The notes beneath the pieces are model-generated. The model made no database searches, was not told the origin of the DNA, and saw nothing but the letters and a program-made list of their open reading frames with translations. Positions 1 through 55,598 of a DNA stretch of 55,598 nt are shown here, one piece after another. The stretch is from a virus. The translations under genes were made by a program, and so were the position numbers. The stretch covers positions 1 through 55,598 of the IMG/VR virus record IMGVR_UViG_3300017433_000001; one strand, written 5' to 3'. How positions within the stretch are numbered: position 1 is the stretch's first letter; the number at the start of each line of letters is the position of its first letter.

Positions 1-123
1 GCGCGATGATCGGTCCGAGTACGAAAAACTCCCCAAACGCGTTCGCTCCGTCATTGAGCATTGTCGAAACGGCAAGACTCTTTGTCGTGGGTATAGGCCG
101 CGCGCCATCGGCGAAGAGGCTGA
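1..123. repeat. Terminal direct repeat, copy 1 (circular-closure overlap or terminal redundancy)
   Basis: Bases 1-123 (gcgcgatgatcggtccgag...gcgaagaggctga) recur as the last 123 nt of the window, 55476-55598. Confidence 0.9.
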
Positions 124-274
124 CGTAGTAACATTCTGGTTCGAGCCAGGTGGCCGTCCAGCGCCGCCCGCATCATCATCGGAGGCAATCCGAAAAGGTT
201 ATCTGCGTCCGCTCGATGCGGGTCTGTTCGGTGATGGCAACGCCCAGAGCTACGGGGCGGTCGATCATGGATGA
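1..274 (+). CDS. Hypothetical protein, 3' part of a 93-aa ORF that starts at 55468 and crosses the circular junction
   Basis: Open frame from base 2 to TGA at 272-274. It joins in frame to ATG 55468 through the repeat. Its stop overlaps the next start (ATGGATGA). Confidence 0.45.
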   Translation, partial: RDDRSEYEKLPKRVRSVIEHCRNGKTLCRGYRPRAIGEEADVVTFWFEPGGRPAPPASSSEAIRKGYLRPLDAGLFGDGNAQSYGAVDHG

Positions 275-533
275 CCCCGACTTCACCGGCATGGGGCCGT
301 TCGCGGACGACCTCAATGCAGACAGGCGCGGCAAGCTTGCGCTTCGTTTAACCAAAGCCTGTCGGATCGTGCCCGCCGCAGAGCCTGCGGCTCTGGCCCT
401 CGGAAGCTTGTTCGACCCGGAAAAGCGCCGGGAGGCCATGCAGGTTCTGAACGGCCTATCGCCCGTCCTGCGGCGGCACATCATGGCGCGATATCAAAGC
501 CTGTCGCGCCTGTCCGGAGACGGGCCATGCTGA
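267..533 (+). CDS. Hypothetical protein (88 aa)
   Basis: ATG at 267 (M40 of track ORF 150..533) overlaps the upstream stop. Its own stop overlaps the helicase start at 527. Confidence 0.55.
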   Translation: MDDPDFTGMGPFADDLNADRRGKLALRLTKACRIVPAAEPAALALGSLFDPEKRREAMQVLNGLSPVLRRHIMARYQSLSRLSGDGPC

Positions 534-2137
534 CGCTCCGACCCTACCAGCGCGCGGCCCTCGACGCCCTCTACGCCCACTTCAAGGACGGCGGTCAGAA
601 CGGCCTCATCGTGCTGCCTACGGGTGCGGGCAAGGCGCTGGTGATCGCGGCGCTCATCGCTGAAATCTCCGGCTGGTATCCGGACAAGCGCATCGCGGTC
701 GTCACCCACTCCCGTGAGCTGGTCGCCCAAAACTATGCCGAACTCAAGGGTTACTGGCCGGCCGCACCCGCGGGCATCTACTCGGCGGGTTTGGGCCGGA
801 AGGACACGCGGTCCAAGATCCTGTTCTGCGGGATCGCGTCGGTCCACAACAAGACCCGGCTGCTCGGCGCGTTTGATTTCGTCATCGTGGATGAGTGCCA
901 CCTCATCCCCCGCAACCGAGATACGTTCTACGGCCGGTTCTTGCGCGACCAAGCTGGCGCTCGCCTCATCGGCCTCACCGCCACCCCGTTCCGCCTGGAC
1001 AGCGGTCGGTTGAACACGGGCGAAGACGCCATGTTCGAGGCCGTGGTCTACGACGCTAACGTCCGCGATCTCATCGACCAGGGCTACCTGTCGCCCCTGG
1101 TGTCGAAGGCGACGGCACTAAAACTGGACGTCAAGAATGTCGCCAAGCGGGGCGGCGACTATGTGCCGGGTCAACTGGCGGCAGCGGTCGATCAGGAAGC
1201 CATCACCCGCGAGGCCGTGGCAGAGGTGGTCGAGCGCGGCGCGGATCGCAGGGCTTGGCTGGCGTTCTGTTGTTCGGTTGAGCACGCGATCCACGTCCGC
1301 GATGCCATCCGTGCCCACGGCATCACCTGTGAGACCGTGACAGGCGAGACACCGTCCGGCGAGCGGGACCGGATCATCCGCGACTTCAAGGCGGGCCGCA
1401 TCCGATGCCTCACGTCCATGGCGGTGCTCACCACCGGGTTTAACGTGCCGGCTGTGGACATGCTGGCCCTATTGCGCCCCACAAAATCAGCGGGCCTCTA
1501 CATCCAGATGGTCGGCCGGGCCATGCGCAACGCGCCCGGCAAGGCAAACGCCCTGGTGCTGGATTTCGCAGGGTGCGTCCGGGAGCACGGCCCCATCGAC
1601 TGCGTGTCGATTCGGGAGCCGGGCGCCAAGGCTGGGATCGCGCCCACGAAGGAGTGCGAGCACTGCCACAGCTACATGCCGATCTCGGCCGTGGAATGCG
1701 CGGATTGCGGCACGGCGTTCCCGGTCATTGAGCGCGGACCGCGTGAAATCAAGATCGAGCGCGAGGCCGACGCCATGAGCCTGATCCTATCGACCGAACC
1801 ACCCTTGGCCCTGGCCGTGAAGTCGTGGCGGTTTCGAGTTCATGAGAAGACTGTGGACGACAAGGTGTCCCGCACCCTGCGCGTCGATTTCTTCTGCGGC
1901 CTGACCAACCCGTCCATCTGGCTTTGCCCCGAGCATCGCGGCGCGATGCGTCACAAGGCCGAGCGGTGGTGGAAGATGGTCGGCGGCGACGAGATGCCAG
2001 CGACGGTCGCGGAGTGCGTGGCGCAGTCGGCATTTCTGGAGCGGCCGACGCACATCAAGACCCGGCCGAACGGCAAGTACACCGACGTGGTCGGGTATGA
2101 GTTTGCGCCTGCGGACATGCTGGTGGGGGCGGCATGA
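527..2137 (+). CDS. Superfamily-2 DEAD/DEAH-box DNA helicase with C-terminal zinc ribbon
   Basis: LRPYQ, Walker A PTGAGK, motif II VIVDECH, GLTATPFR and QMVGRAMR. CEHC..CADC zinc ribbon near the C-terminus. Confidence 0.9.
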   Translation: MLTLRPYQRAALDALYAHFKDGGQNGLIVLPTGAGKALVIAALIAEISGWYPDKRIAVVTHSRELVAQNYAELKGYWPAAPAGIYSAGLGRKDTRSKILFCGIASVHNKTRLLGAFDFVIVDECHLIPRNRDTFYGRFLRDQAGARLIGLTATPFRLDSGRLNTGEDAMFEAVVYDANVRDLIDQGYLSPLVSKATALKLDVKNVAKRGGDYVPGQLAAAVDQEAITREAVAEVVERGADRRAWLAFCCSVEHAIHVRDAIRAHGITCETVTGETPSGERDRIIRDFKAGRIRCLTSMAVLTTGFNVPAVDMLALLRPTKSAGLYIQMVGRAMRNAPGKANALVLDFAGCVREHGPIDCVSIREPGAKAGIAPTKECEHCHSYMPISAVECADCGTAFPVIERGPREIKIEREADAMSLILSTEPPLALAVKSWRFRVHEKTVDDKVSRTLRVDFFCGLTNPSIWLCPEHRGAMRHKAERWWKMVGGDEMPATVAECVAQSAFLERPTHIKTRPNGKYTDVVGYEFAPADMLVGAA

Positions 2138-2469
2138 CCCGCCCCTTCGACAACTCCGGCGCCTGCTTTGTCTGCCGTCGCTCCGCGACGGGCTTCGGCG
2201 TCCACCGTGGCGACCGCGTCGGGTGGATGTGCCTCGAATGTCGCGACTCTCACGCAGGAAGGATCGCCATCTCCATGACCGAACCCGCCTTCGACCAATA
2301 CGAGCGCGACGCGCTTGTCCACGCCGGCAATGACGGCGGCTCGTTTCTGGATAGCCTCGGCATCACCGACCTCTCACAACTGCCGCCCGAGCACTACCAC
2401 CGCTTTCTGGAGATCGTCGTGAACAGCTTCGGAGAAGCCATGCGTCACAGCCTGAAGGATGCGGCATGA
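2134..2469 (+). CDS. Hypothetical protein with CxxC...CxxC zinc-binding motif
   Basis: ATGA overlap with the helicase stop. CFVCRR...CLEC motif. Confidence 0.7.
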   Translation: MTRPFDNSGACFVCRRSATGFGVHRGDRVGWMCLECRDSHAGRIAISMTEPAFDQYERDALVHAGNDGGSFLDSLGITDLSQLPPEHYHRFLEIVVNSFGEAMRHSLKDAA

Positions 2470-2723
2470 CCGAGATCATCGAACGCGTCGCCGACGTACT
2501 CCAATCTGCCACGGCGCTCGACCGTCCGGAAGCGATAACCCTGGCGCGCCGTACAATTAGCGCCATGCGCGAGCCAGACCGGGTCGTGGTCAAGGCCATG
2601 TGCCGGTCGCTTTACCCAGAATGCCGGCCCATGCCGGATCGGGTTGGAGCATCCGAAAAACACCGCATCCGGTGGCGGGCTGCCATCGACCGCATCGTTC
2701 GCGAGCCGGAGACCGTCGCATGA
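2466..2723 (+). CDS. Hypothetical protein (85 aa)
   Basis: ATGA overlaps on both sides. Protein-like composition. Confidence 0.65.
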   Translation: MTEIIERVADVLQSATALDRPEAITLARRTISAMREPDRVVVKAMCRSLYPECRPMPDRVGASEKHRIRWRAAIDRIVREPETVA

Positions 2724-5014
2724 GCACCACTCTCCCGTGGATCTTCGACCCCGCGATCCATCAGGTTCTCTCGAACGTCTCCGTGGCCCTGGATCTGGCG
2801 CAATCGGGCGTGGCGGTGTTTCCGTGCCAATCGGACAAGAGGCCGTTCCCTGGCCTATTCTGGCGCAAGCAGAGCACCACCGACACGCAGACCATCGAGC
2901 GGTGGTGGGAGCGGTGGCCCGACGCCATTCCGGCCATCGATCTCGCCAAGTCCGACTTCCTCGTCATCGACTGCGACGGCGCGGTGGGGATTGAGGACTG
3001 GCGGAAAGTTACAGACGGTCGCGCGCCCAACGCGCCCACCATTTCGACGCCGAATGCCGGGCAGCACGTCTATTTCCGGCGCGGCGGACGCCCTCTCGGA
3101 AACTCCACAGGCGGCCTGCCGGCCAAGCGAGACGGGGGCGGGCTCGATGTTCGCGGAGCCGGGGGCTACGTCATCGCCCCGTGCGCCACCCTGATCGATG
3201 GCCGGCGCTACGAGCCGAGCGAGATCAGCATCCACCACGCGGACGAAGCTCCGGACTGGCTGATCACGATCCTGGAAGGCCATCGCGAATTCGCCGTCAC
3301 GGTCACGCCGGGCGCCCCCGTTTCCGACGAGCGCAAGCGCGCCTACGGCGAGCGGGCTTTGCTGGAGGAAATGGCGACGCTGGCCCAGGCCGGTCCCGGT
3401 ACCCGGTCGAACGAGGCCAACCGCATCGCCTTCCGGATCGGCCAGCTCGTCGGGGGCGGCTGTCTGACGGAAGCGGAGGCGTACAGCCACCTACACAACG
3501 CGGCGGCGTCCTGGGGCATCCCAGCCAACGACAAGGCCCTGGGGCCGCGTGGGACGATTGCACGGGCCATCCGCGACGGCGCCCGCTCCCCGCGCTTCTG
3601 TCCGGACGATCTTCCCGAACCCGAGGTCGACGCCTACGCCCGCGCCTTACTGACGCCGAAACCCATTCACGTCGACGAAGACGGCGTCCTATTAGACGAA
3701 ACGGGTCAGCCACTCCGGCCCGTCGTGATCCCCGGTCAATTCGACTACCCGGACCACAAGCTCCAGGTCGGCGGTCTCGTCGGGGAGATCGCCGAATGGA
3801 TCATGCGGACCGCTATGTTTCCATGCCGGCTGTTTGCCGTTTCGGCCGCGCTGGCGGCGGTCGGCACCGTCGTCGGGCGACAGGTCTACACGGGCGTCCC
3901 ACGGGCCGGGACGGCGCTGTATTGGCTCACCATCGCGCCGACCGCAGGCGGCAAGGACCGGCCGCAGGAGGCGATCAAGCAGGCCCTGCAAGCCGCCGAT
4001 CTCGGCCACCTCGTGCGGACGTCGGTGTCGTCATCGGCCAAGCTCGGCCTGTCGCTGTTCGAGCAGCCCGTCCAGTGCCAGGTGATCGACGAGGTCGGCA
4101 AGGTGCTGCGCAAGTTCGTGTCGCGCAACGCCACGAGCCAGGAGATGAGCCTGCTGGACGACTATTGCTCGATCTGGGGGAAGAACCTCGGTTCGTTCGA
4201 GCCGGAGGGTGTCACCACCCGCGCCGATGTCTCTATTCGCCAGCCCTCACTCACGTTCTACGGCGCCACGACGCCGGTCAATTTTTACGAGCAGCTTCGG
4301 GCCGCCCAGGTCGCGGGTGGCTTCCTCAACCGCTTCCTCGTGATGCAGCGACACCAGCGCGTGCCGGAGAACCCCGCGATCCAGCCCGAAGACGGCGTGC
4401 CGGATATCATTGTGGATGGCCTGAGACGGCTGCACACGTGGCAGGACTGCGTCGCCGGCCGCCCATCGGATCAGGTGAAGGACGCGGCCATGCCGCCACT
4501 ACCGGTGGTGATCCCGGAGAGCGACGAGGCCGCTGCGCGGCTGGCTGAATGCCGCGCGAAGGCGCGTGAGATGATCGTGCGATCCGACGAGGAACCTATC
4601 CTGGAGGTCTACGCTCGCTCGGCCGAGATGGTGAAGCGCATGGCCCTGATCCTGGCCTGCGGCCGGCACTGGCGGGACATGAGCCGCTGCCGGATCGAGG
4701 CGTGCGATGTCGACTACGCCGCCGGGCTGGTCAATTGGTCCATGGACAGCTTCGTCCGGGGGCTGGGGCTCTACATGGCCGAGAACGAGCAACAGGGAAA
4801 TCAGAAGCGCGTCCTGGCGATCATACGAGCCGCCAAGGGCGGGTGCTGCACCCGGAATGAGCTTTACCGCAAGATCGACGGCAAGCTGACCGGCCGGGAG
4901 ATCCAGGCGATTATGGTGTCTCTGGTCGAGGCGGATTGGGTGGAGGTCGTGGTCGAGAAGCCTCCGGTCGGGTCGAAGGGAGGTCGGCCAAAAACGCTCT
5001 ATCGAGCAACATAG
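2720..5014 (+). CDS. Bifunctional primase-polymerase (Prim-Pol N-domain, PriCT-like middle, DUF3987-like C-terminal region)
   Basis: ATG 2720 (M41 of ORF 2600..5014) overlaps the upstream stop. Motifs: VAVFPCQSDKRP, LVIDCDG, GQHVYF and GGYVIAP. RSNEANRIAFRIGQLV resembles PriCT. Confidence 0.85.
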   Translation: MSTTLPWIFDPAIHQVLSNVSVALDLAQSGVAVFPCQSDKRPFPGLFWRKQSTTDTQTIERWWERWPDAIPAIDLAKSDFLVIDCDGAVGIEDWRKVTDGRAPNAPTISTPNAGQHVYFRRGGRPLGNSTGGLPAKRDGGGLDVRGAGGYVIAPCATLIDGRRYEPSEISIHHADEAPDWLITILEGHREFAVTVTPGAPVSDERKRAYGERALLEEMATLAQAGPGTRSNEANRIAFRIGQLVGGGCLTEAEAYSHLHNAAASWGIPANDKALGPRGTIARAIRDGARSPRFCPDDLPEPEVDAYARALLTPKPIHVDEDGVLLDETGQPLRPVVIPGQFDYPDHKLQVGGLVGEIAEWIMRTAMFPCRLFAVSAALAAVGTVVGRQVYTGVPRAGTALYWLTIAPTAGGKDRPQEAIKQALQAADLGHLVRTSVSSSAKLGLSLFEQPVQCQVIDEVGKVLRKFVSRNATSQEMSLLDDYCSIWGKNLGSFEPEGVTTRADVSIRQPSLTFYGATTPVNFYEQLRAAQVAGGFLNRFLVMQRHQRVPENPAIQPEDGVPDIIVDGLRRLHTWQDCVAGRPSDQVKDAAMPPLPVVIPESDEAAARLAECRAKAREMIVRSDEEPILEVYARSAEMVKRMALILACGRHWRDMSRCRIEACDVDYAAGLVNWSMDSFVRGLGLYMAENEQQGNQKRVLAIIRAAKGGCCTRNELYRKIDGKLTGREIQAIMVSLVEADWVEVVVEKPPVGSKGGRPKTLYRAT

Positions 5015-5022
5015 GCCCTTAG

Positions 5023-5046
5023 AACCCCGCTTCGGCGGGGTTTTTT
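5023..5046 (+). terminator. Rho-independent terminator closing the early/replication operon
   Basis: aaccccgc-ttcg-gcggggtt stem-loop followed by tttttt, starting 9 nt after the primase stop. Confidence 0.8.
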
Positions 5047-5116
5047 GTGCGCCCTTTTCGACCGGCAGGTAATGACGGAATTTCGTTTCGACGGGCGCTT
5101 CTGAATGGTCAAGCTT

Positions 5117-5296
5117 GGTTACGACCCCCCATTAAAACGGGTGCGACAAACCGTCAAAACCTACGAAGCCATCCTATTGATATATATAATAAAAAAACAT
5201 TTTTTTTATATTATAACGGTTATGGATGGTATGGTGTGTGTCTCTCTCTTTTTTCTCTCTTTTTTGCTCACTTACCTATAGGGGGGGGTCGTAACC
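5117..5296. repeat. AT-rich island bracketed by a perfect 14-bp inverted repeat (candidate origin/DUE, leader RNA element or foreign insert)
   Basis: GGTTACGACCCCCC at 5117-5130 and GGGGGGTCGTAACC at 5283-5296. The interior includes 36 nt with a single C (5181-5216) and a 25-nt pure pyrimidine run (5241-5265). Confidence 0.6.
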
Positions 5297-5454
5297 CCAA
5301 AACCCCTAATCCCCTGCGGATAGCCCCGAGCGGCCAGCCCCTATCCGGGCCGCGCCATGTTATACCGATACGTCTTCGGCATGGGCCTGTGCCGGTGACA
5401 TCTGGTCCCGACGACGCGGCGCCTGGCGGCCGGCGTCTCAGTCAGGAGCTGTCG

Positions 5455-5982
5455 ATGCCTTCGACCGAGAACGACAACGACATCCGCATTTGGATCGCCG
5501 CGTACACCGCGCCCAATTCCGAGATCGCGGTTCGCGATGCGATCACCGCCCTCGGCTACCCCGTCCTCCTTCCGACCGGCATGGTCGAGATGATGCACGC
5601 CCGCCGGAAGATGATGGTCGACCGGCCGGTCTTCCCCCGATACGTCTTCGTCGGGGTGCCGCATGGCCGGTCCTGGTATCCGCTCAAATCGGTCACAGGG
5701 GTCTCTGGAGTGCTTTCCTCGAACTCCGAGCCACAATCCCTCAACCCGCGCGCCGTGGCCCTTCTACGGGCCGCTATGGAGGCCGACGCCTTCACCGAGG
5801 AAAAGGCCGTGCCGTTCAAGGCCGGTGACAAGGTCGAGGTGCTGATCGGCCAGACGCCGGTCGAGGCGTTTGTCGAGAGCGTCACGCGCCTCCTTCCGGC
5901 TCAGCGCATCGACGTGATGTTCAAAATGTTCGGCAAGGAACACAGGCGCTCTGTGCCTGTTGACCAACTGCGCGCGGCGTAG
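5455..5982 (+). CDS. NusG/RfaH-like transcription antitermination factor (NGN + KOW)
   Basis: ATG 5455 sits after aggag. NGN pattern: W..A.T....E..V...L..LG..., RPVFPRYVFV, GVSGVL. KOW-like FKAGDKVEVLIG. First gene of the late block. Confidence 0.8.
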   Translation: MPSTENDNDIRIWIAAYTAPNSEIAVRDAITALGYPVLLPTGMVEMMHARRKMMVDRPVFPRYVFVGVPHGRSWYPLKSVTGVSGVLSSNSEPQSLNPRAVALLRAAMEADAFTEEKAVPFKAGDKVEVLIGQTPVEAFVESVTRLLPAQRIDVMFKMFGKEHRRSVPVDQLRAA

Positions 5983-6010
5983 TAAGCAAATCCATCTGCG
6001 GAGCAGTTGT

Positions 6011-6026
6011 GTTGCAAAATTGCAAC
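6011..6026. promoter_or_regulatory. Inverted repeat GTTGCAA-aa-TTGCAAC in the leader downstream of the NusG-like gene
   Basis: Perfect 7-bp arms with a 2-nt spacer, 29 nt after the NusG-like stop. Function unknown. Confidence 0.3.
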
Positions 6027-6288
6027 CACCTGTTCCGCGTGAGCCGTGGAGCAACGCTCCGGCAACCTTCTCAAAAGTTTCGCCGCCACGCAGCACACGA
6101 GTTCGATGCGGCAGGGGATGAACGAAAACCCTGCGGTATCTGGCGTAGGCGGCTCCTGAACCTTCGGTCAGTCCAGGGCCTGCGGACCAGAGTGGCACTA
6201 TGCACCAAGCCGCTTCGCCATCGGCTGTTGGGAATGAACCCAACCCGCATCGATCATTTCCACCCTGCCTGGATCGCAAGGAGAGGTG

Positions 6289-6507
6289 ATGAGCCCCAAG
6301 GTCTGGAAAGCTCGTCAGGCTCAGCCGATCGAAGAGCTGAGGCGCAAGGCTGACAAGGCCTGTCGTCGCGCCAACATCTGGACGGTTGAGGAACTGGACT
6401 ACGCCAAGGCGCATGGCCGGCTGATGGCCGCCTCGCTTGCCGAGATCTTCCGAAGTGCTCCCGCCCGCCCCAAACCCTCATCCGACCGTATGGCGGTGGG
6501 GGAGTAG
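6289..6507 (+). CDS. Hypothetical protein (72 aa)
   Basis: aaggagagg box ahead of ATG 6289 (GTG 6286 is an alternative). Charged, protein-like sequence. Confidence 0.6.
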   Translation: MSPKVWKARQAQPIEELRRKADKACRRANIWTVEELDYAKAHGRLMAASLAEIFRSAPARPKPSSDRMAVGE

Positions 6508-6510
6508 GGA

Positions 6511-6720
6511 TCAGTTTAACGGTTTTGAGTGCGCTCGGTCATAGGCGTCTTTGTAAAGACGATTCAGCATCGAGATCAGGGATGGCAAAACGTTTTGCCT
6601 ACATGTGATCGTTACCTCGTTTCCGTCCTTGTCGCTTAAGGAAAACTGAGCATCGCCGTCCGAGTCAATGACCTTGGGGGCGTAGATTTGATCAATGCGC
6701 AGTTCGGTCTTGGTGGGCAT
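6511..6720 (-). CDS. Hypothetical protein (69 aa), antisense moron inside the late operon
   Basis: ATG at 6720 preceded by aaaggaac. Visibly lower GC than its flanks. It is the only minus-strand gene between 5.4 and 22.8 kb. Confidence 0.55.
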   Translation of the reverse strand: MPTKTELRIDQIYAPKVIDSDGDAQFSLSDKDGNEVTITCRQNVLPSLISMLNRLYKDAYDRAHSKPLN

Positions 6721-6805
6721 CCTAGTTCCTTTCTTGCTCACGGGCAGCCTATCACAAGTGCTGCACCATTCGCATCCGTTGCGCTCCTAGCCGGCACTCA
6801 GAACA

Positions 6806-7105
6806 ATGGCTGAAACTCAAAACCTCAAGCCGTTCGCACCCGGCAAATCCGGCAACCCTGGCGGTCGCCCGAAAATCCCGCAGCATATCCGCGACATGGC
6901 TCGCGCCCTGACCGAGGAAGCCATCGGGACGGCAGCCGAGATCATGCGCAATCCGGCCGAGACCGGGTCGGCGCGGATGGCGGCTGTGAATGCCATCCTC
7001 GACCGTGGCTGGGGCAAGCCGTCTCAGCCGCTCGACGGTGACGGCGAGGGTGGTCCGATCAAGGTGCAAGCCATTGAGTGGCGCGTCGTCCGCCCTTCCG
7101 ATTGA
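6806..7105 (+). CDS. terS: Putative terminase small subunit (DUF5681-like)
   Basis: N-terminal KSGNPGGRPK motif, as recalled for small terminases. Lies immediately upstream of terL. Confidence 0.55.
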   Translation: MAETQNLKPFAPGKSGNPGGRPKIPQHIRDMARALTEEAIGTAAEIMRNPAETGSARMAAVNAILDRGWGKPSQPLDGDGEGGPIKVQAIEWRVVRPSD

Positions 7106-8438
7106 GATTGCCGAGGCGTTCGTTCCGCTTCTGGCACCCAAGCGATACAAGGGCGCGTATGGCGGGCGAGGGTCCGGCAAGTCGCACTTCTTCGGCGAGC
7201 AGCTGATCGCCCGGTGCTTTTCCGGCACGACCCGCGCCGTGTGCATCCGCGAGGTGCAGAACAGCCTCAAGGAGTCGGTCAAGCAGCTTCTCGCCGACAA
7301 GATCAGCAAGCTTGGCGTCGGCGCCTATTTCGAGATCCTTGAGAGCGAGATCCGTGGACCACACGGCTCGCTGATCATCTTCCGAGGGATGCAGAGCTAC
7401 AACGCCGACACGATCAAGTCGCTCGAAGGCTACGACATCGCGTGGGTGGAAGAGGCGCAATCGCTGTCCGCGCACTCGCTGCGGATGCTGCGTCCGACGA
7501 TCCGCAAGCCTGGGTCCGAGCTGTGGTTCTCGTGGAACCCGCGTTTCGATACCGACGCCATCGACAAGCTCGCGCGCGGCCCGAGCCCACCGAGCAATTC
7601 GGTGTTCATCGAGGTCAACTGGTACGACAACCCGTGGTTTCCGGCCGAGCTTCGGGACGAGAAGAACGACGATTACGCCGCTGATCAGGAACAGGCCAAC
7701 CACGTCTGGGGCGGCGGATATCAGGTCGTCACGGAAGGCGCCTACTACGCCAAGATGCTCGGGGAAGCCGAGCGGGCGGGCCGGATCGGCGACTTCCCGT
7801 ATCTGCCGAACGTCCCCGTCAAGACGGCCTGGGACATCGGCGTGGACGACTACACCGCCGTCTGGTTCATGCAGGACGACGGGCGCTCGGCCAGGGCCAT
7901 CGACTATTACGAGGTGAGCGGGGACGGCGCCGAACAGATCGTTCGGGCCTGCATGCCGGAACTGATCCCCGAGCCCGCCGAGCGGCTGGCAGGGCTCGCC
8001 GAGATCGGGCGCGTAAAGCCGTTCACCTACGGCCGGCACTTCCTGCCCCACGACGTGAACGTGCGGGAATGGGGCGGCGGGGCGCGGACGCGGTTTCAGA
8101 CGCTCATGGCGTTGGGCGTCCGTCCGATCCAGGCCGGCGCGCAACAGGGTGCGTCCGAGCGCATCAACGCGGTGCGGCGGGTCCTACCCATCGTATCGTT
8201 CAACAACACCAAGCGGGTGCAGATCGGTCTCTCGCGGCTTCGGCGCTACTCCCGGCGCTGGAACGACCAGATGCAGACCTATCAGACCCCGCTGCACGAC
8301 GAGAACAGCCACGGGGCCGACGCTTTTGGCGAGTGGGCCGTGAACTGCGGCATCCACCCGAAGCCTGCGGCGCCCGCGCCCAAACCCAAGACCGGCTATT
8401 CCTCGGCAACGGCGTCTCAGGGGTCATGGAGGGTTTGA
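7050..8438 (+). CDS. terL: Terminase large subunit (PBSX/Terminase_3-like)
   Basis: Walker A GGRGSGKS and Walker B DIAWVEEA, with a C-terminal nuclease-like half. The start is uncertain: GTG 7050 or TTG 7074, and the track ATG 6990 would overlap terS by 116 nt. Confidence 0.9.
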   Translation: MVRSRCKPLSGASSALPIEIAEAFVPLLAPKRYKGAYGGRGSGKSHFFGEQLIARCFSGTTRAVCIREVQNSLKESVKQLLADKISKLGVGAYFEILESEIRGPHGSLIIFRGMQSYNADTIKSLEGYDIAWVEEAQSLSAHSLRMLRPTIRKPGSELWFSWNPRFDTDAIDKLARGPSPPSNSVFIEVNWYDNPWFPAELRDEKNDDYAADQEQANHVWGGGYQVVTEGAYYAKMLGEAERAGRIGDFPYLPNVPVKTAWDIGVDDYTAVWFMQDDGRSARAIDYYEVSGDGAEQIVRACMPELIPEPAERLAGLAEIGRVKPFTYGRHFLPHDVNVREWGGGARTRFQTLMALGVRPIQAGAQQGASERINAVRRVLPIVSFNNTKRVQIGLSRLRRYSRRWNDQMQTYQTPLHDENSHGADAFGEWAVNCGIHPKPAAPAPKPKTGYSSATASQGSWRV

Positions 8439-8731
8439 TGGGACTGACGGTAAGCACGACGAAGGACGGAGTAACCGTTCATTCCCATACAAGTGCGGGC
8501 TTTCCCGTTGCGACCGACCTCACGCCCTGGGAAGCGATCTGCTTCGCCGAAGAGCTTCGCGGGCGCGCCCAGGCTCATGCGGTGTCGGATGGCGTCGGCA
8601 TCAGCCGCACCGTGATTTCCTCTTCCGATCACGCCCACACTTTTGTTGATCCTTCACCTGCCTACACCCGTGACCCCGAGCCCTTCACGGAGGCCGAGGT
8701 CCAGCGCATCGTGTGTGGTCTGACGCTGTGA
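8438..8731 (+). CDS. Hypothetical protein (97 aa)
   Basis: TGATG overlap with the terL stop, preceded by ggaggg. Confidence 0.6.
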   Translation: MGLTVSTTKDGVTVHSHTSAGFPVATDLTPWEAICFAEELRGRAQAHAVSDGVGISRTVISSSDHAHTFVDPSPAYTRDPEPFTEAEVQRIVCGLTL

Positions 8732-8744
8732 TCGGAGCAAGCTA

Positions 8745-8978
8745 ATGTGCTACCCGAACCAAATAGCCTCTGCCAACAATCAGAGCGACGAGGTGCAGCG
8801 GCTCCGCCTTGAGGACCGTCGTGAAGAGCGCGAGGCCCGGCGCTGGGAGGCCACGCGCGAACTTCGCGCGAACTGCGTGGCCACGGCGGTCGTTCTTCAG
8901 CCATCTGCCGACGCCGATGCCATTGTGGCCGAGGCCAAGAAGCTTGAAGCCTACATCTCCGGCGCGTCTGGGGCATAG
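8745..8978 (+). CDS. Hypothetical protein (77 aa), charged/helical
   Basis: Track ORF, tightly spaced in the plus-strand series. Confidence 0.55.
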   Translation: MCYPNQIASANNQSDEVQRLRLEDRREEREARRWEATRELRANCVATAVVLQPSADADAIVAEAKKLEAYISGASGA

Positions 8979-8980
8979 CC

Positions 8981-9370
8981 ATGAGCACGGGCGTCGTCGT
9001 CACCAACCCGGCCACGGCGGCTGTCGTTGACGGCCAGACGCGCCCGTTCATGCTGGATGGTGCTGGCGCCCTGCGGACGGCCCCGGCTCCGGCGCCCGCC
9101 GTTTCGTCCGCCACGACCACGGACACGTCGGGCAGCATCGCGGCAGCCACCAACGTCACGCCGCTTGCCGCCAACGCCGCGCGGCAACTTCTCATCGTCT
9201 CGAACAACGGCACTAATCCGATGACGCTCCGGTTCGGACAGGCCGCCACCGCCACCGCCGGCCACCCCATCGCTGCGGGCGCCTCTGTCGTTCTCGACGC
9301 CAAGTGCCCCACGGGATCGGTGAACCTGTTCTCGACCAACGGCACCACCTACACCATCACGGCAGGCTGA
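8981..9370 (+). CDS. Hypothetical protein (129 aa), Ala/Thr-rich, beta-type composition
   Basis: Track ORF starting 2 nt after the upstream stop. Confidence 0.65.
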   Translation: MSTGVVVTNPATAAVVDGQTRPFMLDGAGALRTAPAPAPAVSSATTTDTSGSIAAATNVTPLAANAARQLLIVSNNGTNPMTLRFGQAATATAGHPIAAGASVVLDAKCPTGSVNLFSTNGTTYTITAG

Positions 9371-9374
9371 TCCG

Positions 9375-9875
9375 ATGGGCGGGTTCTCTTCCGGCCAACT
9401 CGACGTCCCCACCTTCGCCACGGTGATGCCGAAGGCCGAGGCCGGTGCGGCGCTGCTCGGATCGGTTCCGCAGATCCCCTACGCCGATCACCAGCACCCG
9501 CGCCTGACCGCGACGGCCAAGGGCACATTGGACAGCACGGGCAATGCCACGGTGGTGTTCACGCAGATTTTCGACAACGAGCCCGCCGTGACGGTGATCT
9601 CGGTCGGCGCCAAGGCGGCGGGTTGGGCCGTGCCGGACTTCGACGTCACGCCGACCACCAACGCGCAGGGCAAGTTCACAGGGTGCACGGTCTACGGGCG
9701 CCGCGCGCGCCGCCTGCCGGCGCAGACCCTCGCCACGAACCCGCTCGGCGTCCTCGCCGTGCTCACCTCCGTCATCTCCGGCCTCAACGCCATCGCGGCG
9801 TCCATCACCGGGTACGACGCCACGGAGGACGCGGCCAACGCCGGGTTCTACCTCATCGCCGTCAAGGCTTCCTGA
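9375..9875 (+). CDS. Hypothetical protein (166 aa)
   Basis: Track ORF, tight spacing, precedes the portal gene. Confidence 0.65.
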   Translation: MGGFSSGQLDVPTFATVMPKAEAGAALLGSVPQIPYADHQHPRLTATAKGTLDSTGNATVVFTQIFDNEPAVTVISVGAKAAGWAVPDFDVTPTTNAQGKFTGCTVYGRRARRLPAQTLATNPLGVLAVLTSVISGLNAIAASITGYDATEDAANAGFYLIAVKAS

Positions 9876-9879
9876 CGAT

Positions 9880-11871
9880 ATGGCCCTTTCCCCCGCCCCT
9901 CAGGCCGCGCCAGCCATGGCCGCGCCGTACATGCCCATGGGCGTGCCGGCAGGGGTTGATGCCGTCGTGGTCGCCGTCGAACCGGAAGCTCCCAAGGGCG
10001 TCGGCCTAACTGAGCTTCTGCGTTGGTTCGACGCCTATCAGGACACCAAGACGGCCGAGATGAACGAGCAGCGCGAGGGGCGCCGCTACTATCACGGCAA
10101 GCAGTGGACGGATCAGGAAGAACGCGTCCTCAACGAGCGCAAACAGCCGCCGGTCACGAACAATCGCATCGCGCCAAAGATCGACGGCATCGTGGGCGTC
10201 GTCGTCCGCTTGCGCCAGGACCCGAAGGCCAGCCCCCGCAACGAGAAGCAGGCGGCCGGCGCCCACATCGGCACGGCGGCGGTGCGCGAGGTGCTGGACG
10301 AGAACCAGTGGGACGCACTCCAGGCCCAGGTCGCCCAGGATCTTGCCATCGACGGGCTCGGCGGCGTGGAGCGCGATGTTGAGCCGTCCAGCGACGGCCA
10401 GCCGAACGTCGTGCTGCGTCGTGTCGCTCCGGAGACCTATTTCTACGACCCCCGCTCGGTGAAGGCCGATTTCTCGGATGCCCGCTACCAGGGCGTCTAC
10501 AAGTGGATGGATCTGGACAGCGCCATCGAGATGATGCCGGACCGCGCCGAGGATCTGGAAGGCGCCATCGACCGGACGACGAGCAACACCGCCAACGGCC
10601 TGCAGGACTGGGACAAGCTCTGGTACGACAGCCGCCTGAAGCGCGTGAAGGTCGTGGAGATCTGGTATCGCCACAAGGGCGATTGGTGGTTCGCGATCCA
10701 CACGGGCGATCTGATCCTCAAGGAGGGCATGTCCCCCTACGCGGATCAGCGTGGCAAGACCCGTTGCCGGTACAACATGACGTCGGCGGGCGTCGATCAC
10801 GAGGGCAATCGCTACGGCTTCGTGCGCAACATGAAGTCGCCCCAAGACGAGATCAACCACCGCCGCTCGAAGCTCCTTCACATCCTGAACGTCAATCAGG
10901 TGATCTACGAGGACGGCGCGGTCGAGGACATCAACGACGCCCGCAAGCAGTTGGCCCGGCCGGACGGTGCGGTGAAGGTCAATCCGGGCGGCCAGCGGTT
11001 CGAGATCCGCGACCAGTCCCAGCAGATGCAGGGGCAGGCCGAGCTTTTGGCCGAGGCCAAGGCTGAAATCGAGAACTTCGGGCCGAACCAAGCGCTTCTA
11101 GGCTCCGGCGCGTCATCGGCCTCGGGCCGCGCGCAGGCCATGCAGCAACAGGCTGGCATCGCCCAGCTAGGCCCGTACTTCACCCGCTACAAGGGTTGGA
11201 AGCTCGACGTCTACCGCGCCGTATGGGCCGACGTGCAACTGATCTGGACCAACGAGCGGTTCATTCGCGTGGCCGGCGAGGACGAGGTGCAGTTCCTTCC
11301 CGTCAACACGATGGTGATGACGCCCGAAGGTCCGCGCATCGCCAACGCCATCGGCGAATTGGATCTCGATATCGTCATGGACGAGGGGCCGGACGTCGTC
11401 ACGTTGCAGGAAGACGTGCTTCAGATCGTGGACAGCATGGTCCAAAAGGGCGTGCTGCAAGGGCCGACTGCACTTAAAACGGTTGTTGAACTCGCCAATT
11501 TGCCGCCGTCCATCAAGCAAAAGCTGATGGCTCCGCCGCAGTCCGATCCGGCCCAGGCGCAGATGCAGCAGACCGCACAGCAACTCGAAATGCGGGGCGC
11601 AGCCGCCAAGATCGCGCTCACTGAGGCTCAGGCGCTCAAGGCGCAGGGCGATACCGAGTTGGCGCAGGCTGAGGCGGTCCATCGCTACGCTCAGGCGCAG
11701 AACGCTGGCTCGCTCGCCGATCAGCATTCGGTCAACACAGCCCGCGCGGTCGCCGACATTGCCCACAAGACGGCTCAGACCCGGAAGATGGGTGTGGAGA
11801 CGGCTCAGATGGAGATGGGCGCCCTTGGGACTCCTATCGCATCACAGGGCTATCCGGAGTTGGGGTTCTAA
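9880..11871 (+). CDS. Portal protein
   Basis: 663 aa. RRYYHGKQWTDQEERVLNERKQPPVTNNRIAPKIDGIVG is a portal-type N-terminal pattern. Lies between terL and the scaffold/capsid genes. Confidence 0.85.
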   Translation: MALSPAPQAAPAMAAPYMPMGVPAGVDAVVVAVEPEAPKGVGLTELLRWFDAYQDTKTAEMNEQREGRRYYHGKQWTDQEERVLNERKQPPVTNNRIAPKIDGIVGVVVRLRQDPKASPRNEKQAAGAHIGTAAVREVLDENQWDALQAQVAQDLAIDGLGGVERDVEPSSDGQPNVVLRRVAPETYFYDPRSVKADFSDARYQGVYKWMDLDSAIEMMPDRAEDLEGAIDRTTSNTANGLQDWDKLWYDSRLKRVKVVEIWYRHKGDWWFAIHTGDLILKEGMSPYADQRGKTRCRYNMTSAGVDHEGNRYGFVRNMKSPQDEINHRRSKLLHILNVNQVIYEDGAVEDINDARKQLARPDGAVKVNPGGQRFEIRDQSQQMQGQAELLAEAKAEIENFGPNQALLGSGASSASGRAQAMQQQAGIAQLGPYFTRYKGWKLDVYRAVWADVQLIWTNERFIRVAGEDEVQFLPVNTMVMTPEGPRIANAIGELDLDIVMDEGPDVVTLQEDVLQIVDSMVQKGVLQGPTALKTVVELANLPPSIKQKLMAPPQSDPAQAQMQQTAQQLEMRGAAAKIALTEAQALKAQGDTELAQAEAVHRYAQAQNAGSLADQHSVNTARAVADIAHKTAQTRKMGVETAQMEMGALGTPIASQGYPELGF

Positions 11872-12155
11872 TGGCGATTACCCCCGACCTCTCCACCCTC
11901 ACCGTGTCGCCCGGCCCACAATGGTCGAGCGATCAGGTGATGTTCGTGTCCCGCGCCGACTTCCGCCGGCTGTCCACCATGGCCGGGGTCAAGAAGACGT
12001 TCACCGTGGATTGGCTGTCGGCGGCGTGCGGCGAGGGCAGGACGCTGTTCATCGCGGCCGGAGATCCCGAGGTGGACCCCGACCTGATGAACGTCACTCG
12101 GAAGCTGCCGCGTTCGCCGGCTGCGCCTGAGCCGAAGGTGATGACAGCGCACTAA
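11871..12155 (+). CDS. Hypothetical protein (94 aa)
   Basis: TAATG overlap with the portal stop. Confidence 0.6.
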   Translation: MAITPDLSTLTVSPGPQWSSDQVMFVSRADFRRLSTMAGVKKTFTVDWLSAACGEGRTLFIAAGDPEVDPDLMNVTRKLPRSPAAPEPKVMTAH

Positions 12156-12157
12156 CC

Positions 12158-12190
12158 GAGACGTCGAGCTTCCTCGCTCCGTCTCATTTT
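12158..12190 (+). terminator. Candidate intrinsic terminator inside the late operon
   Basis: gagacg(tc)gagc-ttcctc-gctccgtctc stem followed by atttt. Confidence 0.45.
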
Positions 12191-12238
12191 GAGTTCCCGT
12201 TCCGCGTGCGGGTCATCGCGCGGATCTCGGTCGCCCCA

Positions 12239-12280
12239 CCGTCATCAGGGCATTCGGCGCCGTCCCGGCCGTCATCAGGG
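12239..12280. repeat. Two copies of CCGTCATCAGGG, 30 bp apart, upstream of the scaffold gene
   Basis: Exact 12-mers at 12239-12250 and 12269-12280. Confidence 0.6.
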
Positions 12281-12312
12281 GCGCTTCGTTCCAGCAACGT
12301 AAAGGCTGAACC

Positions 12313-13245
12313 ATGAGCACCGACACGATTTCGGAAGCGGACATCTATGCGTCCGCGAATGAGCCCGTCGAGCAGGATCTTCCCAAGCAGCAGCCCGAGC
12401 GCGCCCTAGCGCAGGAACAGCCCACGCCGAATTTGGGGCAGATCCCCACCGAGGCCGAAGGCGGCGAGTCCGCACCGGAAGCCCCGCAGACCGAAGCGCC
12501 GGCCCCCAAGCCGCCCGTGATGGTCCCCGTCGCCGAGGTTCAGGCCCAGCGCGAACGCCGCCATAAGGCGGAAGCCGATCTGGCCGCCCGAGATCGCGAG
12601 ATGGCCGAGCTGCGCGGGCAAATGTCCGCGTTCCAGGCCATGATGCAGCGCCAGGGGCAGCCGCAAGGGCAGCCCGAGCCGCCGAAGACCTTCGACCCGT
12701 TCGCGGACCCGGAAGGGTTCACGGATCACCGGGCCGGTGAGGTCTTCAAGCAGCAGTTGGACCCGTTCGTCCAGCAGCAGCAGCGCATGGCGCAGGTGCT
12801 CGACTTCAACAACCGCATGATCGCGGAGCAGGTGCACACCAAGGAGGCCGTGAAAGCCGCCGAGGACGCCTTCAACACGGCGGCAGCCCGCCGCGAGATC
12901 GACCCGTCCGAGCACGCGCGGGTCAATAACAGCCCTAACCCCTACGCGGCAGCCGTCGAGTGGCACCGCCGCAATCAGACCCTCTCCACGGTCGGCACCG
13001 ATCCGAACAAGTGGTTCGAGGACCAACTGCAACAGCGTCTTTCCAGCGATCCCGAGTTCCAGAAATCGGTTTTCGACCGCCTTCAGGGCCAAGCCCAGGC
13101 CGTCGCACCCGGCTCCGGACGCGCTCCCGTCTTCACCGGCCTCCCATCCGTGAACAACGCCTCCGGCGCCTCCGCGCGCGGGCCGAGCGCGATCACGGAA
13201 GAGGACATCTACAGCGCAGCACCGTCCCGGATGGGCGGTCGCTAG
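12313..13245 (+). CDS. Putative scaffolding protein
   Basis: 310 aa, acidic and Gln/Glu/Ala-rich with a helical character. Lies between the portal and major capsid genes. Confidence 0.7.
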   Translation: MSTDTISEADIYASANEPVEQDLPKQQPERALAQEQPTPNLGQIPTEAEGGESAPEAPQTEAPAPKPPVMVPVAEVQAQRERRHKAEADLAARDREMAELRGQMSAFQAMMQRQGQPQGQPEPPKTFDPFADPEGFTDHRAGEVFKQQLDPFVQQQQRMAQVLDFNNRMIAEQVHTKEAVKAAEDAFNTAAARREIDPSEHARVNNSPNPYAAAVEWHRRNQTLSTVGTDPNKWFEDQLQQRLSSDPEFQKSVFDRLQGQAQAVAPGSGRAPVFTGLPSVNNASGASARGPSAITEEDIYSAAPSRMGGR

Positions 13246-13274
13246 CTCGCCTCGCGCGAGCCGAGGACTAAATC

Positions 13275-14408
13275 ATGGCAGGCACCACCACTCCGACCCT
13301 TCTGGAAATCCAGAAGTGGCGCCGCGACTACTTCTCCGAGTACCAGCGTTCCAACCTGTTCGCCCCTTACATGGGCAACGGCACGGACGCGGTCATTGTC
13401 CGCATCAACGAGCTGAAGGACGAAGGCGAGGCGATCACCATCCCCATCGTCGGCCGCCTCACCGGCTCGGGCCAGGTGGGCGCCAACACCCTCGTCGGCA
13501 ACGAAGAGGCGATGGACCAGTATGGCTACAAGCTCACCATCGATTGGGCTCGTCACGCCGTGCTCCTCAACAAGAAGGACATGCGCAAGTCCGCCATCGA
13601 TCAGATGGCCGCCGTGCGCCCGCTCCTCATGGATTGGGGCGCCGCCAAGCTCCGCGACGACATTATCCGCGCGTTCTTCACGGTCCAGACCTTCGGCACC
13701 GTGGCTCCGCTCAACGGCAACGTCCAGGGCATCCCGTACCTGTCGGCCACCCCGGCGCAGAAGAACACGTGGCAGGACGCCAACTTCGACCGCGTTCAGT
13801 TCGGCGTGCTTCCGGCGAACACCGTGACCGGCAACCACGCCGCGTCGCTCGCCAACGTGGACACCACGAACGATCTCCTCACCGTCGCCGCGCTCAAGAC
13901 CCTGAAGCGCCGCGCCAAAAAGGCCGATCCGCGCATCCGTCCGCTTCGCGTCGAGGACGGCAAGGAGTATTTCGTCGTGTTCGCCGGTTCCGGCGCGTTC
14001 GCCGATCTCTCCAACGACCCGGTGATGGTCGCCGCCAACTCCAATGCCCGCCCGCGCGAGGGCAACGGCATGGACAAGAACCCGCTGTTCCAGGACGGCG
14101 ATCTCGTGATCAACGGCATGATCATTCGCGAAGTCCCGGAGATCGACAACTTCTGCAAGATCGCGGGCGCGGGCACGGCCGGTGCGGACGTCTACCCGGT
14201 GTTCCTGTGCGGCCAGCAGTCCCTTGGCTACGCCATCGGCCAGCTTCCCGCGCCGACCACCCGCAACGACGACGACTACGGCTTCATCAAGGGGCGCGGC
14301 GTCGAGATGGCCTATGGTGTCGGCAAGATCGCCAAGGCGCGCGCCGGCACCCAGGCGCTCGCCGATTGGGGGGTGGCGACCCTCTTCGTGGCCTCGATCT
14401 CGGCCTGA
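13275..14408 (+). CDS. Major capsid protein
   Basis: 377 aa in the expected position and size range. N-terminus TLLEIQKWRRDYFSEYQRSNLFAPYMG resembles a phage coat family (DUF4043-like, from memory). Confidence 0.85.
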   Translation: MAGTTTPTLLEIQKWRRDYFSEYQRSNLFAPYMGNGTDAVIVRINELKDEGEAITIPIVGRLTGSGQVGANTLVGNEEAMDQYGYKLTIDWARHAVLLNKKDMRKSAIDQMAAVRPLLMDWGAAKLRDDIIRAFFTVQTFGTVAPLNGNVQGIPYLSATPAQKNTWQDANFDRVQFGVLPANTVTGNHAASLANVDTTNDLLTVAALKTLKRRAKKADPRIRPLRVEDGKEYFVVFAGSGAFADLSNDPVMVAANSNARPREGNGMDKNPLFQDGDLVINGMIIREVPEIDNFCKIAGAGTAGADVYPVFLCGQQSLGYAIGQLPAPTTRNDDDYGFIKGRGVEMAYGVGKIAKARAGTQALADWGVATLFVASISA

Positions 14409-14415
14409 CCCTCTG

Positions 14416-14442
14416 CCGGTCAGGTCGATGACGCCTGACCGG
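14416..14442 (+). other. Stable stem-loop after the capsid gene (attenuator or mRNA stabiliser)
   Basis: ccggtcagg-tcgatgacg-cctgaccgg: 9-bp stem, no U-tract. Confidence 0.5.
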
Positions 14443-14472
14443 CTCACCCCCTCAATTCCATAGGAGTGAGCC

Positions 14473-14853
14473 ATGCCGGCCACCCAGCCCAGAAAGCTCG
14501 AAAGCCAAGTCACGCACGGCCTGCGCCGTCGCGTTTCGTTCACCGATACCGCGACCGCAGGCGTCGAGATCGGCGTTATCCCCGCCGGTTCGCACGTCCG
14601 CACCGTCTCCGTCTCCGTCGAAACCGCCTTCACGGGCGGCACGCCGGTTGTCACGGTCGGCACCACGGCGGTTCCGGCCGCCTTCGCCACCAGTGCCGGC
14701 ATCGCGCCGGGCACCGCCGGTTACAAGCCCGGCCTGTTCAACACCGGACAGGGCAACGTCACCGCTGACACGCAGGTGCTCGCCTTCGTGTCCGGCGGCG
14801 CCACGGCCGGTCTCGTGGACATCTACGTCGAGTTCTACCCCCACCCGCTCTGA
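14473..14853 (+). CDS. Hypothetical virion protein (126 aa), possible head decoration or accessory protein
   Basis: taggag box before the ATG. Beta-rich Thr/Val/Gly composition. Directly follows the capsid gene. Confidence 0.65.
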   Translation: MPATQPRKLESQVTHGLRRRVSFTDTATAGVEIGVIPAGSHVRTVSVSVETAFTGGTPVVTVGTTAVPAAFATSAGIAPGTAGYKPGLFNTGQGNVTADTQVLAFVSGGATAGLVDIYVEFYPHPL

Positions 14854-14914
14854 GCGGATGACATCGCGCGGCGGCCAATCCCGGCCGTTTCGCCCTTTCA
14901 CGCGGGAGCGGAAA

Positions 14915-15298
14915 ATGCCTCGTCTCACCTACCACCCGAAGCATCCAGACGATCCGGAGCACACCAGCACGCACGGCCATTCGTTCGAGGCCGGCAAGTC
15001 CGTCGAAGTGTCCCAGGCCACCTACGACGCCCTCAAGAGCAATCCGTGGTTCAAGGGCGGCTCCGGTGCCCAGGATGCGGCTGACGCGGCCCTGTCTGGC
15101 GGCGGCGAGCCGTCGTCCCGGCCCTCCGGCCTCGACGTCGCCTATCCGCCCGGCTCCGGCGACAAGTACCCCGGAGCCGAGTTCGTCAAGACCAGCGACG
15201 GCATGGTCTCGGCCGATGACGCGTCCGACGAGGACGGCGCCAACGTGCCGTTCGAGGAGGCGCCGAAGCGCCGCGGCCGTCCTCGGAACGCCGACTGA
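14915..15298 (+). CDS. Hypothetical protein (127 aa)
   Basis: ATG 14915 (M90 of ORF 14648..15298) after gggagcgg. C-terminal KRRGRPRN. Confidence 0.6.
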   Translation: MPRLTYHPKHPDDPEHTSTHGHSFEAGKSVEVSQATYDALKSNPWFKGGSGAQDAADAALSGGGEPSSRPSGLDVAYPPGSGDKYPGAEFVKTSDGMVSADDASDEDGANVPFEEAPKRRGRPRNAD

Positions 15299-15651
15299 TG
15301 CCCTACACCTCCGCAGCCCTGATTGAACGCGCCCTGCGCCGCCTTGGGGCTGTGGGGGACGGGCAGGAAGCCGAACCCGAGGACGCCAGGAAGGTCCGTG
15401 AGGCCATTCCCGGCGTCCTCGCGGATCTGCTTGAGCGCGATATCTACGACGTGGCGGACTTGGAAGACATCGACACCGCCGCGTTCCACCATCTCTCCGC
15501 GATCCTGGCGTCCGAGATGAGCGACGATTTCGGCTTGCCGCAGTCCGACGTGGTGACGCTCGCGAGCCGAGCTCAGGCGGCAGAACAGAAGCTCCGCGCG
15601 CTGCGGACGCTGCCGTTTTCGGACGCCCGCACGACGGTGGATTACTTCTGA
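15298..15651 (+). CDS. Putative head-tail adaptor/connector protein (117 aa)
   Basis: TGATG overlaps on both sides. Sits in the position of P22 gp4, just before the gp10-like gene. The family call is inference only. Confidence 0.55.
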   Translation: MPYTSAALIERALRRLGAVGDGQEAEPEDARKVREAIPGVLADLLERDIYDVADLEDIDTAAFHHLSAILASEMSDDFGLPQSDVVTLASRAQAAEQKLRALRTLPFSDARTTVDYF

Positions 15652-17048
15652 TGCCCGCCGCGATCCCGTTCCCGCTGTCTTCGACGCCGGGCTCACGCCC
15701 CGGTGAGGGCGCTGGACGGTTGGTCAACTGCTACGCCTTCAAGGACGGCGACGCGGTACTGTACGGCCCGGTGCCGGGGCTGACGCCGTTCGCCCTGACG
15801 GGGCTCGGCCCGCGCGGCTCGCTTCTCGTCGGCTCAACGCTGTACGTTGCCGTCGCCGACGCTCTTCTGAAGGTCACGGCGGACGGCGTGGTAACGAACG
15901 TTGGACCTCTGCAAGGCTCCGGCCTCGTCACCATGGCGCGGGACAATCGCGCCCCCTCGCCTGACATCGTCATCGTCACGGAGAACGGCGCGTTCGTCAC
16001 GGACGGCGTGTCCGTCTCGGATTATCCGGATGCCGACGTGGGCTCGCCGAACAGCGTCAGCTTTCTGGACGCCTACTTCCTCTTCACCTACGGCAACGCC
16101 ACGATCCGCGCCTCCGGGATCAACGACACCGGCATCAACGACCAGAGCTTCACGAAGGCCGAAGCCAAGCCGGACGGCCTGTTGCGCGGGATCGTCAAGG
16201 GCCGCCAGTTTATCGCCCTGGGGCAAGCCTCCACCGAGTTTTACGACAACGCCGGGCTGATCCCGTTCCCTCTCCAGCGTTCCGAAGTCGTGGACGTCGG
16301 ACTGTTCGGCCCGTGGGCCGTGGCCGGGACGGACGACGGCTGGGACAAGCCCTGGCTCATGGTCGCTTCGGACGGCACGGTGCGGCGCTGGGACGGCTAC
16401 ACGCCCACCATCGTGTCCACCCGCGACGTGGAGCGGTCCATCGCCACCGTCACCGATCCGAACACACTGGAGGCCATGGTCACGACCTATGGCGGTAACT
16501 CGGTGTGGTCGCTGTCCGGTCCCGACTTCACCTGGGACTATCACATCAACGCGGGCGCTTGGTTCGAGCGCGAGAGCTACGGCCTGAAGCGGTGGCGCGG
16601 CCGGACGAGCGTCAAAGCGTTCGGCAAGTGGCTAGTGGGCGATATCCAGTCCGCAACATTGATGGCGCTCGATGAAACGGCCCGCATGGAGGGCGCGTCG
16701 CCCCTCGTCGTCACGGCCGAGGGCTGGTTGAAATCCTACCCGGCCGGGTTCCGGGTGAACGATCTCTATCTCCAGTTCTCGACGGGGCAGGGCCGCGAGG
16801 ACGGCAAAGCCCCCATCGAGACCGATCCGCGCGTCTCGGTGTCGTGGTCACTCGACGGCGGCGGACGCTGGGGCCAACCGCTCCTTCGCAGCATGGGCCG
16901 CCAGGGCGAGTACGGGCGGAACGTCCGCGTAGGTCAGCTTGGTCTGGCGCGCACCAGCGGCGTGAAGGTCCGGTGGTCGATCTCCGACCCGGTTCCGTTC
17001 GCCTTCATGGGCGGGACGCTGCCGAAGCCGAGTGAGCGGCGGGCGTGA
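15651..17048 (+). CDS. P22 gp10-like packaged-DNA stabilisation / tail hub protein
   Basis: 465 aa. AKPDGLLRGIVKGRQFIALGQASTEFYDNAG parallels P22 gp10 QPDGIIGIGTWRDFIVCFGSSTIEYFSLTG (recalled). Size also matches. Confidence 0.8.
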   Translation: MPAAIPFPLSSTPGSRPGEGAGRLVNCYAFKDGDAVLYGPVPGLTPFALTGLGPRGSLLVGSTLYVAVADALLKVTADGVVTNVGPLQGSGLVTMARDNRAPSPDIVIVTENGAFVTDGVSVSDYPDADVGSPNSVSFLDAYFLFTYGNATIRASGINDTGINDQSFTKAEAKPDGLLRGIVKGRQFIALGQASTEFYDNAGLIPFPLQRSEVVDVGLFGPWAVAGTDDGWDKPWLMVASDGTVRRWDGYTPTIVSTRDVERSIATVTDPNTLEAMVTTYGGNSVWSLSGPDFTWDYHINAGAWFERESYGLKRWRGRTSVKAFGKWLVGDIQSATLMALDETARMEGASPLVVTAEGWLKSYPAGFRVNDLYLQFSTGQGREDGKAPIETDPRVSVSWSLDGGGRWGQPLLRSMGRQGEYGRNVRVGQLGLARTSGVKVRWSISDPVPFAFMGGTLPKPSERRA

Positions 17049-17191
17049 TGGCACTCCCTGCCAACTTCCCCCAGCCCCCGAAGCGTCCTCCGGCCAGCGT
17101 GCCGATCACGGACGGGGCCTGGATCAGGTATTTTGACGCCCTGGATCGGTTCAACGCCGAGGTTCGGGCCTTCCTCGCAACGCTCGCCTGA
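17048..17191 (+). CDS. Small hypothetical protein (47 aa; below the track cutoff)
   Basis: ATG overlaps the upstream TGA (gtgatg). Translates to MALPANFPQPPKRPPASVPITDGAWIRYFDALDRFNAEVRAFLATLA and ends 12 nt before the next gene. Confidence 0.45.
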   Translation: MALPANFPQPPKRPPASVPITDGAWIRYFDALDRFNAEVRAFLATLA

Positions 17192-17203
17192 CAGGAGGCT
17201 GTA

Positions 17204-18094
17204 GTGGGTCTGTTCGATGCCCTTTCCGGGGCCGCCTCGCAGCGTGCCGCGAAATCCAACCAATACGCCATCGGCGCCGGCACCCAGCTCGGCGGCGATG
17301 CCCTGACGACGGGCTACCGGAACGCGCAGGGCTTGCTCGGCACCGGAGACGGCTCGACGGGGACGGCCTTGTCTGCGCTCGGCGCCGGCTATGGGCAGGC
17401 CCGCAACGATCTCAACAGCCAGTACGGCCAGACGCAGGGGTATCTGGGGCAGGCCGGCAACGCCTACGGCAACCTCGTCAACCAGGGCGGGAACGCCTAT
17501 TCGGCGTACAACAACGCCATCGGGGCGAACGGCGCGGCCGGCTCCGCGCAGGCCGCCGCCGACTTCCGCGCCGCGCCCGGCTACGAGTATGCGCAGAGCC
17601 AGGCCCTGGAAGCCGTCCAGCGGTCCGCTGCGGCCCGTGGCGGTCTCGCGGGTGGGAATGCCACTGCCGACATCCTGAAGACGGCCACGGGGCTCGCAGA
17701 TCAGGGCTATCAGCAGTACGTTTCCAACCTTCAGAACGGATCGAACTTCTATCAGAGCGGTGTCGCGGGCCAAGCCAACGCCCTCGCGGGGCAGGCCAGC
17801 TCATCCCAGGCGCAGGGCACGTCCCTCGCCGCCCTCGGCACCGGCTACGGGCAAAACGCGGCCGGGATCTACGGCACGGCTGCGAACCAACAGGTCGGCT
17901 TCGGGCAGAACGTCGCCGGGCTCCAGACTAACGCCGCCGGGCAGTTGGTGCAGAACAACAATCAGCTTGCGAAATCCCAGACGGAGGCGAGTTCCAATCT
18001 GCTCGGGGGGCTGCTCGGCGGCGCTGAAAGCGTCTTCGGGGCAGCAGGCAAGGCGGGCGGTTTTACGAACCTCTTCTCGAACATTTTTAAGTGA
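17204..18094 (+). CDS. Gly/Gln/Asn/Ala-rich virion protein (putative ejection/internal protein or needle)
   Basis: GTG start after aggagg. Low-complexity composition. Follows the gp10-like gene as in P22. Confidence 0.7.
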   Translation: MGLFDALSGAASQRAAKSNQYAIGAGTQLGGDALTTGYRNAQGLLGTGDGSTGTALSALGAGYGQARNDLNSQYGQTQGYLGQAGNAYGNLVNQGGNAYSAYNNAIGANGAAGSAQAAADFRAAPGYEYAQSQALEAVQRSAAARGGLAGGNATADILKTATGLADQGYQQYVSNLQNGSNFYQSGVAGQANALAGQASSSQAQGTSLAALGTGYGQNAAGIYGTAANQQVGFGQNVAGLQTNAAGQLVQNNNQLAKSQTEASSNLLGGLLGGAESVFGAAGKAGGFTNLFSNIFK

Positions 18095-18103
18095 GGCCGG
18101 CGT

Positions 18104-20140
18104 ATGTCGTTCGGTGAGTTCTACGCCGCCACGTCCGGGCTTGGAAAGGCCTACTCAGATGGCGCTGCGCAGTTCGACAAGAAGCAGATGCTGGGCGCGC
18201 TCGGCTCAAAGCTTCAGGCCGGCGATTATGCTGGCGCGTCGAAGGTCGCCTTCGATGCTGGCGACCCTGATACGGGTCTGAGCCTGCTTAAGCTCGGGCA
18301 GTCCGCCAAGCAGTCGGCCGATGCCAACGCTGCGTTCAACTCATTCGGACAGTCGTATGCGGGCGGCGGCACGCCGCAGTCGTTGGGAACTCTTGGTGCG
18401 CAGCCAGCCGCACCCCCGACCGCATCGCGTCCGGGCGCTTCCCTGCCGTCCTTTGCTCAAGGGAGCGACATCGGTCGCTATGCAGGGGCGATCCAGAGCA
18501 ACGAGAGCGGCGGGAATTATGGGATCGTCGGGCCGACGCATCCGAAATACGGTCGCGCACTCGGCGCTTATCAGGTCATGGAGAGCAATCTTCCCTCATG
18601 GTCGCGTGAAGCCATCGGACGTGAGGTGACGCCGGATGAGTTTCTGAAGAGCCCGCAGATCCAAGACGCGATCTTCCAGAAGAAATTCGGGCAGGCCGTC
18701 GAAAAGTACGGCAACCCCCAGGACGCGGCGTCGGTGTGGTTCACGGGGCGCCCTCTCGCGCAGGGGGCGAATGCGCGGGACGTCCTCGGCACCACCGGCC
18801 AACGATACGTCGACAAGTTTACGGCGGCTCTCGGCCGGGGCGCACCGGCTGCGGCTCCGCAGCTTCCCGCAACGGCGATGCAGATGCCGCCCCCGGCCCC
18901 GGCCGCGCAGACCGCTCCGGTGCAGGTAGCCTCGGCGGACCGTTCATTCGTGCCTACCATGCCCGGCGCGACTCAGACGGCGCCCGCTTCTCCCGCGCTT
19001 CCGTCTCCCTCCCCCGGCACGCCCACCATGACCATGCCAGGCGCAGACTCGGCGCCTGCCGCTGCGCCCGAGGCCACGCCCGAAGCGCGAGCGCAGGTCT
19101 CGGCCGCTGTTCCGCAGCAACTCGCGCAAGCGGGCCTGCCGCCGGCCGCCGCGCAACAGGTTGGGGCCACTGCGCCGGCTTCGCAGCAGCGCATCGGCGC
19201 TCTGATCCGGCTCGCGACGATGCCGGGCCTATCAGAGGGCCAGTCGGGCGTCGTGAAGACGCTCCTGTCGAACGAGCTTGAACAGACCAAGGCGCCCGAC
19301 GAGGTCAAGAAGTACCTCTTCGCGCGCGGGCAGGGCTATGGCGGCTCGTTCGTGGATTTTCAGCGAGAGGGCCAGCGCCCGGTCGGCCCCCAGACGGTTT
19401 CGGCCGGCAGCGCCCTCGTGGACCCCAATACCGGCCGCGTCATCTTTCAGGCGCCGGACAAGGAGGGCGGCGGCGTCACCCTCTCTCCGGGACAGGTGCG
19501 CTTCGATGCGCAGGGCAGGCGGATTGCAGAGGTCGCGGATCGCGACAAATCGAACGAGGGTGAAGCCAAGCTCCGCACCGAGTTCACGAAACAGCTTGGC
19601 ACCTTCGGTGAGGTGCAGGACGGCTATCGTCGCCTGATCGCGGCCACCGAACAGCGCGAGAGCAACCCCGGCGCGGTGTCGCCCGCATCGGATATCGGCC
19701 TCGTGTTCGGCTTCATGAAAATGCTCGATCCGGGGTCGGTCGTGCGTGAGGGGGAATTCGCGTCGGCGCAGAATGCGGCCGGCGTCCCCGAGCGCATCCA
19801 GAACCTCTACAACAAGGCGCTGAACGGTGAGATTCTGAACCCGACGCAGCGCCAGGATTTCATTGATACCGCCCAGCGCCTCTATGGGCAGGCTCGCCAG
19901 GGGGCCGAAAGCGTTGCCACCCGGTACAGTGACCTGGCGAAGGGGCAGGGGCTCGATGTTGGCCGGGTCGTGGCCCTGCCGCCCGCTCTGTCGGCCCCGA
20001 AGGTGGGGCGCCCGAAAGCGTCCACGCCAGAAGCCGCCCCAAAATTCAAGGAGGGCACTGTCATCGTGAACCCTCAGACCAACGAAGAGCTTGTGCGGCG
20101 CGGAGGCCAGTGGGTTCCGAATGCGCGGTCTGAACTATGA
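18104..20140 (+). CDS. Internal virion/ejection protein with lytic transglycosylase (SLT-like) domain
   Basis: IQSNESGGNYGIVGP...LGAYQVM...WFTG is an SLT-type motif with a catalytic Glu. Long Pro/Ala-rich linker. 678 aa. Confidence 0.8.
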   Translation: MSFGEFYAATSGLGKAYSDGAAQFDKKQMLGALGSKLQAGDYAGASKVAFDAGDPDTGLSLLKLGQSAKQSADANAAFNSFGQSYAGGGTPQSLGTLGAQPAAPPTASRPGASLPSFAQGSDIGRYAGAIQSNESGGNYGIVGPTHPKYGRALGAYQVMESNLPSWSREAIGREVTPDEFLKSPQIQDAIFQKKFGQAVEKYGNPQDAASVWFTGRPLAQGANARDVLGTTGQRYVDKFTAALGRGAPAAAPQLPATAMQMPPPAPAAQTAPVQVASADRSFVPTMPGATQTAPASPALPSPSPGTPTMTMPGADSAPAAAPEATPEARAQVSAAVPQQLAQAGLPPAAAQQVGATAPASQQRIGALIRLATMPGLSEGQSGVVKTLLSNELEQTKAPDEVKKYLFARGQGYGGSFVDFQREGQRPVGPQTVSAGSALVDPNTGRVIFQAPDKEGGGVTLSPGQVRFDAQGRRIAEVADRDKSNEGEAKLRTEFTKQLGTFGEVQDGYRRLIAATEQRESNPGAVSPASDIGLVFGFMKMLDPGSVVREGEFASAQNAAGVPERIQNLYNKALNGEILNPTQRQDFIDTAQRLYGQARQGAESVATRYSDLAKGQGLDVGRVVALPPALSAPKVGRPKASTPEAAPKFKEGTVIVNPQTNEELVRRGGQWVPNARSEL

Positions 20141-22815
20141 GCGATGATCTGCCGCCGGGCTTCGTGCTGAAGCCGGAGACCGCGCCTGTCCAGCCGCCTG
20201 CCGCACCAAAGCAGGCTCCGGCTGCGCCTGGGGACGATCTCCCGCCTGGCTTCATCCTCAAGGAGGCTCCCGTCCGCACAGCCGACCTGCCTGCACCCGG
20301 TGCAAAGCCGGTCGGCTTCGTCGTTCCAGGGCAGGAGCCGCCCGCGCGGCCGGGCGGGGAATTCACGCTCTCCAATCTCGTCAGGGGGATCTACAACTCG
20401 GCCGTGAGCGCCGTGACGCTTCCTGGCGACGTCTACAAGGGCAAGGTGCAGACCAGGCCCTCGGCGATGACGCAGGAAGAGGGAATGCGCGTGGCCGATC
20501 TCGCGGGCTTTGCCAGTCCCGTTTCGCCGGGACGCATCGCGACGCAAGCCGAAAAGTCGTGGATTTTCGCCGATCCACGAGCCGGCGCAACGCGCCGCGC
20601 TGCCCAGGAGACGGTTGGGATCACGCCTGGCTCCGTCGTAACGGACGCCGCAGACATGGGCATCACGTTGACCGCAGGCCAGCGCACCGCCGACCCGGCC
20701 TTGCTTTCGACTGAGAATGCGATGGCCGGCGGCGCCAAGGGTGCGCAGGCCCAGCGCATCGCTCGCGAGGCGGCGGACCGGCAGCAATCCGAAATCGCGG
20801 CCGCGCGTGACAGCATCGGCGATACGGCGGGCTTGGGACAAATCGCGCTTGACCGCCCCGCCGATGCCGGCGGGCTCGTTGGTGAGACCGTTCAGAAGTA
20901 CGGCACGACGGCCCAGCGCGAGCTTGAGGCCCGCAATCTGGCCGAGGCCCAGCGGGTCGCGCAACTGAACGAGGCCGAGGCCACCCGCGTCGCAACTGCC
21001 AATGCAGCGGAAGAGGCTCGCGCACAGGCCGCGAACGAAGCCGCGACTCGCGCCGCGCAGCAATCGGCCGAAGCAAGCCGCCAGCGGTTCAACCCACAGG
21101 ATCTCCGCCCCGTCGATGCCGGCGCCGACGTTGCCGAGGCGGTGCGCAATCGCGCGACACAGGGTCGGGAGCGGTACCAGCAAGGCTACCGCGAAGCCTT
21201 CGACCGCGAGGGACAGATTGACCCCGGCTTCTTCCAGGGTGTGGCCCGCCCCGGCGGCCAGGAACTCACGGCCAGCGGATCACCGCTCAACGAGTTCGCT
21301 GCGCCGATCTCGCAGCGGATCACGGAGGATCTGGTTCGGCGGGCCGAGCCGATCATCATCGACAAGACGTTGACGCCGCTCGCCTCAGCAACTCTGAACG
21401 ACCTCAACCGCGTCGCCAGCCTTAATCTCGGGCGCATCGGACAGCCGGGCGCCGGTGAGACGGTGGCCGGTGTCAATCTGCGTGGCATCGAACAGGCTCG
21501 CAAGATCATCACGGCCCGCATCCGTGCGGCGTCGGCGACCCCGGAGGATGCCCGTGCGCTGCGCGGCGTGATGGACGCCTTCGACAACCAGTTGGAGCGC
21601 GGTTTCGATAGCGTGCTGTTCTCGGGCGACGAGGGGGCGCTTCAGGGGCTCCGCGCGGCCCGCCAGCAATTCCGCGACTACCAGCAGACGTTTCGCCCCC
21701 GCGCACAGGGTGACGATGCCGGACGTGTGATCCAGAACATCATCGAGCGCGATGCCTCGCCGGAGGAAGTGGCGAACTACGTCATCGGGTCCTCTCGTGT
21801 CGGCGGGACGGGCACGAGCGTGCGAACCTTCACGCGCCTTCGCGAGATCCTGGGCGCCGATAGCCCGGAGATGCAGGCGATCCAGGGGGCGACGTGGCAG
21901 AAGCTGACCGGCGGTTTGGAGGCCGCGACGCCGGCCGGCGCGCAGCGGCTGTCCGAGCGCATCCGTGAGTTCACTTCGGGGCAGGGCAGCACCCTGGCGC
22001 GCCAGATGTTCCCGCCTGACGACCTCGCCGCGATGCGGTCCTTTGGCGACGCCATGCAGGCGTTTGCCCGCCGTGCCCCTGAACGTCCCGGCGAGCCGTT
22101 GCCGAAGCCTGTACCCCTGAAAGCTGCGCAGGAAGAGGCGACGGGACACATCAAAACCCTGATCGATGTCGCCAACAAGCGCCTTTCGCCCGAGGACACT
22201 GCCGCAGCCTTGTTCGGCTACGGCAACAAGATCACCACGGCCAACATCAGGCTTGTGGACGCCATCGCCAGCATGGTCGGCCGTGAAACGCCGGAGTGGG
22301 CCGCCATTCGGCAGGGCGCGTGGCAGCGGCTGACCGGCGTCGCCGAAGGCAAGACCGAGATGGGCGCGCAGAAGGTCTCTCAGCGCATCCTGGAGTTCAT
22401 CAACGGCGATGGACGCACCATGGCGCGACGCCTCTTTTCCGAAGAGGAATTGAGCGAGATGCGACGGTTCGCAGGCGTGCTCAAGGCCATTGTCGGGCCA
22501 TCCGGCACAACGAACCCGTCCAACTCGGGCAATCGCCTCGCCGGGCTGGCCCGTGACAGCTTCACCGCCATTGGGACCATGCTTGGCGTCAGCGCGGGCG
22601 GCCCGGTCGGCGCGGCGGCTGGCTACGTCATGTCGAAGGGGGTTCGAGCGGCCTCCGACGCACGACAGGGTGCAATCGCCCGGCAGCTTTTCGACGGTCG
22701 GGAGCCGGTCTCCATCGGCAGCCGCTTGGCGGAAGCGAGTGCGGCTATACCTCCATCCACCGGCCTCAGGGCGGTCGGCGGAGCCGTGACAGGGGCGGGG
22801 CAGGGTCGCAATTAG
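20137..22815 (+). CDS. Large ejection/internal virion protein (892 aa) with internal repeats
   Basis: ATGA overlap with the upstream gene. Duplicated DDLPPGF(V/I)LK at the N-terminus and a duplicated module of about 75 aa near the C-terminus. Confidence 0.8.
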   Translation: MSDDLPPGFVLKPETAPVQPPAAPKQAPAAPGDDLPPGFILKEAPVRTADLPAPGAKPVGFVVPGQEPPARPGGEFTLSNLVRGIYNSAVSAVTLPGDVYKGKVQTRPSAMTQEEGMRVADLAGFASPVSPGRIATQAEKSWIFADPRAGATRRAAQETVGITPGSVVTDAADMGITLTAGQRTADPALLSTENAMAGGAKGAQAQRIAREAADRQQSEIAAARDSIGDTAGLGQIALDRPADAGGLVGETVQKYGTTAQRELEARNLAEAQRVAQLNEAEATRVATANAAEEARAQAANEAATRAAQQSAEASRQRFNPQDLRPVDAGADVAEAVRNRATQGRERYQQGYREAFDREGQIDPGFFQGVARPGGQELTASGSPLNEFAAPISQRITEDLVRRAEPIIIDKTLTPLASATLNDLNRVASLNLGRIGQPGAGETVAGVNLRGIEQARKIITARIRAASATPEDARALRGVMDAFDNQLERGFDSVLFSGDEGALQGLRAARQQFRDYQQTFRPRAQGDDAGRVIQNIIERDASPEEVANYVIGSSRVGGTGTSVRTFTRLREILGADSPEMQAIQGATWQKLTGGLEAATPAGAQRLSERIREFTSGQGSTLARQMFPPDDLAAMRSFGDAMQAFARRAPERPGEPLPKPVPLKAAQEEATGHIKTLIDVANKRLSPEDTAAALFGYGNKITTANIRLVDAIASMVGRETPEWAAIRQGAWQRLTGVAEGKTEMGAQKVSQRILEFINGDGRTMARRLFSEEELSEMRRFAGVLKAIVGPSGTTNPSNSGNRLAGLARDSFTAIGTMLGVSAGGPVGAAAGYVMSKGVRAASDARQGAIARQLFDGREPVSIGSRLAEASAAIPPSTGLRAVGGAVTGAGQGRN

Positions 22816-23021
22816 CGACGGCGCCCCATTCCTGAAAAGGCCGCTTCCACAAAAAGTAGGGTTCCGACGAACGCCATCACGGCAACCGCCGTCAGGAGCA
22901 TGACGCTGATTTTCCCGGACTGCGGATAGTACGCGAACAGGTGCCCATACAGCATCCTGCCGCTGACGATCAGCAGCGAGCCGCCGAACACAAAACACAA
23001 AGCGCGTCGACCCGGCGTCAT
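22812..23021 (-). CDS. Small two-TM membrane protein (69 aa), moron
   Basis: ATG 23021 (M35 of ORF 22812..23123). Two hydrophobic spans. Convergent with the ejection gene and overlaps its stop. Confidence 0.55.
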   Translation of the reverse strand: MTPGRRALCFVFGGSLLIVSGRMLYGHLFAYYPQSGKISVMLLTAVAVMAFVGTLLFVEAAFSGMGRRR

Positions 23022-23186
23022 CAGTCCTCGCTGTTGTCCAGCCGCCAAACCTAACCCACCTCGCCCCCGTCCGTCACCTCCCCACGGCTGCCCTCTCCGG
23101 CGGCCTCTCCCGCGTTGGGACACCCCATGCCCCTGCTACTGCCTTTCTCGTGCCTGCCGACCTTCGGGCCGGGCGGGTTTCCGGTC

Positions 23187-24185
23187 ATGGACGCGTTGCT
23201 GTTCGTCTTCGCGGCGAACACGACGAGCCCCGTGACGGCCTACAGCGATCCGGGGCTGTCGATCCCGCTGACGCACCCGATCAAGGCGGATGGGTCGTCG
23301 GGGTGCTTTCCCATCGTCTACGTACCCGGCGGGACCTATCGCTTGCGGGTCACGGACGGCACAGGCGTGCAGATCCGGGAGATTGAAGGGTACGCGGTCG
23401 CGGATGCTGTCGCGCCCGGCGGTGGCGGCAGTGGCAACGTCGACACGACCCGGCTGGCACAAACCGGCGACGTCAAGGACCGCTATGCGGCCGGCGTTCA
23501 TGCCGGGTGGGTGCGGATGAACGGCCGGACCATTGGCCCGTCGTCCTCGGACGCGTCCGAGCGCGCCAACGACGACGCGCACGATCTTTTCGTCCACCTC
23601 TGGCAGACGGACGCAACGCTCGCCGTCTCCGGCGGGCGGGGACCGAACGCCGAAAGTGATTGGGCCGCGTCCAAGACCATCGCCTTGCCGGATCAGCGCG
23701 GCCGGGCGCGGATCGCGCTCGACACCCTCGGCAATGGGAACGCCGGCCGGTTGCTGGGCGGACTGTTCCTCGCGGGCGATCCCTCGACGGTCGGTGCGAC
23801 GATGGGTGAGGCGGCCCACACCCTCACCGTCGCCCAGCTTCCGAGTTTCACCGTGCCCGTCTCGGCCTCTATGGACACGCAGGGCATCCACCAGCACGGC
23901 GGCACCACGAGCGGGTTCAGCTCCGACCACAACCACGCCATTTCGGTGAAGGGCTATCCGTTCACGCAGGGCGGGCCGCTCACGATCTTCACGCCGGTCA
24001 CGTCAGGCGGTGATGCGACGATCCCGACCAACGGGACGTCGAACAACCACACGCACACGTTTGGAACCGATTTTCAGGGCGCTCACGCGCACAACATCAC
24101 CGTGTCGGTCGGCTCGGTCGGCGGTGGGCAGTCTTTCAGCCTGCTTCCGCCCGCGCTGCTCGTCAGCAGCTATATCAAGCTGTAG
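23187..24185 (+). CDS. Tail fibre protein with phage tail-collar domain
   Basis: MDALLFVFAANTTSPVTAYSD N-terminus. GWVRMNGRTIG...LPDQRGR collar motif. His-rich C-terminus (HQHGG, HNH, HTHTF, HAHN). The alternative start at 23115 is less likely. Confidence 0.8.
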   Translation: MDALLFVFAANTTSPVTAYSDPGLSIPLTHPIKADGSSGCFPIVYVPGGTYRLRVTDGTGVQIREIEGYAVADAVAPGGGGSGNVDTTRLAQTGDVKDRYAAGVHAGWVRMNGRTIGPSSSDASERANDDAHDLFVHLWQTDATLAVSGGRGPNAESDWAASKTIALPDQRGRARIALDTLGNGNAGRLLGGLFLAGDPSTVGATMGEAAHTLTVAQLPSFTVPVSASMDTQGIHQHGGTTSGFSSDHNHAISVKGYPFTQGGPLTIFTPVTSGGDATIPTNGTSNNHTHTFGTDFQGAHAHNITVSVGSVGGGQSFSLLPPALLVSSYIKL

Positions 24186-24197
24186 CGGGGCCATCGC

Positions 24198-24656
24198 ATG
24201 TCGCTCTCGCGCCGCCGCCTGATCCCACGTCGTGGGGATTGGGTCTCTCATTTCCGCGTCCTGCCCGAGCGGGCGCCCGTCGATCCCTCCACCGCCCGGT
24301 TCACCGTAACCGTTATGGCGCTCGATGAGGGGCGTTGGGGCTACGATTACGGGCGGACATTCACGGGCACCCGTTGCGGGCTGTCTGCCTCAAGCGACGA
24401 CGGCACGAACCGCGTCGCCATCGGCGTGAGTTCAACCGCCCTGGTGATCTCCTGGCGCTTTCCGCTCGCTGAGACCCGTAGCCTCCCGGCGGGCAGCTAC
24501 CTCGTGAGCGTCGGCGCCCTCGTTGCCGACGAGGTGCAGGAAATCGGCTCGTTCGTCGTCGTGGCGGACGGCTCGCCCGCGTCGAGCCCCACGGCTCAGC
24601 CGGTCGCAGCCGACCCCGTCACGCCCAACGTGATCCCCGTCGTGGAGGAATTCTAG
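24198..24656 (+). CDS. Hypothetical tail-associated protein (152 aa)
   Basis: Track ORF between two fibre genes. Confidence 0.6.
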   Translation: MSLSRRRLIPRRGDWVSHFRVLPERAPVDPSTARFTVTVMALDEGRWGYDYGRTFTGTRCGLSASSDDGTNRVAIGVSSTALVISWRFPLAETRSLPAGSYLVSVGALVADEVQEIGSFVVVADGSPASSPTAQPVAADPVTPNVIPVVEEF

Positions 24657-24657
24657 A

Positions 24658-26088
24658 ATGGCCGATACCACGGTCTTCGTCCGCGCGCGGCTCGACTATT
24701 CCAACACGGCGGGCAACACCCGTCTCATCACCGACAACGGCGGGTTTGCGATCAATCAGGCCGATGGCCTGTTGTTCTCGCGGGCCGGGGACGGCTCGAC
24801 GCGGGTCTCCCGCCTGATCTCGCCGACCGAGTACGCGGCGCTTCTCGCCGGCATGGGCAGCGGAACGCTCGCGCCCATCGCCACATCGGGCAGCGCCAGC
24901 GACCTGTCCACCGGCACCGTGCCCGTCGCGCGCCTGCCGACCACGGGCACGGCCGGCACCTACGGGTCCGCGACACAGGTTCCGGTGGTCACGGTGGATG
25001 CGCAGGGCCGCGTGTCCGGCGTGACGCTGGCGACTATCGCGAGCGGGGGCGGCGGGCCGACGAGTACGGATGGGCTCCCCGAGGGCACCACCAACCTCTA
25101 TTTCACCACGGCGCGGGCGCGGGCCGCAATCTCGGTGTCGGGCTCGCTCTCCTACAACACTACCACAGGCGTCATCACGGCGCCGACCCTAGCTGCGGTG
25201 GCAACGAGCGGCTCGGCTTCGGATCTCACCACGGGCACGCTCCCGGCGGCCCGCCTGCCCAACACCGCCGTGACACCGGGCACGTTCACCAACGCGACGC
25301 TCACCGTGGATGCCACAGGGCGGCTCACGGCGGCGTCGAGCGGCACCGCCAGCGGTACAGGCACGGTCACGTCCTCGGGGACGCCCACCTCGGGCCAGCT
25401 CGCGCGCTTCACGAGCGCAACGGACATCGCTGGCGTCACCGCGCTCCCGGCGGCAAACTTCCCGGCCCTGACGGGCGACTTGACCACCACGGCCGGGTCC
25501 CTAGCGACCACGCTCGCCGCGAGCGGCGTCACCGCGCAGGCTTACACCGGCCTCCACAGCGCGACCTTCGACGCCAAGGGCCGTGCGACCGCTGCGGCCA
25601 ATGTCGCGCTCACGGGCGATGTGACGACCACGGCGGGGTCGCTCGCAACGACGATTGCGGCGGGCGTCGTCACCTTCGCCAAGCTCGCGGCGGCGGCGGT
25701 CGCCTCGGCAGCCTCGGACGTCTGGACCAACGTCGCGTCCAAGGCGCTGTCGGTCAACGCGCTCTGGTCCTCGCAGGCGTTCGTCACGCTCACCGACGCG
25801 GCCACCATCGCGACCGACATGAGCACCTTCCTCAACGCGAAGGTGACGCTGGCCGGCAATCGCACCCTCGGCACGCCCACCAACGCCAAGGAGGGGCAAA
25901 GCGGGCTTATCCAGATCATTCAGGACGCCACCGGCTCGCGGACCCTAGCCTATGCCACGGGTTGGGACTTCGGCTCGGCCGGCACGCCCACGTTGTCCAC
26001 GGCGGCGGGCAAGATCGACACGATTTCCTACGTGGTCATCAACACGACCGGCCCGGTGGTCCGTGCGTACTTCGGGAAGTCGGCCTGA
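24658..26088 (+). CDS. Tail fibre protein with tandem ATSGSASDL(S/T)TGT.P.ARLP repeats
   Basis: Repeated fibre motif seen at least twice. Thr/Ala/Gly-rich. 476 aa. Confidence 0.75.
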   Translation: MADTTVFVRARLDYSNTAGNTRLITDNGGFAINQADGLLFSRAGDGSTRVSRLISPTEYAALLAGMGSGTLAPIATSGSASDLSTGTVPVARLPTTGTAGTYGSATQVPVVTVDAQGRVSGVTLATIASGGGGPTSTDGLPEGTTNLYFTTARARAAISVSGSLSYNTTTGVITAPTLAAVATSGSASDLTTGTLPAARLPNTAVTPGTFTNATLTVDATGRLTAASSGTASGTGTVTSSGTPTSGQLARFTSATDIAGVTALPAANFPALTGDLTTTAGSLATTLAASGVTAQAYTGLHSATFDAKGRATAAANVALTGDVTTTAGSLATTIAAGVVTFAKLAAAAVASAASDVWTNVASKALSVNALWSSQAFVTLTDAATIATDMSTFLNAKVTLAGNRTLGTPTNAKEGQSGLIQIIQDATGSRTLAYATGWDFGSAGTPTLSTAAGKIDTISYVVINTTGPVVRAYFGKSA

Positions 26089-27041
26089 TGTTCATGATGA
26101 CGCCGACGATCCTGCGGCCTTCGTTGCTCGCCGCGTTCCTGAAGCCGCAGGACGTGTTCGCGACGAGTTTGTATACGGCCTCCTCCACGCAGCAATCCGT
26201 CACAAACGGTCTTGATCTTATTGGGCGCGGCGGTCTTTTCTGGGAAAAAACCAGAAGTATCTCCGGGGACAATTATTTGGTAGATACGGCGCGTGGCGCA
26301 GGCAAAGTGCTAGTAACAAACAGCACATCCTCTGAGTTTTCTGCGGATAATTATCCGACATTTCTTTCCAATGGCTTCCGAGTTCCTGGTGGTATGTATC
26401 CAACAGGAACAAGTCTTGTATCGCAGTGTTTCGCCCGCGCCGCCAAGTTCTTCGACACGAACGTATTCACGCACACGAACGGCACGCCCACCAACATCGA
26501 CCTGTCGTCGCTCGGTGTCGTGGGCGACGCGGTGGTCAAGCGCCGGGATGCCGCTGGCGATTGGTACGCTTGGCACCGCTCGCTGACGGCGGGAAACAAC
26601 CTCCGCCTGAACACGACCGATGCGCAGAGCGCGACGAATGCCTTCATCTCCGTGAGCGGCACGACGCTGACGTTCTCGGCTTCGGCCCCGTCCGGCAGCT
26701 ATACCTATCAGGCCCGCGCCCACGATCCGAGCGCAGACGGGATTGTGCAGTGTGGGAGCACTACAATCTCAAACGGCGTAACCAATATTCCGCACGGATG
26801 GTCTGGTGGTGCGCAATGGCTTCTTTATAAAGTCGCAGACAACTCATCGGCGCCCTGGTATATTTATGATACCGCTCGAAGCGGGGCTAATTTCGCAGGA
26901 ACCGACCCTTTCTTGCTTGCTAATTCCTCTGCCGCCGAAAATCCGTCTGGCAATTTTCTGTCGCAGTCTGGAGGGGTCCTTACCATGAACGATGGAACCC
27001 CCGGCACATACATTTGGTGTGTCATCCGAGCCCCATACTAG
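26088..27041 (+). CDS. Tail fibre-like / host-range protein (317 aa)
   Basis: TGATG overlap (M43 of ORF 25962..27041). LFWEKTRSISGDNYLVDTARG pattern recalled from podovirus fibre-like proteins. Contains patches of lower GC. Confidence 0.7.
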   Translation: MFMMTPTILRPSLLAAFLKPQDVFATSLYTASSTQQSVTNGLDLIGRGGLFWEKTRSISGDNYLVDTARGAGKVLVTNSTSSEFSADNYPTFLSNGFRVPGGMYPTGTSLVSQCFARAAKFFDTNVFTHTNGTPTNIDLSSLGVVGDAVVKRRDAAGDWYAWHRSLTAGNNLRLNTTDAQSATNAFISVSGTTLTFSASAPSGSYTYQARAHDPSADGIVQCGSTTISNGVTNIPHGWSGGAQWLLYKVADNSSAPWYIYDTARSGANFAGTDPFLLANSSAAENPSGNFLSQSGGVLTMNDGTPGTYIWCVIRAPY

Positions 27042-27053
27042 GACCCGCCAGCC

Positions 27054-27629
27054 ATGACGCACGCAATCCGCGCCGGCTCCGGCTGGGCGCTTCTCCCCTA
27101 TGGCGAGGACGTCACCTATCAGGGCGTCACGGCCTCCTACGCTACGGTCATGCTGTGGTCTGACGACGAGCGCGAGGCGTTCGGTGTCTACGTGGTTCCG
27201 GAGCCTGATGCGGCGCCGGAGGGGCAGATGGAGACGAGCCGCACGCTCGTGAGCCGCAGCAAGCGCCCGGTTTGGTCCGTCTCCTACCAGCCGGCACCAG
27301 ATCCCAAGCCGCCCACCGCACCCGACAACCCGACGCTCGGCGACTGGCGCGTGGGGCTCGTCCTCTGGAAGACGCCGGGCGGAAATCGCCGAGACGAGGT
27401 GCTTGCCAAGATCAAGGCGCTTCTCGACGCGGGGCACCCCCTCGGTCCTGTCGCCGACGAACGGGTGAACTATTCCAACAACGTGCTGCGGGCCGACCTC
27501 CTGGCGCTCAAGGACGCCGTGGGCTTCTCCGTCGAGGACATCGAGGAAAGCCTCTGGCGCGCGGCTCAGGTGCAGGCCGGCGATCTCTCCGGCGTCTGGC
27601 CGCTTCCCAACGACAAGGACACCCCATGA
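27054..27629 (+). CDS. Hypothetical protein (191 aa)
   Basis: Track ORF. Its stop overlaps the tailspike start. Confidence 0.65.
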   Translation: MTHAIRAGSGWALLPYGEDVTYQGVTASYATVMLWSDDEREAFGVYVVPEPDAAPEGQMETSRTLVSRSKRPVWSVSYQPAPDPKPPTAPDNPTLGDWRVGLVLWKTPGGNRRDEVLAKIKALLDAGHPLGPVADERVNYSNNVLRADLLALKDAVGFSVEDIEESLWRAAQVQAGDLSGVWPLPNDKDTP

Positions 27630-29725
27630 CCTCCGGTTTCGGCGGGCGCCTCGACGCGTCCTATCCCACCGATGTCCGCAACGGCGGCGGCATCCGCGTG
27701 GACAAGCAGGGGCTTGCCACCCGCATCGCCCTCGATCTGCGCCAGACCCAGCGCCTCACCACGATCCCGGCCGGCGGGCTGGTGCCGGTGCAGGACCCTG
27801 GAACGGGCCTCATCGGCGCGCTGCCGGTCACGGCGCTTCCCACGGCGCAGACCGGCGACGGGACGCAGACCAACACCAAGCTCGCGACCATGCCAGCGCG
27901 GACGTTCAAGGCCAACCTGTTGGGCTCCACGGCCCCGCCGCAGGACGTGAACTTCACCCAGGTTCTGGAGGCCCTCGGCATCACCTCGGGCGGATCGGTG
28001 GCGACCACGGCTGCGAACGTCTCTGTGGTCCCGCCCGCGAGCCAGGGCTACACCAACGTCCAGGGCGCCATCACGTCGATTGAGGGGCGGGTCGCCGCTG
28101 GCGTACCGATCACAGCCTCACAGATCACGGATAGCTCAACGTCCGGACGCTCCGTCCTGACCGGCACGGCCGCGCAGGCACGTGCCGCCCTTGGCATCGC
28201 ATTCGGCGTCACGGCCGGCACGTACGCAGCGGGTGACGATGCGCGGTTCGCGGCTATCGGCTCGAACGGCTCGGTGGACCCGAAAGCCTACGGCGCCAAG
28301 GGCGACGGCGTGACCGACGACAGCGCTGCGTGGCAGGCCGCAGCCAATACCGGAAAGACGATCACGCCGTCTGACGGCGACTACATCATCAACACCACGG
28401 TGACGCTGCCGGGGTTCTCTACGATTTTCCGGCCTGGGCACGGCCTCAACCGCAAAGTCATCATCCGCACCACGGCGAACGTCGACACCTTTGTCGCGAC
28501 CGGCACCGATGGCAGTATTTCGGGCGTCGCCTTCTACCACACCGGGAACGGGCGCTGTTTCAAGCAGGGTAATAACGCGTCCTGGCATATATTTAACTGC
28601 TACTTCAACGCCAACAACAACGGCTCCGTGCCGTGCGACATCATCAACACAAATGGCCCGTTGAGCCACTACCATCACAATGCGTTTGACAACTTCCGAA
28701 CTAACAACGACAGCTTCGCAATTGCTATCGACCGACCTGCAAACGAACCGATCCACTGCTACGAAAATCATGTCGATCAGAACTACTGTGGCGGGTTTGG
28801 CCCGTTCGTCTACGTCGGAAGTCGCGACGCGCGGACAAACTACAACGGCAATCAGTCCAAGCCCGAAGGCATCCACATCTCCTTCAACTCGACGCAGACG
28901 CGGAATTTCAGCGTCGTTGTCGAGTGCTGCCTTCTTCTCCGACTGACAGGCAACTCGTTCTGCATCGCGGCCGGAACGACGATGCTTATCCGTCCGAGCG
29001 GGCCTGGCATCCTCGATCTGCGCAGCACGTCGAACTGGTACGACGCTACGGATCAGTTCGTCGGCCCCGTCATCGGGCAGGACAGCGTCTTCGCCAACGG
29101 CCCCAATGCGGTGCTTAAGTTCGCTCGGTTCCAGGATTACATCTTCGGCGGCAAGTTCGGCTGCTCGTTCGACAGCTTGACCGATAACGTCGATTTTACC
29201 GGCAGCGTCTTCATTCAGATGACGGATACGGGGGCCATCTTCAACCAGTGCAAAAACGTCACCATCGGCGCGACTTTCGAGGGCTGCACCAGGTCGTTCG
29301 TCTGCATCGACGGCTCGGCCGGCGGACCGTTCTTCACCGGCCGGTGCGTGTTCGCCGGCAGCGGCGCCCCCGAGTTCTCCATGTCGGATCGTTCGAAACT
29401 GGTCGTCTCCTACGAGACGACCGGGTTCAAGCTTGCACGCAAATTCCCTTATCTGACGGGGACGGGCTCTTTCGTGGCGGCTGCGTCGGGCGCCGGTAAC
29501 TTTGTAGGCTTCATTCTGGTCCCCCATGGACTGGCGGGGACGCCAAACTTGAATAAATGTCACTGCACTCTGCAAGCAATTCCGTCGCAGTCGGGTGGCG
29601 CTGCGTTTCAAGGCGGGACCGCAACTTTCCTCTCCGCAGACGCCACGAACATCACCATGGCCGTCTACATCCTCGGTCTGAGTACGGCTGGCAACATAAT
29701 TTATAACATGGACGTAACAATTTAG
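27626..29725 (+). CDS. Tailspike with pectate-lyase-like beta-helix (putative polysaccharide depolymerase)
   Basis: ATGA overlap (M119 of ORF 27272..29725). KAYGAKGDGVTDDSAAWQAA motif, then Asn/Gly/Phe-rich beta-helix-type sequence. Confidence 0.85.
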   Translation: MTSGFGGRLDASYPTDVRNGGGIRVDKQGLATRIALDLRQTQRLTTIPAGGLVPVQDPGTGLIGALPVTALPTAQTGDGTQTNTKLATMPARTFKANLLGSTAPPQDVNFTQVLEALGITSGGSVATTAANVSVVPPASQGYTNVQGAITSIEGRVAAGVPITASQITDSSTSGRSVLTGTAAQARAALGIAFGVTAGTYAAGDDARFAAIGSNGSVDPKAYGAKGDGVTDDSAAWQAAANTGKTITPSDGDYIINTTVTLPGFSTIFRPGHGLNRKVIIRTTANVDTFVATGTDGSISGVAFYHTGNGRCFKQGNNASWHIFNCYFNANNNGSVPCDIINTNGPLSHYHHNAFDNFRTNNDSFAIAIDRPANEPIHCYENHVDQNYCGGFGPFVYVGSRDARTNYNGNQSKPEGIHISFNSTQTRNFSVVVECCLLLRLTGNSFCIAAGTTMLIRPSGPGILDLRSTSNWYDATDQFVGPVIGQDSVFANGPNAVLKFARFQDYIFGGKFGCSFDSLTDNVDFTGSVFIQMTDTGAIFNQCKNVTIGATFEGCTRSFVCIDGSAGGPFFTGRCVFAGSGAPEFSMSDRSKLVVSYETTGFKLARKFPYLTGTGSFVAAASGAGNFVGFILVPHGLAGTPNLNKCHCTLQAIPSQSGGAAFQGGTATFLSADATNITMAVYILGLSTAGNIIYNMDVTI

Positions 29726-29728
29726 TAT

Positions 29729-30655
29729 TCATGGATTGTAATCAGGGTTCATGCGGAAAAATTCATCTGCTCCGTAGATATTACCTTGATAGTCTATCAT
29801 TTCTCCTGCCCACAACGGCCAGCCGGCGAAATCGTGGCCAGCCCTATCAGCTCGCCACATCTCAACCACCTTCTCGGCCCGCTGTTGATTGGCGACGAAT
29901 TCATAGTCGCGGCAGGGTGCCCTCAGAAGAGGGTCATCGGGCGGGAACCTAGGGCCTTTCTGGAGCAAGTACGGCTCGAAGCCTGCCATATCGGCCACCC
30001 AAGAGAACCCGCCTTCGAAGAAGTATCGCGAGACTCCTGTCCCCTCGATAAGATTTTTCGTAAAAAAGCTTTCGGCGGCACTGGCTAAGAAGTTGCGTAA
30101 AGCAGTTCCGGTCATCCCGAAAAATGTAGCGTATGGAAAGATCCCGACCGGAGGGTACAAAGCCGGAAAGATCCGGCGAAGATAATCGACCGCCTCGCTT
30201 GATCTGCTTGTTGCAAGCATCGGGAGGGCACAGAACGTGCCGTGTCGTGTCGGATCGCAAAATGTCTCCACTTCGCTCCGGCGAGACCAGAACTCTCGCT
30301 CCATCACCTCTCGCAACCCATCGGTGTGCCGAAACGCGTCGTGGGTCGCCCCCTTTGTGTGGCCAAACCAGTAATAGTCGTGCTGCGCGCGCGTATTACG
30401 AAGCGTTCGTAGGGCGGACTGAAACCCCGAAACATCGGAGTTTACGACGAGGCGGTCGGGCGTTTCGCAGATGACGATGTCAAGATCTGCGTCGGCTAAA
30501 CTCGCGTGCCAACTGCGAGATGAACCGGAATTGATGCCAACATAGATCGTGCAGTCGCGGAACCGTCGCTGGAAAAGGTCGATGTAATAGGCGCCTACAT
30601 CTCTTGCCACTTCGGTGTCAGGAACGAAGGAAGAAAAAACAACAGCGTGCCGCAT
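29729..30655 (-). CDS. Hypothetical protein (308 aa), low-GC moron convergent with the tailspike
   Basis: Clean ORF with protein-like, Phe/Tyr/Trp-rich composition. I recognise no motif. Confidence 0.75.
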   Translation of the reverse strand: MRHAVVFSSFVPDTEVARDVGAYYIDLFQRRFRDCTIYVGINSGSSRSWHASLADADLDIVICETPDRLVVNSDVSGFQSALRTLRNTRAQHDYYWFGHTKGATHDAFRHTDGLREVMEREFWSRRSEVETFCDPTRHGTFCALPMLATSRSSEAVDYLRRIFPALYPPVGIFPYATFFGMTGTALRNFLASAAESFFTKNLIEGTGVSRYFFEGGFSWVADMAGFEPYLLQKGPRFPPDDPLLRAPCRDYEFVANQQRAEKVVEMWRADRAGHDFAGWPLWAGEMIDYQGNIYGADEFFRMNPDYNP

Positions 30656-30664
30656 GGGGATACC

Positions 30665-30952
30665 TTAGTTCATAGCGCCCGTGGGAGTCGCCATCCCGGC
30701 GCCCTCATGCAGCTTCAGCGGCTCGCGTAGGTCGAAGCGCATCTCCGTGCCATCCGGCGCCGTGAAGGTCGCCCAGCCGTCCTGGTAGTTTGCGAACCTG
30801 CTGCCGGCCGGCACCTTGCCGATCTGGATCTCCTGAAGGAGTGGGGTGATCTGCGACCAGCGCGCCGTCTCGCGCTCGCGGGCAATGGCCCGGCACTGAA
30901 CGCCGTCGCCGGTCGGCGGGGTGAGTTGCAGAATTCGGACGTTGTCACTCAT
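30665..30952 (-). CDS. Hypothetical protein (95 aa)
   Basis: ATG 30952 after gggaga. Lies 9 nt upstream of the 308-aa gene on the same strand. Confidence 0.65.
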   Translation of the reverse strand: MSDNVRILQLTPPTGDGVQCRAIARERETARWSQITPLLQEIQIGKVPAGSRFANYQDGWATFTAPDGTEMRFDLREPLKLHEGAGMATPTGAMN

Positions 30953-31156
30953 CGCGATCTCCCGTGAGGGAAACGCTCCTACCACGACCCTGGCAGTCAG
31001 GACACCTGCCCACGGCGGCGTTCATGCCGAGGTTCACGTTCTGAAGAAGGGGCTGGACGTTAAGCCCCCGAAAAATCCCTAACGTCCGCCCGCGCCCCAA
31101 CCGCTTGAGTTCGCTCGCAGTTTCGTCCGGACTTTAGCATCTGCCCCGCACCCGCG

Positions 31157-31181
31157 AACTACCCGGAATTTCCGGATAGTT
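31157..31181. promoter_or_regulatory. 25-bp palindrome AACTACCCGGAA-T-TTCCGGATAGTT (11 of 12 arm pairs)
   Basis: Lies in the 287-bp divergent gap, 59 nt upstream of the endolysin ATG. Confidence 0.4.
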
Positions 31182-31239
31182 CCCCCGCGCGCCCATCCCC
31201 GCCGCGCTTCCCAGCCTGACATTCCCCGGAGAGAGATCC

Positions 31240-32490
31240 ATGGCCGTGACCCTGACGGCGGCGCAGCTTCGCGCCGTCGCGAACACGCGTGCGCCGTTGG
31301 CCGACAAGATCGCGGACAGCTTCAACAAGCTGGCGCCAGCCTTCGCACTGACGACGCCTCTGCGGATCGCCCATTTTCTCGCACAGGTATCGCACGAGTC
31401 GGGCGGCTTCCAGTTCGTCAAGGAGCTATGGGGGCCGACCCCGGCGCAGAAGCGGTACGAGGGCAGGACGGACCTCGGCAACACGCAGCCGGGCGACGGC
31501 AGCAAGTTCCGGGGGCACGGCCTGATCCAAGTCACGGGCCGGGCGAACCATGCCGAGTTCACGGCCTGGATCAAGCGGCGATACCCCGAAGCGCCCGACT
31601 TCGTGGCCGAGCCCGAGGCTCTGGCCGAGTTTCCGTGGGCGCTGATGAGCGCGTTCTGGTTCTGGGACACGCGTGGGCTCAACGCGCTCGCCGACAAGGA
31701 CGACGTGGTCGCCGTGACAAGGAAGGTCAACGGCGGCACCAACGGACTGGCGGAGAGAAAGGCCGCGCTGAAACGGGCCAAGGCGGCCCTTGGTGAGGCG
31801 CTGGCTCCCATCGTCGCCCCGAAGGCCCGCAAGCCCGCCATGGCCCGTCCTGCGCCATCCGAGCCCCCGTCCGACGACGAGGCGCAGCCCGAGTTCGCGA
31901 TCCGAGGCGCACAGGAACGCCTCATCGCCCTGGGCTACCACGACGTGGGGCTCGTGGACGGCAAGAAGGGCAAGAAGTTCGCGAGCGCCATCCGCCAGCT
32001 TCAGGAGCGCGCCGCAGCCCTGGGCGACCGCGTGGCGGTGGATGGGCTCTACGGCCCGGAGACCCGCGCCCTGCTCGATGAGAAGCACGGCGACCGCTAC
32101 CGCAACGTGGTCTCCGACGAGCGCAAGAGCATCACGGCGACCGACCTCGCCCGGACCGGCACGCCCGGTGTCGTCACCGGCCGGCGCATCCAATGGGCCT
32201 CGCTCCTGGGCGCGCTCACGTCCCTTGTCGGCGCGGCCTACAGCGCGTGGCAGGCCCCGGCAGAGCTTCCGGTCGGGTCATCCATCGCCCTGGCTTTCCT
32301 GCCGCCGTGGGTGGCGGCCGTCGCGCCGTTCCTCTTCACCTTCCTGCCGCTGGCCTACACGACGCTCGCCGGCAGCGGGCTCGTCTCGACCTCCGTGGAG
32401 AGGGTTCGCGAGGGCATCGACAATTCGGGGGCTCCGCCGGCCAACCCCGGTCCCGGCGGGCTGTTCGGGTCGCTGTTCGGGGGGCGGTGA
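31240..32490 (+). CDS. Endolysin: GH19 (chitinase-like) muramidase + PG_binding_1 domain + C-terminal transmembrane segments
   Basis: AHFLAQVSHESGGF...GRTDLGNTQPGDGSKFRGHGLIQVTGRANH (GH19). GLVDGKKGKKFASAIRQLQ...VDGLYGPETRALL (PG binding). WASLLGALTSLVGAAYSAW and IALAFLPPWVAAVAPFLFTFLPLAY are hydrophobic. Confidence 0.85.
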   Translation: MAVTLTAAQLRAVANTRAPLADKIADSFNKLAPAFALTTPLRIAHFLAQVSHESGGFQFVKELWGPTPAQKRYEGRTDLGNTQPGDGSKFRGHGLIQVTGRANHAEFTAWIKRRYPEAPDFVAEPEALAEFPWALMSAFWFWDTRGLNALADKDDVVAVTRKVNGGTNGLAERKAALKRAKAALGEALAPIVAPKARKPAMARPAPSEPPSDDEAQPEFAIRGAQERLIALGYHDVGLVDGKKGKKFASAIRQLQERAAALGDRVAVDGLYGPETRALLDEKHGDRYRNVVSDERKSITATDLARTGTPGVVTGRRIQWASLLGALTSLVGAAYSAWQAPAELPVGSSIALAFLPPWVAAVAPFLFTFLPLAYTTLAGSGLVSTSVERVREGIDNSGAPPANPGPGGLFGSLFGGR

Positions 32491-32582
32491 TGCTGATCGA
32501 ACTCTTCCCCTTGAACATGATCCTCGGCGCGCTCTGCCTGACGATCATCGTCCTCGTCGCCATCGTCGCGTCGGCGCGCTGA
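32490..32582 (+). CDS. 30-aa single-TM peptide (lysis-associated candidate)
   Basis: GTGATG overlap with the endolysin stop. Sequence MLIELFPLNMILGALCLTIIVLVAIVASAR. Confidence 0.5.
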   Translation: MLIELFPLNMILGALCLTIIVLVAIVASAR

Positions 32583-32583
32583 C

Positions 32584-32925
32584 ATGCTGGCCGAGCCCGC
32601 AATCTACGATCCATACCAAAGGCTGGGCGAACTCATGGGCGAGAACAATGATCGCGAAGGTATCTCGCCCCTGGTCGCGATGCAGATCGCGCAGGCGGTT
32701 ACCAATCAGAAGGTCGAGGAAGTCGGTCGGTTGGTGAACGAACTCCGGTCGGAAGTGCGAGAATTGAAAAGCACCTTCGCGACCAAGGATGACCTCAAGG
32801 ACATTCGTGAAGAGGTGAACGGCCTCAAAAGTTGGAATAAATGGGTGGTGCAGATCATCGGCGGCCTTATCCTCACCGCGATTATCGGCACAATCGTTAT
32901 CAAGGGTGGTGTGCCGCATCCATGA
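32584..32925 (+). CDS. Coiled-coil protein with extreme C-terminal TM helix (113 aa; holin/spanin-like candidate)
   Basis: Starts 1 nt after the upstream stop. VEEVGRLVNELRSEVRELKS is a coiled-coil stretch. C-terminal WVVQIIGGLILTAIIGTIVI. Confidence 0.65.
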   Translation: MLAEPAIYDPYQRLGELMGENNDREGISPLVAMQIAQAVTNQKVEEVGRLVNELRSEVRELKSTFATKDDLKDIREEVNGLKSWNKWVVQIIGGLILTAIIGTIVIKGGVPHP

Positions 32926-33500
32926 CTGTTCTCAAAAGACCAGCACCTGACGACGCCGAACTTGATATGACGGATCAGATTTATGCGAGGGCCATCGAGC
33001 TAGGGTTCGGAGCGTCGCGCCGAAAGCCAATCAGCGAGCGCGTGGTCAATGCCCTCTATTGGGGGCTGATCCTCGCCGCGTGCGGCTGGATCTTTAGTAT
33101 GGCGGTAGACCGCGAGATGCCGGTTCAGATCGGCCCGCGTGAGGTCGTGAACCCGGACAAGCGCGTGGTGGTCGGCGAACGGCTCTTAGTGCGCTCATCC
33201 CGCCGCCGCTCGCGCACCTGCGAATTGACCCGGCGGTGGACGATCATCGACGGAGATGGTCGACGCTTCGATTACGAGCCCGAGCGCTACGACGCCTACG
33301 GCGCGGTCACTCCGTCCGGCGGCCCCGCCGAGGTCGAGACGACTGGACCCATCATCCCGCTTGACGCGATGCCCGGTCGAGGCCGCTGGATCTCCGTGCT
33401 GGCCTGGGATTGCAACCCCCTCCAACGGGCGCTGGGTTGGTCCATCGTCATGATCCAGGCGCCAGTCGAATTCGAGATCGTGCGCCGGGCGCCTTCATGA
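32922..33500 (+). CDS. Membrane-anchored protein (192 aa), possible lipobox LAAC
   Basis: ATGA overlap (M28 of ORF 32841..33500). Hydrophobic YWGLILAACGWIFSMAV. Confidence 0.65.
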   Translation: MTVLKRPAPDDAELDMTDQIYARAIELGFGASRRKPISERVVNALYWGLILAACGWIFSMAVDREMPVQIGPREVVNPDKRVVVGERLLVRSSRRRSRTCELTRRWTIIDGDGRRFDYEPERYDAYGAVTPSGGPAEVETTGPIIPLDAMPGRGRWISVLAWDCNPLQRALGWSIVMIQAPVEFEIVRRAPS

Positions 33501-33539
33501 TTTAGAATGTGCTGGCGCGGTTATGCCTACGGCAGTGAG

Positions 33540-34118
33540 TTATTCAACCCAAGCCCAATTTCGGCGGAGGCATATTGCTGAAATGTTGCTTCTGCTCACT
33601 CCATAAATTTCGGAGAGTTCCGCATGGTTTGAGCCAGTTTTTGCCATCGCTCGGATGGCTTTAACGCTTTCCTCGTTCAGCTTTGTGAAAGACCGCTTCT
33701 TGTCCCCTCGGTTGTCTGTTCCGTGGTCAAGCCGGTCCGCTTGGTTCTCTTGATGGGTGGCCCAACGCAGATGGTGAGGGTTTACGCAGCCCTCGTTTCC
33801 TTTTCCGCAGTTATGTGCGGCTTCATGCCTTGAGGTAGGCGGAGGGCCATTGACCATTATACATACCACTCTAGCCGCCGCCTGCATTCGACCTTCGTGC
33901 GATACCATCGCATACCCAGTCCTATAATCTCTGGCATATGGCCACGGGATGCAGCCGGCACTCTCAGTCCCGACAAGGGAGTGCAAAAACCGTTTTGGCT
34001 CGCCTTTGCTGGTTTGCCCTGCGGTTGGGGAGCCGTGGCGCCAAAACCTTTTGTAGTGGGCACAGCAAAAACCACAGCTCTTTATGGGCTTATCGCATCC
34101 GTCTACAGCGCAACTCAT
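33540..34118 (-). CDS. HNH homing endonuclease (HNH_3 type) with C-terminal HTH
   Basis: CAHYKRF, HNCGKGNEGCVNPHHLRWATHQENQAD. Low GC. Free-standing after the lysis cassette. Confidence 0.85.
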   Translation of the reverse strand: MSCAVDGCDKPIKSCGFCCAHYKRFWRHGSPTAGQTSKGEPKRFLHSLVGTESAGCIPWPYARDYRTGYAMVSHEGRMQAAARVVCIMVNGPPPTSRHEAAHNCGKGNEGCVNPHHLRWATHQENQADRLDHGTDNRGDKKRSFTKLNEESVKAIRAMAKTGSNHAELSEIYGVSRSNISAICLRRNWAWVE

Positions 34119-34288
34119 ATGATGCCTCAGAATATTGAGCAGGATTTCTGGGAGACGGGGGCGTTGCAGACCACCGGGGACCCGCCGGCATGACCTGCCC
34201 CACCGACCCCCAAGACCTCACCGGGGTCTATGTGCTCCTGGCGTTGATGGTGGGGATGGTGTTGGGCGGGGTGGTGAGGCGGTAGAGG

Positions 34289-34507
34289 CTACCAGCGAGA
34301 GCGACCGAGGCTGGCTGGCGGCTTTTCGTCCAGCGGCCAGCGGCCTTCGCTCTCAAGCAGCCCCTGGATCGCCGGGCCTAGGTCAGCCAAGGCGCCCGGC
34401 ACATTGAGGCTCGACAGCGCCAGCCCCGGCAGCGTGTCGCTGTGGATGCGCAGGCCCCCATCGGGGCGGCGGGAGAACGTCAGGCTGACGGTGACTTCCT
34501 TGTCCAT
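34289..34507 (-). CDS. Hypothetical protein (72 aa), last gene of the RtcB operon
   Basis: Track ORF with an ATG start, same strand series. Confidence 0.5.
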   Translation of the reverse strand: MDKEVTVSLTFSRRPDGGLRIHSDTLPGLALSSLNVPGALADLGPAIQGLLESEGRWPLDEKPPASLGRSRW

Positions 34508-34535
34508 ACCCCATCCTCCATCCCGAGCCCGGCCG

Positions 34536-34754
34536 TCACTCCGACGCGTCGGGCTTTTTGCGTTCGAACAGTCGGGCGAGAAACGAAGGCGGTCGCTCGG
34601 GCAGTGTAGCTCTGCGCTCTCGCTCTGCTGCGTCTAGCTTTTGCCACCACGAGGCGGCCCGCGTCTTCTTTCGATCTTCATAAACACCCCAAGCCAGGGC
34701 GGCGGCGCTGAGAATAACGACTATGCTGACCCGCCAGACATCAATGCTTTCCAT
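34536..34754 (-). CDS. Small membrane protein (72 aa, N-terminal TM)
   Basis: WRVSIVVILSAAALAWGVY hydrophobic span followed by a basic tail. Confidence 0.55.
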   Translation of the reverse strand: MESIDVWRVSIVVILSAAALAWGVYEDRKKTRAASWWQKLDAAERERRATLPERPPSFLARLFERKKPDASE

Positions 34755-34782
34755 CGACTACTCCCCGCTTCCGCTTTCCCCC

Positions 34783-35016
34783 TCACCCAAAATCCCCCGT
34801 CCCCAGCACCCGCAACAACTCCCGCCCGGCCGGCGTCAGAAACCGCCCCATCTCCCCCGGCCTCGCCCCTTCCCATCGGGCCTGCCGCTCCACGACGTAT
34901 CCGAGTTCGATGAGCGCTGGCATGGACGAGGGGTGGGCTGAGAGCCGTAGCCCGCGCGGGTGAAGGGCGACGGCGCGCAGGGCTTCCAGGGCGCGGGGAC
35001 GGATGGGTGGGGTCAT
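34783..35016 (-). CDS. Hypothetical protein (77 aa), winged-helix-like
   Basis: ATGA overlap with the upstream gene. LIELGYVVERQ...FLTPAGRELL resembles a MarR-type wHTH (weak). Confidence 0.55.
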   Translation of the reverse strand: MTPPIRPRALEALRAVALHPRGLRLSAHPSSMPALIELGYVVERQARWEGARPGEMGRFLTPAGRELLRVLGTGDFG

Positions 35017-35222
35017 TCTGAGAAGGCGAGGCTTACGGTCTGGATCATGAGCCGCACCTTATCCTCTGGGCCGGAAACCTTGAACCGGATCGTGCTGCCG
35101 GCGCGCTCGTGGGAGATATCAAGCCCGCGGTCCCACGCGTGTTCGGTGATGGCGTTGATCAGGCCTTTGCGGATGAAGAACCCCGCCTCCATCATGAACG
35201 ACCTCTCGACGGTGGCGCTCAC
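35013..35222 (-). CDS. Hypothetical protein (69 aa)
   Basis: GTG start preceded by aaggagagag. Confidence 0.55.
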   Translation of the reverse strand: MSATVERSFMMEAGFFIRKGLINAITEHAWDRGLDISHERAGSTIRFKVSGPEDKVRLMIQTVSLAFSE

Positions 35223-35364
35223 GGCTCTCTCCTTCGCTCAGGCTACGGGGCGTCTCTGCCAGCGCCCGATCCACGATCCGACGCAGATGAACGACGATCT
35301 CCCCGCACCCTGGCACTCGGATGCGAACGATGCCTTGAATGCGGTCGGCTTCGGCTTGCGTCAC
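35119..35364 (-). CDS. Hypothetical ORF (81 aa) overlapping the next gene by 104 nt
   Basis: GTGA coupling to the upstream stop. The first ~47 codons look protein-like and the rest looks like off-frame sequence. Confidence 0.3.
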   Translation of the reverse strand: MTQAEADRIQGIVRIRVPGCGEIVVHLRRIVDRALAETPRSLSEGESRERHRREVVHDGGGVLHPQRPDQRHHRTRVGPRA

Positions 35365-35714
35365 GGCTCTTTCCCCTCTTCGGGCGAAGCGAGGGCGGGA
35401 CCTTCCGCCATCGCCAGATCAATCAAGGCCCGCAGGATCGTCCCTGGCAGATCGCCCTTTAGGGTCGCCACGGGATCGGTGCCGTTGACGAGCACGATGG
35501 TGTCGCCGAAGCTGTGGTTGCGGATAGCGTCGATAGCGGCGCGAGCCACCTCCATCATGTCGAACCGACCGTCCACCAGCACTTGCAGGGTGCCGTCTTC
35601 CGGCAAGGCGTGCTCGTCGTCGCCATCAATCGCCCAAGGCGCGAAAACACCCAGACCCCGGATGCGGGCCAACATCGCCCGCGCCACGGCCTCAACCATC
35701 ACGGTCTCACCCAT
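35361..35714 (-). CDS. Hypothetical protein (117 aa)
   Basis: Track ORF with acidic, protein-like composition. Confidence 0.6.
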   Translation of the reverse strand: MGETVMVEAVARAMLARIRGLGVFAPWAIDGDDEHALPEDGTLQVLVDGRFDMMEVARAAIDAIRNHSFGDTIVLVNGTDPVATLKGDLPGTILRALIDLAMAEGPALASPEEGKEP

Positions 35715-35772
35715 TCCCCTTCCTCCAACCCAGCCGCGCGGCGGCGTGCTTTAGGATCAAAATCAACGACGG

Positions 35773-35982
35773 CTATGGGCGCTTCTCGGCGTAGCCCTGC
35801 ATTGCAGAGACCGCGAACCGGCCGAGACTGGCTGGGTCGGTTGCGACGGTGATCGCGAGATACGCGGCGCCCGCCATGATGCTGAGAGCCAGGGTCCCGC
35901 AGAACGCGAACCACAGCTTGAAGCCGAGGCGCGAGGGCATGTTGCTGCGTGGGCGGTTCAGATTGGATCGCATCCCCCTCAC
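35773..35982 (-). CDS. Small membrane protein (69 aa)
   Basis: GTGA overlap with the upstream stop (ATG 35973 is an alternative). FKLWFAFCGTLALSIMAGAAYLAI TM span. Confidence 0.55.
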   Translation of the reverse strand: MRGMRSNLNRPRSNMPSRLGFKLWFAFCGTLALSIMAGAAYLAITVATDPASLGRFAVSAMQGYAEKRP

Positions 35983-36245
35983 TCCCCTTCCTCTGTCGAG
36001 CGAGCGGCGTCGGGTGGAGCAGCCTCAGTTAATTCTTTCACCATGAATTTATAGTGCGAAAGAAGAACTTTGCGCGCCCGTTCAATCGCTGCAGCGAGGG
36101 TGCAGTCCTGCAAACAAAACCAGGGGCTTTGGCCGGAGGCGACATAAAACGTACCTTCATGTTCGGCCCAACTGATAGGGTGGTGCAGATTTGGGTACTC
36201 AAGCTTCTGCCATGCCAAATTTAGTGTCGTCATCGCCTCACCCAT
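35979..36245 (-). CDS. Hypothetical protein (88 aa), low GC, possibly HicB/DUF1902-like fold
   Basis: ATG 36245 (M109 of ORF 35979..36569) after ggaggg, 4 nt downstream of the rtcB stop. The fold suggestion is a weak recollection. Confidence 0.6.
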   Translation of the reverse strand: MGEAMTTLNLAWQKLEYPNLHHPISWAEHEGTFYVASGQSPWFCLQDCTLAAAIERARKVLLSHYKFMVKELTEAAPPDAARSTEEGE

Positions 36246-36249
36246 CGTC

Positions 36250-37668
36250 TCAGCCCTCCACAGCCGTCGAGAGATCGAGAGGCGGGGTGGTATCAGCCTG
36301 CGGCTCGGTCGCAGCAGCCTTCTTCTTCCGCCACGGCGCGTCGGCCTCCCAATCGCCGGCCATGATGCTGCCGTAGGGCTCGACGGTGTCGACCACGTCG
36401 GCGAGGCCGTATTTGGCGATCTGAGCGCGGACGGACGCGGCGTCCTTGTAGGCGCCGGGCAGTTCGGACAGGTCGGGCTTACCGCAGTAGAACCGGGCGT
36501 CGATGCCCTCGGGCCACTCTGGCGTTCCCGTGCGCAGGTAGGCCGTGCGGCTGAGATTGCGGCCGGCACCGTGCGGCGCGAAGCCGAGGGTTTCGGGCCG
36601 GTCGCGGTGGCGCGCGATGAGGATCGGCTGGCCCATGTTGAGCGGGATTAGCGTCCGGCCGTCATCGTCCGGTGAGAAGCCTGCCCAGGACGGCGTCGCG
36701 CCCTTGCCGTGATAATAGAGCCCATCGTCGCGTCGGAAGACGAAGTTGTGCTCGTTCCAGAACCGATCTGCGATGCCTGCGCCCAGCCGATCCAGGGTAA
36801 GGCCGTGGATGGCGTAGTGGCTCTCTCGGGTCCACTCGCGCACGATCTGGAGCGCGTCCCAATAGGCACGCCCGTCGTCACTGTCGGCCTTGATCCAGGC
36901 GTTGTGCGGCGGGACTGTCGGGGCGACCTTTGCCGTGTGCCGCTTCGCGACCGACATGCCCTTCTTGTAGAGCTGCGCACCGAACCCACGCGAGCCATGG
37001 TGCGTGACCAAGGCGATCTGCCCCGTCGAGGCGAGGCGACCGACATAGGCGAAGTGGTTGCCGTCGCCCTGACTGGCGAAGTCGCCCACGGCGCGGCTGG
37101 CGATGTCCGACAGGAAGGCATTCGCGGCGACCCGCTCCATCATTTCGGCCGGCGGCGTCAGCACGTCCTTACGCCCGCCGGGACCGAAGTGCGTCACGGC
37201 GTGGACAGCGTCGAGAACCGCTTTCGGATCGTGTTCGCCGGCCAGGACCGTGATGGCGACCGAACAGCAGATGTCGGCCGAGTGGAAGCCGGGGTGGATC
37301 GCATCCTCGCACGCCACAGCCCCGCCGACCGGGATGGTGCCGGGCTGCGAACCTGACGGGCAGGCATCCGGCATGACTGCGCCCGCGCGGATCGTGGGCA
37401 GGCGCATCAGCACATCCATGTGCTCAAACACCTTCGCGGCGTTGTCGCGCTCGGCCTCGTTGTTCGTGTCGAGGAACACGCCGTAGGGCAGGGGTGCATC
37501 CCGCATCGGGATCGTTTCCGGCACGAGGTCGTGGGCTGCCATGATGATCGTGTCGACGGCGGCGCCCTCGGCATACATCGCGTTCGCGACTTCGATGGCT
37601 TCCGCGAAGTGCTTGCCGGGCTTGAGCCCCCAGCCGATCAGCGTCGCGCCTGTGATCGTCTCAGCCAT
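36250..37668 (-). CDS. rtcB: RtcB-family RNA 3'-phosphate/2',3'-cyclic phosphate ligase
   Basis: ATG 37668 after aggaga. Motifs parallel E. coli RtcB: HSADICCS (VDIGCG), GDGNHF (GTGNHF), HHGSRGFG (HSGSRGIG), NEHNF (HHNY), PHGAGRN (SHGAGR), LPGAYKD. Confidence 0.9.
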   Translation of the reverse strand: MAETITGATLIGWGLKPGKHFAEAIEVANAMYAEGAAVDTIIMAAHDLVPETIPMRDAPLPYGVFLDTNNEAERDNAAKVFEHMDVLMRLPTIRAGAVMPDACPSGSQPGTIPVGGAVACEDAIHPGFHSADICCSVAITVLAGEHDPKAVLDAVHAVTHFGPGGRKDVLTPPAEMMERVAANAFLSDIASRAVGDFASQGDGNHFAYVGRLASTGQIALVTHHGSRGFGAQLYKKGMSVAKRHTAKVAPTVPPHNAWIKADSDDGRAYWDALQIVREWTRESHYAIHGLTLDRLGAGIADRFWNEHNFVFRRDDGLYYHGKGATPSWAGFSPDDDGRTLIPLNMGQPILIARHRDRPETLGFAPHGAGRNLSRTAYLRTGTPEWPEGIDARFYCGKPDLSELPGAYKDAASVRAQIAKYGLADVVDTVEPYGSIMAGDWEADAPWRKKKAAATEPQADTTPPLDLSTAVEG

Positions 37669-37721
37669 AGCGTCCGGTCTCCTGTTCGAGCGGGGGAAGG
37701 TTGGGTTAGGGGGAGGGGGCG

Positions 37722-38573
37722 TCAGGCGGCGGCCCGCTTCGGAACGGGCCCCTTGCCCTCCATCCAAAGCTCAAGTTCCTCGACGGTGAACCAACCGTGG
37801 TTGTTGTTCTGCTGGTCTTGCGGGTTGAGCCAGAACATCACGGGGTGCTTCGAGTCGTCCCTCCGATTTGCAGAAATCGTGTCTGGAGACAGGGCGTAGA
37901 ACCCGCGACCATAACCGCCCTTGGATCGCGCCCACCTTTCAATACGCTCACGAATGCCGGTGGCTTCCGCCGCGTCTTTGATGGCTTTGCGATCTCGAAA
38001 GCCCGACTCCATCTGGTCGATCAACTTCCTTGGGATCGTGGAGCGTCGCACGATGACGAGCCCCGAGCCGCCGAAGGGGTTTGAACTTCCGGCGAGGTAG
38101 ATCAGGGCGTCGTTCTCGATCAGAGCGGTATGGATCGAGCGGATGATGAAGTCGTCCGGCCCGCCCTTCGGCGCGGAGAACAGGAAGGCGCCCTCATCCC
38201 AATGGGCCTGCGGCTTGTCCTTGGACGGGTAGCTTTCACGGTAGCCCGCAACGAACTCCTCGACTGTCTGCGCGCCGTACGGCCCTTCGTCACCGCCGAG
38301 CAGGAACAGCCGCTTGTGCGACGCGCTCTTGCCCCGGCCCGACGAGTAGTCGGTCGTTTTCACAGGCGTCTCGATCAGCTGGGCCTTTTCGGGCGATCCG
38401 GTCGTCACCGCGTACCGCTGGACCGTCAGGTCGGTTTCGTCGTTCGAGACGCCGAACGCGGACCGCAGCTTGCCGATGCCGAACTCGTGCTCGGCACAGA
38501 AGTCGTAGCCGAACGAGAGGAGGAGATTGTCACCCTCGCGGAGAGTGGCGACGTTCTGACTTGCCCTGCGCAT
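37722..38573 (-). CDS. Uncharacterised 283-aa protein, first gene of the RtcB operon
   Basis: ATG 38573 after ggagag. Well-behaved composition. I recognise no family motif. Confidence 0.75.
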   Translation of the reverse strand: MRRASQNVATLREGDNLLLSFGYDFCAEHEFGIGKLRSAFGVSNDETDLTVQRYAVTTGSPEKAQLIETPVKTTDYSSGRGKSASHKRLFLLGGDEGPYGAQTVEEFVAGYRESYPSKDKPQAHWDEGAFLFSAPKGGPDDFIIRSIHTALIENDALIYLAGSSNPFGGSGLVIVRRSTIPRKLIDQMESGFRDRKAIKDAAEATGIRERIERWARSKGGYGRGFYALSPDTISANRRDDSKHPVMFWLNPQDQQNNNHGWFTVEELELWMEGKGPVPKRAAA

Positions 38574-38594
38574 TGCTCTCTCCGGTTGCCTCAA

Positions 38595-38660
38595 ATCAAC
38601 ATGACGTATAATCTACATGGCGTTGATTTAGAGCGCAAGGGCTATCTACGTGGCGTTGAT
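38595..38660. promoter_or_regulatory. Divergent promoter/operator region with three copies of a 17-bp box
   Basis: ATCTACATGGCGTTGAT (38611-38627) and ATCTACGTGGCGTTGAT (38644-38660) lie 33 bp apart. A 12/17 inverted copy sits at 38595-38611. TATAAT at 38607-38612. TTGCGC-N17-TAGATT on the minus strand. Confidence 0.5.
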
Positions 38661-38700
38661 CGCTTGTGGTGATGCGGCTGCCGCGCTATCGCGCCGGGCA

Positions 38701-38985
38701 ATGGACAACGAGCCGTGGCAGATACGGGCTCAGGCGGCTGGCCTTGAGCAAAAGACGCTGGCCCGCCTCCTTGGCCGGCCGGTGAACACGATCTCGCGTC
38801 AGATCCGGGGGGTTCATGGCGAGGTGCCGCAACATCTCATCGCCGTCATCGTGGCCTGGGAGATGATGGAACCGGACGAGCGGGTCGTATGGCTCTCGAC
38901 CGTGGAGCGGGAGGTTCGCGCCTCGCCGCCTTCCGCTTCCCTCACCCGCCGCGAGCGCCCCCGCCCCAATCCGAAAACAGATTGA
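38701..38985 (+). CDS. HTH transcriptional regulator (94 aa), divergent from the RtcB operon
   Basis: GLEQKTLARLLGRPVNTISRQIRG is an XRE/Cro-type helix-turn-helix. ATG 38701 (the GTG at 38650 would overlap the operators). Confidence 0.7.
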   Translation: MDNEPWQIRAQAAGLEQKTLARLLGRPVNTISRQIRGVHGEVPQHLIAVIVAWEMMEPDERVVWLSTVEREVRASPPSASLTRRERPRPNPKTD

Positions 38986-38996
38986 GGGGAGGGGGA

Positions 38997-39326
38997 CTAG
39001 GGACCCGGAAACAGGTCTGGCTGACCAACCTTGCGAAAGCGCGTCTGCCGGGCGTTCCGCTGGTGCTGCTCGTGGTCCCACTTCAGATGGCACCGCTGGC
39101 AGAGCGCGCGGAGGTTGTCGTCCTCGTTGTTCGCCACGTCCTGATCCATGTGGGCGATGGTCAGGACGACCTTGCTGCCGGTCTCGGGATGTGGCTCGCG
39201 GTTCACGGCCCGGCACTCAGGGTGCTGCGGCGTGCCTTCGCAGGCGTCGCCAGCCCTTGCGATGATCCGCCCTCGGATGGCGAGCCATGCTGCCGAACGG
39301 ATCGATCCGCCGGGGTACAGCTTCAT
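38997..39326 (-). CDS. HNH endonuclease (small HNH_5-like, 109 aa)
   Basis: ATG 39326 (M51 of ORF 38997..39476). HMDQDVANNEDDNLRALCQRCHLKWD. Confidence 0.8.
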   Translation of the reverse strand: MKLYPGGSIRSAAWLAIRGRIIARAGDACEGTPQHPECRAVNREPHPETGSKVVLTIAHMDQDVANNEDDNLRALCQRCHLKWDHEQHQRNARQTRFRKVGQPDLFPGP

Positions 39327-39337
39327 GCGTTCGCTGC

Positions 39338-39715
39338 TTATCGGCACGGCGTTTCCTCCTTCGGGGTTGCGGGTGCGGGGAGGGGGCAGCCGCAATGCTC
39401 GCGAACCATGGCGCGAAGCTCCTCCCACGAGCGCGACCCGACAGGCTCGTCCCGGCCGGTTTCCGAGAAGAACCATGCGCGCTTGAGCGTCCCCAGGTCC
39501 GTCAGGTGGTCGTCGTTCATACAGAGGGCGACGGCGGCGGTGATGCCCTTGCGCCGCCGCTCAATCTCGGCGGCCTCGTCGGCGATATCCTTCGCCAAGT
39601 CCTCGACTAACTGCCGCTGCCTGCCGTGAAGCCGATTGATTTGCCGACCGCTCATGTCGGGCATGGGGTTGTAGAGTAGGGCGATCCTGTTCGCGATTTC
39701 CTGTGCGTCGTTCAC
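39338..39715 (-). CDS. Hypothetical protein (125 aa)
   Basis: Track ORF. ATGA-type coupling to the upstream gene. Confidence 0.6.
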   Translation of the reverse strand: MNDAQEIANRIALLYNPMPDMSGRQINRLHGRQRQLVEDLAKDIADEAAEIERRRKGITAAVALCMNDDHLTDLGTLKRAWFFSETGRDEPVGSRSWEELRAMVREHCGCPLPAPATPKEETPCR

Positions 39716-40086
39716 GGCGTTTCGCCTCCCTGCGCGAGGTTAGGAGCGACGGGGGGAGTGGGGCCGTAGCCGTGAGGCTTCCAGTCCATGCGCGAGAGCT
39801 TCCAGGCCATTCGCTCACGGGCCGCGAGGCAGCCTTCCGAGCCAGGCTGGAAGGTCTGGCAAACTCGCGGTCGGCGGCTGTAAATCCCGCATCGGACGGA
39901 TGTTCCAATCTCGCCCCCTAGGGCGACGCACCGTCCGCCGATGTGCTTCGCCATGAAGCGACGATCTCCGTCACTTCTGTTCGAACAGAGCATCTGCGGC
40001 GGCATCCACTCGTCACGCGCGACCGGCACGGCCCCGGCCTCGACGCAGCACGCCCCGCACGCTTGGCAGTTCAGGGCGGCGCTCAA
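39712..40086 (-). CDS. YkgJ-family zinc/iron-chelating domain protein (CxxCxxCC)
   Basis: CQACGACC motif plus downstream Cys residues. TTG 40086 overlaps the upstream stop (TTGA) and follows ggggagag. Confidence 0.7.
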   Translation of the reverse strand: MSAALNCQACGACCVEAGAVPVARDEWMPPQMLCSNRSDGDRRFMAKHIGGRCVALGGEIGTSVRCGIYSRRPRVCQTFQPGSEGCLAARERMAWKLSRMDWKPHGYGPTPPVAPNLAQGGETP

Positions 40087-40577
40087 CGTCCGCTCTCCCC
40101 TGCGGAGAGGGAGGGGGCAGACTGCAACCACAGCCACGCATCACGGGTCCACAGCGCGTCGGACAGGGCGTGGTGTTCGCCGTAGGTCTGTTCGGGCGGC
40201 TTACCGCAGCCGACGCGATCGATTTCCTGCTTCAGGTCCCGGACGTACATCGGCCAGCCCTCAGGCAACTCCATCATCGTGCCGTAGAGTTGGCAGAGCG
40301 CGACCCAATCGTAGGAGGCGTAGTAGGCCCAGAACTCGGGGTTGGGGCCAGCGAACTCGATGAGGTCACTCTTGATACGCTGGCGATACCTCATTGCGTT
40401 GCCGAGCTTCAGGTGCGGAGCTACGTTCGCCGCCAGCCATTCGCTCTGTCGGCAAAAATACAGGCACTCCATCGTCTCGGCGTAGTAGGTCGCACCGTCC
40501 TCGCGCACGGCGCCGATGCTGATAAGGTCGATGGTGGTGCCGTTCTCGTAGAACTCGGTGTCAAACCAGATTTTCAT
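40083..40577 (-). CDS. DEDDh 3'-5' exonuclease, Rv2179c/RNase-AS-like exoribonuclease family
   Basis: MKIWFDTEF...IDLISIGAV, WAYYASYDW and HHALSDA match the DEDDh triad and the recalled PF16473 pattern. Confidence 0.8.
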   Translation of the reverse strand: MKIWFDTEFYENGTTIDLISIGAVREDGATYYAETMECLYFCRQSEWLAANVAPHLKLGNAMRYRQRIKSDLIEFAGPNPEFWAYYASYDWVALCQLYGTMMELPEGWPMYVRDLKQEIDRVGCGKPPEQTYGEHHALSDALWTRDAWLWLQSAPSLSAGESGR

Positions 40578-40581
40578 GGCC

Positions 40582-41166
40582 CTACGCCCTCTCTGCGGTG
40601 GAGGGGGCAGAGGCGGGCCGTATGAACGGGCTTCGAGACCGCCCCTTCGCGGCCATGTCCGCCACGTTGTCGACCTGCCGTCCTAAGCTCAGGTGCGCCG
40701 GGTTGCAGCACGCAGGATTATCGCAAGAGTGCATCACCACAGTGCCGTGGTGTTCTTCGGCGTTGGTGATGGGGCCTTTCGTAAGGGCGTAGATCAGCCG
40801 GTGCGGCAGGTATAGCTTGCCGTCGACCTTAAAGCGTCCGTGACCAAAGTTCGACTTCGCTGCCGTCCAAGGCCAGCACTGATCCGGCTCGCCCTTTTGG
40901 ACCTTGGACCATAGGCGATACTCTTCCCAGGGCTTGAGAACCGGAAGGTCAACGGCCTTGAGCGCCTTCGGGGTTGGCGCGGGTCGGTGAGCCTTCCGAG
41001 CTGCCAGTCGTTCGGCAACCGCGCGCTCTGCCGCGTCAAGGCGCGCGAGGCGGCGTTGCCAGCGGTCGGGCTCGTACATGCGCATCTTGCGAAGCGCCAT
41101 AGCCCTGCGTTTTTCAGCGATGTCGGGATGCGGTACGGCAGCAGGCAAATCGGCCTCCAGCGTCAC
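40582..41166 (-). CDS. HNH homing endonuclease (HNH_3 type)
   Basis: CWPW...GHGRF...LPHRLIY...HSCDNPACCNPAHLSLGRQVDNVADM. GTG start. Confidence 0.85.
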   Translation of the reverse strand: MTLEADLPAAVPHPDIAEKRRAMALRKMRMYEPDRWQRRLARLDAAERAVAERLAARKAHRPAPTPKALKAVDLPVLKPWEEYRLWSKVQKGEPDQCWPWTAAKSNFGHGRFKVDGKLYLPHRLIYALTKGPITNAEEHHGTVVMHSCDNPACCNPAHLSLGRQVDNVADMAAKGRSRSPFIRPASAPSTAERA

Positions 41167-41172
41167 ACACGG

Positions 41173-41364
41173 CGTACAACATGCCGTGCGGTGCGATCCG
41201 CTAAGTGCCTGATTTTATTGCCCGTACCGGGCCATTATAGGAATAATGGCGGAGAGGGGGGCAATCCAACCCAGACCTAGTGAACCAAGGAATTTCAACA
41301 ACTTGCACTATGCCGATTGACGGCGCAAGGGCGGCGGGGCACAAAATCGTACAACATTCCGTGC
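41173..41364. other. Candidate attP region: 17-bp arm-type direct repeats flanking an AT-richer palindrome
   Basis: CGTACAACATGCCGTGC (41173-41189) and CGTACAACATTCCGTGC (41348-41364). GCCATTAT-agga-ATAATGGC at 41231-41250. Immediately upstream of int. Confidence 0.35.
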
Positions 41365-41383
41365 AACATGGGCGCGCCCGATT

Positions 41384-42697
41384 TTGGCTGACTACCTGAC
41401 GAAGCGGGACGGGTTCTGGCACTTCGTGCGGCGCGTTCCAGAGGCGTTCAAGACCCTCGACAAGCGCGGCATCGTCAAGCAGTCGACGGATATTCGGGTA
41501 GCTGACGATCCGCTCAGGAAGCGGGCGCGCGAGGCGTCCCGCAAGATCAACGCGCAGTTGGAAGCCTACTGGCGCGGGATGGTGGACGGACAGTCGGCCG
41601 AGGCGCAGCGCCGGTACGATGCGGCTAGGGCACGCGCCAGAAGCCTAGGCTTCGATTACGCCTCCGCCGATGAGATCGCGGGTATGCGGCGGATCAGCGA
41701 AATCCTGTCCCGCATGGAAGCCCTGATGCGGAAGGGCGACCCGAACAGCGAACAGGACATGGCAGCGGCGTTCGGCGGAGAGGCGCCACCCAGCCTGATG
41801 CTGTCTGGCCTGTTCGATGTGTTCGAGGGGTTGAGCGCAGGGTCCATGGGCGATCTGTCTCCAGACCAGAAGCGGAAATGGGCCAACCCGAAGAAGCGCG
41901 CCTTGGCGAACCTCATCGAAGTTGTCGGCGACAAGGAGATCGGGGCCGTCACGCGGAACGACGCCCTGGACTTCCGAGAGTGGTGGACGAAGCGCGTTCT
42001 CCAAGAGGATATGGAGATCGACACGGCCAACAAGGACATCGGCCACATCTCCAAAATGTTCAGGACGGTCGAGACCTGCCGCCGCCTCGGGCTCGCGCCC
42101 GTGTTTCAAGATCTGCGGATCGAGGGCGGAGTTACGGAAAGTCGCTTTCCGTTCGCCCCGTCTTTCGTCCAGGACCGGCTTCTGATGACCGGCGCCCTCG
42201 ACGGTTTGAACGAAGAGGCGAGGCGGGTCCTGTACCTAATGGTCGAGACGGGCCTTCGCTTGTCCGAGTGCGCCAACTTGACGGAGAAAACGATCATCCT
42301 GAACCACGCGGTGCCTCACGTTCAGGTCCGCCCCGATGGGCGGAGGATGAAAACGACTCAGTCCAACCGGGACATTCCCCTGGTAGGCGTTGCCCTCATG
42401 GCGATGCAGGCGCAGCCGGGCGGCTTTCCGCGATACCGTGATAAGGCCGGCAGCTTGTCAGCGACCGTGAACAAGTTCCTGCTGGAGAACGGTATGCGCC
42501 CCAAGGAGGATCAAACCGCCTACTCGCTGCGCCACACCTTCGAGGACCGTCTTACGGCAGTCGAAGCCCCGGAAAAGATGATCGCGGGCTTCATGGGGCA
42601 CAAGCACAACCGCCCGAAATACGGGTCGGGGCCGACCTTGGAGCACAAGCGGGAATGGCTTCAGCGGATCGCTTTCAAACCGCCGTCCAGGGTGTGA
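41384..42697 (+). CDS. int: Tyrosine recombinase / phage integrase
   Basis: 437 aa. RLSECANL (Arg), AYSLRHTFEDRL (HxxR), GHKHNRPKYG (His...Tyr). TTG start as in the track. Confidence 0.9.
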   Translation: MADYLTKRDGFWHFVRRVPEAFKTLDKRGIVKQSTDIRVADDPLRKRAREASRKINAQLEAYWRGMVDGQSAEAQRRYDAARARARSLGFDYASADEIAGMRRISEILSRMEALMRKGDPNSEQDMAAAFGGEAPPSLMLSGLFDVFEGLSAGSMGDLSPDQKRKWANPKKRALANLIEVVGDKEIGAVTRNDALDFREWWTKRVLQEDMEIDTANKDIGHISKMFRTVETCRRLGLAPVFQDLRIEGGVTESRFPFAPSFVQDRLLMTGALDGLNEEARRVLYLMVETGLRLSECANLTEKTIILNHAVPHVQVRPDGRRMKTTQSNRDIPLVGVALMAMQAQPGGFPRYRDKAGSLSATVNKFLLENGMRPKEDQTAYSLRHTFEDRLTAVEAPEKMIAGFMGHKHNRPKYGSGPTLEHKREWLQRIAFKPPSRV

Positions 42698-42942
42698 CGT
42701 TCGAGGGCCTGCCGAGCGCGATCCATGACGTCCAGGCTGCGCCGTGCTTCGAGAATTTCTCGCTCCATGCGCTCCAGCAGCGGCGCATAGACGACGCCGT
42801 GCGTGATGACAGCCCAAGCGAAGAACGTGTAGGCCCGCTCTAGATCCGAAAAACTGATTTCCGGCTCCCGCCGCTCGTCAGCGCGCCGTGTACCGGCCGG
42901 GTCACCCCGTGGCGCAGCCCTAGCCTTCGCCATGGCGCTCAT
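42661..42942 (-). CDS. Hypothetical protein (93 aa), convergent with and overlapping the int 3' end
   Basis: Track ORF, last gene of the leftward early operon. It overlaps int by 37 nt. Confidence 0.5.
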   Translation of the reverse strand: MSAMAKARAAPRGDPAGTRRADERREPEISFSDLERAYTFFAWAVITHGVVYAPLLERMEREILEARRSLDVMDRARQALERHTLDGGLKAIR

Positions 42943-43321
42943 CCTTCGCTACGGGACTGGTGGGGGAGGGGACTGCCCCTCCGCGTTCAGCGAGGGCGGC
43001 GCGGACCTGAGCGGCGTCGGCTTCCTGGCCGGGCCAGGGGTTCGCCACCATCGAGAAGGCTCGTTGGACCGCGATCCGCAGCTTCTCGATCTCGATCTGC
43101 CGCATCATGGCGGCGTGGGTCGCTTCGTACTCCCCGGACCGTCGCCAGATCTCCTGCTGGTCCCACGGCTTGAAGACGTCGCGGATCACATGGTGGCCGC
43201 CATACAGGAAGCCTTGGATGCGATCCGGGGCGCCGTCCATGGCGTCCACCAACAGCGCCAGGAACCCGTCGTTCTGCACCATGATCTCAAGAGGAGCCGT
43301 CAGTCCCGTGCCCTTAGCCAT
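42920..43321 (-). CDS. Hypothetical protein (133 aa)
   Basis: ATG 43321 (M68 of ORF 42920..43522) overlaps the upstream stop by 8 nt. Confidence 0.6.
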   Translation of the reverse strand: MAKGTGLTAPLEIMVQNDGFLALLVDAMDGAPDRIQGFLYGGHHVIRDVFKPWDQQEIWRRSGEYEATHAAMMRQIEIEKLRIAVQRAFSMVANPWPGQEADAAQVRAALAERGGAVPSPTSPVAKDERHGEG

Positions 43322-43889
43322 CGGTCCGGCCTCCGGGGGTGGTCGGCGGGGCGGGGAGGGGCATCCAGTGGGTGGCAGTCCAGTAGCTCCCCATCTCGAT
43401 AACTCGGATGCCGTCCGCCTCGCCGTCTCCAATCCAAGAGCCCCTTTCGAACCAGACATCAGCCTCGCGCCATTGCCGGCATGACGAGTGCTCGCAAAGC
43501 CATAGGTCGACATGCGTCCCATCCTTCGGCGCCGTCTCGATGGGCTGCCAGCTTTCAGCCCGTGCGGCGGCGACAGCCTCGGTTAGGGTGGTGGGATCGA
43601 TGAGGCGGCCGGCGCGGTAGTCGTTCTCCAATCGGCAGAGAAAGGCGCTGATGGCCTCCGTCTGCCGTGGCTGGCGGCCCTCGGCTCGGGCCGCACTTTG
43701 TTCCGCCTCGTCGTCGTCGCCCTTAGCCACGAAAATCACGGGGCGGAAACCATCCTCGCGCAATGGGCCTCGAACCCACCCCCAATCGTCGAATTTCTGA
43801 GGGCGTACGGTCCACGGACCTTTCGGCGCCGCCTCAGAAAGCTCCCGCAAGCTCGGCGCGCTCTGTGTCTCAGCCATGGGGGTGCTCAT
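43314..43889 (-). CDS. Hypothetical protein (191 aa) with DUF551-like C-terminal segment
   Basis: ATGA overlap at 43886-43889 (M88 of ORF 43314..44150). WQPIETAPKDGTHVDLW pattern. Confidence 0.6.
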   Translation of the reverse strand: MSTPMAETQSAPSLRELSEAAPKGPWTVRPQKFDDWGWVRGPLREDGFRPVIFVAKGDDDEAEQSAARAEGRQPRQTEAISAFLCRLENDYRAGRLIDPTTLTEAVAAARAESWQPIETAPKDGTHVDLWLCEHSSCRQWREADVWFERGSWIGDGEADGIRVIEMGSYWTATHWMPLPAPPTTPGGRTDG

Positions 43890-44122
43890 GCGGAGGGCTC
43901 CGATTGGTGAGTGCCCAGACGATCCGGTGCCCAGACGGAGACGCCGGTCTTGGTCCGAACCACGCCGAACGTGTTGGCGAGGTCGCTGCCCTGAGTGACG
44001 GCCATCACGGCTCCCGGCTCGGGGCCAAGGCCATTGGCGAGGGCGAAGCTCGCGCAGCGGACCATTGAGACGAGGTCGAGGGTTGAGGCGCCCTCGTTTG
44101 CGTTGAGGATGATCCGCATCAC
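43886..44122 (-). CDS. Hypothetical protein (78 aa)
   Basis: ATGA overlaps on both sides. Confidence 0.55.
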   Translation of the reverse strand: MMRIILNANEGASTLDLVSMVRCASFALANGLGPEPGAVMAVTQGSDLANTFGVVRTKTGVSVWAPDRLGTHQSEPSA

Positions 44123-44706
44123 GGTTGCTCCTTCGGGGAGAGGGTTGCAAGGAGGGACTGAGCAGCGCGGAGATCGCGGGCTCGGACCATTAGATTGACG
44201 ACGAAGTCATCTGGCCAAGCGGGACCGGGTGCACGCACCGCGAACGGCCTCAGTGCGGCCCCCAGCGCCTCCATCCCCTCCTTGAGGCGGGTGATCTCGG
44301 CTTCGGCGGCGCGGAGGGAGGCGCGAACCTCGGCCTGGATTTCCATCTCGGCATCTAGCGTGGCCTGGATGGCGTTGGCGCGAGCCTCTTCAGCATCGTG
44401 CCGGTCTTCCGCCTTCTCTGCGCCGATGACGATCAGATCCATCTTCGCTTTCAGGCTGGGCCAGCCGTCGCGCGAACCAGTCCATTCCTCGACCTCGGCA
44501 ACAGTCGCGACCGCCGCATCCCGCTCGGCGATGAGCGAGGCACGGTCTGCGGCGGCGAGGCCGGCGACGATCTCGCCGAAATCGATCAGCAACTCCTCGA
44601 TGACGGGCCGGTGGTAGCCGTATCGCTTTTGGAACTCAGCCAAAGCTTCGGCGACACAGGGCGCCAGCGCCTCGCGCGGGCCGTTCTGGTCTTCGGGGGC
44701 GGTCAT
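44119..44706 (-). CDS. Hypothetical coiled-coil protein (195 aa)
   Basis: Ala/Glu/Arg-rich helical sequence in a coupled gene chain. Confidence 0.65.
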   Translation of the reverse strand: MTAPEDQNGPREALAPCVAEALAEFQKRYGYHRPVIEELLIDFGEIVAGLAAADRASLIAERDAAVATVAEVEEWTGSRDGWPSLKAKMDLIVIGAEKAEDRHDAEEARANAIQATLDAEMEIQAEVRASLRAAEAEITRLKEGMEALGAALRPFAVRAPGPAWPDDFVVNLMVRARDLRAAQSLLATLSPKEQP

Positions 44707-45170
44707 GGGCGCCTCCCGGTCGCCACGTATCGCTGTGGTGGCACGGGCAGGGTCGCAGCTCGCTCACGGGCAGCGCGCCGCAACTCCCGCTCCCTCTTCT
44801 GATATGCGCGCTCGGCCTCGTCCGCCTCATCGAACATCGCCATCATGGCATCGCGGCGCTGCGGCCACGTCTGTTCGTCGCGGTCCTCGGCGCGGAAGGC
44901 GCCAAGGTGCTCGGCCGCCTCGTCCAGCATACCGCCGAACTGATACGTCTTCTCGTCCCAATTCAGCGCCGACGACAGATCGAGCGATGCCATGAAGCGT
45001 TCGCCGAACGCTTGGCAAGGCAGGCATTGCACGGCCGCAAAGAAGTCGCCGTCCGATGACCCTGCGATCCGGGCGTACCGCTCTCCGGCCTTAATTGTCG
45101 CCCCGCACTCGGGGCACGGGCGGGCCTTACGGGCTTTCGGCGTGGTGGTGGTCATGAAGTCACCCATCAC
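44703..45170 (-). CDS. Hypothetical zinc-ribbon protein (155 aa)
   Basis: CPECG...CLPC motif. ATGA overlaps. Confidence 0.65.
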   Translation of the reverse strand: MMGDFMTTTTPKARKARPCPECGATIKAGERYARIAGSSDGDFFAAVQCLPCQAFGERFMASLDLSSALNWDEKTYQFGGMLDEAAEHLGAFRAEDRDEQTWPQRRDAMMAMFDEADEAERAYQKRERELRRAARERAATLPVPPQRYVATGRRP

Positions 45171-46432
45171 GCCAGCCCTCCGTCAGCGGCCGGTGCGGCG
45201 GCGAGAGCGGCATCCCAGAGCTTCTGAGCCTGCGCGAGCGTCGGCACAGGCCACGTCGTTCGAAACAGATCGTCGGCCATCGCGTGGGTGATCTTGGTCG
45301 GCACCAGCACGAACCCGGACACCTCGTCTCCAGGCCGTGCCGCTGGGGCGGTGGAGAGGGCGGCGAGTTCGAACAGGCGGTCGCTGACGAAGCCCGATAT
45401 GAATTGTAGAGCCCCAGCGGCCTTGCTGTCGCCTTCGTCTACGCAGACCTGAGCGAGATCATCGGCCACCGCCTTCACAGCATTCAGCGCCTCCCCCACC
45501 CCTGCCGGCGTCTCGGCCTTGGGCGGTTGGGGGGCGAGTGCGGCGGCGGCTTTCTGTTCCGCGCGATCCCAGCCGACGCCATACAAGTCGCCATGATGCT
45601 CGCGAATGTACCGCCAGCCGGCGAGCATATCCGCCAGCGCCTCCCGCACCCCCGTCTCGTCTTCACCCACCGGGGCGGGTTCGTCATCCTCATCTGGCTC
45701 GGCCGGGCCTTTGATCTGGCATTGGTCCTGATCATGGCACCAGCCGTCGTGCGCGCAGTCTTCCCAGGCGTTGCACGATGAGGGCGGAAAGCCCGGCCCC
45801 CACTTGCTGCATCCGGTCCTGGGCGCCTCGTCCCCCACCCCGGCATCCGGCGTCTTGGGGTCTGCCGGGGTGGGGGCGATGTTGACCAGCGCCGCCTTCA
45901 CGGCCTCGGCCTGCTCCATCGTTGGAAAAATAAAAACACCCTCTCCGTCTTCAATGGACGCGAGGTCGCCTTGCTCCGCTGGTGCCACCAAATCGCCAAT
46001 CACCCCCGGTTCTCCGAGCACGTTCGCAATGAACACCGCCGGCCTTCCGTAGGCAGTGCCTGTATCGACCTTGAGCTTTCCGGCCCCGAACTCCCTGAGG
46101 AATGCGGGAGCTTTCTCCACCCCCGCCGCGACCGGCCCTTGTACTGCGGGTTGCGGGCTGGCGAGGGCGGCTTTCACCACGGCCTGCGCTCGCATGAGAT
46201 GCCAGCTACCCGGGCCTGCTGGGCAGCACTCACGAACTGTGCCGAGATACCCACCGACGAGTTCCAACGCCACCCGCAGGCCCGCCCCCTCGCCCTCGGG
46301 CGCGGTCAGCAGGAGCGCGGCGGCGGTGTTGAGGGCGGCCGTCGAAACGTGGTTCCAGCTATGGAGAACGCGCGCCTGCCGCAGCGCATCCGCGAGCTTC
46401 TGGCCGGCTTCGGAAAGAGTTTGGGTGGTCAT
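45167..46432 (-). CDS. Hypothetical multi-domain protein (421 aa) with central Cys/His/Trp cluster
   Basis: Long clean ORF. GCSKWGPGFPPSSCNAWEDCAHDGWCHDQDQC cluster. No family recognised. Confidence 0.75.
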   Translation of the reverse strand: MTTQTLSEAGQKLADALRQARVLHSWNHVSTAALNTAAALLLTAPEGEGAGLRVALELVGGYLGTVRECCPAGPGSWHLMRAQAVVKAALASPQPAVQGPVAAGVEKAPAFLREFGAGKLKVDTGTAYGRPAVFIANVLGEPGVIGDLVAPAEQGDLASIEDGEGVFIFPTMEQAEAVKAALVNIAPTPADPKTPDAGVGDEAPRTGCSKWGPGFPPSSCNAWEDCAHDGWCHDQDQCQIKGPAEPDEDDEPAPVGEDETGVREALADMLAGWRYIREHHGDLYGVGWDRAEQKAAAALAPQPPKAETPAGVGEALNAVKAVADDLAQVCVDEGDSKAAGALQFISGFVSDRLFELAALSTAPAARPGDEVSGFVLVPTKITHAMADDLFRTTWPVPTLAQAQKLWDAALAAAPAADGGLA

Positions 46433-46890
46433 GCGGAGACCTCCGTGCGAGCGGGGACAGGTTCGTCGGGCTGATTTTGATATTTGCCGTTGCCGTAACC
46501 GCGCTCGGGCGGCGCCATCATCTGGTGAAAGACGATCTGCGCGATGGGCTGGCCGGCTTTCAGGACGACTGGTCCAGGTGCGTGACAGACAATCTCAAGA
46601 GTGAGATGTCCTTTCCACGAGGGCTCAAGGCACGTGTTGAAGAGGCTGACGCCCTGGCGGGCCAGGGTGCTCTTATCGAGCACGAAAGCCATCACGTCGG
46701 CCGGAATGTCGAAGTGCTCAATTGTGGACGCAAGGCAGAACTCGCCTTGCTCAAGGGATCGGTCCTGCTTGATGCGGACATCGTATCCACCGTGGCTCAA
46801 GCCGAAGCTCAGACCGGTGTCGTGAACCGTGCGCTCCACGAACGGCGTCACGATCCCGCGTTCGCGGATCATCCAATCGGGGAGGATCAT
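46429..46890 (-). CDS. dcd: dCTP deaminase (dUTPase-fold)
   Basis: MILPDWMI...PF....GLSFGLSHGGYDVRI...LASTIEHFDIP...LDKSTLARQGV...EPSWKGHLTLEI...IAQIVF is a typical Dcd pattern. Confidence 0.85.
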   Translation of the reverse strand: MILPDWMIRERGIVTPFVERTVHDTGLSFGLSHGGYDVRIKQDRSLEQGEFCLASTIEHFDIPADVMAFVLDKSTLARQGVSLFNTCLEPSWKGHLTLEIVCHAPGPVVLKAGQPIAQIVFHQMMAPPERGYGNGKYQNQPDEPVPARTEVSA

Positions 46891-46997
46891 GCCGTCACCG
46901 CCAGAAAGAAGGCGACGGCCGGCACGCTGATGATGATCAGCGCACCAAGGGCCATGATAGCGATGGCGGTGAGGTCGAAGGATTCGGCGGGAGGCAT
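46887..46997 (-). CDS. 36-aa single-TM peptide (below the track cutoff)
   Basis: ATGA overlaps at both ends. Sequence MPPAESFDLTAIAIMALGALIIISVPAVAFFLAVTA. Confidence 0.45.
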   Translation of the reverse strand: MPPAESFDLTAIAIMALGALIIISVPAVAFFLAVTA

Positions 46998-47314
46998 CAC
47001 AGGCCCTCCGCGTCAGAAACCACCTTGAGAGCTTCGACGGCTAGATCGTGAAGGCTGACTAGAAGTGAGACGGTGTCTTTGCCGCCGGCCGAAACATTGA
47101 TCACCTTCTGAGCGAAGGTCATCAGCGCCTCATGATTGTTCACGGCGCGGACGATGAAGGCGGCGTTTTCGAAAGCTGCGTCAAACGACGGACCCATAAT
47201 ATCGTCTTCATGGGTCGCCGCGAACGCAACTACTCCGTTTTTCTGAGCTTCAATAGTGTATCTAAAGTTCGAAGAAAGACGCCAAGGCGTCGGAGTATGC
47301 TTCCCAGCCATCAC
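46997..47314 (-). CDS. Hypothetical protein (105 aa), lower GC
   Basis: Track ORF in a coupled chain. HTPTPWR N-terminal motif common in small phage proteins. Confidence 0.65.
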   Translation of the reverse strand: MMAGKHTPTPWRLSSNFRYTIEAQKNGVVAFAATHEDDIMGPSFDAAFENAAFIVRAVNNHEALMTFAQKVINVSAGGKDTVSLLVSLHDLAVEALKVVSDAEGL

Positions 47315-47547
47315 GCAACCCTCCGGATCTTAGGCTCGCCGCGCATCGCGAGGGACGCGGCCATGAGTTCGTCGGCGAGCACGCGGGCAGAGACGGCCTT
47401 GGCCTCGATCTGATCCGCGAAGGTGGACAGGTCGGCGTAGTGGGCGCACTCCGAAAGGATGCGTGGCTGGTCGAGAAGGGCGCCGAGAAGCGAAGCCACG
47501 ATGTTGCTGGCGTCGACGGCGCGCTGGATGGCGATGGTTTCCATCAC
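47311..47547 (-). CDS. Hypothetical protein (78 aa)
   Basis: ATGA overlaps on both sides. Confidence 0.6.
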   Translation of the reverse strand: MMETIAIQRAVDASNIVASLLGALLDQPRILSECAHYADLSTFADQIEAKAVSARVLADELMAASLAMRGEPKIRRVA

Positions 47548-48029
47548 GCCCTCCGCACGAGATCGGCAGCGGTCAGGCCGTGCTCTTCGAGGTCGGTCCG
47601 GGCCGAGAGGTCGGTCGCGGTGAGGCGGTGGAGGGCCGTGCGCATGACGTCGCCGGCATCGTCGATCAGCGTCATGTCCTGCTTGGCGCCCGCATCCAGA
47701 AGGATCTCCTGAATGCGGGCGAGCTGCACACCGGCCTGGGCGACACGCGAGTTCACGGAATTGATGGTGCGCAGGTCGACCCCGCGCAGGTTGCGGCGGG
47801 CCAGGCGCTCGATGATATCGGATTGGTCGATCAGAGCGTCGGTGAGGGCACGGGTCGCCGCGTTCATCTGCCCGATGCGAGCCTCAAGACGGCTCTGATC
47901 CGTCTCGATAGGCGCCTGGATCGGGGTGACGCTGGCCGTGGCGTACCGCGGCGGACGCCCGAGGCGCGCGTCGTTGCGCAGCGCCGCTTCGATGATCGGA
48001 TCGGGGGAGGTGAAAGGGGAGAAGACCAT
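47544..48029 (-). CDS. Hypothetical protein (161 aa)
   Basis: Track ORF in a coupled chain. Confidence 0.65.
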   Translation of the reverse strand: MVFSPFTSPDPIIEAALRNDARLGRPPRYATASVTPIQAPIETDQSRLEARIGQMNAATRALTDALIDQSDIIERLARRNLRGVDLRTINSVNSRVAQAGVQLARIQEILLDAGAKQDMTLIDDAGDVMRTALHRLTATDLSARTDLEEHGLTAADLVRRA

Positions 48030-48031
48030 GA

Positions 48032-48337
48032 TCAGGCGGCCTTCTCGAAACGAGCCGAGAAACGCGGGCTGAAATGATCGCCCAGGCGACCCGCCTCACG
48101 ATTCATGTGACGGGTGATGCCGCCGACGTCGTGAATGAAGTTGAAGTCGTCGGCGTCCAGAAGATCAGCCAGACGGATCGGCGTGCCGTTCAGGTGACAA
48201 GCGGCGAGATCCATGTGCGTCGAGGTGCGGTCGTCGCTCAGGCCGAGCTTGACGGCACGGGAGACGATCTCGGCGATGATCACGCCGTCATCGAAGCTGG
48301 TTGCGAATTTGATGTTGGCGGGCACTGGCGGCTCCAT
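48032..48337 (-). CDS. Hypothetical protein (101 aa), first gene of the leftward early operon
   Basis: ATG 48337 preferred, because the GTG at 48364 lies inside an operator box. Confidence 0.6.
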   Translation of the reverse strand: MEPPVPANIKFATSFDDGVIIAEIVSRAVKLGLSDDRTSTHMDLAACHLNGTPIRLADLLDADDFNFIHDVGGITRHMNREAGRLGDHFSPRFSARFEKAA

Positions 48338-48357
48338 CGGCTGGCGATGGGCATAAG

Positions 48358-48406
48358 TAAGCACGGCTTAATTTAAGGCGCAAGCGCTAATCGTAAGCGC
48401 AGCTTA
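48358..48406. promoter_or_regulatory. Leftward early operator pair (TAAGC-N3-GCTTA boxes)
   Basis: TAAGCACGGCTTA at 48358-48370 and TAAGCGCAGCTTA at 48394-48406. The same box recurs between the cI-like and cro-like genes. Confidence 0.45.
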
Positions 48407-48516
48407 TTTTTAGCCGTGCGCCCCTCAATCTCACGCTGTTGATAAGCCGAAAGGGGATGGACTCGGGATCGAAATGCCCTGATCAATGTTCGTTACAGAA
48501 CATAAAGGGAACAGAA

Positions 48517-48768
48517 ATGGGTGGCGCGAGGCTCGACGGGATGGACGACCTCGTGGCCCTTGGCGTCGGCTGTGAGAACTGCGGAAGAAAGAGACGACTG
48601 GCTAGGTCTCACATCGCAAGGCTGATTGGCCCCGGAATTCACACCGTAGAGCAGCTGGGGCAGCGCCTGAAGTGTCGCCCCTGCGCAGAGCGCGGGCTGG
48701 CCAGCAAAAACATCACCATTGTGCCGTACTATCGATGTGACGTGGCAGTCGCCGTAAAGGCGCTATGA
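48517..48768 (+). CDS. Small zinc-ribbon protein (83 aa) convergent with the repressor gene
   Basis: ATG 48517 after aaaggga. CENCG...CRPC motif. Overlaps the cI-like 3' end by 6 nt. Confidence 0.5.
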   Translation: MGGARLDGMDDLVALGVGCENCGRKRRLARSHIARLIGPGIHTVEQLGQRLKCRPCAERGLASKNITIVPYYRCDVAVAVKAL

Positions 48769-49515
48769 GATCCCAAGGGCCTCTTCCCAGGGGACGACGC
48801 GGTGCAAGCGCACCTCATCTCGCGCAAACTCTAAATCCTTGGGCGGATTGAACTGCTCCACGATAATTTTCGTGGGGGTACGAGCCTTCAACCTTTTAAG
48901 GAACGCCTTGCCAGGCTCGCCGGTCTCATCGGGTAGCATCTCCACCACGACATCGTCGCCGATCTGCGGCGCCCGGTTGGGATTGATGTAGAATGTCGCG
49001 TTGGGGCGCCACGCCGGGTACATGCTGTCGTTGCTAACCACCAGGGCGAAGAGGCCGCGGACGCCGGCCAAGGCCGGCGGACGGATCGCATAGTCGTTCT
49101 CCTGGCCGTTCATCTGGAAGTCGGCATCGTCGCCGCCGACCGCGATTCCACGAACCGGCACGTCCCTGGCGAGTCCTTGAAGGCTGGAAAAAGCTGGGGC
49201 GGTCGTGGCAAGCCGAACGCTCGCTTCCTGCCCCGGTCCTGGACGCAGTGAACTCCGGTTTGGGGAGTAGGCGACCGCCACCTTAGGGCCTGCGGATATC
49301 GAACGTCGAATGGCCTCGGCAAAAGGCGGGTCACTTAAAACGACGTTCAGCGATTCAGCGACCTTTAGGAGATTTTCGGGGGAGGGGGTCGTTGCCCCTG
49401 TTTCCCATTGTGAGATCGCGGGCGAGCTTACGCCCAACTGGCGGGCCAGATCGACCTTCTTCATCCCTCTCGCCATGCGCGCTTCACGCAGCGCGTCGCC
49501 AAGTTCGTTCGCCAT
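48763..49515 (-). CDS. cI: CI-like repressor: XRE HTH + S24 (LexA-like) autopeptidase domain
   Basis: KKVDLARQLGVSSPAISQWETG (HTH). VVSNDSMYPAW...DDVVVEM...FLKRLK (Ser/Lys dyad). ATG 49515; the track GTG at 49536 lies inside an operator. Confidence 0.9.
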   Translation of the reverse strand: MANELGDALREARMARGMKKVDLARQLGVSSPAISQWETGATTPSPENLLKVAESLNVVLSDPPFAEAIRRSISAGPKVAVAYSPNRSSLRPGPGQEASVRLATTAPAFSSLQGLARDVPVRGIAVGGDDADFQMNGQENDYAIRPPALAGVRGLFALVVSNDSMYPAWRPNATFYINPNRAPQIGDDVVVEMLPDETGEPGKAFLKRLKARTPTKIIVEQFNPPKDLEFARDEVRLHRVVPWEEALGIS

Positions 49516-49526
49516 GCGAAATCGAA

Positions 49527-49604
49527 TAAGCGTCACTTACTGACTTTCAAGCAAAGTCTCACTTGCGCACTTTCGTAAGCCGTGCTTATGATAAGCGCAT
49601 GAGC
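49527..49604. promoter_or_regulatory. Rightward operator cluster between the cI-like and cro-like genes
   Basis: TAAGCGTCACTTA (49527-49539), TAAGCCGTGCTTA (49576-49588, reverse complement of the 48358 box) and a weaker TAAGCGCATGAGC (49592-49604). Confidence 0.5.
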
Positions 49605-49832
49605 GAAGCAGCCCTTAAGAAAGCAATCGAATTGGCAGGCGGTCACGCCGCGCTTGCGCGGTCGCTGGGCATCAGTTCGGCGGCCATCAGCCAATGGCAG
49701 GCGTGCCCCCCGCTTCGTGTTCTGAAGGTCGAAGCAGCGTCCGGCGTCCCGCGCCACGAGCTTCGCCCTGATCTGTATCCGCCTCCGGTCGCCGACCATC
49801 TGCTTCCTCACGTGCAGAGCGCCCACGCATGA
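49599..49832 (+). CDS. cro: Cro-like / YdaS-family HTH regulator (77 aa)
   Basis: AIELAGGHAALARSLGISSAAISQWQ motif. Divergent from cI. Confidence 0.75.
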   Translation: MSEAALKKAIELAGGHAALARSLGISSAAISQWQACPPLRVLKVEAASGVPRHELRPDLYPPPVADHLLPHVQSAHA

Positions 49833-50023
49833 CTTCCCCCCATCCGCGCCCCGGCGCGTCCGAAGCCCTCCTGGGCAGTTCCTCCCGAGACTCCGGCGGT
49901 CGGCCTACGTCGACCGCCGCTTTTGAGGACGAGGATCGCGCCGAAGGTATCGACATCGCCTTGGCCCTAGCCGCCCTCGCGTGGCTCGCCCCGGTCGTCC
50001 TCTTCAATCTCTTGGTGGGCTGA
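49829..50023 (+). CDS. Hypothetical protein (64 aa) with C-terminal TM
   Basis: ATGA overlap with the cro stop. IALALAALAWLAPVVLFNLLV. Confidence 0.5.
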   Translation: MTSPHPRPGASEALLGSSSRDSGGRPTSTAAFEDEDRAEGIDIALALAALAWLAPVVLFNLLVG

Positions 50024-50024
50024 C

Positions 50025-50585
50025 ATGGTCGCCCCGCTGCCTGTTCGGGAATACGCCAGCGAAGCCGAGATGCGAGCGCGGTACGCGGCGCTGCATCGGG
50101 CGACCTTCGCGCATCGAGATGTCGAGGCCAAAGCCCCGGCATTTCAGGACCGGCCGGCAATCGCCCGAGATTTCGGTCCGATCCCGCCGCCAGATATCGA
50201 GGTGACGCGCGAGGCGTACCGTCAGGCGCAAGAGGCGATGGCCGAAGGACGTCGCGCTCATCTCGCGGATCGTAAGTCCCTCACCGATTGCCTGCGGATC
50301 ACATGCGCGGTGACTGGTTTTTCGGCTGACGACATCAAAGGCTCGCGTCGCTTTACCGATGTCGTCAAAGCCCGCCAAATCGCGATGTTTCTCATGGCAA
50401 GGCTCGGCAAGCGGTCTGCGCCCGAAACCGGCCGCTTCCTCGGTGGCCGCGACCACACAACAGTTTTGCATGGCGTTCGGCGCGTCGATGCCATCCTTCG
50501 CGCTCACCGGATCACGGATCTTTCCGATCCTCTCAAAATCGCCCAGCGGCTTTGGGAAGCCGACTGGACGGAGGCCGCGCGATGA
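50025..50585 (+). CDS. DnaA domain-IV (Bac_DnaA_C) DNA-binding protein, putative replication initiator or regulator
   Basis: DIKGSRRFTDVVKARQIAMFLMARLGKRSAPETGRFLGGRDHTTVLHGVRRV matches the DnaA C-terminal HTH signature. There is no AAA+ domain. Confidence 0.75.
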   Translation: MVAPLPVREYASEAEMRARYAALHRATFAHRDVEAKAPAFQDRPAIARDFGPIPPPDIEVTREAYRQAQEAMAEGRRAHLADRKSLTDCLRITCAVTGFSADDIKGSRRFTDVVKARQIAMFLMARLGKRSAPETGRFLGGRDHTTVLHGVRRVDAILRAHRITDLSDPLKIAQRLWEADWTEAAR

Positions 50586-50821
50586 TCGCGGCCCCCCATC
50601 AGAAGCAGTTCCAACTGTATTCCAGACCAATCCAGCGCGCCCTGGCAGGGGCAGATGCCGGATACCTTTCGTGTGTAGTCGATGCGTACCGGGCGGCTCG
50701 CTGCTCTACCTCCATCGCACATGCCGAACTCGCTCCCGCTGTCGATGAGCAATCGACCACGGAGCAACGGACATGGGCATCCACAAACCACGGACAAACC
50801 ATCCAGGAGAACGTGCCGTGA
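50582..50821 (+). CDS. Hypothetical protein (79 aa)
   Basis: ATGA overlap (M11 of ORF 50552..50821). Confidence 0.5.
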   Translation: MIAAPHQKQFQLYSRPIQRALAGADAGYLSCVVDAYRAARCSTSIAHAELAPAVDEQSTTEQRTWASTNHGQTIQENVP

Positions 50822-51189
50822 GCGCGTCCCTTTATCTTGATGGCGCCAAAAGCCTAGCTGAAGCCTGCCTTGCGCGTGAAGTCTCTCGCCATGGTGTCAA
50901 TCGTGAGATTGCCCGCAATCGCCTGGCAAGCCGCCTCGGGTGGCCGCCAGGGACGCTCTACAATCTTCTGAGGGACCGTCTGAAAAAGCTGGATGGCGAT
51001 CTTCGTGAGCAGCTTACCGCGTATGCGATCAAGGACCTGAAGCATGAAATCGAAGGTCTCACCCGCGAGTTGGAGAACGCTGAGCGCCTGGGCCGTTCGC
51101 AAGATCCGTCGCTGGTTTGCAAAGCGGCTGCGGTCTTAGCGGAAGCGCAATCCCTACATGCCCGCCTAGCAGGCGAGGTGGCGCGATGA
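50818..51189 (+). CDS. Hypothetical protein (123 aa)
   Basis: GTGA overlap, with aggaga 8 nt upstream. Confidence 0.55.
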   Translation: MSASLYLDGAKSLAEACLAREVSRHGVNREIARNRLASRLGWPPGTLYNLLRDRLKKLDGDLREQLTAYAIKDLKHEIEGLTRELENAERLGRSQDPSLVCKAAAVLAEAQSLHARLAGEVAR

Positions 51190-52091
51190 CCGAGCCGCAG
51201 CGCGAGGGCCGCAAAGACGACACTGGCAAGGACCCATGGGACCTTGCCCCGTTCGACGCCTTCCGCGCCATCGTCGGCGTTCTGGCGTTCGGTGCCAAGA
51301 AGTACACTACTGAATTCAGTTGTGACGTGACCGGAGCAGCAACTTGGCTGACGCAGCACCTCCAGACGCTCGATCCGTCCTGTGCCATCCAGATCGCCGT
51401 CGATACAGCCAGGGGCTTTGCCGATCCTGCTACGAACGACAGCTTCGTGCATCTGATCCGGAGTACGCCGAGCGCCAGCGCGAAAACAGACGCGCATGGG
51501 GTCAGCGAAACCAAGAGCGCATCAGAGAACATCAGGAGCGCCGAAAAGCCTGCCCCGTCGCTCGTGAGCGCGATGCCCACTCACATCGCACGAGACGCCT
51601 CCGGAGCCTTGGCGTCACAGCAGACGACGTCGAACGCGTCCGCCGGCATCAACAGGATCGGTGTGCAATCTGCCGGCGGGATCTCGCCGACGTGGGTGCG
51701 ACGCATCTTGATCACTGTCACACAACCGGACGGTTCCGAGGCGTCTTATGCAGCAGATGCAACAACGGCATCGGCATGCTTTGCGAAGATCCAGAACTTC
51801 TGCGTCGAGCGCTTTCCTACCTTGAAAAGCCTGTCGCGGATCAAGTTCTCGGGCAGCGCTGACGAGATCACCGTCATTATTCCAGGCGCCCGCAACTGGG
51901 AGCAGGGCATGGCTTGGTCGCGCCTCTACGCTGCGACCTTCCGGCATCTGACCGCTTGGTGGGGCGGCGAGCGCACCGACCAAGAGACCGGGCTGTCACA
52001 CCTCGCGCATGCCGGCTGCTGCGTCTGCTTCCTCATCGCGTTCGAGCTTCGCGGCATCGGCACCGATGACCGGCCGGAGGGGTCCCGATGA
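51186..52091 (+). CDS. DUF5664 / MazG-like dATP-dGTP pyrophosphohydrolase-family protein interrupted by a 579-nt insertion
   Basis: N-terminal part RKDDTGKDPWDLAPFDAFRAIVGVLAFGAKKY (to 51305). C-terminal part GARNWEQGMAWSRLYAATFRHLTAWWGGERTDQETGLSHLAHAGCC (from 51885). These are contiguous in remembered homologues (GAxKY-x3-NW). Confidence 0.7.
   Translation: MTEPQREGRKDDTGKDPWDLAPFDAFRAIVGVLAFGAKKYTTEFSCDVTGAATWLTQHLQTLDPSCAIQIAVDTARGFADPATNDSFVHLIRSTPSASAKTDAHGVSETKSASENIRSAEKPAPSLVSAMPTHIARDASGALASQQTTSNASAGINRIGVQSAGGISPTWVRRILITVTQPDGSEASYAADATTASACFAKIQNFCVERFPTLKSLSRIKFSGSADEITVIIPGARNWEQGMAWSRLYAATFRHLTAWWGGERTDQETGLSHLAHAGCCVCFLIAFELRGIGTDDRPEGSR
51306..51884 (+). mobile_element. 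Homing-endonuclease insertion (579 nt) within the DUF5664-like gene; intron, split-gene or in-frame insertion unresolved
   Basis: Boundaries inferred from where the host-family motifs stop and resume. The insert contains the Endo VII ORF in another frame. Its edges are AT-richer (actactgaattc / cattattcc). Confidence 0.55.
51344..51862 (+). CDS. Recombination endonuclease VII-family (HNH-like) homing endonuclease
   Basis: CRSCYERQ...DRCAICRRDL...HLDHCHTTGRFRGVLCSRCNNGIGMLCEDPELLRRALSYL is the canonical Endo VII signature. Frame differs from the host gene. Confidence 0.85.
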   Translation: MADAAPPDARSVLCHPDRRRYSQGLCRSCYERQLRASDPEYAERQRENRRAWGQRNQERIREHQERRKACPVARERDAHSHRTRRLRSLGVTADDVERVRRHQQDRCAICRRDLADVGATHLDHCHTTGRFRGVLCSRCNNGIGMLCEDPELLRRALSYLEKPVADQVLGQR

Positions 52092-52501
52092 AACAGTCCG
52101 AAGCCTGCATCCAGGGCGAGATCATCGTCGCCATGAGCCGGACGTTCAATGCCCGGACCGTACACGTGCCGAACGGCGGCAAGCGGTCGGCGCGTGAGGG
52201 TCTTGCCCTGCGCTCTATGGGCGTGTGGGCCGGTCATCCGGATCTCATCGTCTACGGTGAGAACGGCCGGGACTTCCTGATTGAGGTCAAGGAGCAAGTT
52301 CTGGTGCGCGAGCGGGACGTGCCGACCGATCAGCGGTTCGACACCCTCGACCCGAAGCAGAAAGACGCCGTTCTGGAACTGAGAACGCGCGGAAAGATCG
52401 TCCACGTCGTGGACAATGTCGAGGACGCTTTAGCGGCCGGCCGTGCCTTCGGGCTGGCGCCCAAAGTGATCCGTAGGAGTCTGGCCGAGGTCTGCGCCTA
52501 G
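52088..52501 (+). CDS. VRR-NUC domain nuclease (PD-(D/E)xK)
   Basis: ATGA overlap. GHPDLIVYG...FLIEVK motif. Confidence 0.8.
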   Translation: MKQSEACIQGEIIVAMSRTFNARTVHVPNGGKRSAREGLALRSMGVWAGHPDLIVYGENGRDFLIEVKEQVLVRERDVPTDQRFDTLDPKQKDAVLELRTRGKIVHVVDNVEDALAAGRAFGLAPKVIRRSLAEVCA

Positions 52502-52589
52502 CGCAGCCGGGCCGCCATCCCGTCGCCGCCTCGGCCAGACGACCCCAGGCGATTGTGGAAGCGGCCACCCCCAACTAAGGAGCGAAATC

Positions 52590-53387
52590 ATGGCGATTTC
52601 CTGGGATACCCTGAACCAAAAGAAGAAGCCCAAACCTCCGTGCATCCTACTGTACGGGCCGGAAAAAGCCGGAAAGACCACCCTGGCGAGCGAGTTTCCA
52701 GGGGCCGTGTACCTCCAGGCGGAAGAGGGTGACGGCGTCCTCGACATTCAGTCGCTCGGCAAGATCGAGAGCTATGCCGAGCTGATGGACGCCATCGGCA
52801 TGCTCTACAACAACGAGCACGAATTCCAGACCGTCGTCCTCGACAGCATTACCGCGTTGCAGCCCCTCGTGTGGGCGGAAACCGGCGCGCGCGGTGACGA
52901 CAAGGGCGCCAAGAAGGAGCGAATCGAGGATTTCGGCTACGGCAAGGGCTACCTCTACGCGCTCGCCGTCTGGCAGGAAATTCTGGAAGGCTTGAACGCC
53001 CTGCGTAACGAGCGCGGCATGACCATCATCATGATCGCGCACTCGAAGATCGAGCGGTTCGAGGACCCGGAGACCGCCGGGTATAACCGCTATGACATCG
53101 ATCTGCATGACAAGGCGCGCGAGTACCTGAAGCGCGAGGCCGACGCGATCCTCCTTCTCAAGCCGGACGTGATGGTGAAGTCCGAGGACAGCGGGTTCAA
53201 CAAGACCCGCGCCATCGCGCAAGGCGGCCGGTCGGTCTGGGTTCATGCCACGTCGCGCCCGGCCTATGCCGCTGGCAACCGCTACGGCATCCCCGAAAAG
53301 ACGCTCTACGAGAGCGGCAAGGGCTACGCGGCCCTCGCCCCGTACTTCCCCCATCTCGCCGTCCCCCTCGCCATCGCTGCGGAGTAA
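52590..53387 (+). CDS. RecA-fold AAA ATPase (AAA_24 / Sak4-like recombination protein)
   Basis: Walker A LLYGPEKAGKTT and Walker B VVLDSIT. aaggag precedes the ATG. Confidence 0.85.
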   Translation: MAISWDTLNQKKKPKPPCILLYGPEKAGKTTLASEFPGAVYLQAEEGDGVLDIQSLGKIESYAELMDAIGMLYNNEHEFQTVVLDSITALQPLVWAETGARGDDKGAKKERIEDFGYGKGYLYALAVWQEILEGLNALRNERGMTIIMIAHSKIERFEDPETAGYNRYDIDLHDKAREYLKREADAILLLKPDVMVKSEDSGFNKTRAIAQGGRSVWVHATSRPAYAAGNRYGIPEKTLYESGKGYAALAPYFPHLAVPLAIAAE

Positions 53388-53394
53388 GCCCCCC

Positions 53395-53934
53395 ATGTCC
53401 GACTTCCTGAGTTCGTTCGATCCCACTTCCATTGACATGACCGACGAGCGCGGCGGCGGTGACTTCTCGCCCCTGCCGAACGGCGACTACCTTGTCCAGG
53501 TCATTGAGGCCGAGATGAAGGACACCAGCACGGGCGGTGAGATGCTGCGCCTGACGCTGGAGGTTCTCGACGGCCCCCGGCCAGGCGCCCGCGTCTGGGA
53601 GAACCTGAACGTCGTCAACAAGAACCCCGACACCGAGAAGTACGCCCGCCGCGATCTCGCGACGATCATGTCCGCCATCGGCCAGGGGCCGACCAACGAC
53701 CTGACGACGCTCCACGGCCGACCGTTCACGGTGACGCTCAAGACCAATCCCGGCCGGTCCTACAATGGCAAGGAGTACGGCCCGAGCAACGGCGTGAAGC
53801 GCTACCACGGCAAGGCCGGGCCAGCCGGTCCGCCCAAGGCGGCTCCGGTCCGTCAGGCCGCACCCGCTGCGCGGGCCTGGGCCAACAAGGCGCCCGCCCG
53901 TTCCGTGGCGGCCGGCGACCAGCCGCCGTTCTAG
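53395..53934 (+). CDS. DUF669-like protein (putative ssDNA-binding partner of Sak4)
   Basis: ATG 53395 (M51 of ORF 53245..53934). LPNGDYLVQVIEAEMKDTSTGGEMLRLTLEVL pattern. Typical position after the AAA_24 gene. Confidence 0.7.
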   Translation: MSDFLSSFDPTSIDMTDERGGGDFSPLPNGDYLVQVIEAEMKDTSTGGEMLRLTLEVLDGPRPGARVWENLNVVNKNPDTEKYARRDLATIMSAIGQGPTNDLTTLHGRPFTVTLKTNPGRSYNGKEYGPSNGVKRYHGKAGPAGPPKAAPVRQAAPAARAWANKAPARSVAAGDQPPF

Positions 53935-54025
53935 CGCCGCCGGGGCGGCGGTTCCTCCTGGCAGACGCGCCGCCGCCCCTTCCACCCCAGCCTGACGAAA
54001 CAACATCACGCGGAGCGCGCGACCG

Positions 54026-54376
54026 ATGGCCGATGAAACACGCCCTGACAAGGGCAACGAAGACAACCGACTGACACGTTTCGCCATCAACGATTGCGAG
54101 CTATCGGTTCGAACAACCAACGCACTCCAGCGGTATGGCCGCTACAAGACTCTGGCCGATCTGGACGCGGCTACAGACGATGAATTGCACCGCATTCCCC
54201 ATCTGAGCACGAAGGGGATTTCTGAGGTTCGCGGCGCCATTCGAGCGGTTCGTTTTGGGGCGCTGTCTCTCGACGACGAGGTGATCGCTTGGGCTCAGGC
54301 CCATCTCACTCTGGTTCGCGCGCTGATGAACGGTGAGGCCGTCATCGTCCCTCGCAGTGGCGAGGTGGCAGCATGA
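54026..54376 (+). CDS. RNA polymerase alpha-subunit C-terminal-domain-like (HhH) protein
   Basis: CELSVRTTNALQRYGRYKTLADLDAATDDELHRIPHLSTKGISEVRGAI parallels E. coli alpha-CTD [44 protein letters not shown]. Confidence 0.65.
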   Translation: MADETRPDKGNEDNRLTRFAINDCELSVRTTNALQRYGRYKTLADLDAATDDELHRIPHLSTKGISEVRGAIRAVRFGALSLDDEVIAWAQAHLTLVRALMNGEAVIVPRSGEVAA

Positions 54377-55323
54377 CCGGCACCACCCTCCCACCCCCCA
54401 CCATCACCGCCGTCACCCTCATCGATGACGCCTACGCCGCCAAGGCCCGCAACGGGGACGGCGCCGGAATTGGCATGTCGTCGGTCTCCCACGAGTGCCT
54501 GCGGTCGCTTTGGTATTCGTTTCGATGGGTAGCCGAGCCGGAACAGGTCGAGGGCCGCAAGGAGCGGATCTTCAAGACCGGCAACATCTACGAGACGCGG
54601 CTTCTGGACGATCTGCGCGCCATCGGCTGCGACATCCGGGAAATCGATGAGACCACCGGCCAACAGATGCGGGTCGAACTGGCCGGCGGGCACCTGCGCG
54701 GCAAGGTCGATGGCGTACTGACGGGCTTCCACACCGACCCTGCTCTTGAGCGTGTCGTTGAGGCTAAGAGTATGAACGAGCGCACGTTCAAGGCGCTCGT
54801 GAAGGCCGGCACGGTGCGCGAGGGCAAGCCCGAACACTACGCCCAGCTTCAAGCCTACCTCCACGGCAGCGGCATTCGGCACGGCATCTACATCGCCGCG
54901 TGCAAGAACGACGACGCCATTTACGTCGAGGAAGTGCCCTATGATCCGGCCTACGGCGTCGCCATGGTCGCCCGTATCGAGCGGATCGTCGCCATGGATG
55001 AGCCGCCGGCCCCGCTCTACGGCAAGGTCGAGCGCGGGTGCTTCTTCTGCCGGGCCAAGGCGCAGTGCCATGAAGGCGCCTGGGCGCGAGTGAACTGCCG
55101 GACATGCCTGGAGTCAGAGGCTCTGGACGGCCCGCAATGGCGCTGCCGGATGACCGGCCGAGTGCTGTCCTACAACGATCAGCAAGCCGCCTGCGGGGGG
55201 CACCGCTTCATCCCTGGCCTAGTGCCGGGCGAGCAACAGGACGCCGATCCCGAAACGCGCGCGATCACCTATCGGCTGGCCGATGGGGCGATCTGGGTGG
55301 ATGGCGGGGAGGTGGCGGCATGA
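54373..55323 (+). CDS. PD-(D/E)XK (Cas4/RecB-like) exonuclease with C-terminal Cys cluster
   Basis: ATGA overlap. GKVDGVL...VVEAKS nuclease core. CFFCRAKAQC and CRTC cysteines. Confidence 0.75.
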   Translation: MTGTTLPPPTITAVTLIDDAYAAKARNGDGAGIGMSSVSHECLRSLWYSFRWVAEPEQVEGRKERIFKTGNIYETRLLDDLRAIGCDIREIDETTGQQMRVELAGGHLRGKVDGVLTGFHTDPALERVVEAKSMNERTFKALVKAGTVREGKPEHYAQLQAYLHGSGIRHGIYIAACKNDDAIYVEEVPYDPAYGVAMVARIERIVAMDEPPAPLYGKVERGCFFCRAKAQCHEGAWARVNCRTCLESEALDGPQWRCRMTGRVLSYNDQQAACGGHRFIPGLVPGEQQDADPETRAITYRLADGAIWVDGGEVAA

Positions 55324-55484
55324 CCGAGCAAATCGAGGCGCTGCGCTACGACCTTATCCGCATCATGGCCGATCTGATCCGAGCCGAGGACGCGGCGACG
55401 GCGCTGGTCGCGCTGCGGCTGATTTCCGAACGAGTCGAGGTGGTCCTAAGCACGATGGAGGCAGGCCATGCCCAAGCGCGATGA
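55320..55484 (+). CDS. Hypothetical protein (54 aa)
   Basis: ATGA overlap (M73 of ORF 55104..55484). Helical sequence. Confidence 0.5.
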   Translation: MTEQIEALRYDLIRIMADLIRAEDAATALVALRLISERVEVVLSTMEAGHAQAR

Positions 55485-55598
55485 TCGGTCCGAGTACGAA
55501 AAACTCCCCAAACGCGTTCGCTCCGTCATTGAGCATTGTCGAAACGGCAAGACTCTTTGTCGTGGGTATAGGCCGCGCGCCATCGGCGAAGAGGCTGA
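55468..55598 (+). CDS. 5' part of the junction-spanning 93-aa ORF (continues at base 1 after removing the 123-bp overlap)
   Basis: ATG 55468 overlaps the upstream gene's last codons. The frame stays open to the window end and matches the frame of 2..274. Confidence 0.45.
   Translation, partial: MPKRDDRSEYEKLPKRVRSVIEHCRNGKTLCRGYRPRAIGEEA
55476..55598. repeat. Terminal direct repeat, copy 2
   Basis: Identical to bases 1-123. Confidence 0.9.

Follow-up and report, generated by a model that had tools for sequence, protein, structure and literature searches.

The AT-rich island that follows the primase-helicase gene in the DNA analyzed here (55,598 nt of a viral genome, below called the window) is probably the cognate replication origin of a temperate phage of the Methylobacterium type, extending from approximately position 5056 to 5310. 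An earlier note on this DNA had listed a phage replication origin or DNA-unwinding element beside the primase gene as one of several possible readings. This reading is supported by the conservation of the island beside a family of primase-helicase genes, by the co-variation of its repeats with the winged helix of the encoded proteins and by its joint recombination with the helicase half of the gene. Together with the anatomy of the island itself, these observations carry the argument.

The genes and signals around the island are the following.

527-2137: DEAD/ResIII helicase gene, upstream of the island.
2134-2469: DUF6511 gene, upstream of the island.
2600-5014, plus strand: primase-helicase gene, encoding a Prim-Pol domain (AEP), a DUF3987 domain (MCM-like) and a C-terminal winged helix, according to Pfam, PHROG and a fold model.
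5021-5047, plus strand: terminator-like hairpin CCCCGC-TTCG-GCGGGG-TTTTTTGTG followed by a T-run, closing the replication operon.
5455-5982, plus strand: NusG-like gene (Pfam NusG 7.5e-13, PHROG transcription antiterminator), a neighbor outside the element.
6990-8438: large terminase gene TerL, downstream, about 1.5 kb from the island.
9880-11871: P22-like portal gene, downstream.

The primase-helicase matches the Pfam families Prim-Pol (1.7e-26) and DUF3987 (1.5e-12) and is classified as DNA primase by PHROG; the true start of the gene probably lies near 2720. The hairpin at 5021-5047 is evident on direct reading and was not listed by a simple consensus terminator scan. Weak Rfam matches at 5021-5046 involve those parts of RsmY and istR that form the terminators, and equivalent hairpins are present immediately 5′ of the islands in five of the related loci discussed below (L001, L005, L163, L238, L239). 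Both the reading of the sequence and the domain matches place the island between this terminator and the NusG-like gene, as described earlier. The open reading frame 5047-5982, which crosses the island, had been dismissed as a product of chance, and rightly so. The NusG-like frame opens at ATG 5455, with AGGAG ahead of it, and the Pfam NusG match begins at residue 13 of the protein starting there, so the longer frame is a chance in-frame extension in the upstream direction. A search of IMG/VR with the NusG-like protein retrieved no relatives, a distant-mode search of GenBank phage DNA with positions 4000-7000 of the window gave no match, and no tRNA or tmRNA was found at the island.

Within the island, the following features can be distinguished.

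5056-5096, plus strand: direct repeats TTTCGACCGGC (5056-5066) and TTTCGACGGGC (5086-5096), 30 nt apart, degenerate iteron-like copies.
5117-5130, plus strand: left arm GGTTACGACCCCCC of the 14-nt inverted repeat, proposed left iteron.
5144-5167, minus strand: CGACAAACCGTCAAAACC, immediately to the left of the AT core; read on the minus strand, it contains GGTTTTGACGG and GGTTTGTCG, iteron-like elements in inverted orientation.
5178-5217, no strand: AT-rich near-palindromic core TTGATATATATAATAAAAAAACATTTTTTTTATATTATAAC, proposed DNA-unwinding element.
5218-5240, plus strand: C-free G/T-rich tract with GGTGTGTG at its 3′ end, recognized by reading the sequence and by composition.
5241-5265, plus strand: pyrimidine mirror and tandem repeat of 25 nt, formed by 2.1 copies of the 11-nt unit TCTCTCTTTTT.
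5275-5296, minus strand: CCTATAGGGGGGGG motif, with the right-hand arm of the 14-nt inverted repeat after it at 5283-5296; this arm faces the core and is the proposed right iteron.

The composition of this region is exceptional for the genome. Measured over 90-nt stretches, the window has a mean G+C content of 64.8% with a standard deviation of 6.2%, and its minimum of 23.3%, about 6.6 standard deviations lower, is located at 5176-5265. The second-lowest stretch has 32% G+C and is located at 29693-29782; it was considered as a related element and ruled out, being an unrelated junction of convergent genes. The compositional claims of the earlier note were borne out by measurement: 5181-5270, estimated there at about 26% G+C, has 25.6%; the 36-nt tract with a single C (5181-5216) indeed has one C and zero G; the AT core is near-palindromic, with arms at 5183-5197 and 5201-5215 that are 87% complementary; no C occurs in the G/T-rich tract; and the pure pyrimidine run of 25 nt is present at 5241-5265. 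The term triplex-prone, also used there, suits the mirror-repeat pyrimidine tract as a description but does not name a function. The AT core additionally holds a perfect TATAAT hexamer at 5186-5191.

To place the island in a wider context, it was compared with 37 non-redundant loci of 4 to 9 kb that carry primase homologues with 24-83% identity (designated here by L and a number). These homologues were taken from IMG/VR, GTDB genomes and metagenomes, and those of M. durans and M. persicinum were included. The closest GTDB matches to the primase come from Methylobacterium planeticum (61%) and then M. soli; as the closest homologues in genomes belong to Methylobacterium, the host clade is probably this genus. 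The 80-nt stretch with the lowest G+C content of the whole locus was found 0-600 nt past the primase stop codon in 23 of the 37 loci, while approximately 3 would be expected by position alone. It was found 600-2000 nt past the stop codon in a further nine loci, which have extra genes inserted there. In the L142/L191/L204 clade, the island is present just upstream of the primase gene.

L001 and L002, the closest relatives with respect to the primase (83 and 76% identity), have an island of the same type directly past the stop codon, followed by different downstream genes. The island is directly 5′ of a NusG-like gene in the window, L003, L004, L165, L238 and L239, it lies one gene upstream of such a gene in L005 and L169, and it has no adjacent NusG-like gene in L001, L002 and L142. 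In Methylobacterium prophages, inserted genes are found between the primase gene and the island, and not between the island and the NusG-like gene.

In an alignment of the islands, the AT core is the best-conserved block. It is near-identical in L001 and is recognizable even in L142, despite a primase identity of only 27%. A search of IMG/VR with a degenerate pattern of the core recovered L001, L002 and L003, as well as one new locus, L142. The symmetry of the core is preserved in relatives by two-sided changes from AT to GC in three pairs. The degree of sequence conservation in the core exceeds what a simple unwinding element would need. The tracts next to the core are enriched as well: GTGTGTG or CACACAC occurs in 6 of the 37 islands, compared to 0.012 occurrences per 400 nt in the remainder of these loci (approximately 13-fold), and CTCTCT or AGAGAG occurs in 14 of the 37, compared to 0.097 per 400 nt (approximately 4-fold). 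Judged by this comparison, the AT-rich island is a conserved module that accompanies this primase-helicase family.

The islands of the relatives each have their own short repeat, with direct and inverted copies that flank the palindrome of TATATA, A-run and T-run. The number of copies reaches eight, in both orientations. To quantify this, 8-mers occurring at least three times, with the two strands taken together, were counted in each island and in control stretches of 400 nt from the same locus. In 21 of the 37 loci, the island exceeds every control stretch in such thrice-repeated 8-mers. The repeats differ between loci as follows.

L002: GGGGGTTTTGTCGG.
L003, L163 and L238: GGTTTTTRCC.
L004, L167, L168 and L186: CGGTTGTCA.
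L169: GGTTATTC.
L177 and L178: TTGAACAA.
L180 and L181: GTGAAGACTG.
L183: CACACTCGA.
L142: GTAAATTTTAC.

In the window, the repeats are few and degenerate, with two perfect copies only and no 8-mer present at least three times in the island. The perfect copies are the arms of the 14-nt inverted repeat described earlier, GGTTACGACCCCCC at 5117-5130 and GGGGGGTCGTAACC at 5283-5296, which are 152 nt apart. This pair is the sole perfect inverted repeat of at least 13 nt at a spacing of 20-200 nt in the window; when the whole window was simulated with a first-order Markov model, only 7% of the simulated sequences contained any 14-nt inverted repeat at this spacing. No further copy of its sequence exists in the window, with up to two mismatches allowed. 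Since the islands of the relatives carry locus-specific repeats, the 14-nt inverted repeat can be regarded as the clearest such pair of the window, and the case for iterons in the window rests partly on the relatives.

Besides this pair, weaker copies can be discerned. The sequence TTWCGACS, a motif chosen post hoc, is common to both direct repeats (5056 and 5086) and the arms of the inverted repeat, and 4 of its 12 matches in the 55.6-kb window are located within 5056-5294. A further inverted pair has its arms at 5067-5085 and 5144-5162. To the left of the core, three forward copies of TTWCGACS (5056, 5086, 5119) are accompanied by inverted TGACGG and GTCG elements, and to the right, one clear repeat copy is present (5283-5296, inverted). 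Elements of these flanks also recur in relatives. In the alignment, the AAAACCTCC-like block at 5144-5167 is the best-conserved flank block in L002, L003 and L163, and the TATAGGGGGG / GGGGGTATATA motif to the right of the core is also found in L001, L167, L168, L175 and L176. Even L001 lacks the exact 14-nt inverted repeat, which fits a set of element-specific binding sites and not a conserved stem.

A protein that could recognize such sites is encoded directly upstream. Published work describes DUF3987 as an MCM-like helicase of phages that carries a wHTH at its C-terminus and is often fused to AEP primases (PMC4889955). In an AF2 model of the C-terminal half of the primase-helicase, the ATPase domain is followed by a winged helix with the order α1-β1-α2-α3-β2-β3. 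The homologue search yielded only 10 relatives, so that the model was built on a shallow 10-sequence alignment; its pLDDT is 74 overall and 81-87 over the last 75 residues. The top Foldseek matches of the model are MCM and ORC subunits, and its C-terminus is matched by a PadR winged helix (TM 0.57, rmsd 2.2). The picture from the model and from Foldseek agrees with the published description of DUF3987 (PMC4889955). Comparison of the primase with PDB by phmmer and by profile search gave no match, Rep structures included, and the link to MCM and ORC comes from fold comparison only.

Among close relatives, the protein varies most in its final 75 residues or so, which would form this winged helix, and this variation parallels that of the repeats. 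Between loci sharing a repeat, the winged helix and the helicase domain show 83 and 79% identity, respectively, for L003 and L238, 72 and 67% for L004 and L186, and 71 and 82% for L177 and L178. Between loci with different repeats, the winged helix has diverged 15-27 percentage points beyond the helicase domain, as in the comparisons of the window with L001 (61% for the winged helix versus 87% for the helicase domain) and with L003 (57 versus 77%). In these pairwise comparisons, the repeat class is better tracked by winged-helix identity than by helicase identity.

The recombination history of the loci points in the same direction. Alignment of the DNA of L003 and L004 shows 82% identity for the Prim-Pol portion of the gene and 91% for the NusG-like region, while the helicase/winged-helix half and the island between them cannot be aligned, with the right breakpoint just past the last repeat. 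In addition, the NusG-like proteins of the window and L165 are 70% identical, whereas the primases are only 43% identical and the repeats differ. This mosaic and the contrast with L165 indicate that the island belongs to the replication module, and more precisely to its helicase/winged-helix part. By the evidence of these alignments, the island and the helicase/winged-helix half of the gene are exchanged together, independently of the NusG-like gene.

From these comparisons, a mechanism can be proposed. The upstream-encoded primase-helicase would bind short phage-specific repeats by means of its C-terminal winged helix; the bound repeats would include both arms of the inverted pair GGTTACGACCCCCC, along with weaker copies of the TTTCGACSGGC and TGACGG type. 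These repeats flank a 36-bp A/T palindrome, predicted to be by far the least stable duplex of the genome. Melting of this palindrome would allow the MCM-like helicase to load itself, and the Prim-Pol domain would then prime on the exposed strands, with the GTGTGTG and pyrimidine tracts next to the core as candidate priming or loading signals. It is from sequence data that we infer binding, melting, helicase loading, priming and origin activity at the island. General origin signals were searched for as well. Along the window, the cumulative GC and AT skew reflects the orientation of the genes and does not point to an origin. Five matches to the DnaA box (TTATCCACA-like, at most one mismatch) are present in the window, none of them in 5000-5400, and the exact IHF consensus is absent from the whole window. 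A sequence YAA-N4-TTGAT-W, noticed by eye, abuts the core in L001, and versions with one mismatch are present in the window, L002 and L163; no use is made of it here.

The strongest rival to the origin is a role as late promoter or as leader of the NusG-like gene. According to this explanation, the island is the promoter or regulatory region of a late operon that starts with the NusG-like gene and continues with the terminase; the AT core would be a promoter or UP-like element and the repeats would be operators, instead of or besides an origin. The location fits, as the island is at the boundary of the replication and late modules, directly 5′ of the NusG-like gene in six loci including the window, and keeps this adjacency when morons enter Methylobacterium prophages. 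Moreover, the terminator 5′ of the island implies that the downstream genes need their own promoter. In L003 and L004, the common sequence starts only about 30 nt ahead of the NusG-like start codon, which means that a NusG promoter would be located in the island or next to it, and a perfect TATAAT is available at 5186-5191. However, a scan of 4500-6500 for sigma-70-type promoters came up empty, and islands without a neighboring NusG-like gene exist in L001, L002 and L142. The repeats, furthermore, co-vary with the winged helix of the primase, and it is the helicase half rather than the NusG-like gene that they are exchanged with; for the window and L165, NusG-like proteins of 70% identity go together with primases of 43% identity and different repeats. 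On balance, this explanation is distinctly unlikely as an account of the island, and the island could also combine an origin with a promoter or other regulatory function. The suggestion in the earlier note of a leader or recruitment site for the NusG-like protein is not supported in view of the same observations, i.e., the islands that lack a NusG neighbor (L001, L002, L142) and the absence of co-variation with NusG.

A second alternative is that the island is a packaging site (pac or cos) for the downstream terminase, in which the repeats would serve as binding sites of the small terminase. The island is indeed located upstream of the packaging module with TerL (6990-8438), the order primase, island, NusG, TerL is also found in L169, and repeats combined with bent AT-rich DNA are an architecture like that of lambda cosB. 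This explanation is nevertheless very improbable. There is no TerL within about 4 kb downstream of the island in L001 and L002 and none near the island of L142, and in the L142 clade the island lies 5′ of the primase gene. The repeats co-vary with the winged helix of the primase, and the P22-like portal suggests headful packaging, for which pac is usually located inside or beside the small terminase gene.

The island could also act as RNA, either as a structured non-coding RNA or as a leader transcript in which the 14-bp stem would be the closing one. For the plus strand of 5105-5310, folding gives -58.5 kcal/mol, with z = -3.7 relative to shuffled sequences; the inverted repeat closes the stem, and it is because of this repeat that the single-sequence fold outperforms the shuffles. 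This possibility is nonetheless extremely remote. Rfam has no match at its gathering score, only the weak terminator-hairpin matches at 5021-5046, the closing stem is not conserved in L001, the closest relative, and the RNAalifold consensus of five relatives reaches only -12 kcal/mol with an unfavorable covariation term of +2.5. In addition, up to eight repeat copies in both orientations, as seen in relatives, suit protein-binding sites and not one stem. The structured 5′ leader considered in the earlier note is not supported, given the lack of an Rfam match and the weak consensus fold.

Finally, a captured foreign or MITE-like insertion, likewise raised earlier, or an attP site can hardly be credited even though inverted repeats bound the island and its composition is atypical of the genome, as copies sought elsewhere were not found (none in the window at up to two mismatches, no IMG/VR match of the inverted-repeat pattern, no match of the island in plasmid DNA or phage records) and homologous islands occupy the same, syntenic position in diverged relatives. 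The attP variant was ruled out separately: the island is intact inside the integrated prophages L238 and L239 (on Methylobacterium contigs of 6.8 and 5.2 Mb), where attP would be split.

The preferred reading as a replication origin would be of interest for several reasons. DUF3987 (MCM-like) helicases fused to archaeo-eukaryotic-type primases are the predicted replicative enzymes of many phages (PMC4889955), and in the literature examined no description was found of cis-acting origins for phage replicases of this little-studied DUF3987/AEP type. The island is most likely an element of a known type, in phages for which such an origin had not been described before. The origin reading places the probable start of replication in this genome, and it would account for the odd AT-rich island and the spurious open reading frame. 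The island and its approximately 30 counterparts, which share the architecture and differ in their repeats, form a set of testable origin candidates. The pairing of winged-helix variants with repeat sequences would, moreover, offer a natural specificity series for the recognition and opening of DNA by an MCM-like helicase of bacterial viruses.

That the island is more than a generic origin of iterons and an unwinding element is unlikely. In this extended version, the conserved palindrome, the (GT)n and (CT)n tracts and the G-run could be a family-wide loading or priming signal for the Prim-Pol/MCM-like core, in analogy to the GTG that the pRN1 primase requires. If true, it would define how the DUF3987 helicases of phages load and at which site the first primer is synthesized. 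A separate possibility is that origin firing activates transcription of the adjacent NusG-like gene, a late antiterminator, and this would couple replication to late expression.

Among known systems, the origins of SaPIs and related PICIs offer the closest analogy, and the island may work like a SaPI-type origin without being related to it in sequence. SaPI origins are situated directly 3′ of the rep gene and have an AT-rich center with iterons pointing in opposite directions on either side, which are bound by the C-terminal winged helix of Rep (PMC9371898). The position and the AT-rich center are the same here, with the stop codon of the initiator-helicase gene at 5014 and the island at 5056-5310. 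Element-specific short repeats in opposite orientation on both sides are clearly present in L002, L003, L004, L168, L169 and L174; in the window, the right side has a single clear copy. SaPI and PICI initiators are self-loading hexameric helicases with a C-terminal winged helix, sometimes fused to a primase (PMC9371898), and the present primase-helicase likewise combines a helicase domain and a C-terminal winged helix, as indicated by the DUF3987 match and the AF2 model. However, several differences exist. No sequence relationship was detectable by phmmer or by PDB profile search, and the helicase is an MCM-like DUF3987 protein instead of a SaPI Rep. The repeats are 9-14 nt long, compared to the penta- and hexanucleotides of SaPIs, and the island has an additional conserved palindrome of A-run and T-run, GT and CT tracts and a G-run. 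Lastly, the element belongs to a full temperate phage with a probable alphaproteobacterial host and not to a satellite.

Two other replicons have initiators of a similar layout, and, as for SaPI Rep, phmmer and PDB profile searches found no sequence homology of the primase-helicase to either of these, ORF904 of pRN1 and the alpha protein of P4. [quoted passage not shown] ORF904 has the same order of functions (prim-pol, helicase, winged helix), the non-coding region 3′ of its gene is implicated as origin, and its GTG motif can be set beside the GTGTGTG tracts enriched in the islands. In contrast, pRN1 is archaeal, its helicase belongs to superfamily 3, and neither iterons nor an AT-rich element can be discerned in the plasmid. 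P4 alpha combines a primase, a helicase and a C-terminal winged-helix initiator that binds repeated short origin sites, as outlined in part in PMC2777425. It differs in having a primase of the DnaG/TOPRIM type and a superfamily 3 helicase. P4 moreover uses two separated cis sites, ori and crr, whereas here a single cluster is present with an inverted repeat that has no second copy.

The general logic is also that of the iteron plasmids pPS10, RK2, F, P1 and pSC101, in which a winged-helix initiator is reported to act on iterons beside an AT-rich unwinding element (PMC4081077; PMC4980987). While iterons, winged-helix initiator and AT-rich element would thus be shared, the plasmid origins make use of the DnaA and DnaB/DnaC proteins of the host. 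The island here has no DnaA boxes, and its proposed initiator itself carries both the helicase and the primase.

The core of the putative replication origin is an A-run/T-run palindrome (TATATAATAAAAAA..TTTTTTT.TAT) that is recognisably alike in the window (5178-5217), in L142 (805-850) and in the islands of L191 and L204. The loci having this palindrome in common encode primases that are only about 27% identical, and their iterons, the locus-specific short repeats around the core, are unrelated. The conservation of the core palindrome is greater than a generic unwinding element would need. In addition, a CAAAACC(T/C) / AAAACCTCC motif occurs as a direct repeat, with one copy on either side of the core, at an almost constant spacing of 136-142 nt in the three loci listed here:
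Window, 5157-5164 and 5299-5306: motif copies
L002, 5335 and 5471: motif copies
L003, 6135 and 6277: motif copies

In the clade of L142, the island precedes the primase gene and occupies the intergenic region between divergent genes. A 43-bp unit (CCGGCGCGCGCAACACATTTTCGGGGCGCGCAGTTTATTTGGT) adjoins the AT island of L142 itself, where it is present twice as a perfect tandem duplication (668-753).

Mosaicism was observed between two Methylobacterium prophages, L003 (2899-6322) and L004 (2898-6398), when both loci were compared. The left breakpoint is located within the primase gene, close to where the Prim-Pol domain gives way to the helicase domain (around L003:3978), and the right one approximately 30-60 nt past the island. 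The helicase/winged-helix half has been swapped together with the putative origin, while the N-terminal primase domain has been retained. Small additional genes are also found in Methylobacterium prophages, between the primase stop codon and the unit formed by terminator and island:
L238, 4861-5691: inserted genes, including a Fic-domain gene
L239, 4809-5615: inserted genes
L003, 5297-5909: inserted genes, including reverse-strand ORFs
The terminator hairpin still adjoins the island.

Elsewhere in the window, the second-lowest G+C stretch (29693-29782, 32% G+C) is the junction between two convergent genes:
27272-29725: probable tail fibre or spike gene, whose 817-aa product has a weak pectate-lyase-like match
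29729-30655, reverse strand: 308-aa ORF of lower G+C, without Pfam match, possibly a moron

The NusG-like gene is separated from the large terminase gene by approximately 1 kb (5983-6989) in which Pfam recognises no ORF and the G+C content falls to about 50% at 6500-6700. The small terminase gene and the pac site, both expected within 5983-6989, were not found there. The large terminase subunit belongs to Terminase_3, and the portal gene is located further downstream:
9880-11871: P22-like portal protein (Pfam, 1.6e-105)
Since a P22-like portal and a Terminase_3 large subunit occur together, the gene content suggests headful packaging in this phage.

Follow-up and report, generated by a model that had tools for sequence, protein, structure and literature searches.

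In the window, the 55,598-nt phage sequence analysed here (IMG/VR record IMGVR_UViG_3300017433_000001), a gene for an RtcB RNA ligase lies next to one for an unplaced 283-aa protein (g283), and several small genes follow. Do these genes form a regulated RNA-repair module, as the original prediction proposed, or were they assorted independently? As set out below, positions 34289-38573 are probably an exchangeable gene-cassette array and not a dedicated RNA-repair operon, with a stand-alone RtcB and an independent g283.

The leftward arm and its linkers

Nine minus-strand ORFs, separated by small gaps or overlapping by 4 nt, occupy the interval from 38573 down to 34289 (Table 1), and the endolysin (31240-32490) and the integrase (41384-42697) flank the arm. 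A packed minus-strand run between the lysis cassette and the attP side had been read from the sequence, and this description was borne out. The same applies to the low-GC 88-aa protein and to the RNase-AS-like call at 40083-40577, which matched PF16473 with 38.7 bits (cut-off 27) and phrog_2259 at 2e-43, and which is 62% identical to a gene of the sister phage L003. The placing of g283 as the lead gene of an operon is doubtful, since the minus-strand string continues upstream to about 41166, interrupted solely by the small plus-strand HTH gene, and resumes past the integrase. GC3 values of 0.78-0.85 support coding for seven of the nine ORFs; g88 and the ORF at 34536-34754 are low in GC and less certain. 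Promoter and terminator scans of the arm gave no signal above chance. Because an integrase and a CI-like repressor (48763-49536, distant from the g283/rtcB arm) are present, the phage is temperate, and its hosts are probably Alphaproteobacteria. The segment forms part of a long leftward accessory arm in this phage.

Table 1. Genes and conserved blocks of the arm and its flanks, in window coordinates
Feature	Position	Strand	Remarks
Conserved hairpin block	38941-39001	none	between convergent HTH and HNH genes; 92-100% identity in relatives
Small HTH protein, 94 aa from ATG	38701-38985	+	divergent from g283; GTG start at 38650 in the ORF list
Rv2179c-like (RNase AS type) DEDD exonuclease	40083-40577	-	upstream part of the same arm as g283/rtcB
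g283, 283 aa	37722-38573	-	large uncharacterised phage/plasmid protein family
Linker A	37656-37723	-	C-rich box, SD GGAG, ATG, first four rtcB codons (MAET)
rtcB, RtcB RNA ligase, 472 aa	36250-37668	-	phage-type; N-terminal extension of ~80 aa
Linker B	36239-36284	-	RtcB tail LDLSTAVEG and stop, SD GGAGGG, g88 start
g88, low-GC ORFan cassette	35979-36245	-	GC3 0.55
Linker C	35971-36025	-	93-100% identity in five other contigs
Small membrane protein, 66-69 aa	35773-35982	-	GC3 0.84; one hydrophobic helix read from the translation
Linker D	35699-35758	-	conserved junction block
g117	35361-35714	-	cassette 97% identical in sister phage L253
Linkers E (35361-35398) and F (35217-35249)	35217-35398	-	no ORF of at least 35 aa between them
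g69, orphan cassette	35013-35222	-	GC3 0.84; no Pfam/PHROG family match
g77, small basic protein	34783-35016	-	putative wHTH in the original prediction; no Pfam/PHROG family match
72-aa protein, N-terminal TM segment	34536-34754	-	GC3 0.62
Linker G	34523-34565	-	conserved junction block
g72, last cassette of the array	34289-34507	-	GC3 0.85; no Pfam/PHROG family match
Array end block	34139-34285	-	91-94% identity over 125-147 bp in L003 and L253
Low-GC HNH endonuclease, C-terminal HTH	33540-34118	-	PF13392 E 6e-7; phrog_59 1e-21

At the upstream side, the HTH gene showed weak Pfam matches (HTH_38, HTH_31 and Xre-like; E 5e-4 to 5e-3, all under cut-offs), and relatives have in the corresponding slot a gene of 72-102 aa on the opposite strand, with HTH_3 in one case. 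Folding of the neighbouring hairpin block exceeded that of shuffled sequences (z = -2.2). At the downstream side, the HNH gene has a GC content of about 0.54 at all three codon positions and is likely a homing element.

Each gene junction of the arm carries its own distinct linker of 30-70 bp. It covers the end of the upstream gene (last 9-12 codons), a Shine-Dalgarno sequence, and the beginning of the following gene (start codon, first 2-4 codons). When six related phage contigs, all from one sampling project, were compared, the same linkers were found in the same order with 90-100% identity, and unrelated genes lay between them. Between the relatives, blastn detected homology solely in short blocks that coincide with gene junctions, and this homology stopped sharply at the linker ends. 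Up to 13 blocks were collinear among the window, L003, L253, L261, and L262 (10-12 per longer relative), and the short contig L260 carried three of them. The spacing of the blocks was variable; linkers A and B are 1439 bp apart in the window versus 240-498 bp elsewhere.

The slot between linkers A and B is filled by rtcB in the window and by ORFans of 71-154 aa in the five other contigs, where linker A is 94-100% identical and its flanking genes differ; g283 occupies the preceding slot. The six A-B proteins (472, 98, 112, 71, 154, and 90 aa) are mutually unrelated. All of them start with MAE(T/R)T and five of the six end with DLSTAVEG, an ending that linker B gives to unrelated proteins in four of the five other contigs. 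Likewise, the B-C proteins have a common AARSTE-containing tail (AARSTEEGE in four of six), and the g88 tail PPDAARSTEEGE is linker-encoded. The small membrane protein downstream likely starts at the ATG at 35973, within conserved linker C. The E-F slot is apparently empty in the window; a 111-aa gene occupies it in L003 and L262, and the two linkers lie about 110-120 nt apart in the window and L261.

Short conserved junctions around non-homologous genes can serve as sites of modular exchange in mosaic phages, namely the lambdoid gene-boundary homologies, the T4-type PeSL cassettes, and the start-associated sequences of cluster K mycobacteriophages. In contrast to these, the array has a run of at least 12 junctions, each with its own unique linker, in fixed order, and the linkers have no common stem-loop. 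Moreover, they overlap both coding ends, and proteins that are otherwise unrelated thus have N- and C-terminal peptides in common. From the pattern in the six contigs we infer recombination at the linkers: cassettes would be swapped via homologous recombination inside them, possibly aided by the phage's own Sak4-like annealing protein (SSAP, 52590-53387). Alternatively, the linkers could be kept mainly as translation-initiation regions. On the recombination view, linker-based cassette assortment would explain why g283 and rtcB stand side by side, and their adjacency would be an accident.

The g283 family

The 283-aa protein proved as unassignable as described, with zero matches in Pfam, PHROGs, NCBIfam, and PADLOC. 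The suggested structural check was run and gave a confident AF2 model (pLDDT 92.3, pTM 0.87), for which Foldseek returned nothing at E<=0.001 in PDB or BFVD; sequence searches also detected no PDB relative. The family comprises about 2,045 cluster representatives (E<=1e-3), and among 50,697 GenBank phage records a single one carries it, an uncultured 595-kb phage. Conserved motifs are D-x-C-A-E-H-E-W-G and F-W-L-N-P-x-x-Q...G-W-F-T-V-E-E-L, and a nearly invariant M1-R2 speaks for the ATG at 38573 as the start. The family has no named relative and behaves as early or accessory genes of mobile elements typically do, and the location and surroundings of g283 hint at an early conflict gene. We consider g283 to be an independently mobile member of this family, probably an enzyme that would be expressed early, with counter-defence or nucleic-acid metabolism as the best guess for its role.

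A narrower assignment, to an enzyme acting on RNA or nucleotides (in RNA-end processing, in RNA decay, or in connection with NAD/ADP-ribose) that serves phages and plasmids as an early independent counter-defence gene, seems unlikely. It is favoured by the invariant or nearly invariant acidic/His motif D24-x-x-x-E28-H29-E30 in a confidently predicted fold, by a Thg1-like gene no more than 10 kb away in 11 of 88 g283 loci and one in the corresponding arm of the relative L170, and by NUDIX and NMNAT/NAMPT neighbours in large phages. On plasmids, g283 is flanked by RNase II and a DHHA1 protein, or else it immediately follows a DEAD/DEAH helicase, with genes for T4SS coupling proteins nearby, and a DUF4942 methyltransferase occupies the g283 slot in L261. 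Such proximity to RNA enzymes in some genomes makes a loose functional RNA connection possible. However, even the commonest neighbour recurs in at most 9 of 59 lineage groups, g283 is absent from all 80 Thg1 loci examined, genes of DNA metabolism (UvrD, DHFR, and Dda-like helicases) are equally frequent neighbours, and no known enzyme is similar by sequence or fold. If this assignment were true, the arm would have a genuine RNA theme in the sense of a functional category and not of an RtcB complex.

RtcB as a probable stand-alone ligase

The ligase was found to be full length with all motifs, as predicted. It scored 100 bits against PF01139 (cut-off 27), matched phrog_1075 over its full length (1e-92), and kept all positions with a conservation of 97% or more across 78 phage RtcBs, among them the catalytic residues D132/C135, N204-H205, H224, H307, and His366 of HGAGR. 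It is 63% identical to RtcB of Bradyrhizobium phage BDU-MI-1 (ARQ95432.1), and its N-terminal extension is common to 72 of the 78 homologues. Judged by its sequence, it is an ordinary, intact phage RtcB. Like other phage RtcBs, it is encoded by a stand-alone gene, in neighbourhoods that vary; unlike them, it resides in a 55-kb temperate phage with zero tRNA genes and is grafted in-frame into a linker slot, from which it gained its first four residues (MAET) and last nine (LDLSTAVEG). These linker-encoded termini are absent from its native RtcB relatives. An rtcB gene has also been reported for Sphingobium phage Lacusarx and for jumbo phages.

RtcB would be an intact stand-alone ligase of 3'-phosphate or 2',3'-cyclic-phosphate to 5'-OH RNA ends. 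In lytic growth its most likely task is to rejoin tRNA or rRNA that RNases of the host or of rivals have cut, which would make it a counter-defence ligase. In T4, Pnk/Rnl1 repairs tRNA-Lys cleaved by PrrC, an example also cited in PMC7824862. RtcB would follow this logic, with a ligase of the phage undoing RNA breaks that a defence inflicts, whereas chemistry and fold differ: RtcB joins the ends directly with GTP and hence needs no kinase or phosphatase. Phage RtcB as a tRNA-repair counter-measure has already been proposed (PMC7824862, PMC5648845), and repair of RNA cut by defence nucleases is not a new hypothesis for phage RtcBs. In one literature case, deletion of the host's own rtcB left phage plating unaffected (PMC4933390).

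It appears decidedly improbable that RtcB is instead a lysogenic-conversion gene guarding host translation, not lytic growth, from ribotoxins (colicin-type or contact-dependent RNases) or toxin-antitoxin RNases. The phage is temperate, and RtcB-family ligases of bacterial RtcB2-PrfH systems, a precedent for such protection, can shield cells from rRNA-cleaving toxins. The RtcB2-PrfH pair and the cellular Rtc operon (RtcR-RtcA-RtcB) share the catalytic domain family; however, no RtcA, RtcR, PrfH, or archease gene was found near the window rtcB, and the protein fell below the NCBIfam equivalog cut-offs (61 versus 407 bits, and 33 versus 272 for the PrfH-linked model). Furthermore, rtcB is embedded in-frame in a putative string of translationally coupled early genes, where the scans gave it neither a promoter-like nor a terminator-like site, and its clade is found mostly in large, probably virulent phages, in some cases near tRNA genes.

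Genomic linkage and array cargo

The proposed co-occurrence check was performed in both directions. An HMM built from the 78 phage RtcBs found nothing at E<=1 in 88 g283 loci (1.6 Mb in total), and with the g283 HMM in 81 phage RtcB loci the window was the sole match; linkage therefore stands at 0/88 and 0/81 loci. In 80 RtcB loci, tblastn found none of the seven small arm genes. In these loci g283 and RtcB thus show no genomic link, and with it the central inference of the original prediction, a dedicated RNA-repair module, fails. That g283, RtcB, and the downstream small proteins are one co-evolved regulated module with undescribed ligase partners is hardly credible and largely refuted by this test: the genes do lie side by side in one orientation with little space between them, and an Rv2179c-like exoribonuclease is in the same arm, but co-occurrence is nil both ways, no small gene is linked to RtcB, and the sister phages are discordant. 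L003 keeps g283 (85% identity; endolysin 95%) and, between the same linkers, has a 98-aa ORFan in place of rtcB. L253 lacks both genes and shares g117 (97%), the integrase (97%), and a 308-aa protein (window 29729-30655; 99.7%). What stands of the RNA-repair idea is RtcB countering RNA-cleaving defence, its most plausible role; g283 and the small proteins as its partners do not.

Further cargo of the array in relatives includes HD_4 proteins, Thg1, Metallophos, and P63C; together with the DUF4942 methyltransferase of L261 and the Rv2179c-like exonuclease, this other cargo is of the conflict or host-takeover type. Among 5.8 billion proteins g88 matched itself only, and for g117 just three homologues exist (AF2 pLDDT 41, unusable). 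The 34536-34754 protein showed sub-threshold similarity to DUF2514 and Rz-like spanins (E 3e-4 and 0.012), and g77 is 42% identical to the product of the gene just downstream of the L170 Thg1-like gene.

Gene content of the leftward arm

The window (55.6 kb, about 65% GC) resembled a complete temperate phage. As the original prediction had placed it, a string of minus-strand genes lay between the lysis genes and the integration side, comprising nine ORFs between 38573 and 34289 that either overlap by 4 nt or are separated by 4-138 nt. Seven of these had coding support, with a third-position GC of 0.78-0.85; the value was low in the gene of the 88-aa protein g88 (0.55), whose low GC had been pointed out beforehand, and in that of the membrane protein g72m (0.62). 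The 283-aa protein g283 had also been taken as the lead gene of the string. However, the string does not start there, because further minus-strand genes were found at 38997-41166, separated from g283 only by a small plus-strand HTH gene. One of them indeed encodes the RNase-AS-like exoribonuclease noted earlier (PF16473, Rv2179c/RNase AS-like DEDD; 38.7 bits against a cut-off of 27).

Coordinates of features in the window and of loci in other contigs
Feature	Source	Coordinates	Strand	Remark
308-aa protein	window	29729-30655		
Endolysin	window	31240-32490		
XhlA-like protein	window	32584-32925		
HNH endonuclease	window	33540-34118		
g72	window	34289-34507	-	
g72m	window	34536-34754	-	small TM protein
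g77	window	34783-35016	-	
g69	window	35013-35222	-	
g117	window	35361-35714	-	
g69m	window	35773-35982	-	small TM protein
g88	window	35979-36245	-	
rtcB	window	36250-37668	-	472 aa
g283	window	37722-38573	-	
Divergent intergenic region	window	38574-38700		
HTH gene	window	38701-38985	+	
HNH endonuclease	window	38997-39476	-	
Junction blocks	window	39345-40616		87-100% identity to L003 and L253
CxxCxxCC protein	window		-	
Rv2179c-like exonuclease	window	40083-40577	-	
Second HNH endonuclease of the 38997-41166 genes	window	40582-41166	-	
Tyrosine integrase	window	41384-42697		
Junction blocks	window	42930-44701		87-100% identity to L003 and L253
dCTP deaminase-like	window	46429-46890		nucleotide metabolism, elsewhere in window
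CI-like repressor	window	48763-49536		
Protein with C-terminal domain matching phrog_801	window	51117-52091		dATP/dGTP pyrophosphohydrolase
Sak4-like annealing protein (SSAP)	window	52590-53387		
HD-domain gene	L002 (BDU-MI-1)	4903-5457		adjoins rtcB
Thg1-like tRNA 5'-end repair enzyme	L170 (JGI Ga0540663_0005236)	3294-4115		related temperate phage
RLIG1-like, weak match	L172	2776-3222		related temperate phage
Plasmid g283 locus	L266	3713-7975		Acidiphilium cryptum pACRY02
Plasmid g283 locus	L267	4935-9065		Variovorax sp. SRS16 plasmid 2

Promoter and terminator scans gave counts at chance level, and no tRNA, tmRNA or Rfam family was found across the window. None of the nine arm proteins matched PADLOC, and the HTH protein did so below the threshold only; a reading of the arm as a defence system was thus rejected. 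Two copies of a CGTAGAT/TGTAGAT motif (CACGTAGATAGCC, CCATGTAGATTAT) were observed between g283 and the HTH gene and are possible operator half-sites. Within the arm or next to it, there are three HNH endonuclease genes. In that at 33540-34118, GC is about 54% in each of the three codon positions against 65% in the genome, which points to a homing element of recent acquisition.

RtcB and its proposed partners

The assignment of the second gene as a full-length RtcB with its metal and nucleophile motifs was borne out. The protein matched PF01139 with 100 bits (cut-off 27) and phrog_1075 at 1e-92 over residues 3-452. In the PDB alignment, D132/C135 corresponded to D95/C98 of the P. horikoshii enzyme and H224 (HHGSRG) to H234, and the nucleophilic His was found as H366 in PHGAGR, aligned with H404 in CHGAGR. 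N204-H205 (GNHF) and H307 (EHNF) fell in family columns conserved at 97% or more, and the histidines of these two motifs were matched to H203/H329 by direct motif reading. Furthermore, all columns conserved at 97% or more in 78 phage RtcBs were retained. The protein was far removed from the cellular Rtc equivalog NF007153 (61 bits against a cut-off of 407) and from the PrfH-linked RtcB TIGR03073 (33 against 272). No RtcA, RtcR or PrfH domain was found among the neighbours, so that the gene set was neither that of a cellular Rtc operon nor that of RtcB2-PrfH. Known repair partners (archease, RtcA, Pnkp/Hen1 and others) were likewise sought among the neighbours and none was detected.

Members of the RtcB clade were common, with at least 86 loci in viral contigs; among isolates, Bradyrhizobium phage BDU-MI-1 gave the best match (63%). 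The neighbourhoods of the clade were variable: in 15 of 60 loci, tRNA/tmRNA genes lay no more than 6 kb away, and DEDDh-type exonuclease-like, HD hydrolase-like and RNA-ligase-like proteins, so named from sequence only, each occurred at 7-10 loci. In BDU-MI-1, the gene adjoining rtcB encodes an HD-domain protein annotated as 'GTP pyrophosphokinase' and resembling RelA/SpoT-type hydrolases; this type of gene was seen near the clade at seven loci in all. The 122.9-kb contig IMGVR_UViG_3300037467_001050 (L173 and L100) carries both a clade member and, about 10-20 kb away, a Thg1-like gene whose product is 72% identical to that of the related temperate phage L170. Phage RtcB has already been proposed to serve in tRNA repair against host RNases (PMC7824862, PMC5648845), and we found no direct test of a phage rtcB in the literature. 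The window RtcB is ordinary, one more case of a known phage RNA-repair gene class. It would work alone, resealing RNA cut by defence or rival RNases, with a predicted GTP/Mn-dependent ligation of 3'-P or 2',3'-cyclic-P to 5'-OH ends.

The original prediction had joined this RtcB with g283 and the small downstream proteins in a regulated RNA-repair module. Co-occurrence was counted within 10-kb flanks. A tblastn search with RtcB against 88 g283 loci gave nothing, and an RtcB HMM built from the 78 phage RtcBs matched 0/88 of these loci (1.6 Mb) at E ≤ 1. When the g283 HMM was run against 81 RtcB loci at the same threshold, the window was the only match; linkage was scored as 0/88 and 0/81. Indeed, a sister phage (L003) carried g283 (85%), the endolysin (95%) and the exonuclease (62%) without rtcB. 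Absence of linkage is the outcome that the prediction itself had named as speaking against the module. The small proteins g88, g69m, g117, g69, g77, g72m and g72 fared no better as partners, as none was found by tblastn in 80 RtcB loci, and g88 matched only itself among 5.8 billion proteins. For g117, three homologues were found; its AlphaFold model, built from four sequences, had a pLDDT of 41 and was unusable, and hence was left out of the fold search. The readings of g88 and g72 as paralogues or as HicB/DUF1902-like proteins were rejected for want of BLASTP similarity and of a Pfam match. Taken together, the observation at the gene level was confirmed and its interpretation as a repair module was not supported; a novel g283-RtcB repair complex is not worth pursuing.

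A scaffold of conserved gene junctions with interchangeable genes

Sister phages carried pieces of the arm in differing combinations. In addition to L003, the contig L253 shared the integrase (97%), one HNH endonuclease (87%), g117 (97%) and the 308-aa protein (99.7%), and lacked both g283 and rtcB. When nucleotide sequences were compared, homology beyond the common genes consisted of 30-70-bp blocks of 90-100% identity located exactly on gene junctions. The window, L003, L253, L261 and L262 shared up to 13 such blocks in one and the same order, and three were present in the short contig L260. Their spacing was highly variable; linkers A and B, for example, were 1439 bp apart in the window versus 240-498 bp elsewhere. 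The linkers differed from one another, and each contained the final codons and stop of the upstream gene, a Shine-Dalgarno sequence, and the start codon and 2-4 codons of the next gene.

The slot between linkers A and B held six mutually unrelated proteins, namely RtcB and proteins of 98, 112, 71, 154 and 90 aa. Their N-termini nevertheless read MAE(T/R)T in 6/6 and their C-termini DLSTAVEG in 5/6. Similarly, the six proteins of slot B-C were unrelated save for a common ...AARSTE... tail (AARSTEEGE in 4/6). These shared termini arise because the linkers encode both gene ends. RtcB relatives elsewhere start with M..ITGxTLIxWG and end with ...DAPWRKK, and accordingly the MAET and LDLSTAVEG of the window RtcB are linker-derived. 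Slot E-F was empty in the window and L261, and held a 111-aa gene in L003 and L262. Other cargo of the relatives' arrays included a DUF4942 methyltransferase in the g283 slot (L261), HD_4 proteins (L261, L262), a Thg1-like enzyme, a metallophosphatase and a P63C protein. Thus, conserved ordered junctions flanked non-homologous genes in six contigs: conserved junctions form the scaffold of the arm, and the genes between them are interchangeable and mostly unrelated, with RtcB and g283 as separate cassettes. We take this array to be a variant of the boundary-sequence mosaicism already known from phages.

An integron-like array with attC-type hairpins was rejected, since the linkers differ from one another and six of eight folded no better than shuffled sequence (z -1.5 to +1.2); the same folding result dismissed hairpins sequestering the Shine-Dalgarno sequence. 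A C-rich box, CCCCCTCCCC, was shared by many linkers, with 24 occurrences at ≤1 mismatch against 9 expected and 0/100 shuffles reaching 24. From the fixed boundaries, we infer that homologous recombination within the linkers would move the cassettes, and the phage's own Sak4-like protein may take part. The linkers would also keep every incoming gene translationally coupled. Exact cores of linkers A and B were found in only a handful of contigs, all from one JGI/ENA sampling project. With unusual clarity, the scaffold documents the natural exchange of accessory genes among related temperate phages; the linkers may serve as fixed landmarks for mining cassettes from metagenomes, and suggest safe insertion slots for engineering such phages.

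Short junction blocks were also observed upstream of the HTH gene and beyond the integrase, and hence the whole leftward arm from about 44.7 to 34.1 kb seems to be scaffolded alike. The linkers further imply start codons other than those of the longest ORFs. For the CxxCxxCC gene, the probable start is the TTG at 40084-40086, which overlaps the stop codon of the exonuclease gene (TTGA) and shortens the product from 141 to 124 aa; translation of the HNH gene at 38997-39476 is likely to begin at a GTG near 39347, so that a 139-nt overlap with the ORF upstream disappears; and g69m probably starts with the ATG at 35973.

The g283 family and its neighbourhoods

The earlier statement that g283 could not be placed was upheld, as it had no match in Pfam, PHROGs, NCBIfam or PADLOC; nor did any of 75 family members, each scanned against Pfam and PHROGs. 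An exhaustive profile search nevertheless returned 2,045 cluster representatives at E ≤ 1e-3 and 1,142 at 1e-30, with lengths of 247-321 aa among the best 150 listed. Cultured phages were nearly devoid of it, the single carrier among 50,697 GenBank records being an uncultured 595-kb phage. The family was frequent in IMG/VR contigs of 150-530 kb and also occurred in contigs from Alphaproteobacteria isolates, in CPR MAG contigs and on large Bosea, Acidiphilium and Variovorax plasmids; NCBI entries of homologues gave no names. Conserved residues included M1-R2, D24, E28-H29-E30, W125, T205-G206, S229-P230, L249-N250-P251, Q254 and G260-W261. Structure prediction and fold search, which had been proposed as a check, yielded a confident AlphaFold model (pLDDT 92.3, pTM 0.87) and no Foldseek match at E ≤ 0.001 in PDB or BFVD (best E 0.059 and 0.013, TM <0.17). 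The g283 profile had no match among PDB sequences at E ≤ 1. For the predicted structure, these searches of PDB and BFVD mean 'no detectable relative' rather than a proven new fold.

Neighbours of g283 were diverse, with no family common to more than 9 of 59 lineage groups. Two blocks recurred in large phages, in which only Thg1 and NUDIX were confirmed by Pfam and the other names were read from sequences. One comprised Thg1-like, TM, g283, 190-aa, DHFR-like, likely nuclease, NUDIX and helicase-like proteins; the other comprised a UvrD-like helicase, two small proteins, g283, a TM protein, and NMNAT-like and NAMPT-like proteins. A Thg1-like gene lay near g283 at 11/88 loci and in the relative L170, which might point to a functional pair. 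In the reverse test, however, 0/80 Thg1 loci carried g283; the pair was therefore rejected, and the proximity reflects lineage synteny at most. The plasmid homologues were distant and longer (348-369 aa). One lay directly downstream of a DEAD/DEAH helicase; the other was flanked by a VacB/RNase II exoribonuclease and a DHHA1 phosphoesterase. T4SS coupling-protein genes were close to both homologues. Neighbourhoods of this kind would suit an early-expressed gene acting in conflict or on nucleic acids without establishing such a role, and g283 may be an independent early gene.

Two results still merit interest: the large dark family of g283 and the array scaffolded by linkers. The protein marks a very large mobile-element-specific family, and its confident predicted structure, strictly conserved polar residues and lack of a detectable relative make it well suited to functional screens, such as those against defence-system libraries. 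Two further readings, weighed jointly, appear improbable to us: that g283 founds a new-fold enzyme family, and that the ordered in-frame linkers are a dedicated cassette-exchange scaffold. Under the former, g283 would form about 2,000 clusters (50% identity), nearly all of them from uncultured phages and some from plasmids, and would be early-expressed and act in counter-defence or nucleic-acid processing. Under the latter, the phage population would use its own annealing protein to shuffle genes for counter-defence, those of RtcB, Thg1, HD hydrolases and methyltransferases among them, from one fixed expression slot to another.

The corresponding arm of related temperate phages was found to contain further RNA enzymes. 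In L170, the g283 homologue was followed six genes downstream by the Thg1-like enzyme and then by a g77 homologue. In L172, the weak RLIG1-like match was found upstream of g283 together with YAcAr and DUF3850 proteins.

What the first reader, a model, noticed from the sequence alone, without database searches (positions are those of the whole stretch)
51186..52091. Endo VII homing endonuclease nested precisely inside a DUF5664/MazG-like nucleotide pyrophosphohydrolase gene
Seen: the family motifs stop at ...FGAKKY (51305) and resume at GARNWEQG... (51885). As I remember homologues, KY and NW are separated by only about 3 residues. The intervening 579 nt (a multiple of 3) is almost filled by a canonical Endo VII ORF (51344-51862) in a different frame, and the host frame stays open across the insert.

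Only 38 nt upstream and 22 nt downstream of the ORF remain, too little for a standard group I intron core unless the ORF overlaps it.

Inference: possibilities are (a) a very compact or unusual self-splicing element, (b) a split gene expressed as two polypeptides, (c) a tolerated 193-aa loop insertion translated from the off-frame of the endonuclease gene (dual coding), or (d) an inactivated host gene. Each would be unusual for this family.
Basis: partly seen in the sequence, partly recalled or inferred. Interest (0 to 1): 0.75.

Follow-up and report, generated by a model that had tools for sequence, protein, structure and literature searches.

The report
Unspliced endonuclease gene inside phage gene
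A selfish DNA-cutting gene sits inside a phage nucleotide-cleaning gene with no intron or intein to remove it. The host gene is instead translated straight through it in a second reading frame that evolution keeps free of stop codons, a way of hiding in genes that has barely been described.

Summary
The PF18909 (ex-DUF5664) dNTP pyrophosphohydrolase gene 51186-52091 is interrupted after ...GAKKY by a 579-nt insert (51306-51884). An intact Endo VII gene (51344-51862, GGAG + TTG) almost fills the insert in host frame +2, and the host frame stays open.

In this GC-rich window alone the open frame could be chance (P about 0.3-0.45). Comparison settles it:
- At least 27 independent loci (GC 0.34-0.60) and at least 148 protein clusters carry the same cassette at the same codon.
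- All have zero stops in the host frame, against 5-24 in the third frame.
- Free-standing relatives have 2-13 stops in the equivalent frame.

The shortest cassettes leave 20 nt before the endonuclease start and borrow the host's GGT GAx codons for its stop, so no ribozyme fits. No Rfam intron, HINT domain or splice-junction residue is found.

Related cassettes sit the same way in two large-terminase genes and in a Gordonia phage helicase.

Best reading: a homing-endonuclease cassette that is not spliced but translated through, as a mostly disordered loop with weakly constrained, possibly folded ends. The closest precedent is actinophage inteins with out-of-frame Endo VII (2025 preprint).

The parts
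51186..52091 (+). Complete read-through host ORF (301 aa): PF18909 dATP/dGTP diphosphohydrolase-type protein carrying the 193-aa insert. Its ATG overlaps the stop of the upstream ORF (ATGA, 51186-51189). Its stop overlaps the ATG of the downstream VRR-NUC-like gene (ATGA, 52088-52091).
   Evidence: The identical protein is called as one gene in public assemblies (P0001).
51186..51305 (+). Host part 1 (codons 1-40, ending ...FGAKKY): the first helix of the all-alpha fold.
   Evidence: Pfam split. Alignment with uninterrupted homologues. AF2 pLDDT about 90-97 for residues 11-40, lower for the N-terminal tail.
51306..51884 (+). The inserted cassette, 579 nt (193 host-frame codons, no stop). It has no flanking repeats.
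   Evidence: Boundaries from the protein alignment and the junction DNA alignment of 19 loci. Stop counts. No terminal direct or inverted repeats.
51333..51336 (+). GGAG Shine-Dalgarno for the endonuclease, 7 nt before its TTG start.
   Evidence: Sequence. The same SD-like motif, 8-11 nt before the start, is seen in most nested loci.
51344..51862 (+). Endo VII (His-Me finger) endonuclease gene, 172 aa, in host frame +2. It has an N-terminal C..GxCRxCYE motif, then CxxC / HxDH / CSRCNNG, all intact.
   Evidence: PF02945 E=4.8e-20. phrog_2914 E=7e-38. Invariant residues. The Endo frame is 51% conserved and its third codon positions are the most variable.
51306..51371 (+). Host-frame N-terminal segment of the insert (residues 41-62), predicted as a strand plus a helix. 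It covers the 38-nt leader and the unconserved start of the Endo ORF.
   Evidence: AF2 pLDDT 91-96 with both the 43- and the 150-sequence alignments. Host-frame similarity is above the synonymous-shuffle null, z=3.6.
51372..51767 (+). Host-frame middle of the insert (residues 63-194): Ser/Thr/Ala-rich, predicted disordered, with no host-frame constraint other than the absence of stops.
   Evidence: pLDDT about 45-55. Host-frame similarity equals the null, z=0.8. Host-frame identity 0.25 against 0.25 for the non-coding third frame.
51768..51884 (+). Host-frame C-terminal segment of the insert (residues 195-233), predicted as two helices plus a hairpin. It includes the 22-nt trailer after the Endo stop (GAGATCACCGT motif).
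   Evidence: AF2 pLDDT 73-94. Host-frame similarity z=8.5 against 2.4 for the third frame. The trailer motif is conserved in PF18909 and TerL cassettes.
51885..52091 (+). Host part 2 (GARNWEQG... to the stop): the remaining helices of the PF18909 fold.
   Evidence: Pfam profile 38-99. Foldseek/BFVD matches to PF18909 proteins at rmsd about 1 A.

Best explanation
This is a homing-endonuclease cassette that lives inside a protein-coding gene with no splicing element.

**Proposed mechanism**
- The cassette is a multiple of 3 nt long. It sits in the loop-coding DNA between helix 1 (...GAKKY) and helix 2 (G-x-RNWE...) of a phage dNTP pyrophosphohydrolase gene.
- The host ORF is translated straight through it in the endonuclease's +1 frame. 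Selection keeps that frame free of stop codons.
- The result is the host enzyme with an extra 193-residue loop. The middle is disordered. The two ends are weakly constrained and are predicted to fold together, which would bring the insertion points back together.
- The endonuclease is made separately by internal initiation (GGAG + TTG) in host frame +2.
- By analogy with other homing endonucleases, it presumably cuts the uninterrupted allele around AARTAY|GGNGNNCGNAAYTGG and is copied in by repair. The insert itself destroys that site.

**Shown:** the anatomy, the frame relation, stop avoidance, spread across many phages, and related cassettes in two other host genes.

**Inferred:** translation of both frames, retained host activity, the folded ends, and cleavage and homing.
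For: **1. Same cassette, same codon, same frame relation, host frame always open**
- This holds in the window plus L001-L004.
- It also holds in about 22 further distinct loci found by a DNA search seeded with the endonuclease, which is blind to gene calls.
- Stops are 0 in the host frame and 5-24 in the third frame, at GC 0.34-0.60.

**2. Null models**
- Synonymous shuffles give P(0 stops) down to 0.0004 per locus. The summed log10 P is -29.3 over 19 loci.
- Nineteen non-nested relatives (18 free-standing plus the split-gene locus L047) all have 2-33 stops in that frame.

**3. The host frame outlives the endonuclease.** The endonuclease has decayed in L001, L033 and L028 (in-frame stops, and a lost zinc cysteine in L001) while the host frame stays open.

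**4. No room for a ribozyme**
- The 486-nt class has 20 nt before the Endo ATG.
- Its Endo stop lies -5 to +7 nt from the junction, in four loci made of the host codons GGT GAx.
- Rfam finds nothing in the window (E<=10) or in 20 nested loci.

**5. No intein**
- No HINT or intein Pfam family appears in 150 insert-bearing proteins, in the two TerL genes or in the helicase.
- The first residue of the insert is variable (T in 49%), and the residue after it is Gly or Ala.

**6. The host gene stays under selection.** G36, K39, Y40, N237, W238, R253, H254 and H272 are nearly invariant in 150 diverged insert-bearing proteins. AF2 keeps the host fold at pLDDT above 90.

**7. Related cassettes sit the same way in other genes**
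- TerL, between the ATPase and nuclease domains, in L011 and L012. The insert is absent from the Caulobacter phage Kronos TerL.
- The SF2 helicase gp71 of the cultured Gordonia phage Malisha.

**8. Sporadic distribution.** The window's host parts are as close to uninterrupted alleles (75%, 71%) as to insert-bearing ones (73%, 78%).

**9. Internal ribosome-binding sites.** SD-like motifs precede the Endo start in most loci.
Against: - There are no expression data of any kind: no RNA, no protein, no cleavage assay.
- In this window alone the open frame is not statistically unusual (P 0.28-0.46).
- The insert lies next to nearly invariant host residues (KY / NW), so a 193-aa addition there could impair the enzyme.
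- Retained function is inferred only from sequence conservation and from the essentiality of TerL in the terminase cases.
- The folded ends rest on AF2 and on modest conservation statistics. One hairpin (residues 172-192) was confident with the shallow alignment but not with the deep one.
- An unknown excision chemistry cannot be excluded by sequence analysis.
- One related locus (L047) shows the gene split into two ORFs instead.
Confidence: 0.75

Rival explanations
1. A very compact or unconventional self-splicing RNA element (group I, group II or an unknown ribozyme) removes the 579 nt from the mRNA. The open host frame is incidental.
For: Phage homing endonucleases of the HNH superfamily are often intron-encoded (established knowledge). 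The insert is precise and lies in a conserved coding site.
Against: - No Rfam intron match in the window even at E<=10, and none in 20 nested loci.
- In the 486-nt class only 20 nt precede the ORF, and the ORF's stop is at or beyond the junction.
- Splicing would not explain why the host frame has 0 stops in every nested locus down to GC 0.34.
- It would not explain why the frame stays open when the endonuclease decays.
- Every nested insert is a multiple of 3 nt, which an intron does not need to be.
Confidence: 0.04
2. The host-frame insert is a protein-splicing or self-cleaving element. It would be a non-canonical intein with an out-of-frame Endo VII, as reported in actinophages, and it is removed after translation. 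That would also require an open frame.
For: - The open frame is equally required for protein splicing.
- Gosselin et al. (bioRxiv 10.1101/2025.01.02.630785) describe inteins whose Endo VII-like endonuclease lies in frame 3, the same frame relation as here.
- The ends of the insert are the constrained, possibly folded parts.
Against: - No HINT or intein family in 150 insert-bearing proteins, the two TerL genes or the helicase.
- No PDB sequence match and no fold match.
- The first insert residue is variable (T 49%, also R, S, G).
- There is no His-Asn at the end of the insert.
- The downstream residue is Gly (88%) or Ala, not Cys/Ser/Thr.
- A 162-aa insert fully overlapped by a 153-157-aa endonuclease ORF leaves no separate space for a splicing domain.
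- Over most of the overlap the host-frame identity equals that of a non-coding frame.
Confidence: 0.07
3. The gene is split. The N-terminal 40 residues and the C-terminal part are made as separate polypeptides that reassemble, as with mobE in nrdA of phage Aeh1.
For: One related locus (L047) has exactly this layout: an N-terminal ORF, an Endo VII(+DNMK) ORF, and a C-terminal ORF starting at the Met of GMAYSR. Split genes around free-standing endonucleases are known (cited).
Against: - In the window no ATG, GTG or TTG exists in the host frame between the Endo stop and M242. A separate C-terminal piece would therefore lack the invariant RNWE motif.
- There is no stop after the N-terminal part.
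- The frame is open in all of about 27 nested loci, which a split gene does not need.
Confidence: 0.04
4. The host gene is simply inactivated by the insertion. The open frame in this window is a by-product of high GC.
For: In the window alone P(no stop) is 0.28-0.46. PF18909 genes are accessory.
Against: - The frame is open in every nested locus, including those at GC 0.34-0.45 where P is 0.0004-0.08.
- Host catalytic-region residues are nearly invariant in 150 diverged insert-bearing proteins.
- The same arrangement occurs in the large terminase, which is essential.
- Both ends of the window's ORF are coupled to neighbouring genes by ATGA overlaps.
Confidence: 0.05
5. The host-frame insert is a genuine accessory domain with its own function for the phage. 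It is an exapted, overprinted domain, not merely a tolerated spacer.
For: The ends of the insert show host-frame constraint (z=3.6 and 8.5 against -0.3 and 2.4 for the control frame). AF2 predicts them confidently with two alignments. The arrangement persists in at least 148 clusters.
Against: - About 125 of the 193 residues are unconstrained and predicted disordered.
- No known fold or family matches.
- The short class lacks the C-terminal hairpin.
- Close host alleles do without the insert.
Confidence: 0.05

Closest known systems
[quoted passage not shown]
   Same: - An Endo VII-type endonuclease ORF nested inside a host ORF in 'frame 3' (host +2), with the host frame read through it.
- The large terminase is among the hosts.
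- Relatives of the endonuclease are free-standing genes.
- Annotation pipelines miss the second ORF.
   Different: - Their elements are reported as inteins. A conserved splicing domain flanks the endonuclease region, and the second ORF lies mostly outside it.
- Here no HINT domain or splice-junction residues exist, and the endonuclease ORF fills 90-97% of the insert.
- The hosts here are proteobacterial-type and low-GC metagenomic phages, and the main host gene is PF18909. That gene is not among the four host types they list for non-canonical endonucleases.
Free-standing homing endonucleases and intronless homing (T4 seg/mob genes; F-CphI of cyanophage S-PM2, an Endo VII-motif homing endonuclease, PMC6083498)
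   Same: - The same catalytic family as F-CphI.
- No intron or intein.
- Close relatives of this endonuclease sit immediately next to uninterrupted PF18909 genes (L010, L014, L016, L018, L020, L035, L039, L041). This is the classical free-standing layout, in which the endonuclease targets its neighbour.
   Different: Free-standing genes lie between genes. Their +1 frame is full of stops. Here the gene lies inside the target's coding sequence and is co-translated in another frame.
mobE inside nrdA of Aeromonas phage Aeh1 (Gibb & Edgell 2007, cited; details from my own knowledge)
   Same: An HNH-superfamily endonuclease gene embedded within a nucleotide-metabolism gene, without an intron or intein.
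   Different: There the host gene is split into two separately translated polypeptides. Here the host frame is continuous. Only L047 resembles the Aeh1 layout.
Phage T4 gene 60 bypass element with mobA (my own knowledge: Bonocora et al. 2011)
   Same: An endonuclease-associated mobile insertion inside a coding sequence that is dealt with at the level of translation rather than by splicing.
   Different: In T4, ribosomes hop over 50 nt. Here 579 nt are apparently decoded, which is why the frame must be open.
Group I introns carrying HNH endonuclease ORFs
   Same: A precise insertion at a highly conserved coding site, and an endonuclease of the His-Me finger superfamily.
   Different: No ribozyme core, no room for one, and a length that is always a multiple of 3 with an open exon frame.

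Membership tests
PF18909 / DUF5664 dATP/dGTP diphosphohydrolase (host gene) | Match to the family profile over its full length | tested here: met
   With the insert removed: profile 3-99 of 99, E=4e-33, 113.8 bits against a cutoff of 27. BFVD fold matches to family members at rmsd about 1 A.
PF18909 / DUF5664 dATP/dGTP diphosphohydrolase (host gene) | dNTP pyrophosphohydrolase activity (shown for Arthrobacter phage Wayne DUF5664, PMC12884076) | not testable with these tools
   Only conservation of the nearly invariant residues in insert-bearing members is available.
Endonuclease VII / His-Me finger (PF02945) | Profile match plus the zinc cysteines and the H-x-D-H ... C-x-x-C-N-N catalytic core | tested here: met
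   E=4.8e-20. C107, C110, H121, D123, H124, C136, C139, N140 and N141 are invariant in the alignment.
Homing endonuclease gene (mobile element) | Sporadic presence or absence at one precise site among otherwise similar alleles | tested here: met
   Host parts are 73-78% identical to insert-bearing alleles and 71-75% to uninterrupted ones. The site is identical in all loci. Related cassettes also occur in TerL and a helicase.
Homing endonuclease gene (mobile element) | Cleavage of the insert-less allele and copying by repair | not testable with these tools
   Needs an enzyme assay and co-infection crosses.
Group I (or II) self-splicing intron | Conserved ribozyme core detectable by covariance model | tested here: not met
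   No hit at E<=10 in 50800-52500. No gathering-level hit in 20 nested loci.
Group I (or II) self-splicing intron | Enough non-ORF or structured sequence for a core (about 200 nt or more) | tested here: not met
   38 + 22 nt here. In the short class, 20 nt upstream and -5 to +7 nt downstream.
Intein | HINT splicing domain (blocks A, B, F, G) | tested here: not met
   No intein or HINT Pfam family in 150 insert-bearing proteins. None in the insert alone at E<=1. No PDB match.
Intein | Nucleophile at the first intein residue, terminal His-Asn, and Cys/Ser/Thr at +1 | tested here: not met
   First residue T/R/S/G (T 49%). Last residues are variable. The +1 residue is Gly in 88% of cases, and Ala in TerL.
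Split gene around a free-standing endonuclease (Aeh1 nrdA/mobE type) | Host coding sequence broken into two ORFs, the second with its own start | tested here: not met
   One continuous ORF. No start codon in the host frame between 51862 and the Met at codon 242. The feature is met only in L047.
Overlapping (dual-coding) genes | Two long ORFs on one strand, each maintained by selection | tested here: met
   The Endo frame is 51% conserved with variable third positions. The host frame is kept stop-free, summed log10 P = -29.3.
Overlapping (dual-coding) genes | Amino-acid-level purifying selection on the second frame | tested here: inconclusive
   Overall host-frame identity is 0.254 against 0.249 for the non-coding frame. 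At the two ends, similarity exceeds the shuffle null (z=3.6 and 8.5) more than the control frame does (z=-0.3 and 2.4).

The most novel reading that the evidence does not exclude
Homing endonucleases have a third way, besides introns and inteins, to live inside essential protein-coding genes. It is a portable, 3n-long cassette whose second reading frame is kept stop-free, so the host protein is simply translated through it. In that frame the cassette encodes a disordered loop bracketed by two short segments that fold together. Related cassettes have colonised at least three unrelated phage genes: a dNTP pyrophosphohydrolase, the large terminase and an SF2 helicase. Gene callers hide them by reporting one long 'hypothetical' ORF.
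Probability: 0.5. Interest if true: 0.85.

Novelty: new variant of a known kind. Interest (0 to 1): 0.8.

Why it matters
- **A possible third strategy.** Textbook accounts give homing endonucleases two ways to sit inside a gene without killing it: RNA splicing and protein splicing. If this cassette is translated through unspliced, it is a third, simpler solution, and a natural example of selection acting on an overlapping frame only to keep it open.
- **Origin of inteins.** A nested, read-through endonuclease could be a starting or an end point for non-canonical inteins.
- **Protein tolerance.** It bears on how proteins tolerate large loop insertions.
- **Annotation.** At least 148 protein clusters in public databases are single 'PF18909' ORFs that hide an uncalled endonuclease gene.
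- **Practical use.** The endonucleases are candidates for new site-specific nucleases. Their target can be read directly from the uninterrupted allele.

Tried and rejected
- **Rfam:** permissive scan of 50800-52500, and a gathering-level scan of 20 nested loci. Only noise (Sphinx, MEG8, mir-981) or nothing.
- **Close DNA relatives in GenBank phages:** only a 105-nt match to the host C-terminal part in two cyanophages.
- **tblastn of the 301-aa protein against GenBank phages:** no record covers the insert. The nested PF18909 form is so far metagenomic only. Xanthomonas phage DES1 looked like a candidate but is uninterrupted.
- **PDB sequence search:** nothing for the insert or for the spliced host protein.
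- **Foldseek of the full model against the PDB:** nothing significant. The HIV RT and Hsp33 hits have E above 0.3.
- **Terminal repeats, target-site duplication, promoters and terminators around the insert:** none meaningful.
- **Presence/absence polymorphism of the helicase insert among cultured Gordonia phages:** only two related phages exist, and both carry it.
- **Host-frame tryptophan near the insert start (xxEW):** first taken as a sign of a conserved host-frame peptide. It is explained by the endonuclease start codon, ATG-G or TTG-G.
- **DNA for P0004:** not available.
- **L037 insert boundaries:** the automatic boundaries were wrong and were left out.
- **Other copies in the window:** there are no other Endo VII copies.
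Full report
**1. The observation**

The ORF 51186-52091 (ATG start, 301 aa) matches Pfam PF18909 (dGTP_diPhyd_N, formerly DUF5664) in two pieces. The second piece starts at residue 235, profile position 38. Removing 51306-51884 restores a single match to profile 3-99 (E=4e-33).

Uninterrupted homologues read FGAKKY-xx-RNWE. The insert lies exactly between Y40 and G234.

The insert is 579 nt. It holds an ORF at 51344-51862 in host frame +2, with a TTG start and GGAG 7 nt upstream. That ORF is a clear Endonuclease VII / His-Me finger protein: PF02945 E=4.8e-20, phrog_2914 E=7e-38. Its zinc and catalytic residues are intact.

The host frame has no stop across the insert. The third frame has six.

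**2. Is the open frame more than chance?**

Not in this window alone. At 60% GC, shuffling synonymous codons of the Endo ORF leaves the host frame open in 42-46% of trials. Recoding with the window's own codon usage leaves it open in 28%. The answer had to come from relatives.

**3. Relatives**

*Protein search.* A search with the 301-aa read-through product found five other full-length, insert-bearing homologues: P0002, P0003, P0004, P0008 and P0014.
- DNA was retrieved for four of them (L001-L004).
- In each, the Endo VII ORF is again in host frame +2, and the host frame has 0 stops. The third frame has 10-21.

*Endonuclease-seeded DNA search.* That set depends on gene callers having reported one long ORF, so I also searched viral and metagenome DNA with the endonuclease alone.
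- About 22 further distinct loci have the Endo ORF flanked by PF18909 halves, split at the same profile position.
- Every one has the host frame open across the whole cassette.
- Third-frame stops are 8-24, at GC from 0.34 to 0.57.

*Statistics.*
- Per-locus probabilities of zero stops under synonymous shuffling go down to 0.0004.
- Summed over 19 intact nested loci, log10 P is -29.3. This null is conservative, because it keeps each ORF's already biased codon set.

*Controls.* Nineteen non-nested relatives (18 free-standing plus the split-gene locus L047) all have 2-33 stops in the equivalent frame.

*Decayed endonucleases.* In L001 the endonuclease has an in-frame stop and has lost a zinc cysteine. 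In L033 and L028 it has in-frame stops. The host frame is still open in all three.

Selection therefore acts on the host frame, independently of the endonuclease.

**4. What the cassette is not**

*Not an intron.*
- Rfam finds no intron in the window at E<=10, or in 20 nested loci at gathering level.
- In the 486-nt size class the Endo ATG is 20 nt from the 5' junction, and those 20 nt hold its Shine-Dalgarno.
- Its stop lies -5 to +7 nt from the 3' junction. In L003, L031, L032 and L033 the stop is built from the host's own GGT GAx codons.
- All inserts are multiples of 3 nt.

*Not an intein.*
- No HINT or intein family is found in 150 insert-bearing proteins, in the insert alone, or in the terminase and helicase cases.
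- There is no PDB sequence match and no fold match.
- The first insert residue varies, there is no terminal His-Asn, and the next host residue is Gly or Ala.

*Not a split gene.* There is no start codon for a C-terminal piece that would retain RNWE.

*Not a dead gene.* G36, K39, Y40, N237, W238, R253, H254 and H272 stay nearly invariant in 150 diverged insert-bearing proteins.

**5. What the host-frame peptide looks like**

Over the Endo ORF, pairwise amino-acid identity is:
- 0.51 in the Endo frame
- 0.254 in the host frame
- 0.249 in the non-coding third frame

Endo third codon positions are the most variable. So the endonuclease is the primary coding frame, and most of the host-frame peptide is unconstrained apart from lacking stops.

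A regional test compared observed similarity with a synonymous-shuffle null conditioned on no stops:

| Region of the insert | Host frame (z) | Third frame, control (z) |
|---|---|---|
| N-terminal | 3.6 | -0.3 |
| Middle | 0.8 | -0.6 |
| C-terminal | 8.5 | 2.4 |

AlphaFold2 gives the same picture with a 43-sequence and a 150-sequence alignment.
- The host helices are at pLDDT above 90.
- Insert residues 42-62 (a strand plus a helix) are at pLDDT 91-96.
- Residues 195-232 (two helices plus a hairpin) are at pLDDT 73-94.
- Residues 63-189 are near 50.
- One hairpin (172-192) was confident only with the shallow alignment.

The constrained ends are encoded where the endonuclease is least constrained: the leader, the Endo N- and C-termini, and the trailer. 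I read this, tentatively, as a disordered loop held by two end segments that pack together and bring the insertion points back together. No known fold matches.

**6. Breadth**

- A profile of the host-frame insert alone finds 228 clusters (50% identity) at E<=1e-3, and 111 at E<=1e-10, among 1.84 billion representatives.
- Of the top 150, 148 are PF18909 proteins.
- No GenBank phage record carries the nested PF18909 form.
- Related endonucleases (about 38-41% identical) are nested in the same frame relation, with the host frame open, in two large-terminase genes (L011, L012). They sit between the ATPase and nuclease domains.
- Caulobacter phage Kronos TerL, 53% identical to L011, lacks the roughly 185 residues: WTIDK|GDDW against YTIDT-KPYTEM...ITVP|ADDW.
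- The same arrangement occurs in the SF2 helicase gp71 of the cultured Gordonia phage Malisha.
- The TerL junctions resemble the PF18909 ones (..AAG NCG TAC|AC.. and ..ATCACCGT..|G, then G/A-D-x-W). This hints at a move into a look-alike site, perhaps carrying a little flanking sequence. That is inference.
- Other relatives are classical free-standing genes immediately next to uninterrupted PF18909 genes.
- One locus (L047) has the gene truly split.

**7. Mobility**

The window's host parts are 73-78% identical to insert-bearing alleles and 71-75% identical to uninterrupted ones. The endonucleases are only about 50% identical to each other. Presence is therefore sporadic among similar alleles, as expected for a homing element. 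Cleavage and homing were not, and cannot be, tested here.

**8. Context in the window**

- The window is essentially a whole ~55.6-kb phage contig.
- It carries a CI-like repressor and a replication/recombination module: helicase, primase, Sak4-like annealase, Cas4-type exonuclease and a VRR-NUC-like gene.
- The host ORF is coupled by ATGA overlaps to both neighbours. A premature stop would therefore also disturb downstream translation.
- PF18909/DUF5664 proteins are dATP/dGTP/dUTP pyrophosphohydrolases (PMC12884076).

**9. Comparison with what is known**

The closest precedent is a 2025 preprint that reports actinophage inteins whose Endo VII-like endonuclease is encoded 'in reading frame 3 relative to the intein'. 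It calls this previously unreported.
- The frame relation and the endonuclease family are the same as here.
- The difference is that those elements are described as having a conserved splicing domain outside the second ORF. Here there is none, and no room for one.

Full-text searches found no description of an intein-less, intron-less, read-through endonuclease cassette. The library is incomplete, so I cannot claim absolute priority.

Other relevant precedents:
- Endo VII-motif homing endonucleases as such are known (F-CphI, PMC6083498).
- So are endonuclease genes that split their host gene (mobE/nrdA).
- So is a translation-level workaround (the T4 gene 60 bypass with mobA). These last two rest on the citation and on my own knowledge.

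**10. Verdict**

- I rate it a new variant of a known kind: a homing endonuclease gene that persists inside coding sequence by read-through of a stop-free overlapping frame.
- There is a fair chance it deserves to be seen as a distinct third strategy beside introns and inteins.
- Confidence in the read-through cassette model is 0.75, and in the folded-ends detail about 0.4.
- All expression-level statements are inferences awaiting RNA, protein and cleavage experiments.

Noticed in passing
L011 422-2875 and L012 359-2758 (IMG/VR contigs UViG_3300034142_000025 and UViG_3300011539_000003): A related Endo VII ORF (L011 1462-1959; L012 1318-1872) is nested in host frame +2 inside large-terminase genes, between the ATPase and nuclease domains. 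The TerL frame is open, giving 792 and 780 aa against 574 aa for Caulobacter phage Kronos TerL.
   Followed up: yes
L059 1530-3389 (Gordonia phage Malisha OP434458.1, gp71; also Squiddly MN096370.1): A cultured phage has an intact Endo VII ORF (L059 2441-2971) nested in frame +2 of its annotated SF2 DNA helicase. The ORF is not annotated. There is no HINT domain, and the host-frame insert is Ser/Thr/Pro-rich.
   Followed up: partly
L047 1185-2689 (FRDC01000385.1): Here the PF18909 gene really is split. The layout is an N-terminal ORF 1185-1322, then one 386-aa ORF that fuses Endo VII with a deoxynucleotide monophosphate kinase domain (PF21448), then a C-terminal ORF 2486-2689 starting at the Met of GMAYSR.
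   Followed up: partly
L041 287-1290 (RRZU011904395.1): A complete PF18909 gene (287-595) is followed by a free-standing Endo VII (623-1129) and then a second, partial PF18909 C-terminal fragment (1111-1290, profile 46-91). This looks like a duplication of target flank left by endonuclease movement.
   Followed up: no
L001 3036-3692; L033 730-1050; L028 1120-1581: The endonuclease ORFs in these nested loci are decayed, with in-frame stops. L001 also reads CSRGNNG in place of CSRCNNG. The host frame remains open in all three.
   Followed up: partly
window 51225-51248: A near-perfect 24-nt palindrome, GGCAAGGACCCATGGGACCTTGCC, lies inside the conserved GKDPWDLA-coding part of the host gene, about 60 nt upstream of the insertion site. 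Its significance is unknown.
   Followed up: no
alignment A1: P0005-P0009 against P0001-P0004, P0008, P0014: The closest uninterrupted homologues all carry a 60-100-aa N-terminal extension before the GRKDD motif. All six insert-bearing homologues start directly at that motif.
   Followed up: no
window 51186-51189 and 52088-52091: There are ATGA start/stop overlaps on both sides of the host ORF, with the upstream 138-aa ORF and the downstream VRR-NUC-like gene. This suggests a translationally coupled operon.
   Followed up: no
window 48763-49533 (-), 527-2137, 2600-5014, 52590-53387, 54373-55323: These genes are a CI-like repressor, a DNA helicase, a primase, a Sak4-like annealase and a Cas4-type exonuclease. 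The window looks like a complete, circularly permuted temperate-phage genome of a GC-rich host. There are no tRNAs.
   Followed up: partly
one search hits H129 (Yersinia phage vB_YenP_WX2), H136/H145 (Klebsiella phages KP3-1, HZJ31), H150 (Escherichia phage rV5_ev168): Endo VII-like matches lie under, or partly under, genes annotated as protein kinase, tail protein or large terminase. These are possible further nested or overlapping cases in cultured phages.
   Followed up: no
L016 (Gordonia phage OneUp NC_030917.1, genes 127/128): A free-standing Endo VII gene slightly overlaps (about 29 nt) the start of a PF18909-type ORF whose KY...NW loop is naturally longer (KYTERDARGAVVHDGANNW). The record's adjacent 'nucleotidase' annotation (gene 127) was not mapped onto this ORF.
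   Followed up: no
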